Position numbers and translations under genes: made by a program. The notes beneath the pieces are model-generated. The model was not told where the DNA came from, ran no database searches, and was given only the letters and a program-made list of their open reading frames with translations. Below are positions 1 to 64,000 of a stretch of DNA of 64,000 nucleotides, one piece after another. The stretch comes from Tepidiformaceae bacterium (lineage in GTDB: Bacteria; Chloroflexota; Dehalococcoidia; Tepidiformales; Tepidiformaceae), in NCBI GenBank assembly GCA_965262975.1, contig OZ253575.1, forward strand, positions 2,530,951-2,594,950. The letters are read 5' to 3'. Position 1 is the first letter of the stretch, and the number at the start of each line of letters is the position of its first letter.

Positions 1-1055
1 GAGACGTGGCGGAAACGGACGTGGCCCTGGGAATCCTCGACGGGCACGGCGCCTTCGCGCTCCTGCACGGCGGAGCGCGCATCGAGCACCTCGAAGACGC
101 GCTGGCCGGCGGCGATGGCGCGGGAGAAGGAGGTGATCATGAAGCCGAGCATGCGCACTGGCCCCTGCAGCAGCTGGAGGCTGAGGAGGAAGTAGAAGAG
201 CTCGCCCGCGTTGAGGCTTCCGTTGACGACGAAGACGGCGCCGACGCCGAGCGTGGCCGCCTGCTGGATGCCGGAGATGCCCTGGAGGAAGGGGGCGTGC
301 CGGGCCATCATCGTGGCCTGCGTGAGCTGCAGGTTGCGCTGCTGCTCAGCGGCGCGGGCGAACTTGAGCGCCTCCAGTGGCTCGCGGCTGAACGCCTTGA
401 CGACGCGGATACCGCCCAGACCCTCGTCCGCGACTTCCGTCATGCGCGCCTCGCTGGCCTGGATCTTCACCCAGAGCGGGCGCATCACGTGGTGCACGGC
501 CCAGGAGCGCCAGGCGATGAGGGGGAGGGTGATGCAACTGACAAGAGCCAGTTGCCAGTGGAAGTAGAACATGCCCCCCACGCCCGCGATGATCATGAGG
601 GTGATCATCATCAGACGGAGCGAGGCCATCGACATGAACATGCGGATGGCTTCGACATCCTGGGTGGCGCGGGACATGATCTGGCCCGTCTGCACCTTGT
701 CGTGGTAGGCGTAGCTGAGCCGCTGGACGGTGTCGTATATCTGGTTGCGGAGGTCGTAGGCGACGCGCTGGCCGAGGCTCTCGGAGATGAAGGTCTGGGC
801 GAAGGAGGAGATGCCCCGCGCCACGGCGAAGCCGATGACGAGCAGGGCGGCGAGGAGGAGCGTCCCGCGGTCGCCGTCGAAGCTGACGATGGAGTCGCCA
901 TCGTGCACGGGATCGAGGCCGACATCGACGGCGACCTGCACGAGGAAGGCGGAACCCATGCCGAAGGCAGCCGCCCCAACCATGGAGAGGAGGCCGATGG
1001 TAAGCATCTTCCAGTAGGGGACCGCGTAGCCGCCGAGGCGCGCGAGGATGCGCAA
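1..1055 (-). CDS. ABC exporter, fused transmembrane + ATP-binding type (MsbA/MdlB-like); 3' end lies beyond the window
   Basis: Absent from the ORF track because it has no stop in the window. My reverse-complement translation starts at TTG 1055, preceded by GAAGGAG. It reads LRILARLGGYAVPYWKMLTIGLL...QRVAYDLRNQIYDTVQRLSYAYHDKVQTGQIMSRATQDVEAIRMF...GIRVVKAFSREPLE...AGQRVFEVLDARSAVQEREGAVPVEDSQGHVRFRHV. This is a typical ABC exporter membrane domain running into the start of the NBD. The + strand ORF 6..1148 is its antisense shadow. Confidence 0.85.
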   Translation of the reverse strand, partial: MRILARLGGYAVPYWKMLTIGLLSMVGAAAFGMGSAFLVQVAVDVGLDPVHDGDSIVSFDGDRGTLLLAALLVIGFAVARGISSFAQTFISESLGQRVAYDLRNQIYDTVQRLSYAYHDKVQTGQIMSRATQDVEAIRMFMSMASLRLMMITLMIIAGVGGMFYFHWQLALVSCITLPLIAWRSWAVHHVMRPLWVKIQASEARMTEVADEGLGGIRVVKAFSREPLEALKFARAAEQQRNLQLTQATMMARHAPFLQGISGIQQAATLGVGAVFVVNGSLNAGELFYFLLSLQLLQGPVRMLGFMITSFSRAIAAGQRVFEVLDARSAVQEREGAVPVEDSQGHVRFRHV

Positions 1056-1144
1056 CGCTGGAACTCCTTCGAGGTTCTGAAGCTACCACACCCTCACGCG
1101 AAGGTGAAATTTGGCGGGCGAGAGGGCGCGTCTGAACGGGTTTG

Positions 1145-1171
1145 CTAGCACTCTCGGCGGGAGAGTGCTAA
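1145..1171 (+). promoter_or_regulatory. CIRCE operator (HrcA-binding inverted repeat) upstream of groES
   Basis: cTAGCACTC-tcggcggga-GAGTGCTAA matches 17/18 positions of the CIRCE consensus TTAGCACTC-N9-GAGTGCTAA. It ends 45 nt before the groES ATG. Confidence 0.9.
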
Positions 1172-1174
1172 TAT
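1166..1174 (+). promoter_or_regulatory. Possible extended -10 element (TGcTAATAT) of the groESL promoter, overlapping the right CIRCE arm
   Basis: TGnTAATAT-like sequence with no good -35 at 17 nt. Placement inside CIRCE would fit repression by occlusion. Confidence 0.35.
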
Positions 1175-1216
1175 CCTCGGCACGCTCAAATTCAAGAAAG
1201 CGTTTGGAGGAAATCC

Positions 1217-1531
1217 ATGCCCGCGAAGACCGCAACGAAGACCGAACTCGTGCCTCTGGCCGACCGCATCGTCGTGACCGCCCTGAAGCAGGATGAAGAG
1301 ACCGCCAGCGGCATCATCATTCCCGACACCGTGAAGGAGAAGCCGCAGCAGGGCGAGGTCATCGCCGTGGGTCCCGGCAAGCGCGACGACAGCGGCGCCC
1401 ATCAGACGATCGACCTTTCGGCCGGCGACCGCATCCTCTACGCCAAGTACGCCGGCACCGACATCAAGCTCGACGGCATCGACTACATCGTCCTGAACGA
1501 GAAGGACATCCTCTGCAAGCTGGTCTCCTAA
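1217..1531 (+). CDS. groES: Co-chaperonin GroES
   Basis: 104-aa ORF: [46 protein letters not shown]...[15 protein letters not shown]. This is the canonical Cpn10 pattern. GGAGG SD upstream, CIRCE upstream, groEL immediately downstream. Confidence 0.97.
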
Positions 1532-1555
1532 GGGAGCGTACCGGAAGGACCCTGA

Positions 1556-3178
<1,623 letters not shown>

Positions 3179-3180
3179 AC

Positions 3181-3303
3181 ATGTTGGAACGGCTGCGCTC
3201 AGGCCCCTTGAAGTACATCGCCTTCCCCATCGTGATCCTTGGGGTCCTCTTTGTGGTGATCCGAAGGTTTGTGGGCGGAGGGGACGCCGAAGAGGAAGCC
3301 TAG
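3181..3303 (+). CDS. 40-codon single-TM micro-protein co-transcribed with groESL (hypothetical)
   Basis: Too short for the ORF track; hand translation gives MLERLRSGPLKYIAFPIVILGVLFVVIRRFVGGGDAEEEA. The ATG lies 2 nt after the groEL stop. A GGAGGAG SD at 3165-3171 sits 9 nt upstream, inside the last groEL codons. One hydrophobic helix is flanked by K/RR and followed by an acidic tail. The only terminator-like hairpin of the operon follows it. Confidence 0.5.
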   Translation: MLERLRSGPLKYIAFPIVILGVLFVVIRRFVGGGDAEEEA

Positions 3304-3332
3304 CAGCCTCTCCCGAGCGGCTCATTGACAGA

Positions 3333-3365
3333 GCGTGACCCCTCGCGGGGGTCGCGCTTTGTTTT
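3333..3365 (+). terminator. Rho-independent terminator of the groES-groEL-microORF unit
   Basis: GCGUGACCCC-ucgc(g)-GGGGUCGCGC stem followed by UUUGUUUU. Confidence 0.7.
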
Positions 3366-3511
3366 GGGCAGCCCCTTCGCTCGCAGGACGCCAACCCCTC
3401 CCCCGAGCGCGAGATCGGCGCGTCCGGCACGGGCCGAGGGGCGCCGCCAGCCAGCTCGAAATATCCCGGGTAGCCCAAGGGGGCTATCGGCGTACGATTC
3501 AGGGTGTGGGA

Positions 3512-5551
3512 ATGAGGCGGGCGCGAGGGCGTCGCTGGAGAAGGCGGGCCGGTGGCCGCCTGTGGCGCCGCCTCGGGCGCGTTACGACCCAGGATGTCGT
3601 GCGCGCACTCTGGCTGGGCACGCTCATTGGCGTGGTCACGGGCGTGGCCGCGATCCTCTTCTTCGAAGCCCTTGACCTCTCGACGCGCTACATCCTCACC
3701 GAGCTGACCGGCTATGCGCCCCCGCATCCCCAGGGCGAGGGCGGGGGTGCGCCCGCCGGTCCGACGCGCACCTGGGCGCTCCCCATCGTGGTGGGCGTGG
3801 GGGCGCTCGTCTCCGGCATCCTCGTGTACTCGCTGGCGCCAGAGGCGGAGGGGGCGGGCGCGGACCAGGTGATCGACGCCTTTCACAAGCGGGGCGGACG
3901 CATGCGATTGCGCGTCATCCCGGTGAAGCTGATCGCCTCCGCGATCACGATCGGAAGCGGCGGGGCAGCGGGCAGGGAGGGGCCGGCCGCGCAGATCTCG
4001 GGCGGCATCGGTTCGGTTATCGCCGACCGGTTAGGGCTGAGCGCCGTTGAGCGCCGGCGGGCGCTCGTGGCGGGCATGGGGGCGGGCGTGGGCGCCATCT
4101 TCCGCGCCCCCCTGGGCGGCGCGATGATGGCCGCCGAGGCCCTCTACCGCGATGACTTCGAGGCGGACGCGATCCTGCTCTCGCTGATCTCGTCGATCGT
4201 CGCCTTTGCCGTGTACGGCGCCTGGTACGACTACACGCCCATCTTCGGCGGCACTGCGGGCTTCTCCTTCACGCACCCGGAGGAGCTCCCCTACTACCTG
4301 GCCCTGGGGGTGGCCTGCGGGCTGCTCGGCATCTTCTACGCACGCGGCCTGGAGGGGGCGCAGAAGCTCTTCCGCCGGCTGACCGGTCCGCGCTGGGTGA
4401 AGCCCGCCATCGGGGGCGTGCTCGTTGGTTGCATCGCGATGTTCGCCCCCGAGGCGATCCACGTCGGGTACGGCTGGGTGCAGCGCGCCCTCACCCCCGA
4501 CGAGGTGATGGACTTCTCCCTCTGGCTTCTCATCGCGCTGCCGCTCCTGCGCATCGTGGCGGGGGTGCTCACGGTGGGGTCGGGGGCGGCGGGGGGCATC
4601 TTCGCCCCCGGGATGGTGGCGGGAGGGATGCTGGGGGCGCTCTTCTGGCGGCTCTTCCACGATCTGCCCGGCTTCCCCGCGGAACCCGCGCCGCTCGTGA
4701 TCATCGGCATGATCGCGCTCTTCGGCAGCATCGCCCATGCCCCCCTCGCGATGATGCTGATGGTGGGCGAGATGACCGGGAACCTCTCGCTGCTGGCGCC
4801 CGCCATGGTGGCGGTGGCGGTCGCGACCCTGCTCGTGGGCAATAAGACCATCTACCGCAGCCAGGTGGCCACTCGCGCCGACTCGATGGCGCACCGCCAC
4901 CGCTTCGCCTTCCCCCTGCTCGATGCCCTGCCGGCGGAACGGGCCGTCGTGTCGCTGGCCATGGTGCGCGACACGTTCACCGTGGCGGAGGCGCTCTCCG
5001 CCCTGGAGCGGCGGCAGAGCACGGACGGCGTCCTGATAGACGAGAACGGGAGGCTGGTGGGTGAAATCACCAGCGAGGACCTGCGCGCCGCCCCCGACGC
5101 GGGGGCGCCCGTTGCAGGACTTTCGAGCGATCTTCCCGCAGTTGTGCTCGCGGACACGCCTCTCGACGAGGCGCTCGACCGCCTCGCGAGCCACGACCGC
5201 CGCTGGCTGCCCGTGCTCGACGGCAGCGACGGTCCCGTGCTGGGCGCGATCGACGCGCGCGCGCTGGTGCGCTCCTACCGCCGCGCCGTGCAGCAGCAGG
5301 TGCGTCCGCTGACGCCGGTCGACGAGGAGATCAGCACGATGGAGCTGACCGTCGCCGCGGGCGCGCCGGTTGAGGGAAAGACGCTGGCGGAGGCGGGCCT
5401 GCCCCAGGGCGTCCGTGTGCTCACGATGGAGCACCTGGGGCGCCTGTCCGCGCCCGCGGGCGATACGGTGCTGCGTCGCGGCGACCGCCTGACGCTGGTG
5501 ATGACGCGCGGCACACGCTCCGAGGTGCTCTCCCTCGTCCTCGGCGACTGA
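3512..5551 (+). CDS. ClC-family chloride/proton channel with C-terminal CBS pair and TrkA-C (RCK_C) domain
   Basis: ORF 3335..5551. I prefer ATG 3512 (MRRARGRRW...) just before the first TM segment. ClC motifs: GSGGAAGREGP, GIFAPGMVAGGMLG, PLAMMLMVGEMTG. CBS-like region: VSLAMVRDTFTV...DGVLIDENGRLVGEIT. TrkA-C-like end: GKTLAEAGLPQGVRVLTMEH...GDRLTLVM. Confidence 0.88.
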   Translation: MRRARGRRWRRRAGGRLWRRLGRVTTQDVVRALWLGTLIGVVTGVAAILFFEALDLSTRYILTELTGYAPPHPQGEGGGAPAGPTRTWALPIVVGVGALVSGILVYSLAPEAEGAGADQVIDAFHKRGGRMRLRVIPVKLIASAITIGSGGAAGREGPAAQISGGIGSVIADRLGLSAVERRRALVAGMGAGVGAIFRAPLGGAMMAAEALYRDDFEADAILLSLISSIVAFAVYGAWYDYTPIFGGTAGFSFTHPEELPYYLALGVACGLLGIFYARGLEGAQKLFRRLTGPRWVKPAIGGVLVGCIAMFAPEAIHVGYGWVQRALTPDEVMDFSLWLLIALPLLRIVAGVLTVGSGAAGGIFAPGMVAGGMLGALFWRLFHDLPGFPAEPAPLVIIGMIALFGSIAHAPLAMMLMVGEMTGNLSLLAPAMVAVAVATLLVGNKTIYRSQVATRADSMAHRHRFAFPLLDALPAERAVVSLAMVRDTFTVAEALSALERRQSTDGVLIDENGRLVGEITSEDLRAAPDAGAPVAGLSSDLPAVVLADTPLDEALDRLASHDRRWLPVLDGSDGPVLGAIDARALVRSYRRAVQQQVRPLTPVDEEISTMELTVAAGAPVEGKTLAEAGLPQGVRVLTMEHLGRLSAPAGDTVLRRGDRLTLVMTRGTRSEVLSLVLGD

Positions 5552-5567
5552 GGCGGCGACTGAGGCG

Positions 5568-5933
5568 CTAGCCCAGGGCGAATCGCAGGACGACGGCGAC
5601 CAGCGCCACGAGCAGGACGCCTCCCGCGACGGTGACGAAGGCGCTTCGCGAGCGCGCTCGCTCCTCCTCGGCGCTGCGGTAGGCGACGAGCGCTCGTTCG
5701 CCGCCAAGCTCGGCGATGACGCTGCGCGCCTCGGCGATGTGCGCGCGGGGCACGAGCACGGCGTAGGAGATACCGAAGAGGCTCGCCCCGCCGAGGGCGC
5801 CGCCGGGGCCGCGCTCGATGAAGGCGGCGTCGATCTCCTCGTCGTGGAGGGCGTCGATCCAGATGCGCGCCTGGGCGATATCGCTCGCCTCGGCGACGAT
5901 GGTGGCGCCGTCCTCTTCCATCCCGGAGGTCAT
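5568..5933 (-). CDS. Small membrane-anchored protein, DUF2007-like (putative signal-transducing fold)
   Basis: Only the last 121 aa of ORF 5568..6428 look protein-like: MTSGMEEDGATIVAEASDIAQARIWIDALHDEEIDAAFIERGPGG...VLVPRAHIAEARSVIAEL...VTVAGGVLLVALVAVVLRFALG. ATG at 5933 verified. The upstream part is Ser/Arg-rich out-of-frame sequence. Confidence 0.5.
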   Translation of the reverse strand: MTSGMEEDGATIVAEASDIAQARIWIDALHDEEIDAAFIERGPGGALGGASLFGISYAVLVPRAHIAEARSVIAELGGERALVAYRSAEEERARSRSAFVTVAGGVLLVALVAVVLRFALG

Positions 5934-5985
5934 CTGCGCGGCAGTGTAGTCCCCGCAGCGGCTGGGTTCGCTACAGTTGGGGGCG

Positions 5986-6507
5986 ATGCCGAAGCGGGAC
6001 GGTTCTCTGAAGGCGCGCGAGTTCACGTTCTTCTGCGAGGACCAGATCCTGACGCAGCTCCCGCCCACCATCCCCCAGCCCGAGCGTCGCGTGCGCTGGA
6101 CGATGCTGCAGATGCACTTCGGCGACGAGCACGTCCACTTCGAGCTGCAGCCGCAGATGGGGCGGGGCGTGGTGGAGGCGGGGCTGCACTTCGAGGGGCC
6201 GGTCGAGGCGAACGATGCCTGGGTGGAGCTGCTCGCGGCGAACGCGGCCGACCTGCTGGGCGAGCTGGGCCCCCTGTGGGAGCTGGAGGAGTGGACCTCC
6301 ACCTGGCGGCGTCTGCACCGCCCCTTCCGCTTCGAGCGCCTCACGGTCGAGCTCGCGCACGAGGTCGCGGGCGAGGTCGCCCACGCCATGACGGTGCTCC
6401 ACCCGATCATCGAGAAGGGCGCGGCCACGCTCGCCCCGACGCCCGCCCCTGCACGCCGCGCGGCGGCCGGGGGCGGGCGTCGCTGGCACCGCCGCGCGAG
6501 GCGCTAG
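5986..6507 (+). CDS. Hypothetical protein
   Basis: ORF 5977..6507 with an ATG at 5986. Balanced composition (FTFFCEDQILTQLPP...HFELQPQMGRGVVEAGLHFEGPVEANDAWVELL...). The overlapping minus-strand ORF 5971..7107 is Pro/Arg/Ser junk. No family recognised. Confidence 0.55.
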   Translation: MPKRDGSLKAREFTFFCEDQILTQLPPTIPQPERRVRWTMLQMHFGDEHVHFELQPQMGRGVVEAGLHFEGPVEANDAWVELLAANAADLLGELGPLWELEEWTSTWRRLHRPFRFERLTVELAHEVAGEVAHAMTVLHPIIEKGAATLAPTPAPARRAAAGGGRRWHRRARR

Positions 6508-6514
6508 GCGGGGC

Positions 6515-6937
6515 TCAGGCGAAGGTCGTGTCCATCTCGGCGGACATGTCGAAGTATTCCTGGAAGGTCTGGTTGAAGCGGTAGAAGAGGTCGCGGCGGT
6601 GGTAGTCCTCGCCGGTGGCGAAGCCGTCGTTGCTCTGCAGGTCGAGCGAATTGAGGGTGAAGAGCGCGTCCGCCTGACCGTTCGCCTTGATGTTCTCGAG
6701 CATGGCGCGCCAGGCCTCGGGGGACTGCAGCAGGATGAAGTCGAGGTCGCCGGGGGCGTCGCAGGGCGCCTCGGCGACGTTGGTGATGGAGAAGGCGTCG
6801 AACGTAATGGCGAAACAGCGGTCGCCAACGCGGACGCCGACTTCGGCATCGCAGTTGCCAAGGCGGTCGAAGCTGTCGGAGGCGTTGAGGCGGTCGGCGG
6901 CCTCCTGGAACCACTCGGTGGAGGGGAAAGCAGGCAT
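6515..6937 (-). CDS. Hypothetical protein, possibly SCP2-like fold
   Basis: Last 140 aa of ORF 6515..7255: MPAFPSTEWFQEAADRLNASDSFDRLGNCDAEVGVRVGDRCFAITFDAF...FILLQSPEAWRAMLENIKANGQADALFTLNSLDLQSNDG. ATG at 6937 verified. The family assignment is tentative. Confidence 0.5.
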   Translation of the reverse strand: MPAFPSTEWFQEAADRLNASDSFDRLGNCDAEVGVRVGDRCFAITFDAFSITNVAEAPCDAPGDLDFILLQSPEAWRAMLENIKANGQADALFTLNSLDLQSNDGFATGEDYHRRDLFYRFNQTFQEYFDMSAEMDTTFA

Positions 6938-7032
6938 GGAGGCAGTGTACCGGAGGAGAGCGCTCCAACGGACTGCTGCGCTCGACTGCTGCGCGCTCGC
7001 GACGCCCGCCTGAGTGGTGCGTTTGAGCGGGT

Positions 7033-7062
7033 GGGGTAATTCGGTAAGGGGGTCGCTAGAGT
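7033..7062 (+). promoter_or_regulatory. Conserved promoter-like box GGGGTAATTC-N14-TAGAGT (copy 1 of 5)
   Basis: GGGGTAATTC ggtaagggggtcgc TAGAGT, then 6 nt (gaggcc) to ATG 7069. Same architecture as sites 17484, 19622, 22052 and 24462. Confidence 0.55.
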
Positions 7063-7068
7063 GAGGCC

Positions 7069-7092
7069 ATGGGGCGAGCATGCGGGCGGTGA
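7069..7092 (+). CDS. Candidate leaderless 7-codon uORF (MGRACGR*) coupled to the downstream gene
   Basis: ATG is 6 nt after TAGAGT. Reading: ATG GGG CGA GCA TGC GGG CGG TGA. The TGA overlaps GTG 7089 as GTGA, in frame with the DUF4177-like ORF. Confidence 0.35.
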   Translation: MGRACGR

Positions 7093-7403
7093 AGTGGGAG
7101 TACGCACTGCTGTACATCTCCGACGAGAAGCCGGCCCGGCGCTGGATTCTGTTCAGCCACGAGCAGGACGCGGCCAGCCTGGAGCGGTACTCCCCCCGCG
7201 CGACGGCCCACACCGCAACCTCCATCCACTTCAATCCGGAGAGGGTGCACACCACCTGGGTACTTGGGTCGCTGGGGGCTGAGGGCTGGGAGATGGTCGG
7301 CGTCGCCCGTGTCGACTCGCTGGAGGCGGCGTGCCTCTACCTGAAGCGGGAGCTGGACGACGACGGCAGGCAGGTGGCCGTCGTGCTGCCGCCGCGGGCC
7401 TGA
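7089..7403 (+). CDS. DUF4177-like small protein
   Basis: ORF track gives 7080..7403 (MRAVKWEY...). GTG 7089 gives MKWEYALLYISDE..., the usual DUF4177 N-terminus, and overlaps the uORF stop as GTGA. ATG 7080 remains possible. The LGAEGWEMVGV motif is typical of the family. Confidence 0.55.
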   Translation: MKWEYALLYISDEKPARRWILFSHEQDAASLERYSPRATAHTATSIHFNPERVHTTWVLGSLGAEGWEMVGVARVDSLEAACLYLKRELDDDGRQVAVVLPPRA

Positions 7404-7410
7404 GCGAAGG

Positions 7411-7785
7411 CTACCGGTTGGCGCCTTCCCCTGCCGCCACGGGCTGGGAGAGGTAGGACGTGAGGGCCGTGGCGATCAGGTAGTTGAGGGAGACACCTTC
7501 GATCTTGGCGCGCAGGGCCGCGCTGGCATGGAGCGACCGGGGTAGGCGCAGGCGGATGTCGCCCGAACGGTCGGAGCCCCAGGGCTTGGGGATGGGGTGG
7601 TCCTCGGCGAGTTCGTGGTCGATCCAGAGGCCCATCGCGACGTTCAGGTTCTCGGCCGCCTCAGCGGCGGTCTCCCCCTCACTGAACACACCGTCAAGCT
7701 CCAGCACGTGGGCCGACCAGTAACCGCTCTTGTCCGGCTGGATGATGCGGTGGTAGGGAAGCTCAAGGTAGTCAGTCGTCTGCAT
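7411..7785 (-). CDS. hicB: HicB-family antitoxin (N-terminal HicB fold + C-terminal RHH/Arc-like), no HicA partner adjacent
   Basis: 124 aa: LPYHRIIQPDKSGYWSAHVLELDGVFSEGETAAEAAENLNVAMGLWIDHELAEDHPIPKP...IRLRLPRSLHASAALRAKIEGVSLNYLIATALTSYL. It lies 35 nt downstream of the ABC ATPase gene. Confidence 0.8.
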   Translation of the reverse strand: MQTTDYLELPYHRIIQPDKSGYWSAHVLELDGVFSEGETAAEAAENLNVAMGLWIDHELAEDHPIPKPWGSDRSGDIRLRLPRSLHASAALRAKIEGVSLNYLIATALTSYLSQPVAAGEGANR

Positions 7786-7820
7786 ATCAGTGACACCGTA
7801 TGCGGTGCCAGCGAGTCGGG

Positions 7821-8714
7821 CTACTCCGGCCTCGACCAGCGGCCTTCGGGGATGTCCTCGGATGGTTCCGGCTCCTCCGGGGGTGGGGGCTCCTCGGATT
7901 CGGCGGGACGGACGCCGAAGTGGCTGGTGTCGGCGCCGATGAGGGAGGGGAGCGACTGGCTCTCCGGGCTCTCGCCCTCGGGCGCTTCGAAGGGAGTGCG
8001 TTCGCGCGACTGCACCCGGCCCCAGACGTCGCCCTTGTGGCCCGTCACGAGGCGGCCGTCCTCCAACTCCTCCACGCGGCTGGCCATCTCCATCACGAGG
8101 CGATCGTGCGTGCAGGTGATGATGGAGACGCCGCGCTCGCGGCAGATGTCGCGGATAAGGGTGAAGACGGCCGTGGCGGTGGCCGAGTCGAGCTCGCCCG
8201 TGGGCTCGTCGGCGAGCACGAGCGTGGGCTCGGTGACGAGCGCGCGGGCGATGGCGACGCGCTGCTGCTCCCCGCCGGAGAGTTCGTAGGGGCGGTGGTG
8301 GGCGCGACGCTCGAGCCCGACCAGCTCCAGCACCTCGCGGGCGCGGGCCGGTCGCGCGCGGTGTACGCCCGAGATGCGCAGGGGCAGCTCCACGTTCTCC
8401 TGGGCGGAGAGCAGGGGGAGGAGCCCGAACGACTGGAAGATGAAGCCCAGCTTCTGGCGGCGAAGGGTGATCAGCTCGGACTCGCGCATCGTGTCGACGC
8501 GCTCGCCGTCGATCTCGACCTCGCCGGAGGTGGGGCGGTCAAGCCCGGCGATAGTGTTCAGCAGGGTGGTCTTGCCCGAGCCGGAGCGCCCGATGAGGGC
8601 GAGGAACTCGCCCGGCTCGACGGAGAGGCTGACATCGCGCACGGCCCAGATCTCTTCCGAGCCGAGTTGGAAGCGGCGGGTGACGTTGCGCAGCTCGATG
8701 CGGGCGCCGGCCAT
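7821..8714 (-). CDS. ABC transporter ATP-binding protein (MacB/LolD-type NBD) with acidic Pro-rich C-terminal tail
   Basis: Walker A GRSGSGKTT, Q-loop, signature [15 protein letters not shown], Walker [14 protein letters not shown]-loop TCTHD. The ~80-aa tail reads ...ESPESQSLPSLIG...ESEEPPPPEEPEPSEDIPEG. The ATG overlaps the upstream gene's stop (ATGA). Confidence 0.93.
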   Translation of the reverse strand: MAGARIELRNVTRRFQLGSEEIWAVRDVSLSVEPGEFLALIGRSGSGKTTLLNTIAGLDRPTSGEVEIDGERVDTMRESELITLRRQKLGFIFQSFGLLPLLSAQENVELPLRISGVHRARPARAREVLELVGLERRAHHRPYELSGGEQQRVAIARALVTEPTLVLADEPTGELDSATATAVFTLIRDICRERGVSIITCTHDRLVMEMASRVEELEDGRLVTGHKGDVWGRVQSRERTPFEAPEGESPESQSLPSLIGADTSHFGVRPAESEEPPPPEEPEPSEDIPEGRWSRPE

Positions 8715-9631
8715 CAGCGTTCCTCCCCGGATACGCGGCGGACGGTGTCGGGCAGCACCTCGATGCGCCCTTCGCCAAGGAAGAGCTTGGCCCGCTCGCT
8801 GATGCTCAGCCGTTCGAGGAACTCGCGCGGCACCTGCAGGCGTCCGGCGGAATCGACGAGCACGTACTCGTCGTGCACGACCTGCGTGACGCCGCCTGCC
8901 TGCTCGACGCGGCGGAAGATCTCCATGCTCGTGCGACCGTCGCGGATGGCGACGACGCGGTTCACGCGGGAGGCGATCTCGGGGTCGTGGGTCACGATGA
9001 TGATGGTGACGCCGTAGCGCGCGTTCAGGTCGCCGAGCACCTCGTAGACGCTGTCGGCGCCGATGGCGTCGAGCTCGCCCGTGGGCTCGTCGGCGAGGAG
9101 GAGGGGCGGGCGGTTGGCGAGCGCCACGGCGATGGAGACGCGCTGCTGCTCGCCGCCCGAGAGTTGCTCGGGGTGGTGGTCGCGGCGATTGCCGAGGCTC
9201 ACGGCGTCGAGCAGCTCGTTGGAGCGCTCGCGCGCGGCGCCTGCCTCCACGCCATCAAGCATGAGCGGCAGCTCAACGTTCTGGGTGGCCGTGAGGTAGG
9301 GGATGAGGTTGCGGCCCGTCTGCTGCCAGATGAAGCCGACGGAGCTGCGGCGGTAGCGAACCATCTCGCCCTCGGTCATGGTCAACAGGTCGCGCCCGCC
9401 AACGAAGGCGCGTCCGGCGCTGGGCTGGTCGAGCCCGGCGAGGATGTTGAGCAGGGTGCTCTTGCCCGAGCCGGAGGCCCCGACGATGGCCATCAACTCG
9501 CCCGCGCGCACCTTCAGGTCGAGCCCGCGGAGGGCGACGACCTCGAGCTCGTCGCTCTTGTGAATCTTGAAGAGATCCTCGCAGACGATGTACGGGGGCG
9601 CTCCGGTCTCGGTGTTGGGGAAGGTTGTCAT
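8714..9631 (-). CDS. ABC transporter ATP-binding protein with AbrB/SpoVT-like C-terminal extension
   Basis: Only the last 305 aa of ORF 8714..11428 are real; ATG at 9631 verified. Sequence: [24 protein letters not shown]...[12 protein letters not shown]...[15 protein letters not shown]...[12 protein letters not shown]...IVTHD. The tail ...[38 protein letters not shown] resembles a swapped-hairpin AbrB-type motif (inference). Confidence 0.92.
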
Positions 9632-9639
9632 GGGGTGTC

Positions 9640-12600
9640 CTAGAGCTCGCCGATGCGCAGGGCGCGATGCAGGGCCAGCCGCGAGTAGAGGCGCGCAAGG
9701 GCGGCCACGGTGGCGATGAAGACGAGGGCGAGCAGGCCGTAAACGGAGAGCACGGTCTCCCAGCTTACCTGCGAAAGGAGGGGTGGGACCACGTCGCTGC
9801 CGTCCTCGGTGAGGGCGATGGCGCCGATCATGAGGCGTCCGAGGGGGAATCCGAGGGCTGTACCGGCGGCCACGCCCGCGATGATCACGAAGAGTTGCTC
9901 GAATCCGACCACCCCCACGATCTGGCGTCCGGAGAAGCCCATCGTGCGGAGGATGGCGAATTCCAGCGAGCGCGTCTGCGCCGCCAGGTAGGAGAAGACG
10001 ATGAAGCCGAGGGCCGTGAGCAGCAGCACCGCCCCGAAGGAGAGGAAGAGGATTCCCTCCCAGCTGGCGGCGATCAGCGGGTCGGAGGATTCGATCGCGA
10101 AGATGGCGGCGCCGTCGTAGACCTCGCGGGCGCGGAAGCCTTGCTCCTCCAGCCACTCGTCCGTGAGCTCTATCCCCTCGACACTTCCCAGCCACACCTC
10201 GTTCACGGCGATGCCGCCGGCCACCCGCGGGATGCCCGCACCGGCGTCCCGGAGGGCGGCGAGATCGGCGACGAGCAGGTGGTCGCGCGGGCCCGGGTAG
10301 AAGCCGGGGAAGAGCTTGAAGGCGCCGGTGATCTTCACCTTGAGCAGCTGGCGGTTTACGCGTACGGGGATGGTGTCGCCGGGGCTGGCCTCGATTGCCT
10401 CCAGGAACGACTCGCTGGCAAGCACGCGCAGCGGTGCGGGCGAGCGGCGCAGGCGCAGTCCCACCGCGGTTACGGAGAAGCTGTCGTAGTTGAAGGAGAT
10501 CTGGACGGCGTAGCGCCCGCGGTCGTTGTCGATGTCGGCGCGCGTGACGGTCGTCTCGGCGGCCCCGGAGGCGCCCGTGATGGACTGGTAGCGGTCGAGC
10601 GATTCGAACGGCTCGATCACGACGGCGTCGGCGGCCCCCCCACCCTCGGGGTAGGCGACAATGTCGTCGACCAGGGCGGTGACGCGTCCGGGGGCGGCGG
10701 CGAAGCGGCGCACGCTGAGGAAGACGGACTCGATTTCCAGCGTCGAATCGAGATCGGGCGGGCGGTCGCGGGGGTTGAAGGGGCGGGTGAGGTCGACGAC
10801 ATAGAGGAGCCAGCCGTCGTCTTCCTCGACCGGGTCGCTCACGAACAGGTACTCGAAGTGGAGGCCGTTCTCGTCGCGCAGGCGAATGCCGGGGCGGGCG
10901 GCGCGGTCGGGCAGGGAGATGCGCGTCCAGAGGCCGAGGGCGCGCGAGCCGGGGGGCACAATGGCGCCGTCGGGCAGGTCCGCGTCCTCGTCGGGCTGAA
11001 GGCTGGCGAGGAGCGAGTCGAGGTCGCCAAAGTCGTCCCGCCAGAAGGCGACCTCGGCGAAGTCTTCGCTCACGCCGAGGAGCTCCGCGGGGGTGGAGCG
11101 CCCGGTGAAGGGGGCGTAGGACACCTCGATGCGGGCGGCCGCGCTGGCGCGGTCGAGCCCGTCGATCGATTCGATGGACTCCTCCAGCCGCTCGGCGGAG
11201 AGGCGCGAAGGCTCGCGGATGTCGACGAGGCGGCCGGGAGCGCCGGCCTCGTAGGCGGCGCGGTCCTCGAAACTGCGGTCGAGCGTGGCGCGGAATCCGG
11301 CGGCGAACATGCCCACGGAGGTTGCCAGGAGGAGCAGCAGGATGAGGCGGCTGTAGTGGAGCGGGCTTCGCACCATGCGCCAGAGGCCGAGCAGGATGGT
11401 GGCCCCGCTCAGGCCCCGCAGCGCCCATGAGGCGACCGCCAGAACGACCGGGAACAGCCGCAGGAAGACGAGCGCGATCATCAGCATGAAGAGCGCGGGC
11501 GAGACCAGCAGGAGCGGGTCGGCGGAGAGGTCGCCGAAGAGGTTCTCGGTTACGAGCGAGCCCCGCTGGCGTAGCTGGTAGAAGAGAAAGGCGCCCACGG
11601 CCACGAGCACGAGGTCGAGGTAGTAGCGCAGGAAGAGCGGCTGCCTGGTGGGCCGGGCGAGGCTCTGCTTGAAGTGAACCATGCTCGCTTCGGAGGCGCG
11701 GTAAGCGGGCCAGAGCAGCGCGACCAGCGCGAGCAGCGCTCCGAGGGCGGCCAAGCCGAACGCCTCGGCGGTGAGCGTCACCTGCAGCAGCTCACCTTGG
11801 CTGAGGTCGGAGAAGGGGGGCGTCGGGCCCAGCAGGCGGATGACGCCCGAGGCCAGCAGCGGCCCGAGGACCACCGCGAAGATGGTGAGCACCGAGCCCT
11901 CGATCAGGTAGACGGTCATGATCTGGCCGAGGCCCGCCCCGCGGCTCTTCAGGAGCGCGATCTCGCCCGCCTGGCGCTCGACCAACATCGTCGCCACCAG
12001 CACCAGGTAGTAGAGCGCGATGCCGACGATGAGCAGCATGAGCGCGAAGAGCGGAAGCCGCGTGAAGAACAGCTTCTCCTGGTACTCGGCGATGACGTCC
12101 ACCAGCTCCGTGTCGAGCGACGACAGCTCCAGCTGCGCGCGGATCTCGCGTTCGAGCGCACGCAGGTTGCGCTCCACCGTCTCGGCGTTGCGGCTGTTGA
12201 CGCGCTCGCGGTCGATGAAGGCGTAGGTCTCGAAGGTGCCGTCGATGGAGGGGAGGTAGGGGGCCAGTACCTCCACGAAGGTGCGCTCGTCGATGACGAA
12301 GGGGAAGGTGGGCCAGCGCGTGCCGTCGACCACGAGGCGGTAGGCGTTGCCGAACCAGTAGTCCTCGGTGGGGTCGGAGGGCTCGAACAGTCCGGCGACG
12401 GTGACTTCGACGGGGTCGACATCGTCGCGCCAGAAGGGGTGGAGGTCGAAGGTGTCGCCCACGCTGATGCCGAGCTGGCGGGCGGCGGTGGCGGCGATCC
12501 AGACTTCGATGCTGGGCCGCAGGGAGGGGTCGGTGGTGGGAGGAGAGGCGGCTGCGGGGCCGCCCTCGACGAGCGTTACGTGGGCGCCGATGTCGGAGAA

Positions 12601-12999
12601 GAAGAGGAAGTGGGCGCGGGCGCGCAGTTCGTCGTCGTCGTCGATGGGCACGCCGGGCTCGGCCAGGAAGAAGGTGGAGGAGCGCGCGTAGACGCCCGTG
12701 TCCTCGATGAGGCTCCCGGCGTAGCGCTGCAAGAGCGTGAAGGTAGCCTCGCGGCGCTCCTTGTAGATGTCGGTCTCGCCAGGCTGGCTGTTACTGATGA
12801 CCTTGAGGTCGAGCTCGAGGGGTTCCTGCTGGCGGAGGGTGAAGCTGAGGCCGAGGTCGCGCACGGCGTCGGAGTAGAGGATGACGCTCGACATGAGGGC
12901 GGAGGCGAGGACCATGCCGAAGATGACGGTGACGAGCAGCCGCCAGTTCGCGAGGCTCCGCTGGGCGACGATGCGCAGGAGGGAGGCAAAGCTGTTCAT
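9640..12999 (-). CDS. Very large ABC transporter permease with two FtsX-type modules (1119 aa)
   Basis: N-terminal TM (LLVTVIFGMVLASALMSSVILY), then large extracytoplasmic regions. There are two FtsX-like 3-4 helix bundles, with EIALLKSRGAGLGQIM and EFAILRTMGFSGRQIV motifs. It sits directly upstream of two NBD genes. Confidence 0.88.
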   Translation of the reverse strand: MNSFASLLRIVAQRSLANWRLLVTVIFGMVLASALMSSVILYSDAVRDLGLSFTLRQQEPLELDLKVISNSQPGETDIYKERREATFTLLQRYAGSLIEDTGVYARSSTFFLAEPGVPIDDDDELRARAHFLFFSDIGAHVTLVEGGPAAASPPTTDPSLRPSIEVWIAATAARQLGISVGDTFDLHPFWRDDVDPVEVTVAGLFEPSDPTEDYWFGNAYRLVVDGTRWPTFPFVIDERTFVEVLAPYLPSIDGTFETYAFIDRERVNSRNAETVERNLRALEREIRAQLELSSLDTELVDVIAEYQEKLFFTRLPLFALMLLIVGIALYYLVLVATMLVERQAGEIALLKSRGAGLGQIMTVYLIEGSVLTIFAVVLGPLLASGVIRLLGPTPPFSDLSQGELLQVTLTAEAFGLAALGALLALVALLWPAYRASEASMVHFKQSLARPTRQPLFLRYYLDLVLVAVGAFLFYQLRQRGSLVTENLFGDLSADPLLLVSPALFMLMIALVFLRLFPVVLAVASWALRGLSGATILLGLWRMVRSPLHYSRLILLLLLATSVGMFAAGFRATLDRSFEDRAAYEAGAPGRLVDIREPSRLSAERLEESIESIDGLDRASAAARIEVSYAPFTGRSTPAELLGVSEDFAEVAFWRDDFGDLDSLLASLQPDEDADLPDGAIVPPGSRALGLWTRISLPDRAARPGIRLRDENGLHFEYLFVSDPVEEDDGWLLYVVDLTRPFNPRDRPPDLDSTLEIESVFLSVRRFAAAPGRVTALVDDIVAYPEGGGAADAVVIEPFESLDRYQSITGASGAAETTVTRADIDNDRGRYAVQISFNYDSFSVTAVGLRLRRSPAPLRVLASESFLEAIEASPGDTIPVRVNRQLLKVKITGAFKLFPGFYPGPRDHLLVADLAALRDAGAGIPRVAGGIAVNEVWLGSVEGIELTDEWLEEQGFRAREVYDGAAIFAIESSDPLIAASWEGILFLSFGAVLLLTALGFIVFSYLAAQTRSLEFAILRTMGFSGRQIVGVVGFEQLFVIIAGVAAGTALGFPLGRLMIGAIALTEDGSDVVPPLLSQVSWETVLSVYGLLALVFIATVAALARLYSRLALHRALRIGEL

Positions 13000-13033
13000 G
13001 AAGCGTCAGGGAAGCGTACAGGAGAGCGCCGTG

Positions 13034-13681
13034 TCATGACTCTCTGCGCGGGGCTGCGGGTCGCACGCGGGCGACGCTGTAGTCGGTTGGGTCGCGGACG
13101 GACTCGTAGTCCGTGAGCTCCAGGCGGTGGCACCAGGTGGAGGGTCTTCGTAGTCGGAGTTCGCTGCCCTTGCCGCTCGACAACCACGCGGCGGTTTCGG
13201 CGCGTTCGCGCCCAAAACGGGTGGCGACGAACTCGAGGGCCGGGAGCAGGTCGGTGTCGGTCGAACAGATGATGCCGGTGTCGTAGGCGCCGTCGATGGC
13301 GCCCGCGACGAAGTCGATTGCGAGCTGCACGTCGATCCCCTTCTCCTCGGCGCGCTGTTCAGGCCAGCGTCGCGGGTACCGCAGGGGGCGGGTGATGACG
13401 ACCGCGCCGGACTGCTCCCAGGCGTGGCACTGGCGTCTATGTGCTCCGTAGGTCTTTGGATCCCTGGTGGCATCTGGTCGACCCGAGTAGACGCGCACTT
13501 GTTCAAGGACGCGGGGCTCGGAGGCAGGGTGGTAGGGGTTCTCGCGACCACAGAGAAGCCTCCCGAGTTCAACTGGGGCGATCTGGCCTACTCGGCGATG
13601 GGACCTGCTCGTCTGGGAGAAGGCACGGGCCCCTTGGTAGACGTTCTGGGCGTCAACGAAGACCGCGACTCGATTGACCAT
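13034..13681 (-). CDS. NYN-domain (LabA/DUF88-like, PIN-fold) putative RNase
   Basis: 215 aa: MVNRVAVFVDAQNVYQGAR...EKGIDVQLAIDFVAGAIDGAYDTGIICSTDTDLLPALEFV. These are the conserved acidic residues of the NYN/LabA fold. No SD; the start codon lies 6 nt after a U-tract. Confidence 0.8.
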   Translation of the reverse strand: MVNRVAVFVDAQNVYQGARAFSQTSRSHRRVGQIAPVELGRLLCGRENPYHPASEPRVLEQVRVYSGRPDATRDPKTYGAHRRQCHAWEQSGAVVITRPLRYPRRWPEQRAEEKGIDVQLAIDFVAGAIDGAYDTGIICSTDTDLLPALEFVATRFGRERAETAAWLSSGKGSELRLRRPSTWCHRLELTDYESVRDPTDYSVARVRPAAPRRES

Positions 13682-13686
13682 CGGCT

Positions 13687-13786
13687 CAAGAAAAACCCCC
13701 GCCAGTGCGCCACAAGTGACGGACGACGGGGAACATTCACCCTAACGGGCACTACCCAGTGTGTGCTGCCGTCCAGCATTTGTCAA
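13687..13786 (-). repeat. Module 1: TTGACA box, 28 nt, then a 66-nt hairpin/U-tract unit abutting the NYN start (candidate leader/sRNA with intrinsic terminator)
   Basis: Minus strand: TTGACA (13786-13781), 28 nt, then GUGCCCGUUAGGGUGAAUGUUCCCCGUCGUCCGUCACUUGUGGCGCACUGGCGGGGGUUUUUCUUG (13752-13687). CCCCGUCG pairs with UGGCGGGG and is followed by UUUUUCUU. It is a direct repeat of module 2. Confidence 0.75.
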
Positions 13787-13885
13787 GGGCATAAGTTGGT
13801 CTCCCGAGAAGTAAACGAACGACGGGCGCTCGGGCGGCATGAGGAGCCTGCGAAGCCGCCCAGCGAAAGAACGAGGGGGTGTGGA

Positions 13886-13986
13886 CAAGAAAAACCCTCG
13901 CCAGTGCGCCAGCAAATAGAGAACGACGGGGAACAGTGGCCCTATCGGGCGCCCCCCTTCTCTGGTCTCGCTGGAGACGGTGTCAA
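13886..13986 (-). repeat. Module 2: TTGACA box, 28 nt, then a 67-nt hairpin/U-tract unit, 200 bp upstream of module 1
   Basis: Minus strand: TTGACA (13986-13981), 28 nt, then GCGCCCGAUAGGGCCACUGUUCCCCGUCGUUCUCUAUUUGCUGGCGCACUGGCGAGGGUUUUUCUUG (13952-13886). The stem arms and 5' end are conserved with module 1, while the apical loop and the 28-nt spacer are diverged. Confidence 0.75.
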
Positions 13987-14046
13987 CGCCACGCGTCGTA
14001 GGTGGGGGAGCGCTTGAGGGGCGGAGACCGCTACCCTTGTGCGGCT

Positions 14047-17000
14047 ATGCGGGGCTTGGCCGTTCTCTGGGGGTTGCTGCTGCGCCACGGCGCGGCCAGC
14101 TGGCGAATGCTGGCTGTGCTGGCGCTGGGCGTGCTCGTGGCCTCGACGCTGCTGGCGAGTGCGCCCATCTACGCGCGCGCCATGGCCGACCTCGGGCTCA
14201 AGTTCACCGTTCGCGATGAGCTGCGCGACGAGCCCTCCATCCGTGTCGGCATTGAGGCGCAGCAGCTCGCCACACCCGACTCGCTTGCGGCCCGTGCGGC
14301 GGTCGAGAACCGCATCGACGAGCGGCTCGGCTGGTTCGCGCTTGATCGCTCCATGGTGGTCGAGTCGGCGCGCCTCACCGTCGGGACGACGGGCGCGGAG
14401 CCACGGGCGGGCACCGCTCTGGCCGTGCTCTACGCGGTCGAGGGTTTCGAGCAGCATGTCCTGGTGCAGGAGGGGCGCCTGCCCCTTCCCACCGGTCCCG
14501 ACGGCCCCGTGGAGGTGGTGATGGGCGCCCGCGCGGCGGCGGTCGCGCGGCTGGACCTGGGTGACGAATTCCTGCTGATCGAGGAGTTCGACAATTGCGA
14601 CCGCATCATCCCGGCGGGGCTACAGCCGCAGTTGCCCTGCGACCTGAAGGTGCTCGTGCGCTACTCCATGCCCGCGGTGCTCACGGGCATCATCGCGATC
14701 GAAGACGCGGACAGCTCCTTCTGGTCGGCGGCCAGCGACCGCTATGTGCAGCCGGCCGCGCCGATTGCGGACTCGGGGCTCGTCTCGCCCATGGTGGCGC
14801 ACCTTGATGCCGTGCTGGGTGACGTGGCCGTGCGCTACCCGGGCCAGCGCCTGAGACTGCGCTGGAACGTCCTCGCCGATATTGACCAGCTCGACCAGGG
14901 CAACTTCCAGCGGGCGCGGGCGGACATGCTCGACCTCAACCAGGACCTGCGCGTCTACAACGGCTATGCCATCAGCCCGCTCGCGGTCACGCTCGATGCG
15001 TTCGGCCGGAGCGCCGACTTCCAGCGTGCGCCCCTCACCATCCTGCTCGTGCAGATCGCGGCGATCGCGCTCTTTTACGTGGCCCTCATCTCCGTGGCGG
15101 TGGTGGAGCGCCAGGGCGAGCAGATCGCCCTGCTGCGCGGTCGCGGGTCGAGTACGAGCCAGATCGTCGCCCTCTACGCGCTCGAGGGGCTGGCCCTGGC
15201 GCTGCCGGCCATTCTCGTGGCGCCCTTCATCGCGGGGGGCGTGACGGCCCTGCTCGGGTTCACGCCCGTGTTCAACGACATCTCCGGTGGCGACCTGCTG
15301 CCGGTCTCCTTTGAGCCGCTCGCCTTCCCCCTGGCCGCGCTCGGGGCCCTGCTCTCGATCGTGGCGCTGACGGCGCCTGCCTTCGTGGTGGCGCGCCGAG
15401 GGCCGCAGGGACAGCGGCGGGCGCTGGCGCGTCCCGCAGCCAGCCTCATCCAGCGCTACTACCTCGACGTGGTGCTGGTCGGGTTCGCCCTGCTGGCCCT
15501 GTGGGAGCTGAACGAGCGCAACTCGGTCTACACGCCCTCCTCCACGGGCGGCGTCTCGAGCGACCCGCTGCTGCTCGCCTCGCCAGCGCTCATCATCGCG
15601 GCGTCGGCGGCCGTGCTGGCGCGTCTCTACCCGATCGTGCTGCGGGTGATCGTGCGGGTGGCGGGTCGCGTGGTCGGGGTGGCCGTGGCGATGGGGCTGT
15701 GGCAGCTGGTGCGCCGACCGGGACCGTACACGCAACTCGCCCTGCTCCTGATGATGGCCGTGGCCGTGGGCATGTTCGCGGCCAGCTACACGAGCACCAC
15801 CGAGCGCTCCTACGAGGATCGCGCCCGCTTCGCCGCGGGCGTGGAGCTGCGCGCGGGCGCCTCCGATGCCACCTTCCTGCCCTCCGACCCCGCGAGACTG
15901 GAGGCCGAGCTGGAGGCGGTCGAGGGTGTGGAGAATGCCTCGGCCGTCATGCGCCTGGAGGGCGAGATCGCCACGCCCAACAGCGCCGGTCCGGAGGTGG
16001 CCGTGCTTGCGGTGTCGGAAGAGGCAGGCGACCTGCTCTGGTGGCGCGAGGACTTCGCCGAGCGCACGCTCGACGCCATCCTCGACCGCGTCGACAGCGG
16101 CGACATCCTGAGGGGCGTGCCCATCCCGCCCGCCGCGGCAGAACTCTCTGTATGGGTGAATCCGGAGTTGCAGCGCACCACCGTAACGGTGTGGGCGCGC
16201 GTGCGCGATGCCACCGGCCGGCACCACCTGCTGCCCTTCGGCAAGCTCGACTTCCGCGGTTGGCGCGAGTTGCGCGCTCCTATCGAGAGCCGCGGCTTCC
16301 GCCCGCTGGAGGAGCCGCTCTCGCTGATCGCGCTCATCCTCACGGAGCCCGCGAACCAGTTCAACGCGAGCGAAGACCCCGTGTATATCGACGATCTCTC
16401 GTCGGTGGATCCGGATGGCTCCCTCAACCTGCTGGAGGGCTTCGAAGGGATCGTGCGCTGGGAGGCGATCCCGAGCGCCGCGCGGTCGACGGACAGCCTG
16501 CAGCTGAGCCGCGATGAGGCGCACTCGGGCTCGCAGGCGGCGCGGCTCGAGTTCCGGCGCGGCACCACGGGCGAGCGGCGCGGGCTCTTCCCCGCCGATC
16601 GCGGCATTCCCCTGCCCGTCCTCGCCAGCGAGGCCTTCCTGGAGGAGAACAGCCTGGTGGTCGGCAGCGAGGACCTGCTCGAGATCGATAATCTCATCGT
16701 GCCCTTCGTTGTGCGCGGGGTGTACGAACGCTTCCCCACGCTGCCAACGCTCGACGGCCCCTCGGTGGTGCTGAACCGCGACCAGCTGCTGCGCTGGGGG
16801 TACATGGTGAGCACCACGCCGGGCGACCTCTCGCGACCGAACGAGGCGTGGCTCGACCTGGCCCCCGGGGCCGACCGCGAGCTCCTGACGGAGGCGCTCG
16901 AAGGGTTTGGTCTGCGGCGCGTGGTCGACCAGGAAGCGACACTCGCCTCGGTACGCTCGAACCCGCTCATCGCCGCCAGTGGCACGGGCATCCTCTCCAT

Positions 17001-17397
17001 CTCGTTCGTCGCGACGATGGCGCTTGTGGCGGTGGCGCTGCTGGTCTCGCTCTGGATGGCGCTGCAGCGGCGGCGGGTGGAGTTCGCGGTGCTGGGGGCG
17101 ATCGGGCTGACGCGCCGCCAGGTGATGGGCGTGCTCGGTCTGGAGTACGCCATCGTGGGGGTGGTGGGCGTGGCCGCGGGCGTGCTCGTGGGGCAGTTCG
17201 TGGGGCGGCGCATGCTCTCCTTCCTCGACGTGACGGAGGCGGGCCTGCCCGTCGAACCGGGGTTCGTGCTGCAGACGGACTGGACGTTCGTGGTGGTGGG
17301 CGCGGCCGTGGTGGCGGTTGTCTTTGCCATCGCCCTCATCGGCGCCGTGCGGGCGATGGCGCGCACGTCCGATGCGGCCGCCCTCCGCACGGAGTAG
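14047..17397 (+). CDS. Second very large FtsX-type ABC permease (about 1116 aa), divergent from the NYN-ABC operon
   Basis: ORF 14002..17397. ATG 14047 gives MRGLAVLWGLLLRHGAASWRMLAVLALGVLVASTLLASAPIYARAM, the same N-terminal design as the 9640..12999 product. FtsX-like motifs: QIALLRGRGSSTSQIV and EFAVLGAIGLTRRQVM. Confidence 0.88.
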   Translation: MRGLAVLWGLLLRHGAASWRMLAVLALGVLVASTLLASAPIYARAMADLGLKFTVRDELRDEPSIRVGIEAQQLATPDSLAARAAVENRIDERLGWFALDRSMVVESARLTVGTTGAEPRAGTALAVLYAVEGFEQHVLVQEGRLPLPTGPDGPVEVVMGARAAAVARLDLGDEFLLIEEFDNCDRIIPAGLQPQLPCDLKVLVRYSMPAVLTGIIAIEDADSSFWSAASDRYVQPAAPIADSGLVSPMVAHLDAVLGDVAVRYPGQRLRLRWNVLADIDQLDQGNFQRARADMLDLNQDLRVYNGYAISPLAVTLDAFGRSADFQRAPLTILLVQIAAIALFYVALISVAVVERQGEQIALLRGRGSSTSQIVALYALEGLALALPAILVAPFIAGGVTALLGFTPVFNDISGGDLLPVSFEPLAFPLAALGALLSIVALTAPAFVVARRGPQGQRRALARPAASLIQRYYLDVVLVGFALLALWELNERNSVYTPSSTGGVSSDPLLLASPALIIAASAAVLARLYPIVLRVIVRVAGRVVGVAVAMGLWQLVRRPGPYTQLALLLMMAVAVGMFAASYTSTTERSYEDRARFAAGVELRAGASDATFLPSDPARLEAELEAVEGVENASAVMRLEGEIATPNSAGPEVAVLAVSEEAGDLLWWREDFAERTLDAILDRVDSGDILRGVPIPPAAAELSVWVNPELQRTTVTVWARVRDATGRHHLLPFGKLDFRGWRELRAPIESRGFRPLEEPLSLIALILTEPANQFNASEDPVYIDDLSSVDPDGSLNLLEGFEGIVRWEAIPSAARSTDSLQLSRDEAHSGSQAARLEFRRGTTGERRGLFPADRGIPLPVLASEAFLEENSLVVGSEDLLEIDNLIVPFVVRGVYERFPTLPTLDGPSVVLNRDQLLRWGYMVSTTPGDLSRPNEAWLDLAPGADRELLTEALEGFGLRRVVDQEATLASVRSNPLIAASGTGILSISFVATMALVAVALLVSLWMALQRRRVEFAVLGAIGLTRRQVMGVLGLEYAIVGVVGVAAGVLVGQFVGRRMLSFLDVTEAGLPVEPGFVLQTDWTFVVVGAAVVAVVFAIALIGAVRAMARTSDAAALRTE

Positions 17398-17483
17398 GAG
17401 AGCGCTTCGCTGTCGCCGCTGAGTGGAGCGCTCGGCGCTGCGCGCGGCTGAGTTGGGGCGCAGAGCAATTTCTCGAAACGGAC

Positions 17484-17513
17484 GGGGTAATTCGAGGGTT
17501 TGGGCTCTAGGGT
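17484..17513 (+). promoter_or_regulatory. Conserved promoter-like box GGGGTAATTC-N14-TAGGGT (copy 2 of 5)
   Basis: GGGGTAATTC gagggtttgggctc TAGGGT, then 6 nt (gagccc) to ATG 17520, implying a leaderless mRNA. Confidence 0.55.
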
Positions 17514-17519
17514 GAGCCC

Positions 17520-18830
17520 ATGATGCGTCGGGCTCGTGCCTGTCTCCCGTTGTTCGCCTTCGTCGCTTCCCTCGCAGCGATGGCGTGCGGCGGCGAGACG
17601 ATCCCTCCCGCCCGCGAGTCCGGCGCATCAGCCCCCACCGCTACTTCGGCCACCCTGGCGGCGGAGCCGACGCGGACGGCCACTCCGACCGCTGTGCTCA
17701 CTGCCACACCCAGCCCCAGCGCCTCGCCCACGCCGACGCCGCCGACCGCCACCGCGACGCCCACGCCCGAACCGACGCCGGGGCGGACGGCCACTCCGAC
17801 CCCCTCGCCCGCGGCCAGGCCCACACCTGATCCGACTCCGGCCGCCACGGCCACACCGATATCTGCGGTGACGCCGACGCCCGAACTGACGCCTGAGCCG
17901 CCAGCCATCGAATACACGCCACTCACGTTCGGGGAGTCCCGTGCGCTGCCTGCGGGGACGACGCTCCATGTCCGGGAGTACTTCGGCTGCCATGGACCTC
18001 AGAATTGGCTCAGGGGAGTCGCCACGGACGAGGGCGAACTGCTGTGGGATTACCCGCTTACCGAACTGCCTCGGAACGACGACGCGGAGTGGGGGGACCG
18101 GGACCTGGTTGGTGTGAGTGCGAGCGGCCAAACCCTTGCGGCCTGGGTCTGCGAGCGGGGAGTGTGCAGGTCTCTCGGCGGCGTTGTGAGTGAGGATGAC
18201 GTCTCCTCGCTCTGGGTCTCGGGCGATGGAGGCGAGACGTGGGAGAGGTGGGGTGAGTTTCCGGAGGGGTGGATTTCGGTCGTCACCGACGACGATGTAG
18301 CCGTCTATTCGGACGATCCTCAACATCGGGCATGGTGGTTCCGCTCAGGGGAAGAAGTGTTGCCTCCAGAGGATCTTCTGAACCCACGCATCTGGGGGTG
18401 GCGAGCGGTCGGAGACCGCACCGAGTCCATCTGGGGAGACAGCGAGGGCACGGTCCTTGTGTCCACTTCTGGCGAGAGTCTTCCCCCCAGGCCTCAGGGC
18501 TTCGGCAGCGTGGCTACCCTGGCTGATGGGTCCATCCTCTGGAGCAGGGTCGAGCCCCGGAGCCGGGGGGAACGGGACCTGTTCCTGCACATGAACGACC
18601 AGGGCACAGGTTTGGCGGCGTATTCGTGGGAGGGCCCGAGGCCCCTGGTGCTCATCGACCAGTTGGACGAGGACTGGTACCTGTTTGTGGGGTTCCTTGG
18701 AGGTTCCTCATGTGGAGCGGTGGGCAGGACGGTGCTCGTGGACTTCAGCACGGGTACGGTGCACACGATCCCCGGGCTCGACGACAGGGCGCGCTTCGTT
18801 CCCTACGCCGCCCGGCCCGCGCCCGACTAG
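17520..18830 (+). CDS. Secreted/lipid-anchored protein with Pro/Thr-rich linker and uncharacterised C-terminal domain
   Basis: 436 aa. Signal peptide MMRRARACLPLFAFVASLAAMAC-GG, then ~110 aa of PT-rich linker (TPSPSASPTPTPPTATATPTPEPTP...). The following W/D-rich globular region (LWVSGDGGETWERWGEFPEGW...) matches no family I recognise. Confidence 0.75.
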   Translation: MMRRARACLPLFAFVASLAAMACGGETIPPARESGASAPTATSATLAAEPTRTATPTAVLTATPSPSASPTPTPPTATATPTPEPTPGRTATPTPSPAARPTPDPTPAATATPISAVTPTPELTPEPPAIEYTPLTFGESRALPAGTTLHVREYFGCHGPQNWLRGVATDEGELLWDYPLTELPRNDDAEWGDRDLVGVSASGQTLAAWVCERGVCRSLGGVVSEDDVSSLWVSGDGGETWERWGEFPEGWISVVTDDDVAVYSDDPQHRAWWFRSGEEVLPPEDLLNPRIWGWRAVGDRTESIWGDSEGTVLVSTSGESLPPRPQGFGSVATLADGSILWSRVEPRSRGERDLFLHMNDQGTGLAAYSWEGPRPLVLIDQLDEDWYLFVGFLGGSSCGAVGRTVLVDFSTGTVHTIPGLDDRARFVPYAARPAPD

Positions 18831-19549
18831 CGGGCGCCCGGGGGGGCGACGAGGACGGCCTGGGCGCTGGCGGGGCTGGCGCCGGCGGGGGCGCGCGTGG
18901 CGATGCGGTCGCCGCCGGTGATGGGAGCGTCGTAGGGCTCGAGGAAGAAGAGGGACACGCCCGCGAAGAGCTGCACGGTGATGGGTCCGTCGGGACCGCT
19001 GAGGGTGATGTCGGCGCCGCCTTCAGTCGCGCCGGGGGTGACGCTCTCCACCCGGCCCCAGAGAACGGGGCGGTGGTTCGGGTTGCTCAGGAGCTCCAGA
19101 CCGGTGAAGCCCGCCGCCGAGCGCGCGAGTCCGTCGGCGAGGGGGGCGCCCGGCTCGCGGATGACGATGACCTGGCGGATGACGTAATTGCGCACGGGGT
19201 CGCCTTCGCCGGTGAACGTGAGCCACTGGCCGCGCTCGATGCCGGAGGGCAGTCCGGGCACGAGCGCCTCGAGCACGACGCCTGGGGGGAGGGCGACGGT
19301 GAGCGGCTCCCCCTCGGTGTTGGCAGACAGGAGCGTGAGCGTCGCGCCGTTGATCTCGCGCACGTCGAAGACGGCGGCGGGGCGGGCCGGCTGGGGCGTC
19401 ACGAACGGCCCCGCCTCCGGGGGCGCGTCGCTGCCGGCCGATTGCGAGACGATGAAGGCCACGGCCCCACCCCCGACTAGCAGCGCCAGCACAACGACGA
19501 TCGCGGCCACGGGCGCGAGCAGCCGCCGTCGCAAGGGGGCAGGCGGCAT
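18827..19549 (-). CDS. Membrane-anchored hypothetical protein
   Basis: ORF 18827..19666. ATG 19549 (verified) gives MPPAPLRRRLLAPVAAIVVVLALLVGGGAVAFIV (signal anchor), followed by an extracytoplasmic domain of unknown family. Confidence 0.6.
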   Translation of the reverse strand: MPPAPLRRRLLAPVAAIVVVLALLVGGGAVAFIVSQSAGSDAPPEAGPFVTPQPARPAAVFDVREINGATLTLLSANTEGEPLTVALPPGVVLEALVPGLPSGIERGQWLTFTGEGDPVRNYVIRQVIVIREPGAPLADGLARSAAGFTGLELLSNPNHRPVLWGRVESVTPGATEGGADITLSGPDGPITVQLFAGVSLFFLEPYDAPITGGDRIATRAPAGASPASAQAVLVAPPGAR

Positions 19550-19621
19550 CAGGGGCTCTTCGATAGCCACGCGCCCATGATAGATGGCGCGCGGCGCGGA
19601 TGGCGGGACCGGGGGGGGGAT

Positions 19622-19651
19622 GGCGTAATTCGGGGCTTCCCCTGTTAGGGT
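19622..19651 (+). promoter_or_regulatory. Conserved promoter-like box GGCGTAATTC-N14-TAGGGT (copy 3 of 5)
   Basis: GGCGTAATTC ggggcttcccctgt TAGGGT, then 6 nt (cgcgcc) to GTG 19658. Confidence 0.55.
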
Positions 19652-19657
19652 CGCGCC

Positions 19658-19681
19658 GTGACACACAGGGGCGTCCTGTGA
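19658..19681 (+). CDS. Candidate leaderless 7-codon uORF (MTHRGVL*) coupled by GUGA to NHL paralogue 1
   Basis: GTG ACA CAC AGG GGC GTC CTG TGA. The TGA overlaps the main-ORF GTG 19678. A CACAGG-ggcgt-CCTGTG hairpin spans the uORF and contains the main start codon. Confidence 0.4.
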   Translation: MTHRGVL

Positions 19682-22035
19682 GGAAGCTGATCGTCGCCGC
19701 GCTGGCCGCGCTGCTCGGCGTGGTGGTGCTGGCGGTAGGCGCCGCCCAGGGGAGTGTGACGGCCAACGTCGAGGTGCGCGTCTGGCAGAACGTCCGGGAC
19801 GACCTCGACATCAGCATCAGCGCCCGTCCCCAGGGTGGCTCGTGGCGGACCCTGGGGGCGGTGGATCTGCCGCTCGACGACGGCGTCAGCGCAACGGGGT
19901 CCCGCTACGGCGACATCGCGCTCGACGTTCCCCTCCGAACCGGGGGTTCTGTAGCCACCATTGAGGTGCGCGTCTGGCAGAACGTCGGGAACCCCAGGCT
20001 CATCTACATCAGCGCCCGGCACGCGGGAGGCTTGTGGAGCACGCTCGGCACTGTCCGCATGCCGATGGACGAGATCAGCCTCGCGGGCCGCTTCCGCTTT
20101 AGCGACATCACCCTCGAGGTTCCGCTTCCCGAGGGGGAGGTCACGACGCTCGTTGGGCGCCAGGGCTTCTGGGGGTACCAGGATGGCAGCGGTACAGCCG
20201 TGCTCTTCGGGGGCAGGGCCGGGGCCGCCCGGATTGTCGAGTTGGCGGCCCACCCCGACGGCCGGGTCATCATTTCGGACAGGTTCAGTAACGCGATTCG
20301 CGAGCTCTCGACCGATGGCGTGGTCACGACGATCGCGGGCGGCATTGGCTATGGGGACGACGATGGCCCCGGCTCAGTCGCGCAGTTCAGCGGGCCCGAC
20401 GATCTCGCCGTCGATGCCGACGGGAACATCTACGTAGCCGACCGGGGCAACGAATTGATCCGCAAGATCACGCCCGATGGCGCCGTGTCCACGATTGCGG
20501 GAGGTGGGCAGGGGGTCGGCGGGGGCCCTGCCCTGGAAGCGGACCTCGACCAGCCGCGCGGGGTTGCGCTCGATGGCTCGGGGAACCTGTACATCCTGGA
20601 GAAGCATCGAATCTTGCTCCTCTCGCCGGAAGGCCTCCTCTCGACGGTCGCGGGAGGAGGGGGGCAGGAACAGGTTGATGGCCCGAGTGAGCGGGCTCAG
20701 TTCGCCCACCTGCATGACATCGACGTGGACGACGCCGGCAACCTCTACGTGATCGACATCGACGATGGGGCGAATACCGAGTCCGCATCAATCCGCAAGG
20801 TCGATGCGAACGGCACGGTCAGCACCCTTCTCTTCAGCAAGCCTCCGAGCCTTGGCGGCCTGCTGGCCTATCCGAACGGTCTTGCGGTAGCGGGCGACGG
20901 GACCGTGTTCGTGGCGAACTCGGGGCGCCACCAGATCGTGAGGCTGACTGCCGAGGGAGAGCTGCGGGGGATCGCCGGAACGGGCGCGGAGGGTTCAGCC
21001 GATGGGCCCGCGGGGACGGCCACGTTCTACCGGCCGAAGTCGCTCGACATCATGCCGGATGGTTCGCTCGTCGTGTTCGACCAGGACGGCACCGTCATTC
21101 GCCGGATCACGCCTGCCGAGGAGGGGTTCCCGCTCGGCACTGTTGCCCTCGCGGAAGGTGAGCAGACCCCGCGGATCGAGGGCGTGGCGGTGAGCGCCTT
21201 TGCCCGCAGCCCGTTCCTCCTCCCAATTGACCTGGCCCGCACCGAAGATGGCTCCATCTTCGTCGGCGACAACAATGATGGCGTCTGGCGGGTCACACCG
21301 GGTAGAAGGTTCGTCGCCCTGGCGGGCGAGAACGGGATGGGCTTCAGCGACGGTCCCGCGGATGAGGCCGAGTTCAGCTCGCCAGAAGGGATCGTCGTCG
21401 ATGGCGACGGCAACATCCTGCTGGCCGACTACGGGAACCGGGCTATCCGCCAGATCGCGCCCGACGGCGCCGTCACGACGGTCCACACGTTCGGGAAGAA
21501 CCCCCATCTGCTGGACTACGACAGCGACGGCAACCTCCTGGTTCTCCTCCGTGGCGGGATTGGCGGGGACGAGATCGTGCGCTTCAGCCCCGACGGCGCC
21601 AGGTCGACGGTCGCCACGCCCCGGTTCGACGCCATCTCGGGCATGGGCGTGAGCCCCGACGGTGAGCTCTGGCTCATAGGCACGGACTACCTGTCCGGCA
21701 CGACGATCGTGAGGCGTGCGAGTAATGGCGACTTCACGACCGTGCTCGAGAGTGGCACGGGCCGGTACGGAGGCCTGTTCTCCATCCAGGTGCGAGGCGT
21801 CGACTTCTCGCCCGACGGCATGGCCTACGTGACGGACTCCAAGTACGGACGCATCCTCAGGATCGCTCCCGACGGCACCGTAGCGACGGTGCTCGACCGG
21901 GAGCAGTTCGGCGGTTCCGCTGACTTCACGCCGCGGGGGCTCGTGGTCACCTCAAGTGGCCTTCTGTTCGTTACCAGCGGAGGGTTCCACCCCTCGCAGG
22001 GTACGGTCTGGCAGATCACGCTCCCGGACGAGTAG
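19678..22035 (+). CDS. Secreted protein: 2x 'VRVWQ' N-terminal module + NHL-repeat beta-propellers (paralogue 1)
   Basis: ORF 19600..22035. GTG 19678 gives the signal peptide MRKLIVAALAALLGVVVLAVGAAQG. Modules: VEVRVWQNVRDDLDISISARPQGGSWRTLGAVDLPLDDGVSATGSRYGDIALDVPL and IEVRVWQNVGNPRLIYISARHAGGLWSTLGTVRMPMDE... About 12 NHL-type repeats follow, e.g. PDDLAVDADGNIYVADRGNELIRKITPDGAVSTIAGG. Confidence 0.85.
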   Translation: MRKLIVAALAALLGVVVLAVGAAQGSVTANVEVRVWQNVRDDLDISISARPQGGSWRTLGAVDLPLDDGVSATGSRYGDIALDVPLRTGGSVATIEVRVWQNVGNPRLIYISARHAGGLWSTLGTVRMPMDEISLAGRFRFSDITLEVPLPEGEVTTLVGRQGFWGYQDGSGTAVLFGGRAGAARIVELAAHPDGRVIISDRFSNAIRELSTDGVVTTIAGGIGYGDDDGPGSVAQFSGPDDLAVDADGNIYVADRGNELIRKITPDGAVSTIAGGGQGVGGGPALEADLDQPRGVALDGSGNLYILEKHRILLLSPEGLLSTVAGGGGQEQVDGPSERAQFAHLHDIDVDDAGNLYVIDIDDGANTESASIRKVDANGTVSTLLFSKPPSLGGLLAYPNGLAVAGDGTVFVANSGRHQIVRLTAEGELRGIAGTGAEGSADGPAGTATFYRPKSLDIMPDGSLVVFDQDGTVIRRITPAEEGFPLGTVALAEGEQTPRIEGVAVSAFARSPFLLPIDLARTEDGSIFVGDNNDGVWRVTPGRRFVALAGENGMGFSDGPADEAEFSSPEGIVVDGDGNILLADYGNRAIRQIAPDGAVTTVHTFGKNPHLLDYDSDGNLLVLLRGGIGGDEIVRFSPDGARSTVATPRFDAISGMGVSPDGELWLIGTDYLSGTTIVRRASNGDFTTVLESGTGRYGGLFSIQVRGVDFSPDGMAYVTDSKYGRILRIAPDGTVATVLDREQFGGSADFTPRGLVVTSSGLLFVTSGGFHPSQGTVWQITLPDE

Positions 22036-22051
22036 CGCTTCGGAGGTGGGT

Positions 22052-22081
22052 GGGGTAATGCCGATGCTCGTCTGCTAGGGT
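22052..22081 (+). promoter_or_regulatory. Conserved promoter-like box GGGGTAATGC-N14-TAGGGT (copy 4 of 5)
   Basis: GGGGTAATGC cgatgctcgtctgc TAGGGT, then 7 nt (cgcgccc) to GTG 22089. Confidence 0.55.
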
Positions 22082-22088
22082 CGCGCCC

Positions 22089-22112
22089 GTGACACATGGG
22101 GGCGCCCTGTGA
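22089..22112 (+). CDS. Candidate leaderless 7-codon uORF (MTHGGAL*) coupled by GUGA to NHL paralogue 2
   Basis: GTG ACA CAT GGG GGC GCC CTG TGA. The TGA overlaps the main-ORF GTG 22109. Same length and position as the 19658 uORF, and a CACA(U)GGG/CCCUGUG hairpin is retained. Confidence 0.4.
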   Translation: MTHGGAL

Positions 22113-24595
22113 GGAGGCTGATCGTCGCGGCGGTGGCGGCGGTGCTCGGCCTGGCGGTGGTGGCGACTGCTGCGGCGCAGGGTGAGACGACGGCGCGGAT
22201 CGAGGTGCGCGTCTGGCAGGACGTGGGGGACGAACTCGACATCTACATCAGCGCGCGCCCCGAGGACGGCGACTGGATGGGGCTGGGGACGATCCCGTTG
22301 CCGCTGGACGATGGAGTGAGCTCCACGGGCCGGTTCCGCTACGGCGAATTCGCGGTCGATGTGCCCCTGCCCGGCCGGGCGGCGCCGGCAACGGTCGAGG
22401 TGCGCGTCTGGCAGGACGTGGGGAACAGCGCAAGTTTCTACATCAGCGCGCGCCCGGCGGAGGGTGACTGGAGCAGGCTGGGGACGATTCCGCTGCTGCT
22501 GGATGACGGGGTGAGCTCCGTGGGGTTCCGCTACGGCGATATCAGCCTCGAGGTGCCCGTCCCGCCCAGCGAAGTTTCGACCCTCGCGGGCTGGCCCGGT
22601 GTGGAGGGGTACGTTGATGGGCAGGGTGATGAGGCGCGATTCGGGGCGTTCGGCTTCCTCCTCCAGCACCAGCCCTGGGCCCTCGGGCTGGCCGCTGATC
22701 GGGACGGGAGCGTGGTTGTAGCGGACTACTACAACAATGCCATCCGCCGGATTGCGCCGGAGGGGACGGTTACGACGGTCGCCGGCGCCGGCCAGGGCAT
22801 GCTGGACGGCGAAGCGGCGCTTGCCCGGTTCTCCCAGCCGCGTGATGTAGCCGTGGACCCGCAGGGGACCATCTATGTGGCCGACGAGGGGAACAACCGC
22901 ATCCGCAAGATCACTGCGGACGGGGTGGTCACCACCGCCGCCGGAACCGGCCAGTCCGGGTACGGTGACGGCCCTGCCGAAGAGGCCCTCTTTGAATCCC
23001 CGCTCGGCGTTGCCCTGGGGCCGTTGGGCGACCTCTACATCATCGAGCGGACGCGGATCAGGCGCCTTTCGCCCTCGGGCCAGGTCTCGACGTTCGCCGG
23101 TGGCGCCAGACGCGGCACGCGCGATGGCTGGAGAGAGAACGCCCAATTCTCCTCCCTGCAGGACATCGAGATCGACGACTCGGGCAACATTTTCGTCATC
23201 AATGTCAATGACAGCTTCGGGGATATGACCGAGTACTCATCCATCCGCCTCATCGACACCAGCGGTACCGTCAGCACCCTCCTGCGAAGCGAGGGGCTGA
23301 ACCTTGGGGGGGCGCTGGGCTTCCCGGGAGGCATTGCGCCCGCGGGCGACGGCGGTGTCTACCTGTCCAACAGCGGCCTCAACCAGATCATCCGGGTCAC
23401 CCGCACGGGCGAGATCGAGGGCGTGGCCGGGACGGGAGAGGGTGGCTACCTGAACGGGCTCCGAAGCGAGGCGCGCTTCAGCCTTCCGGGGTCGATCGCG
23501 GTCTCGTCCACTGGCGTCCTGTTCGTGGCCGACCAGGCGGCCACGGTCGTTCGTGCGATTGATCTGGGTGGCCGAGGGCTTTCCGTGGGCCCCGTGCCCC
23601 TTGCGCAGCACGAGGGACCCCCGCGGATTCCCGGTGTTGTGGTCGCGGCGGTCCCGCTGCCGGAATCTTTCTTCCCCGTCACGATGGTGCTGGACCCCGA
23701 CGGCAACCTCGTGACATCCGCCCAGTTCCGCCACGAGATCCAGCAGCTTGCCCCGGACGGGACGGTCACGACCCTGGCGGGCGGAAACGGCGAGGGGTTC
23801 CTGGATGGCCCGGGCGACGAGGCGCAGTTCTCTCAGCCCCGCCTGCTTGCCGTGGATGCGGAGGGCGCCGTCTTCGTGCTGGACACGGGCAATCAAGCCA
23901 TCCGCCGCGTCGCGCCCGATGGGACGGTCACAACGGTCCTTGCCCGGCTCTCCCTGAGAGTCTGGGCTATCGAGGATATGGCTGTGGATCAGGACGGCAA
24001 CCTGCTCATCGTCGAGGGCAGCAGCATCTGGCGCCTCCGGGACGGAGCGCTCTCGCCTGCCGGCGACGCCCAGGGGCATTGGATAAAGGCCATTGACGTG
24101 GACGAGAGCGGACAGATCCACGTCGCGGCCGGGTTTACGGGCCTCGTGGGCAGGATCGATGAGACTGGCGGCTTCACCACGCTGCTGGAGGCTCGACCGG
24201 GATGGTACGGCGGCGTGCTTTCCGGCTTCTCGCCAGGCATCGCGGCGGGGAGCGACGGCACGGTCTACGTGCTCGACTTCGACTACCAGAGGGTGCTGAG
24301 CATCTCCCCGGAGGGGGAGGTCGCAATCGTGGTCGACCGCGAGTCGTTCCCCGGGGTGCGAACCTTCTATCCAACGACCATCCTGTTGACCCCCGAGGGC
24401 GATCTGCTCTTGGGTGACGGCGGCAGGATCTGGAGGGTCACGCTCCCGGAGCGGCCGTGGTGGGGTAATTCCCCTGGTGGTCTGCTAGGGTCGCGCGATG
24501 CCGCCTGCGGGGAGCGTTGCGAGAGGGCTGGTCATCCTGGCGGTGGCGGCCGTGCTCGGGCTGGAGGTGGTGGCGGGCGTCGGGGCGCAGGGTGA
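22109..24595 (+). CDS. Secreted 2x 'VRVWQ' + NHL-repeat protein (paralogue 2) with read-through C-terminal extension
   Basis: 828 aa: MRRLIVAAVAAVLGLAVVATAAAQG, IEVRVWQDVGDELDIYISARPEDGDWMGLGTIPLPLDDGVSSTGRFRYGEFAVDVPLP, and a second module. NHL repeats, e.g. PRDVAVDPQGTIYVADEGNNRIRKITADGVVTTAAG. Paralogues end at ...ITLP(D/E)E*. This copy continues RVTLPERPWWGNSPGG... for ~58 aa, across the next promoter box and the next gene's start. Confidence 0.8.
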   Translation: MRRLIVAAVAAVLGLAVVATAAAQGETTARIEVRVWQDVGDELDIYISARPEDGDWMGLGTIPLPLDDGVSSTGRFRYGEFAVDVPLPGRAAPATVEVRVWQDVGNSASFYISARPAEGDWSRLGTIPLLLDDGVSSVGFRYGDISLEVPVPPSEVSTLAGWPGVEGYVDGQGDEARFGAFGFLLQHQPWALGLAADRDGSVVVADYYNNAIRRIAPEGTVTTVAGAGQGMLDGEAALARFSQPRDVAVDPQGTIYVADEGNNRIRKITADGVVTTAAGTGQSGYGDGPAEEALFESPLGVALGPLGDLYIIERTRIRRLSPSGQVSTFAGGARRGTRDGWRENAQFSSLQDIEIDDSGNIFVINVNDSFGDMTEYSSIRLIDTSGTVSTLLRSEGLNLGGALGFPGGIAPAGDGGVYLSNSGLNQIIRVTRTGEIEGVAGTGEGGYLNGLRSEARFSLPGSIAVSSTGVLFVADQAATVVRAIDLGGRGLSVGPVPLAQHEGPPRIPGVVVAAVPLPESFFPVTMVLDPDGNLVTSAQFRHEIQQLAPDGTVTTLAGGNGEGFLDGPGDEAQFSQPRLLAVDAEGAVFVLDTGNQAIRRVAPDGTVTTVLARLSLRVWAIEDMAVDQDGNLLIVEGSSIWRLRDGALSPAGDAQGHWIKAIDVDESGQIHVAAGFTGLVGRIDETGGFTTLLEARPGWYGGVLSGFSPGIAAGSDGTVYVLDFDYQRVLSISPEGEVAIVVDRESFPGVRTFYPTTILLTPEGDLLLGDGGRIWRVTLPERPWWGNSPGGLLGSRDAACGERCERAGHPGGGGRARAGGGGGRRGAG
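24462..24491 (+). promoter_or_regulatory. Conserved promoter-like box GGGGTAATTC-N14-TAGGGT (copy 5 of 5)
   Basis: GGGGTAATTC ccctggtggtctgc TAGGGT, then 6 nt (cgcgcg) to ATG 24498 (leaderless main ORF). Confidence 0.55.
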
Positions 24596-27047
24596 GGCGA
24601 CCGCACGCGTGGAGGTGCGCGTCTGGCAGGACGTGGGGGACGAGCTCGACATCCAGATCAGCGCGCGTCCCGCGGCGGGCTCGTGGCGGACGCTCGGGAC
24701 TATCGCGCTGCCGCTCGATGATGGGGTCAGTTCGACGGGCTACAACTACGGGGACATCGCGCTCGACGTGCCCCTGGCCAACTGGGCCTCGCCGGTGACG
24801 GTCGAGGTGCGTGTCTGGCAGAACGTAGGCAACAGTCGAGTCATCTATATCAGTGCCCGTCCGTCCGCCGGCTCGTGGCAGACGCTGGGCACGATCCGGC
24901 TGCCACTGGACGACGGCTTCAGTTCGACCGGGCGGTTCCGGTTCGGCGACATTGGCCTTGATGTCCCCTTCCCCGAGGGTGGTGTGAGGACGCTTGCGGG
25001 AACCCCGGGCCTATGGGGGTTCCGCGACGGCAGTGGGGAGCATGCGCGCTTCGGCGGGTGGCCGCGCAACGGGGCGCTCGGGTTGACGGTGGATCGCGAC
25101 GGGAGCGTCGTTGTGGCCGATCGCTGGAATCATGCCATCCGGCGCATCATGCCCGACGGAGTGGTCACAACCGTCGCCGGGGGCAACGGGGCGGGTCTGG
25201 AGGATGGCCCCGGGGAGACGGCGCGGTTCAACTCGCCTCGAGATGTAGCGGTGGACATCGACGGCTCCATCTACGTTGCCGATGGCGAGAACCATCGCAT
25301 CCGGAAGATCACACCCGAGGGCGTGGTGTCGACGATTGCGGGCAGCGACCGCGGCGGAGCGGACTGGAGGGAGATACGGGATGGTCCCTCCGAGCAGGCA
25401 TTGTTCGCAGGGCCTACCGCGCTCGTTCTGGATCCGTACGGCGACCTGTACATCGTCGAGCGCTTTGCTCTCAGGCGACTATCGCCGTCGGGCTGGGTCT
25501 CGACCGTCGCCGGCGACAACGGCTGGGGCTGGCGCGATGGTCCGAGGGAGGTGGCGCAGTTCCAGAGCTTGTATGACATTGCCGCCGATGACGCGGGCAA
25601 CCTCTATGTGATCGACGACACCAGGGGTTCGGTTGGTTCGGGCGGCACGGTCCTGGCGATCCGCAAGATCGATACGTCCGGCATGGTCACGACCCTCTAT
25701 CGCGACGGCTACCCGTCGTTGGGTGGAACCCTGGCATACCCCTCCGGGCTGGCGGTGACGGGCGATGGCACGGTCTACCTTGCGAACACGGGGCGCCACC
25801 AGATCGTCAGGCTGACAGCCGAAGGCGAGCTGCGGGCCGTTGCGGGCACCGGCGAGAAGGGCCACCTTGATGGTCCTCACGGTGCGGCCAACTTCAGCTT
25901 GCCCCGGAGAATCGCGTTCTCTCCCGATGGCGCGCTGATTGTGGCCGACCAGGATGGGAGCGTGGTCCGCAGGGTCGTTCCGGGCGAGGGCGGGCCCGGG
26001 GCCGAAACCATCCCGCTGGCGGACTTTGAAGCACTTCCCCGCGTGCCCGGCGTGCGCGTCAGCGTCTTCGCCGGGGCGGGCGACCAGGGGTTTGTAGACG
26101 GTCCCGCCGGACAAGCGCGGTTCGTGTTGCCGCGGGGACTGGCGGTGGACGGCTCGGGGAACGTGATCGTCGCCGATGGCTTGAACGAAGCCATCCGCGC
26201 CATCGCCCCAGATGGAACGGTGACGACGATTGCGGGAGGCAGCGGGAAGGGCGCTCGCGATGGTCCATGCGAAGAGGCCCAGTTTGGATGGCCCACGGGC
26301 GTGGCCGTCGACGCGGACGGCTCCATTTATGTTGCTGACTCGAGTGGAAACAGCATCCGCAGGATAGATACCGGTGCCGATTGCTCCGTCACGACCGTCG
26401 CGGGCCAAGGGCCGGTCTCATCCCAGGAGGAGGGTTGGGGCGGCTTCCGCGATGGGCCTGCCGCCGCGGCGGAGTTCCGCTCGCCCGGTGCGCTTGCCTT
26501 CGACTCCGAGGGCAACCTCTTCATCGCCGATACCGAGAACAACCTCATCCGGCGGCTCTCCCCTGGCGGCCAAGTCTCGACTATCGCCGGTCCTGCCGGT
26601 GGGTTCAGGGGCAATCTGGGGACTCAAGATGGGCAGGGTGAGTACGCCCTGTTCTCATCTCCCCGGGGGATCGCCGTCGACTCCGAGGGCAATGTCTTCT
26701 TTACCGAGGCCAACAATGCAATCCGCCGGATCGATCGCAGCGGCTTCGTCTCGACGGTGATCAGCACACCTGACTACGGGGAGGGGGGAGCGCTTTCGCC
26801 CTTCCTGATCGGAATTGCGGTTGGCCCGGATGGCGAGCTTTACATTGCCGACGGCGGCTTCGGCCGCGTTCTCAGGCTTACACGCGATGGGATTCTCTCC
26901 ATTGTCGCTGATGCCCAGCACAGTGTCGGGTCTCGGCGCCTGGACCCAAACGGGATTGTCGTGACGCCAGCCGGCGACCTCTTCATATCAGACAGCAGCA
27001 CGAGTTCGATCCTGAAGATCACCTTCGAGGATGAGGGGGACGAGTGA
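24498..27047 (+). CDS. Secreted 2x 'VRVWQ' + NHL-repeat protein (paralogue 3)
   Basis: 849 aa: MPPAGSVARGLVILAVAAVLGLEVVAGVGAQG, VEVRVWQDVGDELDIQISARPAAGSWRTLGTIALPLDDGVSSTGYNYGDIALDVPL, VEVRVWQNVGNSRVIYISARPSAGSWQTLGTIRLPLDDGFSSTGRFRFGDIGLDVPFP, then NHL repeats. Here the leaderless start is fused in frame to the signal peptide. Confidence 0.85.
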   Translation: MPPAGSVARGLVILAVAAVLGLEVVAGVGAQGEATARVEVRVWQDVGDELDIQISARPAAGSWRTLGTIALPLDDGVSSTGYNYGDIALDVPLANWASPVTVEVRVWQNVGNSRVIYISARPSAGSWQTLGTIRLPLDDGFSSTGRFRFGDIGLDVPFPEGGVRTLAGTPGLWGFRDGSGEHARFGGWPRNGALGLTVDRDGSVVVADRWNHAIRRIMPDGVVTTVAGGNGAGLEDGPGETARFNSPRDVAVDIDGSIYVADGENHRIRKITPEGVVSTIAGSDRGGADWREIRDGPSEQALFAGPTALVLDPYGDLYIVERFALRRLSPSGWVSTVAGDNGWGWRDGPREVAQFQSLYDIAADDAGNLYVIDDTRGSVGSGGTVLAIRKIDTSGMVTTLYRDGYPSLGGTLAYPSGLAVTGDGTVYLANTGRHQIVRLTAEGELRAVAGTGEKGHLDGPHGAANFSLPRRIAFSPDGALIVADQDGSVVRRVVPGEGGPGAETIPLADFEALPRVPGVRVSVFAGAGDQGFVDGPAGQARFVLPRGLAVDGSGNVIVADGLNEAIRAIAPDGTVTTIAGGSGKGARDGPCEEAQFGWPTGVAVDADGSIYVADSSGNSIRRIDTGADCSVTTVAGQGPVSSQEEGWGGFRDGPAAAAEFRSPGALAFDSEGNLFIADTENNLIRRLSPGGQVSTIAGPAGGFRGNLGTQDGQGEYALFSSPRGIAVDSEGNVFFTEANNAIRRIDRSGFVSTVISTPDYGEGGALSPFLIGIAVGPDGELYIADGGFGRVLRLTRDGILSIVADAQHSVGSRRLDPNGIVVTPAGDLFISDSSTSSILKITFEDEGDE

Positions 27048-29524
27048 ACGTGCGCGGCAAGTGGCAGGCCCCAATGCGCAGACTGACGCTGGTGGCGGTG
27101 GCGGCGGTGCTTGGCCTGGCGGTGCTGGCGACGGGTGCGGCGCAGGGTGAGGCGACGGCGCGTATCGAAGTGCGTGTCTGGCAGGACGTGGGGGATGAGC
27201 GCGAGATACACGTCAGCGCCCGCCCGGCGGATGGTTCGTGGCGGACGCTGGGCACGATTCCCCTGCCGCTGGAGGATGGCGTTAGTTCTGCGGGAGACCG
27301 CTACGGGGAGTTCGTTGTCGACGTTCCGTTGGTCGATTGGGCGGAGCCACGAGTCGTGCACGTCCGGGTCTGGCAGAACGTGCATCTCGGGAGCGAAATC
27401 TCCATCGGGGCGCGTCCAGCGAGCGGCCTGTGGAGCACGCTGGGAAGGCTCTCGCTGCCCCTGGACGACGGGTTCAGCTCCAGTGGCCGGTATCGCTACG
27501 GCGACGTTGCGTTCACGGTGTCGCTCCCCGAGGAGCAGGTCAGGACGCTGGCTGGCGCGCCCCGCATCCATGGATACGTCGACGGTCCCAGCGAGACGGC
27601 GCGATTCGGGAGGTTCGGGGAGAGCTCCATGGGTCTGGAGGTTGATCGCGACGGAAGCGTGGTCGTGGCTGACTTCCGCAATCGCGCGATTCGCCGCGTC
27701 CTGCCCGATGGGACGGTTACGACCATCGCGGGGGGGAACGGTTCTGGAACGCTAGACGGGCCCGCGGAGATCGCGCAGTTCGAGGGTCCTACGGATGTGG
27801 CTATCGACCCGCAGGGCAACATCTACGTCGCCGACTGCCGGGGCCACCGCATCCGCAGGGTCACACCCGAGGGGATGGTGACGACCGTCGCCGGCGGAGA
27901 GCGGGCCGAGGACGGGATGTGGCGCCGTGTCGATGGCCCTGCCGAAGAGGCCCGCTTTGTCGCACCCTGCCACATTGCGCTCGATCGCAACGGCGACATC
28001 TACATCACCGAGCAGTACACCATCAGGCGAGTCTCCCCTTCGGGCTGGGTCTCCACGTTCGCAGGGGGGAGTGGACTGGGCTACGTAGACGGACCGAGAA
28101 GGGACGCCGAGTTCGCCTACCTGGAGGACATCGGCATTGATGCCGGGGGCACTCTCTACGTGCTCGACACCAACCCGTTTGTACGTGAGGGGCATGGCCC
28201 CCGCTACGCCGTTCGCAAGATCGACGCCACGGGTTCGGTGTCGCCGGTCTTCCGGAGCGACATTCCAACGGTTGGGGGGACGCTCGTCTCACCTTCCGGC
28301 ATGGCAGTGAGTCCAGGGGGCGAGATCTATCTGACGAACACCGGGCGCCACCAGATTGTGAAGGTCCTGGGACTCAACGGACTGCAGGCGCTGGCCGGTA
28401 GCGGCGAGGACGGCCACATGGACGGCCTTCCCGTCGACGCCGCCCTCAGCGAGCCCGGGGCGCTTGCCCTCTCTCCGGGAGGGGCGCTCGTCGTGGTGGA
28501 CCAGGCCGACAGCGTCGTACGCGTCGTCCTGCCGCAGTCTGACGGGAGCTTCGCTTCGGTGGAGCCTGCCGAGGCTCCCAAGTTCCCGCGGCTGGAGGGG
28601 GTTCAGGTGGACCTATTCACCGGCCAGGGAGGGCCTGGGGTCGCTTCTATCGACGGGTATCTCGATGGTCCGGCGCGACAGGCCCTCTTCGACGGTCCCC
28701 GGGGAATGGCGCTTGCACCCGACGGAAGTGTCATCGTCGCAGACACGGACAACAAAGCGATTCGCCGTATTTCTCCTGAAGGGATCGTGTCCACGGTAGC
28801 CGGTGCCAACGGAGCCGGGCTGCGAGACGGCCCGCCCGGTGAGGCTCAGTTCCGCCGGCCATTCGCCGTGGCTGTGGACAGCGACGGGGCCATCTACGTT
28901 GCCGATGACGTCAGGTTCGTTGCCGAAACCGGCGACTACCTCATCCGCAAGATCGCGCCCAATGGTGAAGTGAGCACGGTCGACATGAAGGGGGGGCCGT
29001 TCTACAACCTCGGGGCGTTGGCCCTTGATGCCGTAGGCAACGTTCTGTTCACCGAAAGCGGCCATGGTCGCATCCGGCGCCTCTTGCCGGATGGCGAAGT
29101 GTCGACTGTGGTGGACTTAGGCAACGCCTACATTTCGGGGCTTCTGCTGGACGATGAGGGCACACTCTTCTTTGCGGCCCGTCTCCATGAGGAGGAGAGA
29201 ACCACCATCCAGAAGGTTGGCGACGATGGGGCTGTTTCAAGGGTGTTCCAGGGCACTCCCCGTCGCTTTGGCCGAATTCTCTCGACCTTCCTCCCGGGTC
29301 TGGCTCTTGCCCCTGATGGAATGCTGTATGTCGCGGACTGGAGCTACGGCCGAGTGGTCCAGGTCTCGCCCGATGGGGAGGCCGTGATCGTTATTGGGCG
29401 TGATTCGTCCAACAACCTCAAGCACTTTAACCCCTCCGCGATTCTCGTGACGCCGGAGGGTGATCTGCTCGTGGCTGACTCGAGCGGGAGCGTCATCTGG
29501 AAGATCACGCTCCCCGAGGAGTAG
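27044..29524 (+). CDS. Secreted 2x 'VRVWQ' + NHL-repeat protein (paralogue 4)
   Basis: 826 aa. GTG 27044 overlaps the stop of paralogue 3 (GTGA); the alternative ATG 27074 gives MRRLTLVAVAAVLGLAVLATGAAQG. No promoter box of its own. Modules: IEVRVWQDVGDEREIHVSARPADGSWRTLGTIPLPLEDG... and VHVRVWQNVHLGSEISIGARPASGLWSTLGRLSLPLDDG..., then NHL repeats. Confidence 0.85.
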   Translation: MNVRGKWQAPMRRLTLVAVAAVLGLAVLATGAAQGEATARIEVRVWQDVGDEREIHVSARPADGSWRTLGTIPLPLEDGVSSAGDRYGEFVVDVPLVDWAEPRVVHVRVWQNVHLGSEISIGARPASGLWSTLGRLSLPLDDGFSSSGRYRYGDVAFTVSLPEEQVRTLAGAPRIHGYVDGPSETARFGRFGESSMGLEVDRDGSVVVADFRNRAIRRVLPDGTVTTIAGGNGSGTLDGPAEIAQFEGPTDVAIDPQGNIYVADCRGHRIRRVTPEGMVTTVAGGERAEDGMWRRVDGPAEEARFVAPCHIALDRNGDIYITEQYTIRRVSPSGWVSTFAGGSGLGYVDGPRRDAEFAYLEDIGIDAGGTLYVLDTNPFVREGHGPRYAVRKIDATGSVSPVFRSDIPTVGGTLVSPSGMAVSPGGEIYLTNTGRHQIVKVLGLNGLQALAGSGEDGHMDGLPVDAALSEPGALALSPGGALVVVDQADSVVRVVLPQSDGSFASVEPAEAPKFPRLEGVQVDLFTGQGGPGVASIDGYLDGPARQALFDGPRGMALAPDGSVIVADTDNKAIRRISPEGIVSTVAGANGAGLRDGPPGEAQFRRPFAVAVDSDGAIYVADDVRFVAETGDYLIRKIAPNGEVSTVDMKGGPFYNLGALALDAVGNVLFTESGHGRIRRLLPDGEVSTVVDLGNAYISGLLLDDEGTLFFAARLHEEERTTIQKVGDDGAVSRVFQGTPRRFGRILSTFLPGLALAPDGMLYVADWSYGRVVQVSPDGEAVIVIGRDSSNNLKHFNPSAILVTPEGDLLVADSSGSVIWKITLPEE

Positions 29525-29535
29525 CGGCCCCCGGA

Positions 29536-30348
29536 CTACCTCGCCTTGGAGCCGCCGTCGACCTGGTAGTAGGCGCCGGTCATGAAGGATGACTCGTCGC
29601 TCAGGAGGAAGGCGGCGAGGGCGGCGACCTCGTAGGGCTCGCCGTAGCGGCGCAGGGGCAGGCCCGCGGCGATCTCCCGGTAGCGTCCCTCGGGGTCGTC
29701 GGGATCGCCGCCGCGCTCAATGGAACGCATCATGCGCGTCTCGATGGGGGCCGGGCAGATGGCGTTCACGCGGATGTTGTCGCGGGCGAACTCGAGCGCG
29801 GCCGTGCGCGTGATGCCGATCACGGCGTGCTTGCTCGCCCCGTAGGCGACCAGGTGGGGCGTGCCCCCCAGACCCGCCGTCGAGGCGGTGTTGACGATGG
29901 CGCCGCCGCCGCGCGCCCGCATCGCGGGAGCGACCGCCTTCAGCCCCAGCCAGACGCCCTTCACGTTGACGGCGATAACCTTGTCGAACATCTCTTCGGG
30001 GTAGTCGGTCAGGGGCGTGACCACACCCTCAATGCCGGCGTTGTTGAAGAAGCCGTCGATGCCGCCGAAGCGGTCCACCGCTTCGTTCACGTAGCGCTCG
30101 TGGTCGGCCCAGACAGTCACGTCGGCGGGGACGGCGAGGGCCTCGCTGCCGGCTGCCTCGACGGCCTCGACGGCGCCGTCGAGATCGCTGCCTGGCAGGT
30201 CGACGGCAACAATGCGCGCCCCTTCCTGCGCGAGCCGGACGGCGGTCGCGCGGCCGATGCCGCCCGCCCCGCCGGTTATGACCACGACCTTGCCTTCGAA
30301 GCGCCTGCCAATGTTCTCTACGCCCTCGGCTGCTGCGCGCTCGCTCAT
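29536..30348 (-). CDS. SDR-family oxidoreductase (short-chain dehydrogenase)
   Basis: TGGAGGIG cofactor motif, NNAG, catalytic S...YGASKHAV. ATG 30348 is preferred (GGGAGGA SD 5 nt upstream) over the track start at 30369. Confidence 0.9.
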   Translation of the reverse strand: MSERAAAEGVENIGRRFEGKVVVITGGAGGIGRATAVRLAQEGARIVAVDLPGSDLDGAVEAVEAAGSEALAVPADVTVWADHERYVNEAVDRFGGIDGFFNNAGIEGVVTPLTDYPEEMFDKVIAVNVKGVWLGLKAVAPAMRARGGGAIVNTASTAGLGGTPHLVAYGASKHAVIGITRTAALEFARDNIRVNAICPAPIETRMMRSIERGGDPDDPEGRYREIAAGLPLRRYGEPYEVAALAAFLLSDESSFMTGAYYQVDGGSKAR

Positions 30349-30450
30349 GACATCCTCCCGGGGCTGCACGCCCGCGGCGTAGTCTAGGAGAGCGGGGAAC
30401 GAAGGGGGCGCTGACGGATAGGGGCGGCGGCGCTATTCTGTGAGTTCTGT

Positions 30451-30527
30451 CGGGGTGTAGCTCAGCCAGGTAGAGTGCTTCGTTCGGGACGAAGAGGTCC
30501 CCGGTTCAAATCCGGGCACCCCGACCA
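30451..30527 (+). tRNA. tRNA-Pro (anticodon CGG), CCA encoded
   Basis: Hand-folded cloverleaf. Acceptor CGGGGTG/CACCCCG. D arm GCTC-AGCCAGGTA-GAGT. Anticodon arm CTTCG-TTCGGGA-CGAAG (34-36 = CGG). Variable AGGTC. T arm CCCGG-TTCAAAT-CCGGG. Discriminator A, then CCA. Confidence 0.92.
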
Positions 30528-30600
30528 TCTCTCCCAGGGTCCGGCACGGAACACGGCTCGCGTTCTCGGTGAACGCCGCCGGCTACCGCCATGCGACTTC

Positions 30601-31002
30601 CTAGCGGCGGCCGGGCGGCAGCCGGTCGAGGGCCTTCGCGAGACGCTCGCGGACCTCGGCGGCGATGGCGGCAAGCGCCTCGTTGCCCACCCCGCCAAGT
30701 GTGGCCGTCGGGTCGACCGCCTCGACGACGATCCCCTCCTCGCTCGCGTGGACGGCGACGCTGCAGGGGAGAAACACACCAGCGTCGGGGTCGGCTTCGA
30801 GGGCGCGGCGCAGCAGGTCTGCGTCGCAGACGCCGAGGATGGTGCAGGCGCTGCCGAGGGCGGCGCTCCCGTCGTAGGTGGTGACGATGTCGAAGGCCTG
30901 CTCGCGCAGGGCCTCCTTGGTGCGGTTGAGCCCTTCGATGAAGTCGAAGGCGGCGGTGCGGCGCAGGGCGAAGGGGCGTTCCTCGACGTGTGACGCTGAC
31001 AT
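30601..31002 (-). CDS. DUF302 domain protein
   Basis: Last 133 aa of ORF 30601..31089, ATG 31002 verified: MSASHVEERPFALRRTAAFDFIEGLNRTKEALREQAFDIVTTYDG...VFLPCSVAVHASEEGIVVEAVDP. Typical DUF302 pattern. Confidence 0.75.
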   Translation of the reverse strand: MSASHVEERPFALRRTAAFDFIEGLNRTKEALREQAFDIVTTYDGSAALGSACTILGVCDADLLRRALEADPDAGVFLPCSVAVHASEEGIVVEAVDPTATLGGVGNEALAAIAAEVRERLAKALDRLPPGRR

Positions 31003-31076
31003 GGGCGGGATGGTAGCAGGGCGCGGCGGATGCCGGTGCGGTCGACGGTGGGGAGCGGCTGGCGCACCCTTGGCAG

Positions 31077-32042
31077 GTGACGCCTTCACGTGCGCGGCTG
31101 GGCCTCGCGGTGGCGCTGCTGGCGCTGCTGGCGGGGGGCTGTGTGGGTGGAGCGGGAGGCTCGGGCGTGGAAGTCGAAACGGTGACGCCCGTCTCTGTGG
31201 AGTCGCCGCCGCCGCGCGTGGGCATCGCCGCGGAAGAGGCGGTCATCGAGCCCCCGGAGCTGCTCGTCTCCGTCGATCGGGTTGTGCAGGGGAGCGCCAT
31301 CCTCGTGTCGGTCACCGGAAGCGTGGCCGAGGGTGAGGTCGAATTCCTGGGGCAGCGCTTCCCCCTCACCCAGGGCGACTTCAGCAAGTACACCTACGTC
31401 GGCATCGGCGTGTTCGATGCGCCGGGGACGCACACGCTGCACGTGCGGCTGACGCTCACGAATGGCACCGCGGGGAGCTTCGGACACGAGATCACGGTGA
31501 GCGAGACGGAGTGGGACATCGCCCACCTGTACTACGTCGAGGGCGCGGGCGAGCCGGTCCTGGGCCAGGCCGAGCGCGACCGTGAGGCCATCCTGCTCGA
31601 GCAGACGTATGCCCTGGAGACGCCGGAGAAGCTGTGGCAGGGGCGCTGGCGCGTGCCTATTCAGGGAGACCTCTCGAGCCAGTTCGGCGAACGCCGCTCC
31701 TTCAACGACGGTCCCGTCGGCGGTAACCACGGCGGCGCGGACTTCGGCGCGCCCGAGGGGACGCCCGTGACGGCGGCGAACAGCGGTCGCGTCGCCCTGG
31801 CGCGGCAGCTGGCCGTGCGCGGGAACATGGTCATCATCGACCACGGCGGGGGCGTGCTCTCCGGCTACGCGCACCTGAGCGCCTTCGCCGTGGCCGAGGG
31901 GCAGCAGGTGGAGAAGGGCCAGGTCATCGCCTTCGTGGGCACCTCCGGTCTTTCGACGGCGCCCCACTTGCACTGGGAAGTGTCGGTGCACGGCGTCCTC
32001 GTCGACCCCCTGCGCTTTATCGACAATCGGAACGGGTTCTAG
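31077..32042 (+). CDS. M23-family metallopeptidase, probable lipoprotein
   Basis: Signal/lipobox MTPSRARLGLAVALLALLAGGC. The catalytic region HGGADFGAPEGTPVTAANSGRV...MVIIDHGGGVLSGYAHLS...GTSGLSTAPHLHWEV carries the HxxxD and HxH motifs. Confidence 0.9.
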   Translation: MTPSRARLGLAVALLALLAGGCVGGAGGSGVEVETVTPVSVESPPPRVGIAAEEAVIEPPELLVSVDRVVQGSAILVSVTGSVAEGEVEFLGQRFPLTQGDFSKYTYVGIGVFDAPGTHTLHVRLTLTNGTAGSFGHEITVSETEWDIAHLYYVEGAGEPVLGQAERDREAILLEQTYALETPEKLWQGRWRVPIQGDLSSQFGERRSFNDGPVGGNHGGADFGAPEGTPVTAANSGRVALARQLAVRGNMVIIDHGGGVLSGYAHLSAFAVAEGQQVEKGQVIAFVGTSGLSTAPHLHWEVSVHGVLVDPLRFIDNRNGF

Positions 32043-32044
32043 CG

Positions 32045-32470
32045 ATGCGCCTGACGGTCGAGGTCGAGGGCGAGGGCGAGGGAGGGGCGCTCCCCGGGGA
32101 GGGCGCGACGCTCGTGGCGTTCATGTCCTTTGCGGGGGTGCGGGGGTTCGGCGCGAGGCACCCGCTGATCGCGCTGTCCGAACGCGTCGCCGAGCTGGGG
32201 GTGAGGCTGGGGCCGCTCACCACCTTCTACGAGCGCCGCCCCGAGGACGCGGAGGACGAGGCCCACCTGGAGCGCGCCTGGCAGGAGGCGGTCCCGCTCG
32301 CGGCGAGCCTCGCGGCGCTCGTCGGAACCCTGGCCGAAGATGAACGCGCGGGCGTCTTCGTGCGGCGCGCGGAGGCGGAGACACTCTCCGACGAGTGCGA
32401 AGCGCTGCGGGCTGTCGCCGAGCGAGCGGGGCGCGCCAAGCAGCGCGTGCGCCTAACCTACGAGCTGTGA
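32045..32470 (+). CDS. Hypothetical protein
   Basis: 141-aa ORF immediately after the M23 gene. Acidic/helical composition, no family recognised. Its stop overlaps the next start (GTGA). Confidence 0.5.
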   Translation: MRLTVEVEGEGEGGALPGEGATLVAFMSFAGVRGFGARHPLIALSERVAELGVRLGPLTTFYERRPEDAEDEAHLERAWQEAVPLAASLAALVGTLAEDERAGVFVRRAEAETLSDECEALRAVAERAGRAKQRVRLTYEL

Positions 32471-33108
32471 TTCGACGCCGTCGGGAAGCCATCAGCGCGC
32501 GCGAGCGCTGGCTCGCGGGCCCCAGGGCCGCGCTCGCCCGAGCGCTCGACTCGCCGGAAGCGCGTGCGGCCCTCTTTCCCCGCGCGAGCAAGATGATCGA
32601 GCTGCTCCAGCTCGATACCGCCCGCACCTACCTCGATGTCGGCTACGGGGGCGGCGCCTTCGCCGAGCTGTTGGCCATGCGCGCGGGCTCGCCGGCCAGC
32701 CCGTTCGTGATGGACGTGTCGGCGGCCGGCGACCCCGTCGACCTCCTTGCCTGGCCCGAACGCCTGCCCTTCCGGGATGCGTCGTTCGACGCGATCACGG
32801 CGCTGCACGTGTTACGCGCCCTTGATGACGATGCCGTTCACGCCTTCGCCGAGGAGGTTTCGCGGGTGCTGGCCCCAGGCGGGGCCGCACTGCTGGTCGA
32901 GTTCGCGCCCGTGCGCTGGGCGCCCCTCGACCGTCTCCACCGGCTCGCCGTCTCGGGTGGCTGCGCGCAGGTCGACCTGCGCGGCTGGGGCCGCCTGGCG
33001 GCCCTCCTGACGGAGTGCGGCTTCGACGCAATCAACCTGGTCGAGCTGGGCCCCTTCGCCCTGCCCCCGATCCCGCGCGTCGCGGTCCTGGTGCGCAGGC
33101 ACCCTTAA
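32467..33108 (+). CDS. Class I SAM-dependent methyltransferase
   Basis: LDVGYGGGAFAELL (motif I) and FDAITALHVLRALDD...LAPGGAALLVEF. Start GTG 32467 is chosen because of GTGA coupling to the upstream gene. ATG 32593 (MIELLQLD...) is the alternative. Confidence 0.75.
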   Translation: MIRRRREAISARERWLAGPRAALARALDSPEARAALFPRASKMIELLQLDTARTYLDVGYGGGAFAELLAMRAGSPASPFVMDVSAAGDPVDLLAWPERLPFRDASFDAITALHVLRALDDDAVHAFAEEVSRVLAPGGAALLVEFAPVRWAPLDRLHRLAVSGGCAQVDLRGWGRLAALLTECGFDAINLVELGPFALPPIPRVAVLVRRHP

Positions 33109-33137
33109 GCGCGGGCCGGCGTGACGGCGTGACGGCG

Positions 33138-34238
33138 TCAGTCGGACCAGACCAGTCGCACCTTCAGATGGTTGAGGCTGTGATGGGGAATGAAGTGCTC
33201 GTGCTGGAGGCGGCCAACCACGATTCCCGGGTGGATGCCTGACTCCTCTGCGAACTCGCGGACGTCACGTTCCGAGAAGCACTCCTTGTAGGTGAACGCT
33301 TCCCAGGCGTCGCCGGGAATCAGCGTGTCCCGGGCGAAGGCGTCACAGATTGCCTCTTCCTCGGCGTTCTGCTCAATGCCCTTCATCCCGTCGACGCGCG
33401 CACCCTTGAAGTGTCTGCCGAGCAGGTGCTCCGCCTCGTGGTAGAAGCTGAACCAGAGCATGTCCGCGGTCTTGTGGCGCAGGCTGAGCTGGATCTGACC
33501 CTTGTCCGGCTGAAGCCAGCGCGCGGCGCCCGTCGCGTTCGCCTTTGGGTACTCCTTGACGAAGGAGACGACGACGCCCGCTTCTGCGCATCGTTCTCGC
33601 ATCTCCTCGGAGAAAATGCCCGGCCCGGCGGTGGTATACGCGCGCAGGGCAGTCAGCGCCTCTCGGAAAGTCGTCCCGCTGTAGGGCCTTGCCTCTTGTT
33701 CGTGGCCGTCGTTCTCACCTTCGCGCAGCCAGACTGCGAGGGCGCCTCTCGATGCGTGTTTCGCATCGGTTACCCGCAGCCCGGCGGCAGTTGCGGTCTG
33801 GGCTTCCCACTGCGTGAAACTGCTGTATCCAAGGAACTGGAGAAGCGCGTGGGCCTTCTCCCACGGCTTCGCGCGGGGTTGTACCGCGAGCACCTGCCTT
33901 CGGACCATCTCGGCGACGGGGAACTCGTGGAGCCACGTCTCCGCCTCGCGCTCCAGCTGCTCCCGTTCCTCGATGCGGCTCCTGGTGAGCTGGTAACTAC
34001 TCTCCGAGTTCGTCCAGAAGCTCGCGGGGATGCCCAGAACCTTCTCAAGCCCCAGGGCCGTTTCCGGGGTCAGGGCCTTCTTCCCGCGGATGAGCTCATT
34101 CACCATTTGCGGCGGGCGCCCCATGCGGCGGGCAAGCTCCTGCTGGCTCATCCCGCGTGCCTCGAGCTCCTCGCCGAGGAGTTCGCCCGGAGGTATCGCG
34201 ATGTCGGGCCAAAGCCGTTCCGTCGTGTCAGTCGTCAT
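33138..34238 (-). CDS. HigA-type XRE HTH antitoxin fused to ImmA/IrrE-family Zn-metallopeptidase
   Basis: The N-terminus IPPGELLGEELEARGMSQQELARRMGRPPQMVNELIRGKKALTPETALGLEKVLGIPASFW is the HigA/VapI HTH. The C-terminus LWFSFYHEAEHLLGRH carries HExxH in an ImmA/IrrE-like context. Its start overlaps higB by 11 nt. Confidence 0.85.
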   Translation of the reverse strand: MTTDTTERLWPDIAIPPGELLGEELEARGMSQQELARRMGRPPQMVNELIRGKKALTPETALGLEKVLGIPASFWTNSESSYQLTRSRIEEREQLEREAETWLHEFPVAEMVRRQVLAVQPRAKPWEKAHALLQFLGYSSFTQWEAQTATAAGLRVTDAKHASRGALAVWLREGENDGHEQEARPYSGTTFREALTALRAYTTAGPGIFSEEMRERCAEAGVVVSFVKEYPKANATGAARWLQPDKGQIQLSLRHKTADMLWFSFYHEAEHLLGRHFKGARVDGMKGIEQNAEEEAICDAFARDTLIPGDAWEAFTYKECFSERDVREFAEESGIHPGIVVGRLQHEHFIPHHSLNHLKVRLVWSD

Positions 34239-34527
34239 AGTGGTTCGAGACCTCCCGAATCGTCACGGACTTCTCGTCCTCGCTCACTTCAACAATCAGC
34301 CGCCATCTCCCCTGCAGGACGATGGCCCACTGACCGGCTCGGTTGTCCCGGAGCGGGTGGGCGCGAAGCGAGCTGAACTGCCGGATCGCATCCCAGTCCT
34401 CGGCGTCGTACAACGCGTTCACACGCTGGACGTACCGCCGTCCCCGGTCGGGGCCGTACTTCTTCACCGCCTCCTTGAGGGACTCGTACTGGCGATGGAG
34501 CGCTCGGGTGCCGAAGTGAACGTCCAA
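34228..34527 (-). CDS. higB: HigB-like (RelE/ParE superfamily, 'plasmid maintenance system killer') toxin
   Basis: 99 aa: FGTRALHRQYESLKEAVKKYGPDRGRRYVQRVNALYDAEDWDAIRQFSSLRAHPLRDNRAGQWAIVLQGRWRLIVEV. This is the HigB killer-protein pattern. TTG start. The toxin-first order is typical of higBA. Confidence 0.8.
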   Translation of the reverse strand: MDVHFGTRALHRQYESLKEAVKKYGPDRGRRYVQRVNALYDAEDWDAIRQFSSLRAHPLRDNRAGQWAIVLQGRWRLIVEVSEDEKSVTIREVSNHYDD

Positions 34528-34537
34528 GGCGCGTGAC

Positions 34538-34556
34538 CTTCATCCCCAGGGTGAAG
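34538..34556. promoter_or_regulatory. Palindromic operator-like site 1 upstream of higB
   Basis: CTTCATCCCCAGGGTGAAG is a near-perfect palindrome lying 11 nt upstream of the higB start. Confidence 0.55.
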
Positions 34557-34591
34557 AGTACCCTACTGGCACTGCCCGGAAAAGCCCGACG

Positions 34592-34610
34592 CTTCACCCC
34601 AGGGATGAAG
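34592..34610. promoter_or_regulatory. Palindromic operator-like site 2 upstream of higB
   Basis: CTTCACCCCAGGGATGAAG is the inverted counterpart of site 1, 54 bp centre to centre. A minus-strand TAGGGT -10-like hexamer lies between the two sites. Confidence 0.55.
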
Positions 34611-34624
34611 AAGGGGTGTCAACA

Positions 34625-35797
34625 TCAGGCGGTCGCTTCGAGGACTCCGTTGCGGTGGCCGAGGCGGGGGAGGCGGCGGTTGAGGCCGGTGAGCACTTCG
34701 TAGCTGATGGTGTCGATGGTGGCGGCGACATCGGCGGCGGTGATCGTCTCGCCGCCCTGCGCGCCGATGAGCACGGTTTCGTCGCCCGCGGCGGCGCCCG
34801 GGACGTCGGTCACGTCGATGAGGAACTGGTCCATGCAGACGAGCCCGACGATTGGGCAGCGCTTCCCCCCGGCCAGGACCTGGCCGCGGTTGCTGAGGGC
34901 GCGGTGGTAGCCGTCTGCGTAGCCGACGGGCACGAGCGCGACCCGTGAGGGGCGTTCGGCGCGCCAGGTGAGGCCGTAGCTGACGCCCTCACCGGGGGCG
35001 ACATCGAAGACGCGCGCCAGTCGCGCCTTGATGCTGAGAACGGGTCGCACGCCGGGGTTGGGGGTGTGGTTGGGCAGCGCGCCGTAGAGCCCGAGCCCCG
35101 TGCGCACGGCGTCGTAGCGGAACTCGGGGTGGCGGATGGTCGTGGCCGTGTTCGCGATGTGACGCATGGGCACTGGCCCGACGAGCCTGATCGCCTCCTC
35201 GACGACGGCGGCCTGCTTGACGGTGAAGGAATCGTCCTCGTGGTCGGCGTTGGCGAGGTGGGTCCAGATGGCCTCGAGCGTCACGCCTTCGAGGCCGCGC
35301 ACGTGGGCGGCGAGCGCGACCACCTCGGTGGGGGTCAAACCGAAGCGGTGCATGCCGCTGTCGACCTTGATGTGGACGGGCACGGGCGCCTTGCCGGCAC
35401 GGAGGACCGCAGCGGAGACGGCCTCGGCGTGCGCTTCGGTGTCGACCGTGAGGGTAATGTCGTGCGCGACCGCCGCCTCGGCGTCTTCGGGGAAGGAGTG
35501 GCCGAGCACGAGCACGGGTCGTGTCACTCCTGCCTCGCGCAGGACGAGCGCCTCCGGCAGAAAGACGACGGCGAAACGCTCGATACCCGCCGCTTCGAGC
35601 GCGGGTCCGACAATGCTGGCGCCGTGTCCGTAGGCGTTCGCCTTGACCACGGCCATGACGGTGGCATCGCCCGCGGTCTCGCGGAGGACGCGCGCGTTGG
35701 CCGCGAGGGCGTCGAGGTCGACTTCGACCCAGGCGTTGAGCGCCTTCGTGGCGCTGGCGAGGGCCGTATCGCTGGCTGTCTGACTGTTTGCCGCCAT
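34625..35797 (-). CDS. alr: Alanine racemase
   Basis: 390 aa with the PLP motif VVKANAYGHG, plus ...HIKVDSGMHRFG..., ...VGYADGY... and the C-terminal beta domain. Confidence 0.95.
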   Translation of the reverse strand: MAANSQTASDTALASATKALNAWVEVDLDALAANARVLRETAGDATVMAVVKANAYGHGASIVGPALEAAGIERFAVVFLPEALVLREAGVTRPVLVLGHSFPEDAEAAVAHDITLTVDTEAHAEAVSAAVLRAGKAPVPVHIKVDSGMHRFGLTPTEVVALAAHVRGLEGVTLEAIWTHLANADHEDDSFTVKQAAVVEEAIRLVGPVPMRHIANTATTIRHPEFRYDAVRTGLGLYGALPNHTPNPGVRPVLSIKARLARVFDVAPGEGVSYGLTWRAERPSRVALVPVGYADGYHRALSNRGQVLAGGKRCPIVGLVCMDQFLIDVTDVPGAAAGDETVLIGAQGGETITAADVAATIDTISYEVLTGLNRRLPRLGHRNGVLEATA

Positions 35798-35822
35798 GCT
35801 GACCCCTTCCCCGGGCGGCGCT

Positions 35823-35852
35823 TTGACCCGCCCACGAGGACGGGCCTAGCAT
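35823..35852 (+). promoter_or_regulatory. Sigma70-like promoter TTGACC-N18-TAGCAT feeding a leaderless start
   Basis: TTGACC (35823-35828), 18-nt spacer, TAGCAT (35847-35852), then 7 nt to GTG 35860. Confidence 0.5.
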
Positions 35853-35859
35853 CCGTGGG

Positions 35860-38112
35860 GTGGACGCCAGACGCAACCAGCCCGGCGCCCGCCCGCTGAG
35901 GGGCGTGCGGCAGGGTGCGCTGGCTGCGCTCCTCGCGGCCCTGGTGCTCGTCTCCTGTGGTGGCGAGGAAACGCCCCCTCCCACGCCTGCGCCCTCGCCG
36001 ACAGCGGTGGTGACAGCCACCCCAACTCCTGCTCCCACGCCCGATCCCGCGGTGCTCCTCGACGAGGGCTACGTGCTGCTGCGGGCGGGCCGGTACGACG
36101 AGGCGGCGGCGGCCTTCTCCGGGGCGGCGGAGCACGCGGCTGACCCGGCCGCCCTCTCGACGGCACGGCTGGGGGAGGCGGTGGCGGTCTACGAGATGGG
36201 GGATGCCGGTCGTTCGCTTTCGCTGCTGCGGCTGGCCGTTGCGGCCGCTCCCTCCGGCTCGCCCGAGGAGGCGCGGGCCGTCTACCTCCTCGGTGTGCGG
36301 CTTAACGATGGGCGCGCCTTCGCCGAGGTGGCGACCCTTCTCCGGCCCCATGCCGTCCTCGGCAGCGGCCTCGCGCTCGCCCCCTCGATCGTGTCGGAGT
36401 ACGCGCGCGCGCTCGCCGGCAACGGGGACGTGCAGCGGGCGGAGACCGTCTGGCGGTCGCTGCTGGCGACGCCCGGGCTGGGGGAGCAACTGCGACTCCC
36501 GATCCTGCGCCAGCGCGCGTCCCTGGCCCGCGTTGCGGGCGACCTGGAGGGCCGCCGCCGCTGGCTGGGCGAACTGGCGGCGCTGACGGCCGACCCGGTG
36601 GTTCGCCACGAGCTCGCGGCGGTGGGCTTCCTGCTGGGCGACCTGGACCTGTTCGAAGCACAGTTGCGCGCCATCATCATCGAGAGCCCCTCGACCGAGG
36701 AGGCCCTGCAATCCGTCCAGGACTTGCGCGATGCGGGCTACGACGTCGATCCGAGCGACGAGGGGTATGTGTTCTACCGGCACAGGGCGTTCCCCGAGGC
36801 GCGCGCCGTGCTCACCCTCGGCATCGAGGAGCAGGGGCTCACCAGATACGCCCTGGCCTACCGCACCTACTTCCTCGCGGCCTCCTACGACGACGAAGGG
36901 TTCTACCTCGAGTCGGTGCCGCTCTACGACACGGTCGCCGCGATCCCCGAGGCAGGTGTCTTCCAGCACTGGGCGGGGTACTGGGCTGCGCGGGCACTGG
37001 AGAGCGCCGGCGTCTACGAGGAGGCCGCGCTGCGCTACGACGCGGTGGCGCGCGAGGTGGGAGGCGAGTTCGCGGAGGAAGCGGTGTTCCGGAGCGGCTT
37101 TGCGAGGCTGCGCGCGGGCGACAGTGAGGGGGCGATCGAGGCGTGGGAGGCGCAGGAGGTCGTGGAGGCGCGTACGCACTACTGGCTGGGACGGGCACTC
37201 GAGCGTGGGGGGGATGCGGAGGGGGCGCAGGCAGCCTACCTGGAGGCGCTGGCCGCGCAGCCGCGGTCGTTCCACGGGCTTGAAGCGAGGCGCGCGCTCC
37301 AGATCGATGGGGGTGGGGGTGGAGACTACCGGTCGCTTGCGCAGCCGCCTCCCATCGACTGGGATGGGCTGGGGGCCTGGCTGGCGACGTACCGGCCCGG
37401 ATCGCTGGAAGAGGTGGCCTCTGAGGCGCCGGAGCTGGCCCTGGTGGGGCTCAGGGGCCGGGCCGCGGAGACGGTCGCGCGGGCGGCGGCGCGCACCGGC
37501 GATCCGTGGATGCTGCTGTCGCTGGCCCGCACAGCGGTGGAGGCGGGCTTGCCGGAGCAGGTCACGGCGATTGCGGTAAGGCTACAGGAGACACTAGGTA
37601 TCAGTGACAGGGACCTGCCGGATGAGTTGGCGCGTCTGCGCTATCCCCTTCCCTATCCAGTGCTCCTCGAAGAGCACGGGCGAGCGAACGGGCTCGACCC
37701 GCTTCTACTGGCGGCGCTGATCCACCAGGAGAGCCGATGGGATGCGACCGCAGTCTCCCCTGCGGACGCGGTGGGCCTGACGCAGGTCATTCCCCCGACG
37801 GCCGCCTGGATCGCCGACCAGCTCGGTGCCCCACGGATTGCGCTGGGGGAGCTATTCCGCCCTGCGAAGTCGATCGAGTTCGGCTCGTACTACCTGGGCG
37901 TGCAGTTGCGGGAATTCGGTGATGCGCACCAGGCGCTGGCCGCCTACAACGGCGGCCCCGCGAACGTGGAGCGGTGGGCGGCGGTGGCCTCGTGGCCGCC
38001 GGCGGACTTCGTCGAGGCGATCGTGTTCCAGGAGACGCGCGACTACGTGCAGCTGGTGATGGAGCACTACGCCTGGTACCGCGCTCTCTATGGAAAGGGG
38101 GCTGGCGGCTAG
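35860..38112 (+). CDS. Soluble lytic murein transglycosylase (Slt70-like: TPR/superhelical N-domain + SLT domain), probable lipoprotein
   Basis: Lipobox LAALVLVSC-GG, then a long helical-repeat region. The SLT catalytic region is LLAALIHQESRWDATAVSPADAVGLTQVIPPTAAWIA...ALAAYNGGPANV. Confidence 0.9.
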   Translation: MDARRNQPGARPLRGVRQGALAALLAALVLVSCGGEETPPPTPAPSPTAVVTATPTPAPTPDPAVLLDEGYVLLRAGRYDEAAAAFSGAAEHAADPAALSTARLGEAVAVYEMGDAGRSLSLLRLAVAAAPSGSPEEARAVYLLGVRLNDGRAFAEVATLLRPHAVLGSGLALAPSIVSEYARALAGNGDVQRAETVWRSLLATPGLGEQLRLPILRQRASLARVAGDLEGRRRWLGELAALTADPVVRHELAAVGFLLGDLDLFEAQLRAIIIESPSTEEALQSVQDLRDAGYDVDPSDEGYVFYRHRAFPEARAVLTLGIEEQGLTRYALAYRTYFLAASYDDEGFYLESVPLYDTVAAIPEAGVFQHWAGYWAARALESAGVYEEAALRYDAVAREVGGEFAEEAVFRSGFARLRAGDSEGAIEAWEAQEVVEARTHYWLGRALERGGDAEGAQAAYLEALAAQPRSFHGLEARRALQIDGGGGGDYRSLAQPPPIDWDGLGAWLATYRPGSLEEVASEAPELALVGLRGRAAETVARAAARTGDPWMLLSLARTAVEAGLPEQVTAIAVRLQETLGISDRDLPDELARLRYPLPYPVLLEEHGRANGLDPLLLAALIHQESRWDATAVSPADAVGLTQVIPPTAAWIADQLGAPRIALGELFRPAKSIEFGSYYLGVQLREFGDAHQALAAYNGGPANVERWAAVASWPPADFVEAIVFQETRDYVQLVMEHYAWYRALYGKGAGG

Positions 38113-38152
38113 GGGGCGAGGATCGTAGCGTAGGGGGCCGAAGGAACAGGCC

Positions 38153-38296
38153 GTGTCGCCAAAACGAACGTATCAACCGCACCGCCGCCCGCGCCGCCGC
38201 GTTCACGGCTTTCGCCGGCGGATGGCCTCGCGTGAGGGCCGGGCGATACTCAAGGCACGGCGCCTGAAAGGCCGGAGGCGGCTGACGGTCGTCTAG
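38153..38296 (+). CDS. rpmH: 50S ribosomal protein L34
   Basis: Too short for the ORF track. Hand translation from GTG 38153 (AAGGAAC SD upstream): [47 protein letters not shown]. Canonical L34 pattern (KRTYQP...HGFR.RM....GR.IL..RR.KGR..L). rnpA follows. Confidence 0.93.
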
Positions 38297-38310
38297 GCAA
38301 GGAGCGCGCG

Positions 38311-38652
38311 GTGGAGTCACTACGTCGGCGCGCAGACTTCGAACAAGTGTTCTTATCTGGGAAGTTTGTAGGCGGGCGCTCGTTGGCGCTCCGCTTCGTC
38401 GCGCGCGGGGAAGGTCCGACCAGGGTCGGGTTCGCGGTAGGCAAGCGGCTGGACAATCGGGCGGTCATCCGCAACCGGGTGCGTCGCAGGCTCCGGGAGG
38501 TGCTGGCCGGGGTCGTGTTGCCGGAAGGCTACGACGTCGTCGTCCTGGGGCGCCGCCCGGGACTCACCGATGACTTTCGGTCGCTGGAGCGGGATGCCCG
38601 GGCCGTGCTGGCTCGAGCAGGGCTGCTAGGAGAGGAGGAGGCGGAGGAGTGA
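38311..38652 (+). CDS. rnpA: Ribonuclease P protein component
   Basis: 113 aa: LRRRADFEQVFLSGKFVGGRSLALRFV...RVGFAVGKRLDNRAVIRNRVRRRLREV. This is the RnpA RNR motif, in the conserved position after rpmH. Confidence 0.92.
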   Translation: MESLRRRADFEQVFLSGKFVGGRSLALRFVARGEGPTRVGFAVGKRLDNRAVIRNRVRRRLREVLAGVVLPEGYDVVVLGRRPGLTDDFRSLERDARAVLARAGLLGEEEAEE

Positions 38653-38794
38653 CGTGGGGACCCGGGGAGCTGAGGAGCAGGCAGATCCAGTTGGCCGGTG
38701 GGCAGGTGGGGCGGAGATGGGCGGTCGGGGGTAAGCGGGAGGGCGCGGTGCCGCGTCGCAGGCGCGAAAATCGGGGGATAGGGGGGCAGACGGT

Positions 38795-39007
38795 ATGAAG
38801 TGGGTGCTGATCGGGGCTATCCGGCTGTACCAGGTAACCCTGTCGGGCCTCTTCCTCAACAACTGCCGTTTCGAGCCGAGCTGTTCTCGCTATGGGGAGG
38901 AGGCGCTGTCGAAACACGGGGTAATGCGCGGAACGTGGCTCACGGCGAAGCGCTTGTCCCGCTGCCGGCCCGGTGGGGGCTACGGCTACGACCCAGTCCC
39001 GGACTAG
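38795..39007 (+). CDS. yidD: Membrane protein insertion efficiency factor YidD
   Basis: 70 aa: IRLYQVTLSGLFLNNCRFEPSCSRYGEEALSKHGVMRGTWLTAKRLSRCRPGGGYGYDPVP. Canonical YidD cysteine pattern. Confidence 0.93.
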   Translation: MKWVLIGAIRLYQVTLSGLFLNNCRFEPSCSRYGEEALSKHGVMRGTWLTAKRLSRCRPGGGYGYDPVPD

Positions 39008-39013
39008 CGGCTA

Positions 39014-39029
39014 TGTTTCACGTGAAACA
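39014..39029. other. parS centromere-like site 1 (perfect)
   Basis: TGTTTCACGTGAAACA is a 16/16 match to the chromosomal parS consensus TGTTNCACGTGAAACA. Confidence 0.9.
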
Positions 39030-39130
39030 ATGAAGCCTGCTCGGCGCAGGCCCTGGGGTCCGAGAGGCGGGAATCCTCCGGTGAAGGGTGGGAAGCAGGT
39101 GCCGGTCGCCGTTTCGCATGAAGGCCCGAA

Positions 39131-39146
39131 TGTTTCACGTGAAACA
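39131..39146. other. parS site 2 (perfect)
   Basis: TGTTTCACGTGAAACA, 117 bp after site 1. The flanks are also similar (AATGAAGCCTGCTCGGCGCAGCC vs AATGGGACTTGCTCAGCACAGCC). Confidence 0.9.
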
Positions 39147-39247
39147 ATGGGACTTGCTCAGCACAGCCTCTAACGACGCGGAGGTGCGAGTCCATGGGTG
39201 AGGGTTGGAGGGCGGGAGTTGATCACCGTTCCGTACGATGCCGCGAT

Positions 39248-39263
39248 TGTTTCACGTGGAGCG
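39248..39263. other. Degenerate parS site 3
   Basis: TGTTTCACGTGGAGCG has the left half perfect and 13/16 overall. It lies exactly 117 bp after site 2. Confidence 0.5.
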
Positions 39264-39469
39264 GGCGGTTGGAGTGCGATCGACGCTTCCCCCCAGTCCA
39301 GGCGATGGTAAGCAGGCGATCGCGAACGGACAGGTAGGGAGCGGGGGGCGTGCCGTAGGAGGGATGTGCCCCTGGGTCGGCGGGGCAAACCGGAGCCCAA
39401 TAGGCGATGGGTTGCAGCAGAATGGGGCGTTCTGCACCCTGTTGGCGACGGATGACCCATGGAACGGAT

Positions 39470-39485
39470 TGTTTCACGTGAAACA
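39470..39485. other. parS site 4 (perfect)
   Basis: TGTTTCACGTGAAACA. Confidence 0.9.
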
Positions 39486-39617
39486 CGGGTGGTACCAGCC
39501 GCAATCCGGGGAAGTGACGGGATCGGAAAGGCTAAGGTGAGTGGGCCCATGACTGGATGTGACGGAAAGACCGTCCCGGGCTGCTCCCAAACTGGCGCGG
39601 AAGGGCGCCGTCAGGGC

Positions 39618-39633
39618 TGTTTCACGTGAAACA
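39618..39633. other. parS site 5 (perfect)
   Basis: TGTTTCACGTGAAACA, about 40 nt upstream of the PQQ-propeller lipoprotein gene. Confidence 0.9.
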
Positions 39634-39674
39634 GAGTTCTATGTTCGCTGACCGTGAGATTGCTTGCTGCTACG

Positions 39675-40811
39675 ATGAATGCTGTGCGTCCTGCTAAGCG
39701 CCTGATTCCTGTCATCGTGGCTTTCGCGCTACTGTCGACCGCGTGCGTCGGGTTCTCCGAGCCGCGAGGGTGGGCGGAGCCTGTGTTCGACGGCGAGACC
39801 GTGTACGTCTTCGTGGACAGCGAGGAGTTCGCCGCTGTTGACCTCGACGACGCGGGGGGACAGGCCCAGTGGGTGTTCCCCGACGAGGATATCGAGGTTG
39901 AGGACGAAATCGGCCTTGAGGCGGTGTATGGACCGCCACTGTTCGCCGGCGACCGCATCATCCTGGCGGGCTTTTCGGGGGAGATCGTGGCCCTGACGCT
40001 GGCGGGGCGGTTCTCGGCGCCCCTGGGCAGCTGGCAGCGCAATGATGTGGAGGGCTCCATCGTGGGTGGGGCCACCCTGGCGGGCGACCGGTTCGCATTT
40101 GGCACGACCGAGGAGCGGCTCTATGTGCGCAGCGTGGTGGATGGTGGGGCAGTGGCGCCCTGGCCGCGGGAAGGGCGGAAGCTTGGAGGTGAGATTTGGT
40201 CTCAACCGGTCGTCGTTGGAGCTGTTCTCTACGTTGGCACCATGGACGGGAACCTCTACGCCTTTGACCTGGAATCGGGCGCGGAGCTCTGGCCGGAGCC
40301 CTTTGATGCCGGCGGAGCGATTGCGGAGCTGAGCTTCATCGAGGGCGGGGTGCTGTTTGTGCCCACGCTGGGTGGGGAAGTGTGGCTGGTGGAGGCGGGG
40401 ACTGGCCGGGCGCGGGGTGGGGCGTTTGAGACGGAGGACTGGGTGTGGACGAGGCCGGCGGTTCGCGACGGGGTGGCCTACTTCGGCGACTTCGGGGGGC
40501 TGGTGCATGCGCTGAATCTGCAGACGGGGCGCAGCCTTTGGACCTACGACACGGGCGGTAAGGTGAAGGCGGAGGGCGTCATAATCGGCGAAACACTTAT
40601 CGTTGGGGATGAGGGTGGCACGGTGCACTTCGTGGATCTGGCAAACGGCGTGGCGCGGAATACTGTCAAACTTGATGATTCGGGGAAGCTTCGAGCGGAT
40701 TTGGTGGAAAAGGACGGTTTTGCGTGGCTCCTTGGCACAAAGGGGAAGCTCTACCGCGCTGATCCCGAGACGCTCACGGTATTCGAGCGCGAAATCCGGG
40801 GTCTGCCGTGA
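39675..40811 (+). CDS. PQQ-like beta-propeller repeat protein (BamB-like fold), probable lipoprotein
   Basis: ORF 39654..40811. ATG 39675 gives MNAVRPAKRLIPVIVAFALLSTAC. Repeats of the type G.VYVGTMDGNLYAFDLESGAELW, GVAYFGDFGGLVHALNLQTGRSLW and LIVGDEGGTVHFVDLANG. Confidence 0.8.
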   Translation: MNAVRPAKRLIPVIVAFALLSTACVGFSEPRGWAEPVFDGETVYVFVDSEEFAAVDLDDAGGQAQWVFPDEDIEVEDEIGLEAVYGPPLFAGDRIILAGFSGEIVALTLAGRFSAPLGSWQRNDVEGSIVGGATLAGDRFAFGTTEERLYVRSVVDGGAVAPWPREGRKLGGEIWSQPVVVGAVLYVGTMDGNLYAFDLESGAELWPEPFDAGGAIAELSFIEGGVLFVPTLGGEVWLVEAGTGRARGGAFETEDWVWTRPAVRDGVAYFGDFGGLVHALNLQTGRSLWTYDTGGKVKAEGVIIGETLIVGDEGGTVHFVDLANGVARNTVKLDDSGKLRADLVEKDGFAWLLGTKGKLYRADPETLTVFEREIRGLP

Positions 40812-41788
40812 TTCGCCAGATACCGCAGAGGGCCGGCCTCGGCGTCGCGCTGCTCGGCGGCGTCGCGCTGGTGTTCGTCATCGCGACGTTCGGGTTCACG
40901 CATTCGTTCACCGTCGGTCTGCTGGACCCGATGATCAATGTGCTCGTGGTGCTCAATCACGCGCTCTGGGGCAGCTTCGGGCTGGCCGTTATCGCCTTCA
41001 CGATCCTGATCCGGTTTGTCACCTTCCCGCTGACGCTCCGCCAGCTCCAACAGACGCGCGCGCTGCAGGCGCTCCAGCCGCTCGTGAAGGACCTCCAGAA
41101 GAAGTTCACGGACCCGAAGCGCCGCCAGGAAGAGATGATGAAGGCCTACCGCCAGGCGGGCGTGAATCCCCTCGGCTGCCTGGGGCCGATGGTGCTCCAG
41201 TTCCCCATCCTGATCGCGCTCTTCTACGCCATCCGCCAGACGCTGGCGATCTCGCCGGAAGCGCTCGACAACCTCTCCGGCCATCTCTACTCGTGGAGCT
41301 ACATCCAGAGCGCGATCCCGCTCGAAGAGAGCTTCATCGGGATCAACCTGGCCGAGGGCGCATCCATCAACGTGTTCAACCTGAACCTCCTGATCGTGGT
41401 CCTCGTCGGCCTCGCGACGTGGGCGCAGTCGAAGACGACGGTGACGGTCGCGACGGACGAACGGGCGCGCACCCAGCAACAGATGATGCAGTGGATGCTG
41501 CCCATCATGTTCATGTTTTTCGGACTCAGCTTTCCCAGTGGCGTGAGCCTTTACTGGGTGGTCACCTCGGTTGTGAGCGTGGGCTTCAACGTGGTGAGGT
41601 ATGGCTTTCCCGCGCTCAACATCCCGCCCCTGGTGGGACCCCCGGCCCCTCGCCCGTCGAGCGAGGCCGCAGCAACAGTATCTTCGGAGGGCGGTGGCGG
41701 ATCACGCCCAAGGCCCTCCCGCGAATTGAGGACAACTGCTCATGGAACACGCCGAAGCAAGCGGAAAAACCGTCGACGACGCGCTTAA
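40808..41788 (+). CDS. yidC: Membrane protein insertase YidC (short type)
   Basis: FGLAVIAFTILIRFVTFPLTLRQLQQTRALQALQPLVKDLQKKF...EMMKAYRQAGVNPLGCLGPMVLQFPILIALFYAI...GVSLYWVVTSVVSV. Highly basic C-tail (RRSKRKNRRRRA). GTGA overlap with the upstream gene, and a 47-nt overlap with jag. Confidence 0.92.
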   Translation: MIRQIPQRAGLGVALLGGVALVFVIATFGFTHSFTVGLLDPMINVLVVLNHALWGSFGLAVIAFTILIRFVTFPLTLRQLQQTRALQALQPLVKDLQKKFTDPKRRQEEMMKAYRQAGVNPLGCLGPMVLQFPILIALFYAIRQTLAISPEALDNLSGHLYSWSYIQSAIPLEESFIGINLAEGASINVFNLNLLIVVLVGLATWAQSKTTVTVATDERARTQQQMMQWMLPIMFMFFGLSFPSGVSLYWVVTSVVSVGFNVVRYGFPALNIPPLVGPPAPRPSSEAAATVSSEGGGGSRPRPSRELRTTAHGTRRSKRKNRRRRA

Positions 41789-42866
41789 GGCAGCGCTCGG
41801 CAAGCTCAACGCCTCCGTCGATGAAGTCGAGATCACCGTGCTCGACGAGGGTCAGCGCGGGGGCCGCCTGTTTGGGCGCGGCGCGCGCGACGCCATCGTG
41901 CGGGTGGAACGCCGTGAGGGCGGTCCCGTGGAGCGCGCTCCCGAACCGCCCGACACCAGCATCCCGCGTGGCCGTGGCGGCAGCGGAGGCGCCGGTCGTC
42001 GTGGTGGCAGCGGTGGCCCCGATCGCGGACGCCGTGGTGGCTCTGGCGGCCCTGGCGGTCGCCCCCGTGGCGGCGAGCGTGGCGGATCGGGTGGCCGAGG
42101 CCCTCGCGGCGAGCGCGCGGCCGAACTGACTGAACAGGATTTCTTTGGCGAGGGCGCCGCTCCCCCTGCCCGCGGCCCGTCCCGCGGCGGTTCCGGCGGC
42201 GCACCCCGCGGCGGCTCCGGCGGCGCCCCTCGCGGCGGTTCCGGCGGCGCTCCTCGCGGCGGCTCCGGCGGCGCCCCTCGCGGTGGTTCCGGTGGCGCTC
42301 CTCGCGGCGGTTCCGGCGGTCCCCCGCGTCGCGACCGCGACCGCCCTCGGCGGCGGCGCGACGAGGAGCACATCGAGCCGGATATCAACGCCGAGGAGGT
42401 CGATCTGGCCGCTGAGGTGGTCGATTCCATCCTCCAGATCCTTGAGATCGACGCCGACATCAACATCCGCGAGCCCGTCACCGCGGGCGATGGCCTCGGC
42501 AGCGCCCGCGCCGTCATCGACATCTCCGGGAACGACCTCGGGATGCTCATCGGCCGGCGGGGCGAGAGCCTGATGGCCTTTCAGTACGTCGTGAACCTCG
42601 TGATGACGCGGCGCTTCCCCGGGCGCGGCTCCGTAACGATTGATATTGAGGAGTACCGGCGGCGCCGCGAGGACCAGGTGGTCTCTCTGGCCGAGCGCAT
42701 GGCGGAACGCGTGCGCGAAACGGGCGATCCGATCACGCTCGAACCGATGTCCGCGGCCGAGCGCCGCCTGGTCCACCTCGCCTTCGTCGACGACCGCGAG
42801 GTCGAGACGAACAGCATCGGCGAGGGGGACAGCCGCAAGGTCGTCATTAGCTCCCTGGAGGATTGA
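41742..42866 (+). CDS. jag: Jag/KhpB RNA-binding protein (Jag_N + KH + R3H) with expanded RGG/GGSGGAPR linker
   Basis: N-terminus GKTVDDALKAALGKLNASVDEVEITVLDEG (Jag_N). C-terminus GMLIGRRGESLMAFQYVVNLV (KH) and PMSAAERRLVHLAF (R3H). A ~130-aa Gly/Arg-rich insert lies between them. Confidence 0.9.
   Translation: MEHAEASGKTVDDALKAALGKLNASVDEVEITVLDEGQRGGRLFGRGARDAIVRVERREGGPVERAPEPPDTSIPRGRGGSGGAGRRGGSGGPDRGRRGGSGGPGGRPRGGERGGSGGRGPRGERAAELTEQDFFGEGAAPPARGPSRGGSGGAPRGGSGGAPRGGSGGAPRGGSGGAPRGGSGGAPRGGSGGPPRRDRDRPRRRRDEEHIEPDINAEEVDLAAEVVDSILQILEIDADINIREPVTAGDGLGSARAVIDISGNDLGMLIGRRGESLMAFQYVVNLVMTRRFPGRGSVTIDIEEYRRRREDQVVSLAERMAERVRETGDPITLEPMSAAERRLVHLAFVDDREVETNSIGEGDSRKVVISSLED
42186..42329 (+). 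repeat. Six tandem 24-bp units inside jag encoding GGSGGAPR
   Basis: ggcggYtccggcggcgcNccYcgc repeated six times head to tail, in frame. The last unit encodes GGSGGPPR. Confidence 0.85.
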
Positions 42867-42870
42867 TGGC

Positions 42871-43722
42871 ATGTCCGAGCCGTCTGCGTTGCGAATCGTG
42901 ATCGTGGGAAACGTGAGCGAGGATCTGACGCCCGAGGGCGCCTGGACGGCGGGCGGACCCGCCCTCTACAGCGCCCGCGTTGCGGCCGCGCTGGGCGCCG
43001 ACGTGACGCTCGTGAGCCGCGTTCCGGCGGACTACGACCGGAGCTGGTTCGAGGGGCTCACGGTGAAGGCGTTGCCGGCGGAACGCTGTTCCCGCTTCGA
43101 GAACACCTATCCCGAGGGCGGGCTCCGCCGCCAGACGCTGCGCCAGGCGGGCGAACCGATTGCCAGCGTTGACGTGCCCGCGCGACTGACGGCCGATGCG
43201 GTTATCGCCGCCCCCGCGCTCGACGAGCTTGCGGAGTTCCCGCCGGTGGAGGCGCCCGTGCGGGTGGTCTCGCTCCAGGGGGCGCTGCGCTGGGCCCTGC
43301 CAAACCGCCCCGTTCGGCGGGCGCCGTACGCCCCCTCGCGGGTGCGACCGTTGCAGCCGCCGGGTGTCATCGCCGTCTTCAGCGACGAAGACGCGGACGA
43401 CCCGCCCGGCCTGGCGATGTCGCTTTCCCTGCGCGCTGCGGCCGTCGTGACGCGAGGCAGCCGCGGCGCCTGGCTCTACCGCAAAGGCACGAGAAGCGAC
43501 CTGCCAGCGTTCGCCACCAACGTGACGGACACCACCGGCGCGGGCGACGCCTTCGTGGCCGCCCTCGCGATCCGGCTGGTGGAGACGGGTGACCTGTTCA
43601 TATCGTGTACATTCGCAAATGCAATGGGCTCCCTGATGGTCGAGCGGCAAGGTCTTCTGGAGATGCCCTCGCGCGAGGATGTCGATGCCCGCGTGCGCCG
43701 GGGAGCAGCCGATGGTGCGTGA
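42871..43722 (+). CDS. PfkB-family carbohydrate/nucleoside kinase
   Basis: In-frame ATG 42871 within ORF 42640..43722, after GGAGGA. MSEPSALRIVIVGNVSEDL...; C-terminal DTTGAGDAFVAAL motif (the PfkB ATP/anion-hole signature). Confidence 0.8.
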   Translation: MSEPSALRIVIVGNVSEDLTPEGAWTAGGPALYSARVAAALGADVTLVSRVPADYDRSWFEGLTVKALPAERCSRFENTYPEGGLRRQTLRQAGEPIASVDVPARLTADAVIAAPALDELAEFPPVEAPVRVVSLQGALRWALPNRPVRRAPYAPSRVRPLQPPGVIAVFSDEDADDPPGLAMSLSLRAAAVVTRGSRGAWLYRKGTRSDLPAFATNVTDTTGAGDAFVAALAIRLVETGDLFISCTFANAMGSLMVERQGLLEMPSREDVDARVRRGAADGA

Positions 43723-44485
43723 GACGATCGCCTTTGTGAACCAGAAGGGCGGAGTGGGCAAGACCACGACCGCCGTGTCGCTAGCCGCGGCGCTGGGACG
43801 CAGAGGCGACCGTGTCCTCCTCATCGACCTCGATGCGCAGGCGAACGCCACGAGCTCCTCCGGCGCCGCTGGTTTCGATGGGCCGTCGGTCTACGAGCTG
43901 TTGATGCTCGAGGCCGAGGCCCGGGACTGTGTGGTGCGAGTCGAAGAGGAGAAGTTCGACCTGATTCCGGCGACGCGTGAGCTCTCGGGGGCGGAGGTCG
44001 AGCTGGCCCCGGCCCTGGCGCGTGAACAGCGCCTGAAGACGGTCCTGGAGCCGCTTTTGGGGGATTACGACTGGGTGTTTATCGACTCCCCGCCCTCGCT
44101 CGGCATCCTCACCGTGAACGCCCTCACGGCGGCTACGAGCGTCGTCATCCCGGTCCAGTGCGAGTACCTGCCCATGGAGGGCGTGGCGCGGCTGATGGAG
44201 ACACTGGCGCTCGTGCGGAGCAGCCTCAACCCGCAGCTGCGAACCCTCGGCCTGGTGCTGACGATGCTGGACCGGCGCACGCGCCTGGCGCGCGAAGTCG
44301 CCGCCGACGTGATGACGCACTTCCCCCGGCAGACCTTCACGACCGTGATTCCGCGCGCCGTCAGCATCGCTGAGGCGCCGAGCTACGGACAGTCCATCTT
44401 CCGGTATAGCCCGGGAAGCCGAGCCGCGACCGCCTACCGCAGGCTGGCGGTCGAGCTCACAGAACGCGTGGGGGTGAGCGCATGA
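43712..44485 (+). CDS. parA: Chromosome partitioning ATPase ParA/Soj
   Basis: MVRETIAFVNQKGGVGKTTTAVSLAAAL (deviant Walker A KGGVGKT), LLIDLDAQANAT, and FIDSPPSLGILTVNAL. ATG 43712 is preferred (GGGAG SD) over the track start 43679. Confidence 0.93.
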   Translation: MVRETIAFVNQKGGVGKTTTAVSLAAALGRRGDRVLLIDLDAQANATSSSGAAGFDGPSVYELLMLEAEARDCVVRVEEEKFDLIPATRELSGAEVELAPALAREQRLKTVLEPLLGDYDWVFIDSPPSLGILTVNALTAATSVVIPVQCEYLPMEGVARLMETLALVRSSLNPQLRTLGLVLTMLDRRTRLAREVAADVMTHFPRQTFTTVIPRAVSIAEAPSYGQSIFRYSPGSRAATAYRRLAVELTERVGVSA

Positions 44486-45357
44486 CACAGCCACGACGAG
44501 GACTAGGCCGGGGGCTCGATGCCCTGCTGCCGGGCGGGGGCGAGGCGCCGCCGCCCAGCACAACGGGAGCGCAGGAGATCGATATCGATCTGATCGCCCC
44601 CAACCCGGAGCAGCCGCGCACCAACTTCCCGCCCGAGCAGCTGCGTGAGCTGGCGGATTCGATCCGCGAGCACGGTGTCATCCAGCCGCTCGTGGTGAGC
44701 ATGGCGAAGGAAGGCGGCTACCGCCTGATCGCGGGCGAACGGCGTCTGCAGGCGGCGCGCCTCGCCGACCTGCCCACCGTGCCCGTGGTCGTGCGTGAGG
44801 TGGATGGCTCGGAGCTGCTGGAACTGGCGCTCGTGGAGAACATCCAGCGCGCCGACCTCAATCCGATCGAAGAGGCGCTCGCCTACCGCCGCCTGCTGAA
44901 CGAGTACGCGCTCACGCAGGAGGAGGTGGCCAAGCGCGTGGGCCGCAGCCGCGCGGCTGTCGCCAACGCCATCCGTCTCCTTCAGCTGGAGCCGGAGATC
45001 CGCCGCAGCCTGGTGGCGGGCGAGATTCGCGAGGGACACGCCCGCGTCCTCCTCGGCATGCCCGAGGGCCCGGCCCGCATGGAGGTCTGGCGCGAAACCG
45101 TACGCCGGGGCCTGAGCGTGCGCGAGACGGAGGCGGCCGTGCGCCGCGCCCTCTCGCCACGGCCCGCGCGACCCCACACCCCCACGTCCTCCTCGGGGCG
45201 CGATACCCCCATGCGCGACCTGGAGACGAACCTGCGCCGGGCGCTGGGCACGCGTGTGACCGTCACCTCCCAGCGGGGCGGGGGCGCCCGCATCGTGGTC
45301 GAGACCTACAGCGAAGAGGAGCTCGACGCGGTCACGAGCAAGCTGCTCTCGCTCTGA
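44482..45357 (+). CDS. parB: Chromosome partitioning protein ParB/Spo0J
   Basis: GLGRGLDALL, IAPNPEQPRTNF, the ParB box GVIQPLVV...YRLIAGERRLQAARLA, and the HTH LTQEEVAKRVGRSRAAVANAIRLL. ATGA overlap with parA. Confidence 0.95.
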   Translation: MTQPRRGLGRGLDALLPGGGEAPPPSTTGAQEIDIDLIAPNPEQPRTNFPPEQLRELADSIREHGVIQPLVVSMAKEGGYRLIAGERRLQAARLADLPTVPVVVREVDGSELLELALVENIQRADLNPIEEALAYRRLLNEYALTQEEVAKRVGRSRAAVANAIRLLQLEPEIRRSLVAGEIREGHARVLLGMPEGPARMEVWRETVRRGLSVRETEAAVRRALSPRPARPHTPTSSSGRDTPMRDLETNLRRALGTRVTVTSQRGGGARIVVETYSEEELDAVTSKLLSL

Positions 45358-45370
45358 GGAAGGTCGAGAA

Positions 45371-45841
45371 ATGAGCGCCGAAGAGCGTCTGCGGGAGCTG
45401 GGCATCGAGTTGCCGGAACCGGCGGCGCCGGCCGGGTCGTATGTGCCCGCCCGGCGTCACGGCGATCTGCTCGCTGTTTCCGGACAGATTCCGGCAACGC
45501 CCGGCGAGCCGCTCCCGACCGGCCACTGCGGGGTGGACGTGACCGTGGAGGAGGGCGCCGCCCTCGCGCGTCAGTGCGCCCTCAACGGGCTCGCCGCCGC
45601 GCGCGCCGCGCTCGGCTCGCTCGACCGCGTCGCGGGGGTTGTGCGCGTCGGCGGCTACGTGGCCTCCCCCCCCGACTTCACCCAGCACCCGGCCGTCGTC
45701 AACGGCGCCTCGAACCTGCTCGTCGACGTTTTCGGCGAGGCGGGCCGCCACGCGCGCGTAGCGGTCGGCATGGCCTCGCTCCCGCTCGGCGTCCCCGTCG
45801 AGGTCGAGTTCCTGTTCGCAGTCACGCCGGACGAGGCGTAG
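45371..45841 (+). CDS. RidA/YjgF-family protein
   Basis: 156 aa: YVPARRHGDLLAVSGQIP...GVVRVGGYV...FTQHPAVVNGASNLLVDVFGEAGRHARVAVGMASLPLGVPVEVEF. Confidence 0.8.
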   Translation: MSAEERLRELGIELPEPAAPAGSYVPARRHGDLLAVSGQIPATPGEPLPTGHCGVDVTVEEGAALARQCALNGLAAARAALGSLDRVAGVVRVGGYVASPPDFTQHPAVVNGASNLLVDVFGEAGRHARVAVGMASLPLGVPVEVEFLFAVTPDEA

Positions 45842-45919
45842 TCCGGGCCCAACGTCCCCAGCGCAAGCCTTTGCCTGGGCCCCTGGCATTACGCGATACG
45901 TAAGGCGTAAGATATCCAC

Positions 45920-46231
45920 ATGAGGAAGAACTCCGTGAGTCCACGCAACGGCATGACGCCGGTTCACCCGGGCGAGATTCTGGCAGACGAACTCAGGGAG
46001 CTTGGCCTGACGGCCAACGCCCTCGCCGGTCATCTTGCCGTTCCCACGAATCGCGTCACCGCGATCCTGAACGGACAGCGCGGCGTCACCGCCGACACTG
46101 CCCTCCGCCTGGCCCGCTACTTCGGCACGACGCCCGAGTTCTGGCTGAACCTCCAGAAGACCTTCGAGCTCCGCACCGCCGAGATTGAGTCGGGCGACGA
46201 GATCAACGCCCACGTGCAGCCGAGAACCTGA
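45920..46231 (+). CDS. higA: HigA-family antitoxin (XRE HTH), orphan; apparently leaderless
   Basis: VHPGEILADELRELGLTANALAGHLAVPTNRVTAILNGQRGVTADTALRLARYFGTTPEFWLNLQKTFEL. A TAAGAT hexamer (45908-45913) lies 6 nt before the ATG. Only 78 nt of non-coding DNA upstream, so no room for higB. Confidence 0.85.
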   Translation: MRKNSVSPRNGMTPVHPGEILADELRELGLTANALAGHLAVPTNRVTAILNGQRGVTADTALRLARYFGTTPEFWLNLQKTFELRTAEIESGDEINAHVQPRT

Positions 46232-46345
46232 CTCGCGCCGCCTGTGTAAGGGTGCTTGCAGGTGGCGTCGTGCAGTTGTGACATTTTTCACGAAGTCAGG
46301 GTAAGGTGGATTGAAGAGGGTGAGAGACCCCTGGGAGGTTCTCCG

Positions 46346-47239
46346 ATGAAGGTCGCTATCACTGGAAGCACGGGACTGGTCGGGGGGGCGCTGGCGCGCC
46401 GCCTCGAGGGGCGTGGGGACGAGGTCATGCGTATCGCGCGGGGGGCCGCCGGCGCGGAGGGCGTGGACTGGGCGCCGGCCGAGGGGTGGGTGCGCGAAGG
46501 CGCCTTCGACGGCTGTGACGCCGTCGTCCATCTGAGCGGCGCCTCCGTCGGCGAGGGTCGCTGGACGCCGGCGCGCAAGGCCGAGCTGCGCTCCAGCCGC
46601 ATCGACACCACGCGCGTGCTCGTCGACCACCTGGCCGCGCTCGACCCAAAGCCTCGCCGCCTGGTCGTTGCCTCCGCGGTTGGCTTCTATGGCGACCGCG
46701 GTGGCGAGACGCTCACGGAGGAGTCGCCGCGGGGCCAGGGCTTTCTCGCTGACATGACCGTGGACTGGGAGGCGGCGGCGGAGAAGGGGAATGCGGCCGG
46801 CATCCCGACGGCCATGGCCCGCTACGGGGTCGTGTTCGCGAACGATGCCTCCGCTTTCAAGCGGCTCACGCTGCCTTTCCGCTTCGGTGTGGGCGGCAGG
46901 CTCGGGAGCGGGAGCCAGTGGATGCCCTGGGTCACGCTCGATGACGCCGTGGCGGCCACCACGCACCTGCTCGACAACGATGAGACGGGCCCCGTGAACG
47001 TGGTCGCGCCGGTGGCCATTACGAACGCCGACCTGACGCGGGTGCTGGGACGGGTCATGCGCCGCCCCGCGTTCATGATGGCGCCCCAGTTCGCCATGCG
47101 ACTGGTGATGGGTGAGGTCGCGGATGCGCTCCTCTTCGCGAGCAATCGCGTCGTCCCCGAGCGACTGGCGGCCGGGGGGTTCGAATTCTCCCAGCCCGAG
47201 GTCGAGGGGGCGCTGCGCATGCTCCTGCGGGACGGCTAG
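46346..47239 (+). CDS. TIGR01777/YfcH-type epimerase-family protein (NAD(P)-binding Rossmann + DUF1731)
   Basis: ATG 46346 after GGGAGG: MKVAITGSTGLVGGAL... C-terminal NVVAPVAITNADLTRVLGRVMRRPAFMMAPQFAMRLVMGE...RVVPERLAAGGFEF. A possible GTGACA-N18-TAAGGT promoter lies at 46278-46307. Confidence 0.85.
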   Translation: MKVAITGSTGLVGGALARRLEGRGDEVMRIARGAAGAEGVDWAPAEGWVREGAFDGCDAVVHLSGASVGEGRWTPARKAELRSSRIDTTRVLVDHLAALDPKPRRLVVASAVGFYGDRGGETLTEESPRGQGFLADMTVDWEAAAEKGNAAGIPTAMARYGVVFANDASAFKRLTLPFRFGVGGRLGSGSQWMPWVTLDDAVAATTHLLDNDETGPVNVVAPVAITNADLTRVLGRVMRRPAFMMAPQFAMRLVMGEVADALLFASNRVVPERLAAGGFEFSQPEVEGALRMLLRDG

Positions 47240-47244
47240 CCGCG

Positions 47245-47706
47245 ATGGCGATCTACCGTATGGCCGCGAGGCAGGTCGTCCCCGTGTCTCTCGACGAGGC
47301 GTGGGCGTTCTTCTCGAACCCGCGCAACCTGCCCGTCATCACCCCGCCCTGGCTCTCCCTGGAGCTCACCTCCGACCCGCCCGAGGAGACGTACCCCGGG
47401 CTCCTCATCACCTACACCGTCCGGCCCTTCCTGGGTGTGCCCCTGCCCTGGGCGACGGAGATTACGCACGTCGAGGAGCGCGTTCGCTTCGTCGATGACC
47501 AGCGCATTGGTCCCTACAGCCTCTGGCACCACCAGCACGACTTCCGCGAGGTGGAGGGCGGCGCTGAGGTGCGCGACACGGTCCACTACGCCGTCCCCTT
47601 CGGCCCCCTCGGCGACGTGGTCGCGCAGCTCGCCGTCCGCCCCCGCGTACGCGCCATCTTCGAGTTCCGCCGCCAGGTCCTGCGGGAGCGGTTTGGCGTG
47701 GCGTAG
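47245..47706 (+). CDS. SRPBCC-superfamily protein (cyclase/dehydrase-like)
   Basis: 153 aa: ...VPVSLDEAWAFFSNPRNLPVITPPWL...FVDDQRIGPYSLWHHQHDFREVEGG...VHYAVPFGPLG. A common neighbour of yfcH-type genes. Confidence 0.8.
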   Translation: MAIYRMAARQVVPVSLDEAWAFFSNPRNLPVITPPWLSLELTSDPPEETYPGLLITYTVRPFLGVPLPWATEITHVEERVRFVDDQRIGPYSLWHHQHDFREVEGGAEVRDTVHYAVPFGPLGDVVAQLAVRPRVRAIFEFRRQVLRERFGVA

Positions 47707-47791
47707 GCGGCCGAGGCCGATCAGGGTTGGGCGGAACCCGCGAGGGGCGCTATCTTGTCAGTACGGCTTCAGGCCGGAGGAGGTCGTTGCC

Positions 47792-48079
47792 ATGCCTGTG
47801 CGTCCCGCCACCGAGACGGCCCGCCTCGGTGATGAGATCTATGAACGGGACATCCGGTCACAGGTCGAAGCTGCCCACCGTGGTGAGGTCGTCGCGATAG
47901 ACACCGAAAGCGGCAGCTGGGCGATTGGCGACAGCGCTCGCGCGGCCTCGGAGCGACTCCTCGCAGAGCATCCGGACGCCGACGTCTGGTGCGTGCGAGT
48001 TGGCTACCGTGCGCTCTACAGCCTCGGGGGCGGTTCTCTGCACGCCCCTCGCGGGCATGTCCTTACTCGACGGCCATGA
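47792..48079 (+). CDS. Small hypothetical protein of the type usually paired with retropepsin-like aspartic proteases
   Basis: ATG 47792 after GGAGGAGG: MPVRPATETARLGDEIYERDIRSQVEAAHRGEVVAIDTESGSWAIGDSARAASERLLAEHPDADVWCVRVGYRALYSLGG... The family assignment is from memory of the pattern only. Confidence 0.5.
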   Translation: MPVRPATETARLGDEIYERDIRSQVEAAHRGEVVAIDTESGSWAIGDSARAASERLLAEHPDADVWCVRVGYRALYSLGGGSLHAPRGHVLTRRP

Positions 48080-48131
48080 CCTGCACATGGAAGTCGAGGA
48101 GGGTGGTCGCGTGGTCATTGAGGCCCGCTGA
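48054..48131 (+). pseudogene. Possible C-terminal remnant of a retropepsin-like (clan AA) aspartic protease
   Basis: The frame of ORF 47925..48131 ends in GMSLLDGHDLHMEVEEGGRVVIEAR*. This resembles the ...LLGmD.L....l.iDf..g.v.ie C-terminus of small bacterial aspartic proteases. Upstream residues in that frame are junk and there is no catalytic D(T/S)G. Confidence 0.25.
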
Positions 48132-48162
48132 GGGGTATGGCGATCGGCTGACGCGATCGGAC

Positions 48163-48236
48163 GGGGGCCGCCCCCGCGTGCGCGCCACCTTCGAGTTCCG
48201 GAAGCAGGTCCTGCGGGAGCGGTTTGGCCACCGCTA
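48163..48236 (+). pseudogene. Duplicated 3' fragment of the SRPBCC gene (relic)
   Basis: ccgcccccgcgtGcgcgccaCcttcgagttccgGAAGcaggtcctgcgggagcggtttggc...tag is near-identical to 47637..47706. It encodes ...RPRVRATFEFRKQVLRERFGHR*, versus ...RPRVRAIFEFRRQVLRERFGVA* in the intact gene. Confidence 0.7.
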
Positions 48237-48430
48237 GCTGGCGAAGGAGATCGCAGTATGGGCACCTCGCTATGGTATGCTTTTTGCCAACCAAGGACGA
48301 GGTGGTCGTGCTGGCGCAGCAACACTAATATTGAAACATCACGATGGGTCTTTCGAACTAAGACTCTGACCATCACCGAATTAATATTGATCATCTAGAA
48401 ACTGCGTCACGACACCCTAGAAGGATAGTC

Positions 48431-48646
48431 GTGGTGGCCAAAACACACACTAGGTATGTTGAACTTGAAAGGCGACTTCAAGTACGGAAAGACGGCGAGC
48501 TGAGCTTTAGCGAGAATATTCGCATTGAAGAGCTCGTCGAAGAGGAGAAGGCTGAAATCTCCGCGTCCGGTTCTCTCCTGCTACGGGTAGCAGCCCTTGT
48601 ACGCGCTGCGGTGGCGGCCCTGTTCTGCAAGGTAGTGGAGGTGTAG
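48431..48646 (+). CDS. Hypothetical 71-aa protein with hydrophobic C-terminal helix, inside an AT-richer patch
   Basis: MVAKTHTRYVELERRLQVRKDGELSFSENIRIEELVEEEKAEISASGSLLLRVAALVRAAVAALFCKVVEV. GTG start and atypical composition for this window. Coding status uncertain. Confidence 0.35.
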   Translation: MVAKTHTRYVELERRLQVRKDGELSFSENIRIEELVEEEKAEISASGSLLLRVAALVRAAVAALFCKVVEV

Positions 48647-48666
48647 CGGTAGGGAGGGCGAACTCT

Positions 48667-50007
48667 CTAGCGCACGTCCCGCGCGACCAGGTCCTCGACC
48701 GTTTCGCGGCGCTGGAGGAGGCGCGCCTCGCCCTCGCGGACGGCGACGACGGGTGGGCGCAGGGCCATGTTGTAGTTGCTCGACATCGCGAGGTTGTAGC
48801 CGCCGCTCGCCGGCAGGGCGATGAGTTCGCCTGGCTCAAGGCGCGGCAGCTCGGCGTCGCGCACGAGGATGTCGCCGCTCTCGCAGTACTTGCCCGCGAC
48901 CGTGACCGTCTCGGTGGGCTCCTCGAGGGGGCGGTCGACGGGTACGGCTTCGTAGCCGGAGCCGTACATCGCCGGGCGGATGTTGTCGGCCATGCCGCCG
49001 TCGACGGAGACGTAGGTGCGCACGCCCGGAATCTCCTTGCGCGCGCCTACCGTGTAGACGGCCACCATGGCGCGCCCGATGAGCGAGCGGCCGGGCTCGA
49101 TGTGCAGGGAGGGCTGCTCCAGGCGGTGCTCGGCGAGGGCGCTCTCCATTGAGCGCGCGAGGCGTTCGGCGTACTCGGCGAGGGCAGGGGCGTGCTGCTC
49201 GCGCGTGTAGGCGAGGGCGAAGCCGCCGCCGGGGCTGTACTCATCGAAGCTGAAGCCGTGCGTATCGCCCATCTGCGCGGCGAATGAGCACATCACGTCG
49301 CTGGCCTGTTCGTACGGCTCGATCTCGAAGATGGGGGAGCCGAGGTGCACGTGCAGGCCGCGCAGTTCGATGTTGGGGGCGGCCTGCGCGGCGGCCACGG
49401 CCCGCTCGGCGTCGCCCGTGGCGATGGCGAAGCCGAACTTGGAGTCGAGCACGCCCGTGGTCGTCTTGGCGTGGGTGTGCGGGTCTACGTTCGGGGAGAT
49501 GCGCAGGAGGATCGGCTGGCGCGCCCCCCGCTCGCCCGCGATGCGGTCGAGTTCGGCCAGTTCGTGGAAGTTGTCGACCACGATGCGCCCGACGGGGTCG
49601 CCCGTGACGGCCGCCTCAAGCTCCTCGGCGCTCTTGTTGTTGCCGTGGAAGTAGAGGCGCGAAGAGGGGAAGCCCGCCGCCCGCGCGATGGCGAGTTCGC
49701 CGCCGCTGACCACGTCCATGCCCAGCCCCTCCTCGGCCACGATGCCGGCGAGGGGGAGGCTGAGGTACGCCTTGGCCGCGTAGAGCACGGAGACCTCGGG
49801 CCAGCGCGACTCGAACTCGCGGCGGAATTCGCGGGCGGTCTCGCGGAAGTCCTGCTCATCGAACACGTAGAGGGGCGAGCCGTACGTCTCGGCGAGGTCG
49901 CGCAGGTCGCAGCCGCCGATGCTCAGCCGTCCGGCGGGGGAGAGGGACGTGGTGTGGGGGAGAACGTGGCGGTAGGGAAGGGCATCGAGGGAGGCGGCGT
50001 TCGGCAT
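48667..50007 (-). CDS. lysA: Diaminopimelate decarboxylase
   Basis: 446 aa: YAAKAYLSLP, ...HVHLGSPI..., ...SPGGGFALAY..., ...AGKYCESGDILVRD... Typical fold-III PLP decarboxylase motifs of LysA. Confidence 0.95.
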   Translation of the reverse strand: MPNAASLDALPYRHVLPHTTSLSPAGRLSIGGCDLRDLAETYGSPLYVFDEQDFRETAREFRREFESRWPEVSVLYAAKAYLSLPLAGIVAEEGLGMDVVSGGELAIARAAGFPSSRLYFHGNNKSAEELEAAVTGDPVGRIVVDNFHELAELDRIAGERGARQPILLRISPNVDPHTHAKTTTGVLDSKFGFAIATGDAERAVAAAQAAPNIELRGLHVHLGSPIFEIEPYEQASDVMCSFAAQMGDTHGFSFDEYSPGGGFALAYTREQHAPALAEYAERLARSMESALAEHRLEQPSLHIEPGRSLIGRAMVAVYTVGARKEIPGVRTYVSVDGGMADNIRPAMYGSGYEAVPVDRPLEEPTETVTVAGKYCESGDILVRDAELPRLEPGELIALPASGGYNLAMSSNYNMALRPPVVAVREGEARLLQRRETVEDLVARDVR

Positions 50008-50087
50008 GATCGCGATTATGCGGGCCGCTGTGCGTAGCGCCCAACCGCCGCCCGGGCCGCGGGGGAGGGACGGCCTATACTGGCCTC

Positions 50088-50306
50088 ATGGAAGCAGAAG
50101 CGGGCCTGCGCGAGCGCTTCGCAAGCGAGCGGCGGCGCTCGGCCTTCTTTGCGGCGCTGGCGGGCGGGGGCGCGGGCATCATCGCCGCGGACATGTGGAT
50201 CGCGCCCCAGCTCGGCGTGGCCGGCGGGATCGTGGGCGGGCTGCTGGCCTACGGCATCGTGTTCGCTTACGAGACCCTGATGTGGCGGCGGAACCATGGC
50301 GCCTGA
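50088..50306 (+). CDS. Small two-TM membrane protein (hypothetical), apparently leaderless
   Basis: TATACT (50076-50081) lies 6 nt before ATG 50088. Sequence: [72 protein letters not shown]. It overlaps the moaC start by 11 nt. Confidence 0.45.
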
Positions 50307-50811
50307 GACCGAAGAGCCGCGCCTCTCCCACCTCGACGAGCGCGGCGGCGCCCGCATGGTCGATGTTTCCGGTAAGGCGATCACGGCGCGGGAGGCGGTG
50401 GCGGAGGGGTTCGTGGCGATGCGCCCGCAGACGCTGGCGCTCATCCAGGAGGGCGGTCTGCCCAAGGGCGATGTGCTGGCGGTGGCGCGCGTGGCCGGGA
50501 TCCAGGCGGCGAAGCGCACGAGCGAGCTTGTGCCCATGTGCCACCCCCTGCCCATCTCCGGCATCGCGATCGCGCTTGACGCCGTGGACGGCGCGCGCCT
50601 GCGCGTCCGGGCGACGGTGCGAACGGAGGGCCGCACGGGCGTCGAGATGGAGGCGCTGACGGCGGTCAGCGTGGCCGCCCTCACGGTCTACGATATGTGC
50701 AAGGCGGTCGACCGGGGCATGCGCATCGAAGGCGTGCGCCTGCTGGAGAAGCGCGGGGGCAAGAGCGGCGAGTGGGTTGCGGACGAGGAGCCCGCACCTT
50801 CCGCTCGCTGA
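50296..50811 (+). CDS. moaC: Cyclic pyranopterin monophosphate synthase MoaC
   Basis: [18 protein letters not shown]...[31 protein letters not shown]...[26 protein letters not shown]. Confidence 0.95.
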
Positions 50812-50851
50812 ACGCACCCCCAAACTCGGAGTGAGCCTGGCCCGCTCGCGC

Positions 50852-50880
50852 TTGCCGCCCCTACCCCTCGGGTGTAGGTT
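50852..50880 (+). promoter_or_regulatory. Possible nuo operon promoter TTGCCG-N17-TAGGTT
   Basis: Hexamers at 50852-50857 and 50875-50880 with a 17-nt spacer, about 95 nt upstream of nuoA. Confidence 0.3.
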
Positions 50881-50973
50881 TGTGGCGCAAATCACAAGGG
50901 CCTCGGGGGCAGCCTTGGTGGTCGCGTTTGCGCGGCCCGCAGCGCCCCGGCGCTCGACGGCGAAAGCGAGGCC

Positions 50974-51336
50974 ATGAGCTTCTACGACGACTGGTCCGCC
51001 GTCCTGATCGCCGCGATCGTTGGCTTCTTCCTGGTGTTCTCGGCGCTGATCGGCGCCCGCCTGCTCGGTCCCTTCGCGCGCGAGCGGGGCAAGGGCGTCT
51101 CCTACGAGTGCGGCATGCTCCCCATCGGCCGCAACTGGGCGCAGGTCCACGTCCGCTACTACCTCTTCGCGATCATGTTCCTGATCTTTGATGTCGAGAC
51201 CATTTTCATCTTCCCCTGGGCGGTCATCTTCGTCGGCGCGCCCGCCTATGTGTTCTGGTACATGTTCACCTTCATCGTCGTGTTGAGCGCCGGGCTGGTG
51301 TACGCCTGGCGCCGCGGCGTTCTGGAGTGGCGATGA
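50974..51336 (+). CDS. nuoA: NADH-quinone oxidoreductase subunit A
   Basis: 120 aa, three TM helices: [13 protein letters not shown]...[23 protein letters not shown]. Confidence 0.93.
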
Positions 51337-51917
51337 GCAACGACGCGACCACGCCCGCCGACGGCCCCGTGATGCCCGCCTACGTGCCCGACTTCGGCAA
51401 CGAGGCGGAGCGCCTGACCCCCGTTGACCTGCCCGAGCAGACGGCCGCCTACCGCATCGTGATGCCGGGCATCCTGCAGACGGGCGTCGATACGGTGCTG
51501 GCGATGAGCCGCAAGAGTTCGCTCTGGCCCATGACCTTCGGGCTGGCCTGCTGCGCGATCGAGATGATCGGCACCTTCATGAGCAACCACGACCTCGACC
51601 GTTTCGGCATCGTCCCCTGGCCCAGCCCCCGCCAGAGCGACGTGATGGTCGTCTCGGGCACGGTCACCAAGAAGATGGCGCCCGCGATCAAGCTCCTCTA
51701 CGAGCAGATGCCGAACCCCAAGTACGTCATCTCCATGGGCGCCTGCGCCACCAACGGCGGGCCTTACACGGAGTACGACCGCGTGCTCCAGGGCGTCGAC
51801 AAGATCATCCCGGTGGACGTCTACGTGCCGGGCTGCCCGCCCCGCCCCGAATCGCTGCTCGATGGCTTCCTGCGGTTGCAGGAGAAGATCATGGAAGAGA
51901 AGAGGATGGTCGGGTGA
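51333..51917 (+). CDS. nuoB: NADH-quinone oxidoreductase subunit B
   Basis: [16 protein letters not shown]...[12 protein letters not shown]...[11 protein letters not shown]...[13 protein letters not shown] (N2 cluster cysteines). ATG 51333 overlaps the nuoA stop (ATGA). The track start is GTG 51327. Confidence 0.95.
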
Positions 51918-52429
51918 GCGCCGAAGCGCAGACGGGCGAGCCGGAGATCGTGGCGCTCGTGCGGGAGCGGCTGCCGGACATCCCCTTCGAGGCCTCCGAG
52001 ACGAAGACGTACGCCGACCTGCGCGTTACGGCCGAGCACTTCCTCGCCTTCGTGACCGGTCTGCGCGACGACCCCGAACTCTCCTTCGACCTGCTCCGCA
52101 ACATCGTCGCAATGGACATGGAGGAGGCAGGGCTGGAGGCGAAGTACCACCTCTACTCCTTCCCCCATGGCCACGCCCTGCAGATCACGGTGCCGGCGCC
52201 CATCCCGAGTCTCGCCATCCCCAGCATCACGGGGCTCTACCCCGCGGCCAACTGGCACGAGCGGGAGGCGGCGGAGATGGTGGGGCTGGTGTTCACGGGA
52301 CATCCCGACCCGCGCAACCTGCTGCTGGAGGAGGACCTCCGCATCCACCCGCTGCGCAAGGCGCATCCGCTCCAGAAGGCGGAGATCCTGCAGGGCATCG
52401 AAGACGGCCCGCCCGGGGTGGAGGTCTAG
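51914..52429 (+). CDS. nuoC: NADH-quinone oxidoreductase subunit C
   Basis: 171 aa: ...[31 protein letters not shown]... Typical 30-kDa subunit motif. GTGA overlap with nuoB. Confidence 0.92.
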
Positions 52430-53575
52430 ATGTCGGTCTGGCCCGAGGAGCGCGTCACCACCGCCGAGGGTGATCTCGACACGGTCGACATGACCATCAA
52501 CGTCGGCCCGCAGCACCCGGCCACGCACGGCGTGTTCCGCATGGTGCTCACCGTCGACGGCGAACTCGTGGTCGACTGCGAGCCGTACATCGGCTACCTG
52601 CACCGGGGCCTGGAGAAGCTCTCGGAGAACGCGGACTACCGCCAGGCGATGGGCTGGTGGGACCGCACCGACTACCTCGCCGGCATGTGCTGCGAGGGCG
52701 CCTACGTGATGGCCGTCGAGAAGCTGGCCGGGATCGAGGTTCCGGAGCGCGCGGAGTACATCCGCGTGATGATGATGGAGCTCTCGCGCATCAACTCGCA
52801 CTTCATGTTCCTGGGCGCGTTCGGCGCGGACGTGGGCTCGTTCGGCACGAGCTTCGTCTACGCCTGGCGCGAGCGGGAGCGCATCTACGACCTCTTCGAG
52901 GAGGTGGCGGGGGACCGCATGTTCCCCACCTACTTCCGCATCGGCGGGGTGACGATGGACCTGCCCGACAACTTCGAGTCGCGCTGCCGCTGGGTGCTCG
53001 GCTCGATCAAGCAGGGGCTTGAGGACCTGGACGGGCTGCTGACGGGCAACGAGGTGTTCGTCGAGCGCTGCCAGGGGCTCACGCCGATCACGCCGGAGCA
53101 GGCGATCGCGTGGGGCTTCACGGGGCCGATGCTGCGCGCCACGGGTGTCCCCTGGGACATCCGCAAGGCGGAGCCCTACAGCGTCTACCCGAAGCTCGAC
53201 TTCGAGATTCCCGTGGGGCGCCAGGGCGACGTGTTTGACCGCTTCCACGTGCGTCTGGCGGAGTGCTACCAGAGCGTCCGCATCGTCGAGCAGTGCCTCG
53301 AGGAGATTCCCGAGGGGCTGGTGCTCGCGCCGAAGCTGCCGAAGACGCTGCGCATTGCCGAGGGCGAACTCTACATGCCGACCGAGGGCACGAAGGGCGA
53401 GTACGGCGTCTACATGATGGCGAAGGGCGGCAACCAGCCCTACCGCGCGAAGCTGCGCTCGCCCTCCTTCTGCAACCTCTCCGCCCTGAAGGAGCTGGTG
53501 GTCGGCAGCTACGTGGCCGACGCCATCATCATCCTGGGGTCGCTCGACATCGTGCTGGGCGAGGTGGACAAGTGA
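52430..53575 (+). CDS. nuoD: NADH-quinone oxidoreductase subunit D
   Basis: 381 aa: MTINVGPQHPATHGVFRMVLTVDGELVVDCEPYIGYLHRGLEKL...RSPSFCNLSAL...DIVLGEVDK. Confidence 0.96.
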   Translation: MSVWPEERVTTAEGDLDTVDMTINVGPQHPATHGVFRMVLTVDGELVVDCEPYIGYLHRGLEKLSENADYRQAMGWWDRTDYLAGMCCEGAYVMAVEKLAGIEVPERAEYIRVMMMELSRINSHFMFLGAFGADVGSFGTSFVYAWRERERIYDLFEEVAGDRMFPTYFRIGGVTMDLPDNFESRCRWVLGSIKQGLEDLDGLLTGNEVFVERCQGLTPITPEQAIAWGFTGPMLRATGVPWDIRKAEPYSVYPKLDFEIPVGRQGDVFDRFHVRLAECYQSVRIVEQCLEEIPEGLVLAPKLPKTLRIAEGELYMPTEGTKGEYGVYMMAKGGNQPYRAKLRSPSFCNLSALKELVVGSYVADAIIILGSLDIVLGEVDK

Positions 53576-54711
53576 CGGAGTTCCCGTTCGGCGACGCGTT
53601 CTTCGGACTGAACTGGCTCGATGCGATCATCCGCGTCCTCATCGTCGTCGCGGTGATGACGCTCGTGGTGGTCTACCTCACCTACGGCGAGCGCAAGGTG
53701 GTGGCGCGCTTCCAGATGCGGCTGGGGCCGACGCGCACGGGTCCGCTGGGCCTGCTGCAGGGCTTCGCCGACGCGATCAAGCTGCTCATCAAAGAGGACC
53801 TGCGCCCGCGCAACGCCGACCGCTGGGTGTTCGAGTTCGCCCCCTACCTCACCTTCATCCCCGTCTTCGTGGTGCTGGTGGCGCTGCCGTTTGCGCGCGA
53901 CTGGGGCGTGCGCAACCTGGCGCTGGGCATGTTCTTCGTGTTCGCCGTGCTGGGACTGAACATCGTGGGCGTGCTGATGGCCGGGCTGGGGTCGGGCAAC
54001 AAGTACGCGCTGCTCGGGGGCGTACGCGCCGCCGCGCAGATGATCAGCTACGAGATTCCCCTGGTGGTGGCCCTGCTGGCGGTGGCGATGGTGGCGGGCA
54101 CGCTCGACCTGAACGCGATCGTGAGCATGCAGGACACCCGCCCCTTCATCCTTATCCAGCCGCTGGCCTTCGTCATCTTCTTCACGGCCATGCTCTCGGA
54201 GCTGCACCGCGCGCCCTTCGACATCCCCGTGGCGGAGTCAGAGATCGTGGGCGGCTACTTCGTGGAGTACTCGGGCATCCGCTGGAGCATGTTCCAGCTG
54301 GCCGAGTACGCCTCGCTCTGGGCCTTCAGCATCTTCGGGTCGGCCATCTTCCTGGGTGGCTGGCAGTTCCCCTTCGGGGACGACTGGGGCTGGGGCTGGC
54401 AGCTCGTCCTGACGCTCATCAAGAGCGGGATCATGATCATGCTCATCTTCTGGGTGCGGACCACGCTGCCGCGCCTGCGCATGGACCAGCTCATGAGCTT
54501 CTGCTGGAAGGCGCTCATTGAGGTGAGCTTCGCGCTCCTGCTGGTCAATGGACTCTTCCTCTACTACCAGTGGCCGGAGCCGATTCTGGCGGCGGTCAAC
54601 TGGGTCGGGGCGATCCTCTTCCTGGGCGGCATCTACCTGCGCGCCTCTCGCAAGCCCTCCACGAAGAATCTCGTGGGCAGCTACAAGCACGCCGAGGTTC
54701 CCAACCCATGA
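53572..54711 (+). CDS. nuoH: NADH-quinone oxidoreductase subunit H
   Basis: GTG 53572 overlaps the nuoD stop (GTGA), so no space exists for nuoE/F/G. LTYGERKVVARFQMRLGPTRTGPLGLLQGFADAIKLLIKED...PFDIPVAESEIVGGYFVEYSG. Confidence 0.95.
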   Translation: MTEFPFGDAFFGLNWLDAIIRVLIVVAVMTLVVVYLTYGERKVVARFQMRLGPTRTGPLGLLQGFADAIKLLIKEDLRPRNADRWVFEFAPYLTFIPVFVVLVALPFARDWGVRNLALGMFFVFAVLGLNIVGVLMAGLGSGNKYALLGGVRAAAQMISYEIPLVVALLAVAMVAGTLDLNAIVSMQDTRPFILIQPLAFVIFFTAMLSELHRAPFDIPVAESEIVGGYFVEYSGIRWSMFQLAEYASLWAFSIFGSAIFLGGWQFPFGDDWGWGWQLVLTLIKSGIMIMLIFWVRTTLPRLRMDQLMSFCWKALIEVSFALLLVNGLFLYYQWPEPILAAVNWVGAILFLGGIYLRASRKPSTKNLVGSYKHAEVPNP

Positions 54712-56003
54712 TCGGAATCCTGAAGGGTCTCGCCACCACTCTCTCCACCTTCACCCGGCGTCCGGTCACCATCCAGTACCCGGACGAGAAGCACGCGCTC
54801 TCCGAGCGGCAGCGCAGCTTCCCCGTGCTGACCTGGGACTTCGACCACGACGAGCCGTTCTGCACGGGCTGCAACATCTGCGTGCGCAACTGCCCCGTGG
54901 ATTGCATGACGGCTACGATGCAGGACAACCCGAAGCACCCCGAGGGCACCAGCGACCGCCGTAAGATCGTGGAGAAGTTCTGGATCGACTACGCGCGCTG
55001 CATGCGCTGCAACATCTGCATCGAGGTCTGCCCCTTCGAGGCGATCTCGATGGACAACACCTGGGAAGGGCACGAGCACTCGGCCTACGACCGCCGCGAC
55101 CTGCACAAGGACATCGAGGACCTGCTGGAGTCGAGCAAGGCGGGCAGGCTCGACAATCCCTTCCGTCCGCTGGACAGCATCGAGGCGAACGCGGCCCTGG
55201 CCGAGGGCGAGGAAGCGCCCGCACCAGGATTCGCCGGCGGGCGCCCGGAGGCAAAGGCGGCACAGGCCGAGCGCATCGCGCAGGGGCTCGGGGCCGCCAT
55301 CCAGGAGCGCGAGCCGCAGGTACAGGCGCAGACGGCCACCGCCGGCACGGGCGCAACCGCCGAGGACGACGAAATCGCCACGCTGTCGGATCGCAAGATT
55401 CGCGCGCGCCGCATGAAGGCGGAGCGCGAGGCTCGCGCCGAGCGCGAGGCGGGCGAGGTGAGCGCCGAGACGATCGCCGCCCTGCGCCGCTACGCCAGCG
55501 AGCTGTACACGGAGATCACGGGGGAGCCCGTGCCGCCCATCGGCACGCCCGCGCCCGCCGCTGCCGCAGCGGCGCCGGCAGCGCCCGCGCCCGCCGGCGA
55601 CGTGGGCGACCCGAACTCGCCGCGCAAGCTGCGCGCGCGCCGCATGAAGGCGGAGCGCACCGCCCGCGAGCATCGCGAGAAGGGCGAGGAGGTGCCGGCG
55701 GAGGTTCTACAGGCGCTGAACGAGACGGAGAGCGACCTCTACAAGGAGATCACCGGGAACGACCCCACACCCGCGGGCGCGGCCCCGGCAGCGGCGCCCG
55801 CCGCCGCCCCTGCCGCCGAAGGGGCGGCGGGCGACCCGAACTCCTCGCGCAAGCTCCGTGCCCGCCGCATGAAGGCGGAACGCACCGCACGCGAGCACCT
55901 CGCCCAGGGCGAGGCCATCCCCGCGGATGTCGCGGCGACCATTACCGAGCTCGGCGGTACCCTTCCGACCGCGGAAGAAAGCGGAGGGGGCGCCGGCGCG
56001 TGA
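54708..56003 (+). CDS. nuoI: NADH-quinone oxidoreductase subunit I (2x[4Fe-4S]) with ~280-aa repeat-containing C-terminal extension
   Basis: ATGA overlap with nuoH. The core CTGCNICVRNCP ... CMRCNICIEVCP lies within the first ~135 aa. There follow three ~76-aa repeats carrying RK(I/L)RARRMKAER(E/T)AR..., separated by Ala/Pro linkers. Total 431 aa. Confidence 0.9.
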   Translation: MIGILKGLATTLSTFTRRPVTIQYPDEKHALSERQRSFPVLTWDFDHDEPFCTGCNICVRNCPVDCMTATMQDNPKHPEGTSDRRKIVEKFWIDYARCMRCNICIEVCPFEAISMDNTWEGHEHSAYDRRDLHKDIEDLLESSKAGRLDNPFRPLDSIEANAALAEGEEAPAPGFAGGRPEAKAAQAERIAQGLGAAIQEREPQVQAQTATAGTGATAEDDEIATLSDRKIRARRMKAEREARAEREAGEVSAETIAALRRYASELYTEITGEPVPPIGTPAPAAAAAAPAAPAPAGDVGDPNSPRKLRARRMKAERTAREHREKGEEVPAEVLQALNETESDLYKEITGNDPTPAGAAPAAAPAAAPAAEGAAGDPNSSRKLRARRMKAERTAREHLAQGEAIPADVAATITELGGTLPTAEESGGGAGA

Positions 56004-56503
56004 CCACCGAAATCCTCTGGTGGATCTTCGCGGTCGCCATCGTGGCGGTCTCGGCCGGGGTCGTGCTCTCCCGCACGGTCATCCACTCGGCCATCTTCCT
56101 CATCCTCAGCCTCGCGGGCGTGGGCGCGATGTACCTTTTCCTCACGGTCGCGTTCATCGCGCTCGTGCAGTTCCTCATCTACGGCGGGGCGGTCACGGTG
56201 CTTATCCTGCTGGCGCTCATGCTGACGCGCATGGGCATCGCGGGGACGCCCGAGCAGGTCACGGGCGTGCAAGCTCCCTTCGGGGCGCTGGTGGCGCTGG
56301 CGCTCATGGCCACGCTCATTGGCGTGGCCGTCTCCACGGCCTGGCCGGGCGACCTCGGTGACTCGTCCGTGGCGGTTTCGATCGAGACCATCGGCGAGCA
56401 GCTGTTCCAGAACTACGGCGCCCCCTTCATGATCATGGCCGCGGTGCTGCTGGTGGCCTTCGTCGGCGCGGTCGTCATCGCCCGGCAGGAGGATGGCGAC
56501 TAG
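56000..56503 (+). CDS. nuoJ: NADH-quinone oxidoreductase subunit J
   Basis: 167 aa, five TM helices: VQFLIYGGAVTVLILLALML... GTGA overlap with nuoI. Confidence 0.9.
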   Translation: MTTEILWWIFAVAIVAVSAGVVLSRTVIHSAIFLILSLAGVGAMYLFLTVAFIALVQFLIYGGAVTVLILLALMLTRMGIAGTPEQVTGVQAPFGALVALALMATLIGVAVSTAWPGDLGDSSVAVSIETIGEQLFQNYGAPFMIMAAVLLVAFVGAVVIARQEDGD

Positions 56504-56811
56504 TGGTTCCCATGGAGAACTACCTGGTCCTCAGCGGGATCCTGTTCTCGCTCGGCGTGTACGGCGTGCTCGCACGGCGCAACGCCGTGCTCGTGCTGAT
56601 GAGCGTGGAGCTGATGCTGAACGCCGTCAGCCTGAACTTCGTGGCCTTCTCCGCCTACCTCGACCCGGACAAGGCGACGGGCATCGTCTTCGCCGTCTTC
56701 GTCATCGCCGTGGCCGCCGCCGAGGTCGGCCTCGCGCTCGCCATCGTCATCCGGCTCTTCCGCAACCGTGCGACCGCCAACGTGGACGAGGCGGCCACGA
56801 TGCGGTGGTAG
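56503..56811 (+). CDS. nuoK: NADH-quinone oxidoreductase subunit K
   Basis: YLVLSGILFSLGVYGVLARRNAVLVLMSVELMLNAV...AAAEVGLALAIV. GTG 56503 lies 9 nt after AGGAGGA. ATG 56512 is the alternative. Confidence 0.92.
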   Translation: MVPMENYLVLSGILFSLGVYGVLARRNAVLVLMSVELMLNAVSLNFVAFSAYLDPDKATGIVFAVFVIAVAAAEVGLALAIVIRLFRNRATANVDEAATMRW

Positions 56812-56823
56812 GGGGCGCGGTCG

Positions 56824-58716
56824 ATGGCTGAGCACGCCTGGATCCTGGCGGCCGTACCGGCGATCGCGTTCATCGTGATGGCCGCCACGGGCCGCAAGCT
56901 GCCGCGCCAGGGCGACTGGATGGCGATCCTGTGCGCGACGAGCATCTTCGCGCTCTTCTTCGCCGTGCTGGCGAACTTCCTCAACCTGGGCGAGAGCGCC
57001 TGGCCGGTCCTGAACAGCATCGAGTGGACCACCATCGGCGACTTCCACCTGCGCATGGGCATCGCCGTGGACTCGATCACGATCGTGATGCTGGCCGTCA
57101 TCACCACGGTCGGGTTGATGGTGAACATCTTCTCCGTGGGCTACATGAAGGGCGAGCCCCGCTACTGGTGGTACTTCGCCGTCCTGCAGCTCTTCGTCGC
57201 CTCGATGCTGATGCTCGTGCTGGCCGACAACCTGCTCCTCCTCTACGTGGCCTGGGAACTGGTGGGGTTGAGCTCGTTCCTGCTCATCGGGCACTACTGG
57301 GAGCGGCGCTCGGCGGTGGAGGCGGCGAAGAAAGCCTTCATCACGACGCGCGTCGGCGACGTCGGCCTCCTCATCGGCATCATCCTGTTCTGGGACGCGA
57401 CCGGCACCTTCAACATCCTTGAGATCACGCAGCAGGTGGAGGAGGGCGCTATCGGCGGCACCCGCCTCTTCCTGACGATGATGTTCGTCCTCCTGGGAGC
57501 GATGGGGAAGAGCGCCCAGCTGCCCTTCCACGTGTGGCTGCCCGACGCCATGGAAGGCCCCACGCCCGTCAGCGCGCTCATCCACGCAGCCACGATGGTG
57601 GTGGCGGGCGTCTACCTGGTGGCGCGCATGCTGCCCATCTTCGAGGTGGCCGAAGGCGCCCTCCTGGTGGTCACCATGGTGGGGCTCATCACGGCGCTCT
57701 TCAGCGGGGTCGTGGCCTTCGCCCAGACAGACATCAAGAAGGTGCTCGCCTACTCGACTGTCAGCCAGCTCGGATTCATGTTCGTGGCCCTGGGGGCGGG
57801 GTTCGTGAGCGCCGGCATGTTCCACCTGTTCACGCACGCCTTCTTCAAGGCGCTCCTCTTCCTCGCGGCGGGCTCGGTCATCCTGGGCACGCACCACCAC
57901 CAGGAGATGAGCCAGCTTGGCGGGCTCTGGCGCAAGATGCCGATCACGGCCGCCACCTTCCTCATCGGATCGCTCGCCCTGGCGGGGCTCTTCCCGCTCG
58001 CGGGGTTCTGGAGCAAGGACGAGATCCTGCACGCCGTCGACGCTCACCGCGGAGCCTGGGCGTTCCTCCTGATCTCCATCGCCGCCATCATGACGGCGTT
58101 CTATTCGGCCCGACTCTTCATCCGTACCTTCCTGGGCAAGCCCCAGGACGAAGAGGTCGCGAGCCACACGCGCGAGAACGGCCTCGTGATCACACTGCCG
58201 CTCGTCTTCCTCGCCTTCCTCTCCATCGTGGCCGGCTTCTTCGTCTTCCAGGGCTTCGGGAGCGCCTTCGGCTTCCCCGGCGGATTCAGCGAGTTCGTCT
58301 TCCTGCACGGTCCCGAGGTGTTCCACGTGGACTGGGGCCTCGTGGGCCTCTCCACCGCGCTCTTCGTGGTCGGGACGTTCGGCGGCGCCTGGTTCTACTG
58401 GAACGGGCGGCTGGACCGCGCAACGGTGCTCGTCCAATGGCAGCCGCAGGTCTACGAGATGATCCAGCGCAAGTTCTACTTCGATGAGCTGTACCAGTTC
58501 CTCATCGACCGCGTGGTGCTCGGCTTCAGCTACCTCGTGAGCTGGTTCGACCGCTTCGCCGTGAACGACACGGGCGTCGATGGCACGGCCAACATGACGC
58601 ATTACGCGGGCTTCCTGCTGAAGCACCTGCAGACGGGCCGCGTGCCCAACTACGCGATGGCGATCGCGGTGGGCGTCGTCACGCTCGCGCTCATCAGCCT
58701 GGTGGTCGGGAGCTAG
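56824..58716 (+). CDS. nuoL: NADH-quinone oxidoreductase subunit L
   Basis: 630 aa antiporter-like subunit: LYVAWELVGLSSFLLIGHYW...GAMGKSAQLPFHVWLPDAMEGPTPVSALIHAATMV... Confidence 0.95.
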   Translation: MAEHAWILAAVPAIAFIVMAATGRKLPRQGDWMAILCATSIFALFFAVLANFLNLGESAWPVLNSIEWTTIGDFHLRMGIAVDSITIVMLAVITTVGLMVNIFSVGYMKGEPRYWWYFAVLQLFVASMLMLVLADNLLLLYVAWELVGLSSFLLIGHYWERRSAVEAAKKAFITTRVGDVGLLIGIILFWDATGTFNILEITQQVEEGAIGGTRLFLTMMFVLLGAMGKSAQLPFHVWLPDAMEGPTPVSALIHAATMVVAGVYLVARMLPIFEVAEGALLVVTMVGLITALFSGVVAFAQTDIKKVLAYSTVSQLGFMFVALGAGFVSAGMFHLFTHAFFKALLFLAAGSVILGTHHHQEMSQLGGLWRKMPITAATFLIGSLALAGLFPLAGFWSKDEILHAVDAHRGAWAFLLISIAAIMTAFYSARLFIRTFLGKPQDEEVASHTRENGLVITLPLVFLAFLSIVAGFFVFQGFGSAFGFPGGFSEFVFLHGPEVFHVDWGLVGLSTALFVVGTFGGAWFYWNGRLDRATVLVQWQPQVYEMIQRKFYFDELYQFLIDRVVLGFSYLVSWFDRFAVNDTGVDGTANMTHYAGFLLKHLQTGRVPNYAMAIAVGVVTLALISLVVGS

Positions 58717-58717
58717 C

Positions 58718-60217
58718 ATGGACGAAGCACAGGGCTACGTACTGCTGACCGCGCTCGCGCTGCCCCTGCTGGCGGCGGGAGCGCTGCTGTTCGTGCCCGG
58801 CTCCCAGAAGATGGTGGCGCGCTACTTCTCGGCCGTCATCGGCGCGATCCTGCTGGGGCTCTCGGTCTACGTCTTCCTCGCCTACCAGGCGAACGGCGAC
58901 ATCCTCCAGATGCAGCTGCAGTGGGCCTGGATCGAGAACGTCGGCTTCCTCAAGGAGAACGGCATCTCCTTGCACCTGGGCGTGGACGGCATCTCGGCGC
59001 TGATGACGCTGCTGACGGGTGTCGTCGCCTTTGCGGGCACGCTCGTCGCGTGGAAGCTCGAGTACCGCGCCAAGGACTTCTTCATCCTCTTCTGGATCCT
59101 GATCGCGGGCGTCTACGGCACGTTCTTCGCGCTGGACCTGTTCTTCTTCTTCTTCTTCTACGAGCTGGCGGTGGTTCCGCTCTACCTGCTCATCGGCATC
59201 TGGGGTTCGACGCGCAAGGAGTACGGCGCGATGAAGCTCACGCTGATGCTGGTGGGCGGCTCGGTGGGCATCTGGATCGGCATCTTCGCGGTCGTGCACG
59301 AGGCGGGGCTGGGTACCTTCGACCTGCCCACGCTCTGGGACGCCGCCGCCAATGGCGCCCTCGACCCGAACTTCCAGAAGATCATCTTCCCCTTCTTCGC
59401 TGTCGGCTGCGGCGTACTGGCGGGCCTCTGGCCGCTGCACACGTGGTCGCCCGACGGCCACATGTCGGCGCCCACCTCGGTCTCGATGGTGCACGCCGGC
59501 GTACTGATGAAACTGGGCGCCTTCGGCATCATCCGCCTGGGCATCCAGATCTTGCCCGAGGGCGCGGAGTTCTGGATGCCGGCGCTGCTGGTGCTGGGCA
59601 CCATCGGGGCGCTCTACGGGGCGATCGCGGCGCTCACGCAGCGGGATTTCAAGCTCATCAGCGGCTACAGCTCCGTGAGCCACATGGGCTACGTGCTCAT
59701 TGGTCTGGCCACGCTGCACGAGGTGGGCGTCAGCGGCGCCGCCCTGCAGATGTTCAGCCACGGCGTGATGACGGCCCTCGTCTTCCTCCTCATCGGGGCG
59801 CTCTACGACCAAGCGCACACGCGCGACCTGAGCGACTTCGGGGGCGTGGCCAAGGTGATGCCGCTCTGGGTGATTGCTTACGTGATGGCGGGCCTCGCGA
59901 ACGTGGGCTTGCCCGGGCTCTCGGGCTTCACGGCGGAGTTCCACATCTTCGTGGGCACGTTCAAGACCTATCCGATCTTCGGCGGGCTGGCCATCCTGGC
60001 GGCGGCGATCGCGGCTGCCTACATGCTGCGCATGTTCGCGGTCGTCTTCTTCGGACCGCTCAACCCGCGCTGGCGTGACCTGAAGGATCTGCGCCCGATC
60101 GAGGCGATCGCGGCAGGCCTGCTGATCGCCTCGATGCTGGCCATGGGTCTCTGGTGGTCGCCGTTTACCGACCGGCTCGCGAACACGGTCGTGAACCTTC
60201 CGGGGGTGACAAGCTGA
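58718..60217 (+). CDS. nuoM: NADH-quinone oxidoreductase subunit M
   Basis: 499 aa: FFFFFYELAVVPLYLLIGIWG...WPLHTWSPDGHMSAPTSVSMVHAGVLMKLG... Confidence 0.95.
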   Translation: MDEAQGYVLLTALALPLLAAGALLFVPGSQKMVARYFSAVIGAILLGLSVYVFLAYQANGDILQMQLQWAWIENVGFLKENGISLHLGVDGISALMTLLTGVVAFAGTLVAWKLEYRAKDFFILFWILIAGVYGTFFALDLFFFFFFYELAVVPLYLLIGIWGSTRKEYGAMKLTLMLVGGSVGIWIGIFAVVHEAGLGTFDLPTLWDAAANGALDPNFQKIIFPFFAVGCGVLAGLWPLHTWSPDGHMSAPTSVSMVHAGVLMKLGAFGIIRLGIQILPEGAEFWMPALLVLGTIGALYGAIAALTQRDFKLISGYSSVSHMGYVLIGLATLHEVGVSGAALQMFSHGVMTALVFLLIGALYDQAHTRDLSDFGGVAKVMPLWVIAYVMAGLANVGLPGLSGFTAEFHIFVGTFKTYPIFGGLAILAAAIAAAYMLRMFAVVFFGPLNPRWRDLKDLRPIEAIAAGLLIASMLAMGLWWSPFTDRLANTVVNLPGVTS

Positions 60218-61704
60218 TGCGCGACTTCACCCTCTTCATTCCCGAGTACATCGCCGTGGCGGCGGCGGTCGGCATCCTCGCGGCAGAGCTCATCTGGCCG
60301 AAGATCCGCAAGGACTACCTTGCCTACGCAACCGCGGCGGGCGCGCTGGGCTGGCTGATCGCGGCCATCCCCTACATCGGGCACACCGCCGGGAACTTCG
60401 AGGGCCTCCTCCGCACCGACGACTTCACCACCTACTTCCGCATCCTCGCGGCGGGCATCGTGATGGTGATCTCGCTCCTCTCGGCGCACTACATGCGCGA
60501 CAAGACGAGCACCGCGGGCGAGTACTACAGCCTCCTGCTGGTGGGCGGCACGGGCATGGTGTTGATGGCCGCCGCGCAGGAGCTGCTGACGGCCTACATC
60601 TCGCTCGAGCTGCTGAGCTTCTCCCTCTACATCCTCGTCGGCTACCTGAAGCGCGACCGCCTCAGCAACGAGGCCAGCCTGAAGTACATCCTGCTGGGCG
60701 CCTTCTCCAGCGCCATGCTGCTCTACGGCATCAGCCTCATCTACGGCGTGACGGGCAGCACCAGCTACGAGGGCATTGCCGAGGGACTGGCCGCCCGGGG
60801 CGGCGACACAGACGCAGCCGCCATCGTCGGGATCATGCTGATCATCGCGGGCGTGGGCTTCAAGGTGTCGGCGGCGCCCTTCCACATGTGGGCGCCCGAC
60901 GCCTACCAGGGCGCGCCGCTGCCGATCACGGCGTTCCTCTCGACCGCCTCCAAGGCGGCCGGTTTCGCCCTCATCCTGCGACTCTTCACGGGCGCCCTCG
61001 TCGTCGACGCGGTCGAGTGGCGGGCGGCGCTGGCGGCGCTGGCGGCGATCACGATGACGGCCGGGAACCTCCTCGCCATCCAGCAGACGAACCTGAAGCG
61101 GCTGATCGCCTACAGCTCGATCGGGCAGGTGGGCTACATGCTCGTCGCCATCGCCGCCATCGGCTACGGCGATGCGGTCACGGCGGAGAGCGTATCGAGC
61201 GCGCTTCTGCTGCACATCGTCGGGTACACGGCCTCCACGCTGGCGCTCTTCACGGCGCTCACGGCGCACTACAACCGCACGGGCGACGACAGCATCGCGG
61301 GGCTGCGGGGGCTGGCGGCGACGCAGCCGTTCCTGGCGCTGGTGATCACGGCCTCGCTCTTCTCATTCGCGGGGCTGCCGTTCTTCGCGGGCTTCACGAC
61401 GAAGCTGCTGCTGTTCCAGTCGAGCACCACCGACGGGTTGCTGTGGCTGGTGGGCCTGGCGGCGGCGAACAGCTTCGTGAGCCTCTACTACTACTTGATG
61501 GTCATGCGCCAGATGTACCTGTTCGACCCGCCCGAGGGGCAGACGCGCTTCCGGCCCACGCCCCTGCTGGGCGCCCTGGCGGGACTGCTCTTGCTTGGCG
61601 TGATCTTTGTCGGCGTCTACCCGCAGCCGCTCTTCGAGGCTACCGACCAGGCGGCCTCGGCCCTCTTTGAAGTGAGCGCCGCCGTCCTCGCGTACGCCCC
61701 GTAG
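60217..61704 (+). CDS. nuoN: NADH-quinone oxidoreductase subunit N
   Basis: ATG 60217, in frame within ORF 60154..61704 and overlapping the nuoM stop by its first nucleotide: MRDFTLFIPEYIAVAAAV...GVGFKVSAAPFHMWAPDAYQGAPLPITAFLSTASKAAG... Confidence 0.94.
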   Translation: MRDFTLFIPEYIAVAAAVGILAAELIWPKIRKDYLAYATAAGALGWLIAAIPYIGHTAGNFEGLLRTDDFTTYFRILAAGIVMVISLLSAHYMRDKTSTAGEYYSLLLVGGTGMVLMAAAQELLTAYISLELLSFSLYILVGYLKRDRLSNEASLKYILLGAFSSAMLLYGISLIYGVTGSTSYEGIAEGLAARGGDTDAAAIVGIMLIIAGVGFKVSAAPFHMWAPDAYQGAPLPITAFLSTASKAAGFALILRLFTGALVVDAVEWRAALAALAAITMTAGNLLAIQQTNLKRLIAYSSIGQVGYMLVAIAAIGYGDAVTAESVSSALLLHIVGYTASTLALFTALTAHYNRTGDDSIAGLRGLAATQPFLALVITASLFSFAGLPFFAGFTTKLLLFQSSTTDGLLWLVGLAAANSFVSLYYYLMVMRQMYLFDPPEGQTRFRPTPLLGALAGLLLLGVIFVGVYPQPLFEATDQAASALFEVSAAVLAYAP

Positions 61705-61716
61705 CCCCACCCTCTG

Positions 61717-62031
61717 ATGCCAGCGGACCTGGAAGCAATCGTGGCCGCGGCAAGGCGGCCAGGGGGCATCCGTCTCACCCTCCACTATCGGAACCACCGA
61801 GTACACGAGCCGGACCGTCCATCGCACGAGGAGATCACATTCGGGCTTGGCAGCGACGCACCAGAAATCACCCGTGACGATGGTGGCCGAAACGATCCTC
61901 GGGGGCCCGTCTGCTCGGTCACCTGTGAGGGGCCCGACGGCAACCGATTCGTGGTTCGCCTAAACTATGCGGTGCGCCCCATGCGTGTGATCACCGCCTT
62001 CCAGGCGCGCCGGGAGGAGCAAGATGGCTGA
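61717..62031 (+). CDS. DUF4258-like small protein (putative toxin-type fold)
   Basis: 104 aa: ...IRLTLHYRNHRVHEPDRPSHEEITFGLGSDAPEITRDD...CEGPDGNRFVVRLNYAVRPMRVITAFQAR. This fits the H..R....i..eei...l ... vv.....vITa(f/y) layout of DUF4258. The assignment is by pattern only. Confidence 0.5.
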   Translation: MPADLEAIVAAARRPGGIRLTLHYRNHRVHEPDRPSHEEITFGLGSDAPEITRDDGGRNDPRGPVCSVTCEGPDGNRFVVRLNYAVRPMRVITAFQARREEQDG

Positions 62032-62725
62032 ACATGTTGCCCCGCAGCCGCTTCCCGTGTATGTCGATGGGGACCGTGTTTGGCGCGAAGTCTTTCCCGT
62101 GATCGTCGCCGAGGACGGCGAGCGGTTGGTCTCGTTCGAGACAGCCACGCAGATGGAAGCGCGCGAGAAGCACTACCGCGAACTGGCCAGGCGGGACGAG
62201 CTCCCCGAGCCAACCGCACGTGTCGAGCGGGAAGCCGAGGCGCCGCCATCGGGACCGCCCCGCGTCATCGAAACGCGCATGGAGCCGATGACTGTGCACG
62301 AGGAGGGCGACCACGTCTGGGAGGAGGAGTTCCCCGCGGTCGTGTACGACGACGGCCACGTGACGTTCGACATCGCGGTCTCCCACGAAATCGACGCGCG
62401 ACGCGCCCACTACGCGGAGCTGGCCGAGCGGGGCGAACTCCCCGAACCGACCGGCCGCGCCCGCCCGAACCCACCCGCCCCGAAGACGCCCTGCGTCGTC
62501 GGGACTCGCACGCAGTCCGTCCCCGTCTACCAGGAGGGGAACCGTCTCTGGCAGGAGGACTTCCCCGTCGTGGTATTCGACGACGGTGAGATCGGCCTGG
62601 AGGATGCGAACGTCCGCGAGTGGGAGGCGCGCCACAGGCACTACATCGAACTCGCGAAGCGTGGCGAACTCCCCAGGGCCGACGGTGAGCCGGAGAAGGG
62701 CTCGCACGAGGCGGCCGGCGGCTAG
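62024..62725 (+). CDS. Hypothetical protein built of three ~77-aa tandem repeats
   Basis: The start overlaps the upstream gene by 8 nt. Repeats: PLPVYVDGDRVWREVFPVIVAEDGE...EAREKHYRELARRDELPEPT / PMTVHEEGDHVWEEEFPAVVYDDGH...DARRAHYAELAERGELPEPT / SVPVYQEGNRLWQEDFPVVVFDDGE...EARHRHYIELAKRGELPRAD. Confidence 0.65.
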   Translation: MAEHVAPQPLPVYVDGDRVWREVFPVIVAEDGERLVSFETATQMEAREKHYRELARRDELPEPTARVEREAEAPPSGPPRVIETRMEPMTVHEEGDHVWEEEFPAVVYDDGHVTFDIAVSHEIDARRAHYAELAERGELPEPTGRARPNPPAPKTPCVVGTRTQSVPVYQEGNRLWQEDFPVVVFDDGEIGLEDANVREWEARHRHYIELAKRGELPRADGEPEKGSHEAAGG

Positions 62726-63039
62726 CTTTCTTCGATGTCCCCGAGACTGATGGTGTCGTCGCCGCCGTCGGCGTCGCCGTAGACGCCCGCGGGGACGCCC
62801 TTCCAGACAGTCACGACGAAGTCCTCGCGGAAGGGATCGGCGGTCATCGCGAGCTGCTCGTCGACCGCGTCGATGAGTTCACGGATGCGCTCGTCGCTGG
62901 CATCGGCGGTGGTGCAGAGGGTGGCGTGGATGTTGGGGGCCTGGATGTGCAGGTCCACGCGCCCGACGATCTGGTTGTCATCGAGCACCGTGTAGGACTC
63001 GGAGTGAGGCGTGCGCACCTCGCGGTCGAAGCTGATCAC
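62722..63039 (-). CDS. Hypothetical acidic protein
   Basis: 105 aa. GTG start overlaps the stop of the upstream repeat gene (GTGA). No family recognised. Confidence 0.5.
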   Translation of the reverse strand: MISFDREVRTPHSESYTVLDDNQIVGRVDLHIQAPNIHATLCTTADASDERIRELIDAVDEQLAMTADPFREDFVVTVWKGVPAGVYGDADGGDDTISLGDIEES

Positions 63040-63341
63040 GTTCCACGCTCCCGGTGTGTAGTGCGCTCGCCCAGTTCGCGCTCGCCCAGATTTTCCAGAC
63101 GCTCGGCTGCTTCGCGCTCGCTCAGATTGTCCAAACGCTCAACTGCTTCGCGCTCGTTCAGATTGTCCAAACGCTCGACTGCTTCGCGCTCGCTCAGATT
63201 GTCCAAACGCTCAACTGCTTCGCGCTCGTTCAGATTGTCCAAACGCTCGACTGCTTCGCGCTCGCTCAGATTGTCCAAACGCTCGACTGCTTCGCGCTCG
63301 CTCAGATTGTCCAAACGCTCGACTGCCTTGCGCTCGCTCAT
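63036..63341 (-). CDS. Hypothetical protein made almost entirely of 12-aa repeats (S/N)EREAVERLDNL
   Basis: ATG 63341, 17 nt downstream of the proA stop, is preferred over the track start 63398, which would overlap proA. MSERKAVERLDNL SEREAVERLDNL (x6-7) ...GERELGERTTHRERGT. Confidence 0.55.
   Translation of the reverse strand: MSERKAVERLDNLSEREAVERLDNLSEREAVERLDNLNEREAVERLDNLSEREAVERLDNLNEREAVERLDNLSEREAAERLENLGERELGERTTHRERGT
63078..63341. repeat. 36-bp tandem repeat array (about 7.3 units) with a 72-bp higher-order duplication
   Basis: + strand unit gcgctcgYtcagattgtccaaacgctcRactgcttc. Units start at 63078, 63114, 63150, 63186, 63222, 63258 and 63294, with a partial unit at 63330. Units 63114/63150 are identical to 63186/63222. 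Confidence 0.9.
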
Positions 63342-63358
63342 CTTCTCAAGATGCTGGC

Positions 63359-64000
63359 TTATGCGGGGCGCACGTGGCCGGCGCCAAGGACTGTCCACTT
63401 GTAGCTTGTGAGCTCCACCAGGCCCATGGGGCCGCGGGCGTGCATCTTCTGCGTGGAGATGCCGATCTCCGCGCCCAGCCCGAACTGCGCGCCGTCGGTG
63501 AACTGCGTGCTCGCGTTCACGTAAACCACAGCGGCGTCCACCTCGTCGGTGAAGCGCATCGCGTTCTCGTAGCTGTCGGTGACGATCGCCTCGCTGTGCT
63601 TGCTGCTGTGCGCCTCGATGTGCGCCAACGCCTCGTCCATGGAGGCGACCACGCGCACGCCCGCGCGCAGGGCCAGATGCTCGGTGTCCCAGTCGTCGGG
63701 CCCGGCGGGCTCGAAGGCAAGGCCGGGAATCTTGAGGCGGCCAAGCAGGTCGAGGGCATCGCCTTCGCCCAGCAGGGTCACCGTTCCCGCCCAGCGCTCC
63801 CCGAGGGAGCGCAGCAGCTCGGGCGCGACCGCCTCGTGCACGAGCAGCGTGTCGAGGGCGTTGCAGATGCTGTAGCGGCGTGTCTTGGCGTTGTCGACGA
63901 CTTCGAGCGCCATCGCGAGGTCGGCCTCTGAGTCCACGTACGTGTGGGAGACGGCCTCGCCGTGCGCGACGACTGGCATGGTCGCGTGCTCGCGCACGTA
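63359..64000 (-). CDS. proA: Gamma-glutamyl phosphate reductase; 5' end lies beyond the window
   Basis: ...RRYSICNALDTLLVHEAVAPELL...HIEAHSSKHSEAIVTDS...VYVNASTQFTDGAQFGLGAEIGISTQKMHARGPMGLVELTSYKW. Canonical ProA C-terminal half. Confidence 0.93.
   Translation of the reverse strand, partial: YVREHATMPVVAHGEAVSHTYVDSEADLAMALEVVDNAKTRRYSICNALDTLLVHEAVAPELLRSLGERWAGTVTLLGEGDALDLLGRLKIPGLAFEPAGPDDWDTEHLALRAGVRVVASMDEALAHIEAHSSKHSEAIVTDSYENAMRFTDEVDAAVVYVNASTQFTDGAQFGLGAEIGISTQKMHARGPMGLVELTSYKWTVLGAGHVRPA

Follow-up and report, generated by a model that had tools for sequence, protein, structure and literature searches.

The question that this locus raises is why four neighbouring genes each place the same duplicated module between a signal peptide and a pair of NHL beta-propellers, and what this module does for the proteins that carry it. 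The genes lie in a window of 64,000 nucleotides, by which we mean the whole stretch of DNA that was analysed, and are laid out with their surroundings as follows (positions are those of the window):

17487-17513, + strand: GTAAT-N16-TAGGGT element, ending 6 nt before the ATG of the lipoprotein-like gene
17520-18830: gene for a 436-aa lipoprotein-like protein, starting with ATG and preceded by the element
18827-19666, - strand: left border, divergent gene for a 279-aa single-pass membrane protein, a conserved neighbour
19625-19677, + strand: G1 leader, composed of GTAAT-N16-TAGGGT and about 26 nt with a GGGG run, followed by GTG
19678-22035, + strand: G1, 785 aa; signal peptide, module a (27-90), module b (91-154), two NHL propellers
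22055-22108, + strand: G2 leader, conserved
22109-24595, + strand: G2, 828 aa; signal peptide, modules 27-91 and 92-155, two NHL propellers, 47-aa tail
24465-24497, + strand: G3 leader, conserved, within the G2 read-through tail
24498-27047, + strand: G3, 849 aa; signal peptide 1-33, modules 34-97 and 98-162, propellers at residues ~163-495 and ~519-845 of the AlphaFold model
27044-29524, + strand: G4, 826 aa; signal peptide, modules 37-100 and 101-165, two NHL propellers
29536-30369, - strand: right border, SDR-family oxidoreductase, a conserved neighbour

The four ORFs follow each other on the + strand without internal stops (19600/19678-22035 for G1), and both the module and the NHL profiles match each of them, in agreement with the preliminary description of this DNA, which had reported four same-strand genes of 785-849 aa with one architecture. 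The start given there for G1, 19622, is out of frame; the GTG at 19678 is the most likely start because it is homologous to the G2 start in the leader alignment and because the orthologue P0131, which is 95% identical to G1 in an alignment running from the modules to the C-terminus, is also 785 aa long. The C-terminus of G2 is extended by 47 aa that its orthologues do not have, since the stop codon of all these orthologues, which finish in ...TLPDE or ...TLP and then stop, is missing here, and the resulting read-through tail overlaps the G3 leader and the G3 start. In G3, which is 100% identical to P0205, the GTG homologous to the starts of G1 and G2 has been lost, and the gene starts with an ATG further upstream, at 24498. 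The GTG start of G4, the most diverged of the four copies, overlaps the G3 stop (GTGA), which suggests that the two genes are translationally coupled. Pseudogenisation was ruled out, since all four ORFs are intact. The sole defect seen in them is the lost stop codon of G2, which lengthens the protein and does not truncate it.

Inspected by eye, the N-termini of all four proteins have a positively charged n-region followed by 15-20 hydrophobic residues and an AAQG or GAQG end. In the AlphaFold model of G3, residues 1-32 are disordered, and no transmembrane segment follows the signal peptide in the array proteins. These signal-peptide-like N-termini fit the secretion that the preliminary description had claimed, and we infer from them an export of the Sec type, although the RR in the N-termini of G2 and G4 makes Tat export formally possible. 

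Downstream of residue ~165, the four proteins match PF01436 (94-180 bits, cut-off 20) and PF25021 (TEN_NHL; 105-149 bits, cut-off 27.1). The full-length AlphaFold model of G3 (pLDDT 88.7, pTM 0.84) shows the module pair after the disordered signal peptide and, behind it, 2 x 6 blades, and its DSSP strand pattern has an N-terminal strand closing each of the two propellers. Relatives of the propellers among solved structures and families are Pizza6 (superposition with a TMt of 0.87 and an rmsd of 2.8 A), teneurin, TLP, SOQ1 and NHLRC2; the best sequence match in the PDB is to teneurin and teneurin-like proteins (E=1.7e-49), and the best fold match has E=8e-27 (PDB 9ifo, 6fb3). The SGL, Vgb_lyase and Phytase-like models of Pfam also give matches. 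Vgb_lyase (PF24684, 290 positions, cut-off 50 bits) reaches 42.3, 49.9, 64.3 and 50.6 bits in G1 to G4, in one partial stretch each, which is consistent with generic propeller similarity, and the whole-protein scores of G1, G3 and G4 pass the cut-off of the ScyD/ScyE model NF033206. The earlier assignment of the region downstream of the module to NHL propellers is borne out by the Pfam scores, the PDB matches and the two six-bladed propellers of the model.

The module in front of the propellers was analysed with a profile run against the six-frame translation of the window, in which it found eight copies, two per gene (domain E 1e-27 to 1e-34), and no further copy elsewhere in the 64 kb. The eight copies, all significant against the profile, align over 64-66 columns with a mean column identity of 71% and carry the signature E-V-R-V-W-Q, S-A-R-P, G-S-W-x-T-L-G, L-P-L-D-D-G and R-Y-R-Y-G-D, within which V-R-V-W-Q-x-V, A-R, G, W, L-G, S, G and V are invariant. 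The preliminary description was right about two copies per protein and set their size too low, at 55-60 aa: each module has 64 aa, and the two abut without a linker. Across 61 modules from unrelated proteins, 16 positions per 64 residues are invariant or nearly invariant. The AlphaFold model of the G3 module pair is all-beta, with a pLDDT of 93.2 and a pTM of 0.87.

This domain had been described as unassignable to any named family, and searches of Pfam, NCBIfam, PDB sequences and, with Foldseek, the PDB and BFVD were all negative. A permissive Pfam scan of the module pairs had no match at E<0.04, and the NCBIfam scan of the module returned nothing at its reporting limit of E<=10 (both scans report to E<=10, and the HMMER filters drop most matches above ~0.1). 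CBM_25, at E=0.045 and 14.5 bits against a cut-off of 27.3 bits, was rejected as chance. A profile search of PDB sequences gave no credible match, and the chlorophyll a/b-binding proteins that it returned at E>0.3 were likewise taken as chance. With Foldseek, the best match of the module-pair model in the PDB had E=0.13 (TM 0.21-0.33), and the best in BFVD (E=7e-3) was rejected for a TM of 0.35 at an rmsd of 14.8 A. The same Pfam scan had no match to SLH (PF00395), of which there would be three copies and not two; CWB2 (PF04122) had no Pfam match and no PDB fold match at E<0.1 in Foldseek; and no sequence or fold likeness to LysM or other known wall-binding domains appeared in Pfam, NCBIfam, the PDB or BFVD. 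The module motif was absent from the literature searched.

An exhaustive profile search of 1.84 billion representatives found 652 clusters (50% identity) that match the module profile. A first search with the module pair had returned only proteins of <=240 aa, and their lengths were left out of the architecture statistics because several are frameshifted fragments of long genes. Among 137 representatives examined, the module pair lies 13-75 residues from the N-terminus in 117 and at the C-terminus in 3, and 105 of the 117 N-terminal family members have a signal-peptide-like N-terminus by a crude test for hydrophobic runs. What follows the pair varies widely: NHL propellers (32 of the 137), trypsin-like domains (19), LRR (about 12), RCC1 (6) and Big_5 (6), more rarely alpha-2-macroglobulin, He_PIG, CAP, GH3 or a LivJ-type solute-binding protein, and in many representatives a payload without Pfam match. 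There are also proteins that consist of the module pair alone and small proteins with a single module. The survey of the module outside NHL contexts that the preliminary description had called for thus places it before many unrelated extracellular payloads, mostly in Dehalococcoidia MAGs. The 71 GTDB loci listed, which represent the best 80 of 172 confirmed matches, all belong to Chloroflexota/Dehalococcoidia MAGs ('Tepidiformaceae') with one exception, and the loci fetched hold at least 7-9 module ORFs per genome. The exception is a 5-kb contig labelled Gemmatimonadetes. Altogether, the module, which is not bound to NHL, forms a portable N-terminal cassette on a whole set of exported proteins specific to this lineage, and its likely role therefore moves from a binding repertoire to a shared targeting or anchoring function. 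The lineage in question is described in the literature as prevalent in marine sponges, and the isolate names of the MAGs together with this literature are an indirect indication that the module-bearing MAGs come from sponges; the source genome is probably sponge-associated.

The array itself occupies a fixed chromosomal site that holds 1-5 module genes per genome in about 15 genomes. A homologue of the left-border membrane protein, which has no Pfam match, immediately precedes the block of module genes in 16 related loci (52-95% identical), and homologues of the right-border SDR flank the block in 17 loci (81-96% identical); close relatives of the window locus are L072 (95-99% identical) and L001 (80-94%). 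The paralogues are as diverged as had been stated, with identities of 52-70% in the modules and 40-49% in the propellers, and the duplication is not recent, as also supposed, because each paralogue falls in its own orthologous clade with genes of other genomes. Selection was estimated on orthologue pairs, since the dS between paralogues (0.83-1.29) is saturated, and the resulting dN/dS of 0.26-0.46 indicates purifying selection and supports the maintained function for which a dN/dS check had been suggested. A diversified binding repertoire may also follow, an interpretation drawn from the divergence of the sequences. The nearest relatives of the module region and of the propeller region disagree; the genes are mosaic at their 5' ends, and the paralogues exchange their 5' module regions by recombination.

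G1, G2 and G3 share in addition a conserved leader, and G4 has no such element. GTAAT-N16-TAGGGT is matched 4 times in the window, where chance would give 0.01 matches, with identical spacing in all, and it also precedes the homologue of the lipoprotein-like gene in L072. In 1.44 Mb of loci the element occurs 41 times, in 25 cases at 100-201 nt upstream of the first module. The leader was considered as a structured RNA and rejected, its fold energies being no better than those of shuffled sequences (z = -1.1 to +0.6) and Rfam holding no matching family; the better reading is a promoter with a short 5'UTR. A scan with the generic sigma-70 consensus found no promoters in the array, and the conserved element does not fit TTGACA/TATAAT.

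To account for these observations, we propose, with a probability of about 0.45, that this lineage-specific module pair serves to retain proteins at the cell envelope, where it displays binding heads that vary. The locus would be a conserved expansion site for exported surface-protein genes of this Dehalococcoidia lineage, each gene yielding a precursor with a Sec-type signal peptide whose mature form opens with the two abutting modules and continues into the propellers. The module pair would then hold the exported proteins non-covalently on the monoderm envelope by binding peptidoglycan, a secondary wall polymer or the S-layer, and the diverged double propellers would face outward as variable ligand-binding heads, presumably for the sponge host matrix or other cells. 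An envelope that the module could bind exists, since cultured Tepidiformales are monoderm with a peptidoglycan layer of 20-30 nm and an S-layer decorated with extra protein complexes (PMC10284905) and the window encodes an alanine racemase, an SLT transglycosylase and an M23 peptidase. The stronger conservation of the modules than of the payloads also counts for anchoring. The single fusion to a solute-binding protein (P0184) lends surface retention little support, because its gene is an orphan to which no ABC permease genes are adjacent. The negative searches for likeness to SLH, CWB2, LysM and other known wall-binding domains count against anchoring. Wall-binding modules are often borrowed by endolysins, so that the finding of no phage contig encoding the module in IMG/VR is a mild negative for wall binding. 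In addition, the modules could be an integral part of the binding head, because no flexible linker separates module 2 from propeller 1 and the model is compact (pTM 0.84). A wider version of the proposal, in which the VRVWQ pair is a surface-display system made up of a wall- or S-layer-binding tag, a dedicated GTAAT-N16-TAGGGT promoter and a reshuffling of 5' cassettes and copy number at hotspots, is tentative and on balance somewhat unlikely.

The alternative that survives best, although we consider it unlikely, is that the pair serves in adhesion, as a lectin-like or matrix-binding domain for sponge mesohyl glycans or proteins, and that the family is one of adhesins or secreted effectors. 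Trp, Tyr, Arg, Asp and Glu are frequent at the conserved positions, and the alternation in VEVRVWQ and RYRYGD predicts a placement on strand faces and loops, as is usual for surfaces that bind carbohydrates. A free lectin would explain the proteins that consist of the pair alone no less well than an anchor would, and the small single-module proteins point the same way, as do the described prevalence of the lineage in sponges and the enrichment of sponge symbionts in host-interaction domains (PMC9531527). However, solute-binding, GH3, alpha-2-macroglobulin and trypsin-like payloads have no obvious need of a host-binding tag, the strict placement right after the signal peptide (117/137) is more typical of anchors, and neither the Pfam scan nor Foldseek against the PDB detected a CBM or lectin fold.

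It is improbable that the module is instead a self-association unit that builds oligomers or a surface lattice, or that docks on a cognate site of a partner protein in a cohesin-dockerin-like manner. The rigid packing predicted for the two modules (pair pTM 0.87) would suit such a unit, single-module proteins could complete it by dimerising, and the S-layer of cultured relatives is decorated with extra complexes, but no partner gene lies consistently beside the module genes outside the syntenic locus, and the idea overlaps with envelope retention if the partner is an S-layer protein. We give still less credit to a highly diverged version of a known small beta domain (Ig-like, CBM or prodomain) acting as an ordinary linker or stalk. 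Small beta domains are hard for Foldseek, and the fold search covered the PDB and BFVD only; yet passive stalks are seldom as conserved as the 16 (nearly) invariant positions per 64 residues across the 61 modules, Ig-like folds are abundant in the PDB and usually found easily, while the best match there was the one at E=0.13, and Pfam and NCBIfam were negative at permissive thresholds. Finally, that the propellers are lactonase-, ScyE- or streptogramin-lyase-like enzymes and the array a set of exported catalysts is very improbable, because the SGL, Vgb_lyase and Phytase-like matches and the ScyD/ScyE scores of G1, G3 and G4 that would favour it add up from short partial stretches that fall on generic NHL blades (e.g., ScyE 252-323 of 333), the Vgb_lyase scores of G1 and G2 do not exceed the cut-off, the solved structures that match best belong to binding propellers (teneurin, TLP, TRIM71, PknD), and no scytonemin or related pathway genes are found near the array, whose neighbours encode FtsX permeases, SDR, DUF302 and M23.

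Sponge-symbiont genomics regards NHL, LRR, ankyrin and other 'eukaryote-like' repeat proteins as candidate host-interaction factors, and how these proteins are located or presented has so far been unsettled in that field. One module common to exported NHL, LRR, protease and Ig-like proteins provides a handle on an abundant symbiont lineage: all members of the set would be expected to share a location or a partner, the profile picks this set out (652 clusters), and the pair, which has about 130 aa and a confident model, is a small domain suited to expression and binding tests. Should it prove to be an anchor, Chloroflexota, whose envelope biology is poorly known, would gain a new family of wall-binding domains; a host-binding role would make it a new adhesion domain. 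If the surface-display system exists in full, its tag would mark the NHL and LRR 'eukaryote-like' proteins thought to mediate host interaction, and cassette recombination and copy-number change at hotspot loci would reshuffle the displayed repertoire.

Compared with known systems, the genes belong to a class already known, the NHL proteins of sponge symbionts, and the VRVWQ domain family is new. Sponge microbiomes are enriched in NHL and LRR, among other domain classes (PMC9531527), and the array resembles the 'eukaryote-like proteins' of this literature in its exported NHL propellers, their multiple copies and a lineage described from sponges; that literature differs in giving Pfam domain counts, without the double module, its payload fusions or the array locus. 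Teneurin and TLP (PF25021; PDB 9ifo, 6fb3) share the six-bladed NHL propeller, but the alignment covers the NHL part alone (query 525-705 against chain 986-1164), and the array proteins, which have no Rhs/YD matches in Pfam, end right after propeller 2 without YD-shell, FN-plug or toxin domain and carry two tandem propellers behind an unrelated module. The six-bladed NHL propeller of the PknD sensor of Mycobacterium tuberculosis (PDB 1rwi), from which the Pizza designs derive, is extracellular and likewise belongs to a bacterium outside the classical Gram-negatives; PknD is held in the membrane via its transmembrane kinase, whereas here the module pair takes the N-terminal place. ScyD and ScyE (NF033206) are exported NHL-type propeller proteins too, and differ in that only partial, repeated stretches of the model match here (about 70-180 of 333 positions), no scytonemin gene cluster is nearby and the organism is not a cyanobacterium. 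The closest parallel in layout is offered by proteins with SLH domains (three copies of ~55 aa), as in Bacillus and Thermoanaerobacter, and by the 'Cwp' family of Clostridioides difficile with CWB2 (three copies of ~90 aa), whose triplets bind the envelope of Firmicutes non-covalently, SLH through a pyruvylated secondary cell-wall polymer. VRVWQ has two copies of 64 aa and no sequence or fold similarity to either, and its putative wall role is drawn by analogy; as in those families, a signal peptide is combined with tandem small conserved modules at one end and a highly variable functional domain, such as a protease, adhesin, hydrolase, LRR or Ig-like domain, in many paralogues per genome, on a monoderm envelope with an S-layer.

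The four array genes (G1 to G4) lie consecutively on the same strand of the window, whose G+C content is 68-70%:

19600-22035, + strand: G1, likely start GTG 19678, 785 aa, no internal stops
22109-24595, + strand: G2, no internal stops
24498-27047, + strand: G3, no internal stops
27044-29524, + strand: G4, no internal stops

The start of G1 is most likely the GTG at 19678 because this codon aligns with the G2 start and because the orthologue P0131, which is 95% identical to G1 (aligned from the modules to the C-terminus), is called as a protein of 785 aa. G2 lacks the stop codon that terminates every G2 orthologue at ...TLPDE or ...TLP, and reads through for 47 extra codons (24455-24595) across the conserved upstream stretch (leader) of G3, entering the G3 signal-peptide region in a different frame. 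The loss is private to the window genome and reflects a true stop-loss or an error in the assembly. The GTG start of G4 overlaps the stop codon of G3, suggesting translational coupling. Third-position G+C in the array (19600-29524) is 0.77-0.84, below the 0.89-0.93 of the adjacent genes, a difference that may stem from weaker expression or codon adaptation or from another history of these genes. ORF, profile and Pfam matches confirmed the preliminary description of four consecutive same-strand genes encoding a double module followed by NHL repeats. As also described there, the hydrophobic N-terminus ends in AAQG or GAQG in all four proteins. The module pair starts directly after it. Downstream of residue ~165, NHL matches occur in all four, scoring 94-180 bits for the family PF01436 and 105-149 bits for the teneurin-type domain PF25021. 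This is an exported-protein architecture with predicted signal peptides.

Modules were located by regular-expression search and then with a profile HMM. Each of G1 to G4 contains exactly two copies of ~64 residues; mean column identity across the eight copies is 71% in an alignment of 64-66 columns, and a 61-sequence module profile detected those eight sites only in the six-frame window translation (domain E-values 1e-27 to 1e-34). The module length, initially put at ~55-60 aa, had to be corrected to 64 aa, with the two copies abutting without a linker. The statement that the module cannot be assigned to a named family stood, since searches of Pfam, NCBIfam, PDB and BFVD returned no credible match. 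At permissive thresholds the module pairs gave sub-threshold noise in Pfam (best E=0.045) and no match in NCBIfam, and PDB sequences gave only chance matches to the 61-module profile (E>0.3). The G3 module pair was modelled with good confidence from 22 homologous pairs (pLDDT 93.2, pTM 0.87); the predicted structure is all-beta, and each module contains three long strands plus a conserved loop region of 23 residues. Foldseek searches with the module-pair model gave a best E of 0.13 in PDB (TM 0.33 or less) and of 7e-3 in BFVD (TM 0.35 at an rmsd of 14.8 Å). The motif VRVWQ was absent from a literature text search, and most module proteins are nameless in the sources consulted, the others being named "hypothetical protein". 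The module is outside every curated family tested (Pfam, NCBIfam). That it is a known fold missed by the searches is less likely than the function proposed below; the fold comparison covered PDB and BFVD, and for small beta domains such matching is difficult.

The full-length AlphaFold model of G3 (54 homologues as input; pLDDT 88.7, pTM 0.84) consists of a disordered signal peptide (residues 1-32), the module pair (34-162), and two propellers (~163-495 and ~519-845), each with six four-stranded blades and a closing N-terminal strand according to the strand pattern of the model. Foldseek and phmmer searches against PDB returned propeller matches only, none of which aligned to the first ~165 residues. 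The best sequence match was the teneurin-like protein 9ifo (E=1.7e-49), others being teneurins, SOQ1, NHLRC2, TRIM71 and PknD, and the PknD-derived Pizza6 matched the G3 propeller with a TMt of 0.87. Three of the four proteins passed the cut-off of the NCBIfam ScyD/ScyE model; we rejected this identity because the score only adds up partial matches over generic blades, and no gene near the array points to scytonemin chemistry. The propeller half is an ordinary NHL family member, and an enzymatic role for it is less likely than a binding role. The window also encodes a PF13360 PQQ/BamB-like beta-propeller protein (39654-40811), another repeat class reported as enriched in sponge symbionts.

In proteins retrieved with the module pair as query, one or two modules are followed by unrelated sequence, by RCC1 repeats or by nothing further. 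An exhaustive HMMER search with the 61-module profile, covering 1.84 billion cluster representatives, yielded 652 clusters at E<=1e-3, of which 481 reached E<=1e-10; 137 of the listed representatives were examined for architecture. The pair lies 13-75 residues from the N-terminus in 117 of the 137, preceded by a hydrophobic run in 105 of these 117; 12 representatives are 5'-truncated ORF calls and 3 carry the pair C-terminally. The modules abut in nearly all representatives, and the region after them (payload) varies from 0 to 1962 residues. This survey of the module outside NHL contexts, suggested in the preliminary description, revealed unrelated payloads: bulk Pfam scans identified NHL propellers in 32 of the 137, trypsin-like proteases in 19, LRR in about 12, RCC1 and Big_5 in 6 each, alpha-2-macroglobulin/MG2, He_PIG and CarboxypepD_reg in a few each, and CAP, GH3 (protein P0188) and a LivJ-type solute-binding domain (protein P0184) in one each, many payloads being without a Pfam match. 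The payload domain types are all extracellular or envelope-associated, and the module is a portable N-terminal cassette rather than an NHL accessory. A sub-family of small exported-type proteins (P0039, P0042, P0043, P0047 and P0066; ~190-230 aa) starts with MKNWIIA; the single module is followed by a Pro/Ala/Thr-rich linker and then by a C-terminal domain that is short, variable and without a Pfam match, and that contains Cys in several members. Three proteins of 1150-1190 aa (P0214, P0215 and P0117, the last with its module pair at residues 355-484) combine LRR repeats with an NHL double propeller, and payload domains may therefore also be shuffled.

A GTDB scan with one genome per species gave 172 confirmed matches, the best 80 of which correspond to 71 loci. 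These come from Chloroflexota MAGs labelled Dehalococcoidia or Tepidiformaceae, with the exception of one Anaerolineaceae-labelled MAG and one 5-kb Gemmatimonadetes-labelled contig, which is probably misbinned; lineage restriction thus holds for the best 80 of 172 matches. For several closed chromosomes, the fetched loci contain at least 7-9 module ORFs per genome. The genes that flank the array share 95-99% identity with their counterparts on the ENA contig L072 and 80-91% with those on the "Tepidiformaceae" chromosome OZ246422.1. Tepidiformales were first detected in marine sponges, where Tepidiformaceae are prevalent, and cultured members are monoderms with a peptidoglycan layer of 20-30 nm and a tetragonal S-layer bearing additional protein complexes (PMC10284905). 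Because the lineage is prevalent in sponges and the name series of module-bearing MAGs (SB06xx, which includes sponge-specific Entoporibacteria, and IRC) fit sponge metagenome projects, the source genome is likely of sponge origin. Peptidoglycan is probably present in the organism itself, as genes for alanine racemase, an SLT lytic transglycosylase and an M23 peptidase lie in the window. The NHL half of the proteins fits a known theme, the enrichment of sponge symbionts in "eukaryote-like" repeat proteins (PMC9531527).

About 15 genomes have the chromosomal site of the array in common, with the gene order ~1120-aa FtsX-type permease pair, opposite-strand 279-aa membrane protein, 1 to 5 module genes, SDR, DUF302 and M23. 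The relevant features of the window are:

9640-12999, - strand: FtsX-type permease gene, 1119 aa
13034-13681: NYN-domain gene, between the two permease genes
14002-17397, + strand: FtsX-type permease gene, 1131 aa
18827-30369: copy-number hotspot with variable gene order, between the 279-aa membrane-protein gene and SDR
19678-20140, 22109-22575 and 24498-24985: mosaic 5' module regions, compared with loci L001 and L072
30451-30524: tRNA gene (65 bits in Rfam) between SDR and DUF302, ~0.9 kb downstream of the array

The divergent permeases are ~30% identical to each other, and their genes stay adjacent to the array in many genomes. The hotspot was compared in L001-L009, L013, L021, L023, L048, L065, L071 and L072; L072 has two module genes versus four in the window, and the site in L013 contains a gene whose payload is shorter (352 aa). 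The tRNA gene may be relevant to locus plasticity. In a neighbour-joining tree of 34 array genes, G1, G2, G3 and G4 fall into four separate clades with orthologues from other genomes, and gene order in L001 (x-G1-G3-G2-y) is unlike that of the window; hence the genes duplicated long ago and were gained, lost and rearranged afterwards. The paralogues of the window are 52-70% identical in the modules versus 40-49% in the propellers, blades 4-5 of propeller 2 being least conserved, and whole-gene dN/dS between orthologue pairs (Nei-Gojobori) is 0.26-0.46, a range that points to moderate purifying selection and is incompatible with pseudogenes. The tree, the identities and the dN/dS values thus bear out, respectively, the earlier claims that the duplication is not recent, that the diverged paralogues keep the module signature and that function is maintained: the paralogues are old and still maintained. 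About half of the amino-acid differences between near-identical orthologues fall in the module region (first 129 residues), with 24 of 47 for G2 versus L001_12580 and 19 of 35 for G1 versus L072_5008. The closest relative of the module region is also often not that of the propellers: G1 is 91% (modules) and 88% (propellers) identical to L001_7566 and 85% and 97% to L072_5008, and the G3 modules share 83% identity with those of L072_7441, a protein placed in the G4 clade by its propellers. Together, this disagreement and the 5' excess of differences suggest that 5' cassettes have been exchanged among paralogues by gene conversion or recombination.

The leaders of G1, G2 and G3 share a conserved element, GTAAT-N16-TAGGGT, which occurs four times in the window with identical spacing (0.01 expected by chance), always upstream of genes for exported-type proteins:

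17487-17513, + strand: ends 6 nt before the ATG of a 436-aa lipoprotein-like gene
19625-19651, + strand: G1 leader
22055-22081, + strand: G2 leader
24465-24491, + strand: G3 leader

The position of the first copy implies a nearly leaderless mRNA. G4 has no such element. In 1.44 Mb of related loci, a longer version (<=2 substitutions) has 41 copies, of which 25 are located 100-201 nt upstream of the first module, including in genes with non-NHL payloads, and 16 elsewhere than before module genes. No Rfam family was found for the element, and the fold of the leader downstream of it was not significant. TAGGGT fits a TANNNT-type -10 box, a form common in high-G+C bacteria. We read the element as a putative promoter common to a set of exported-protein genes, and it may mark a regulon. 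The lipoprotein-like gene (17520-18830) encodes a protein with a lipobox-like N-terminus (...LAAMACGG), a ~100-residue Pro/Thr-rich linker and no Pfam match. L072 retains the N-terminus, but most of the gene is apparently absent there, so the gene varies between relatives.

The N-terminal double module is conserved, portable and, among the best matches, lineage-restricted, and the payloads are variable. The module family is real, well delimited and testable, and we infer its function. Our tentative proposal, to which we give a probability of about 45%, is that the module pair would hold exported proteins non-covalently on the cell envelope, with the NHL double propellers facing outward as variable binding heads. 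No phage contigs carrying the module were found in IMG/VR, a mild negative for this proposal; the solute-binding fusion (P0184) is an orphan gene and a weak result for it, and in the NHL proteins module 2 runs into propeller 1 with no flexible linker, which also weighs against it. The main alternative, that the module itself is a lectin-like adhesion domain for host material, we consider unlikely; the conserved Trp/Tyr/Arg/Asp positions of the module and the existence of pair-only proteins fit it as well. A self-assembly or docking unit is less likely still. Envelope retention is proposed because the features of the module together match the pattern of known non-covalent envelope anchors, namely SLH triplets and the CWB2 triplets of the C. 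difficile Cwp family: it directly follows the signal peptide, is present in tandem copies, is more conserved than the payloads and occurs in many paralogues per genome with unrelated extracellular payloads, in a monoderm lineage with thick peptidoglycan and an S-layer. What is known here is the class of exported NHL-type symbiont proteins, and what is new is the undescribed domain family they carry, with a probable targeting or anchoring role. The module resembles SLH in its tandem-anchor pattern but differs from it in sequence and in copy number (a pair versus a triplet), and the same likeness and differences apply to CWB2; hence, it may work like these anchors, yet it belongs to neither family.
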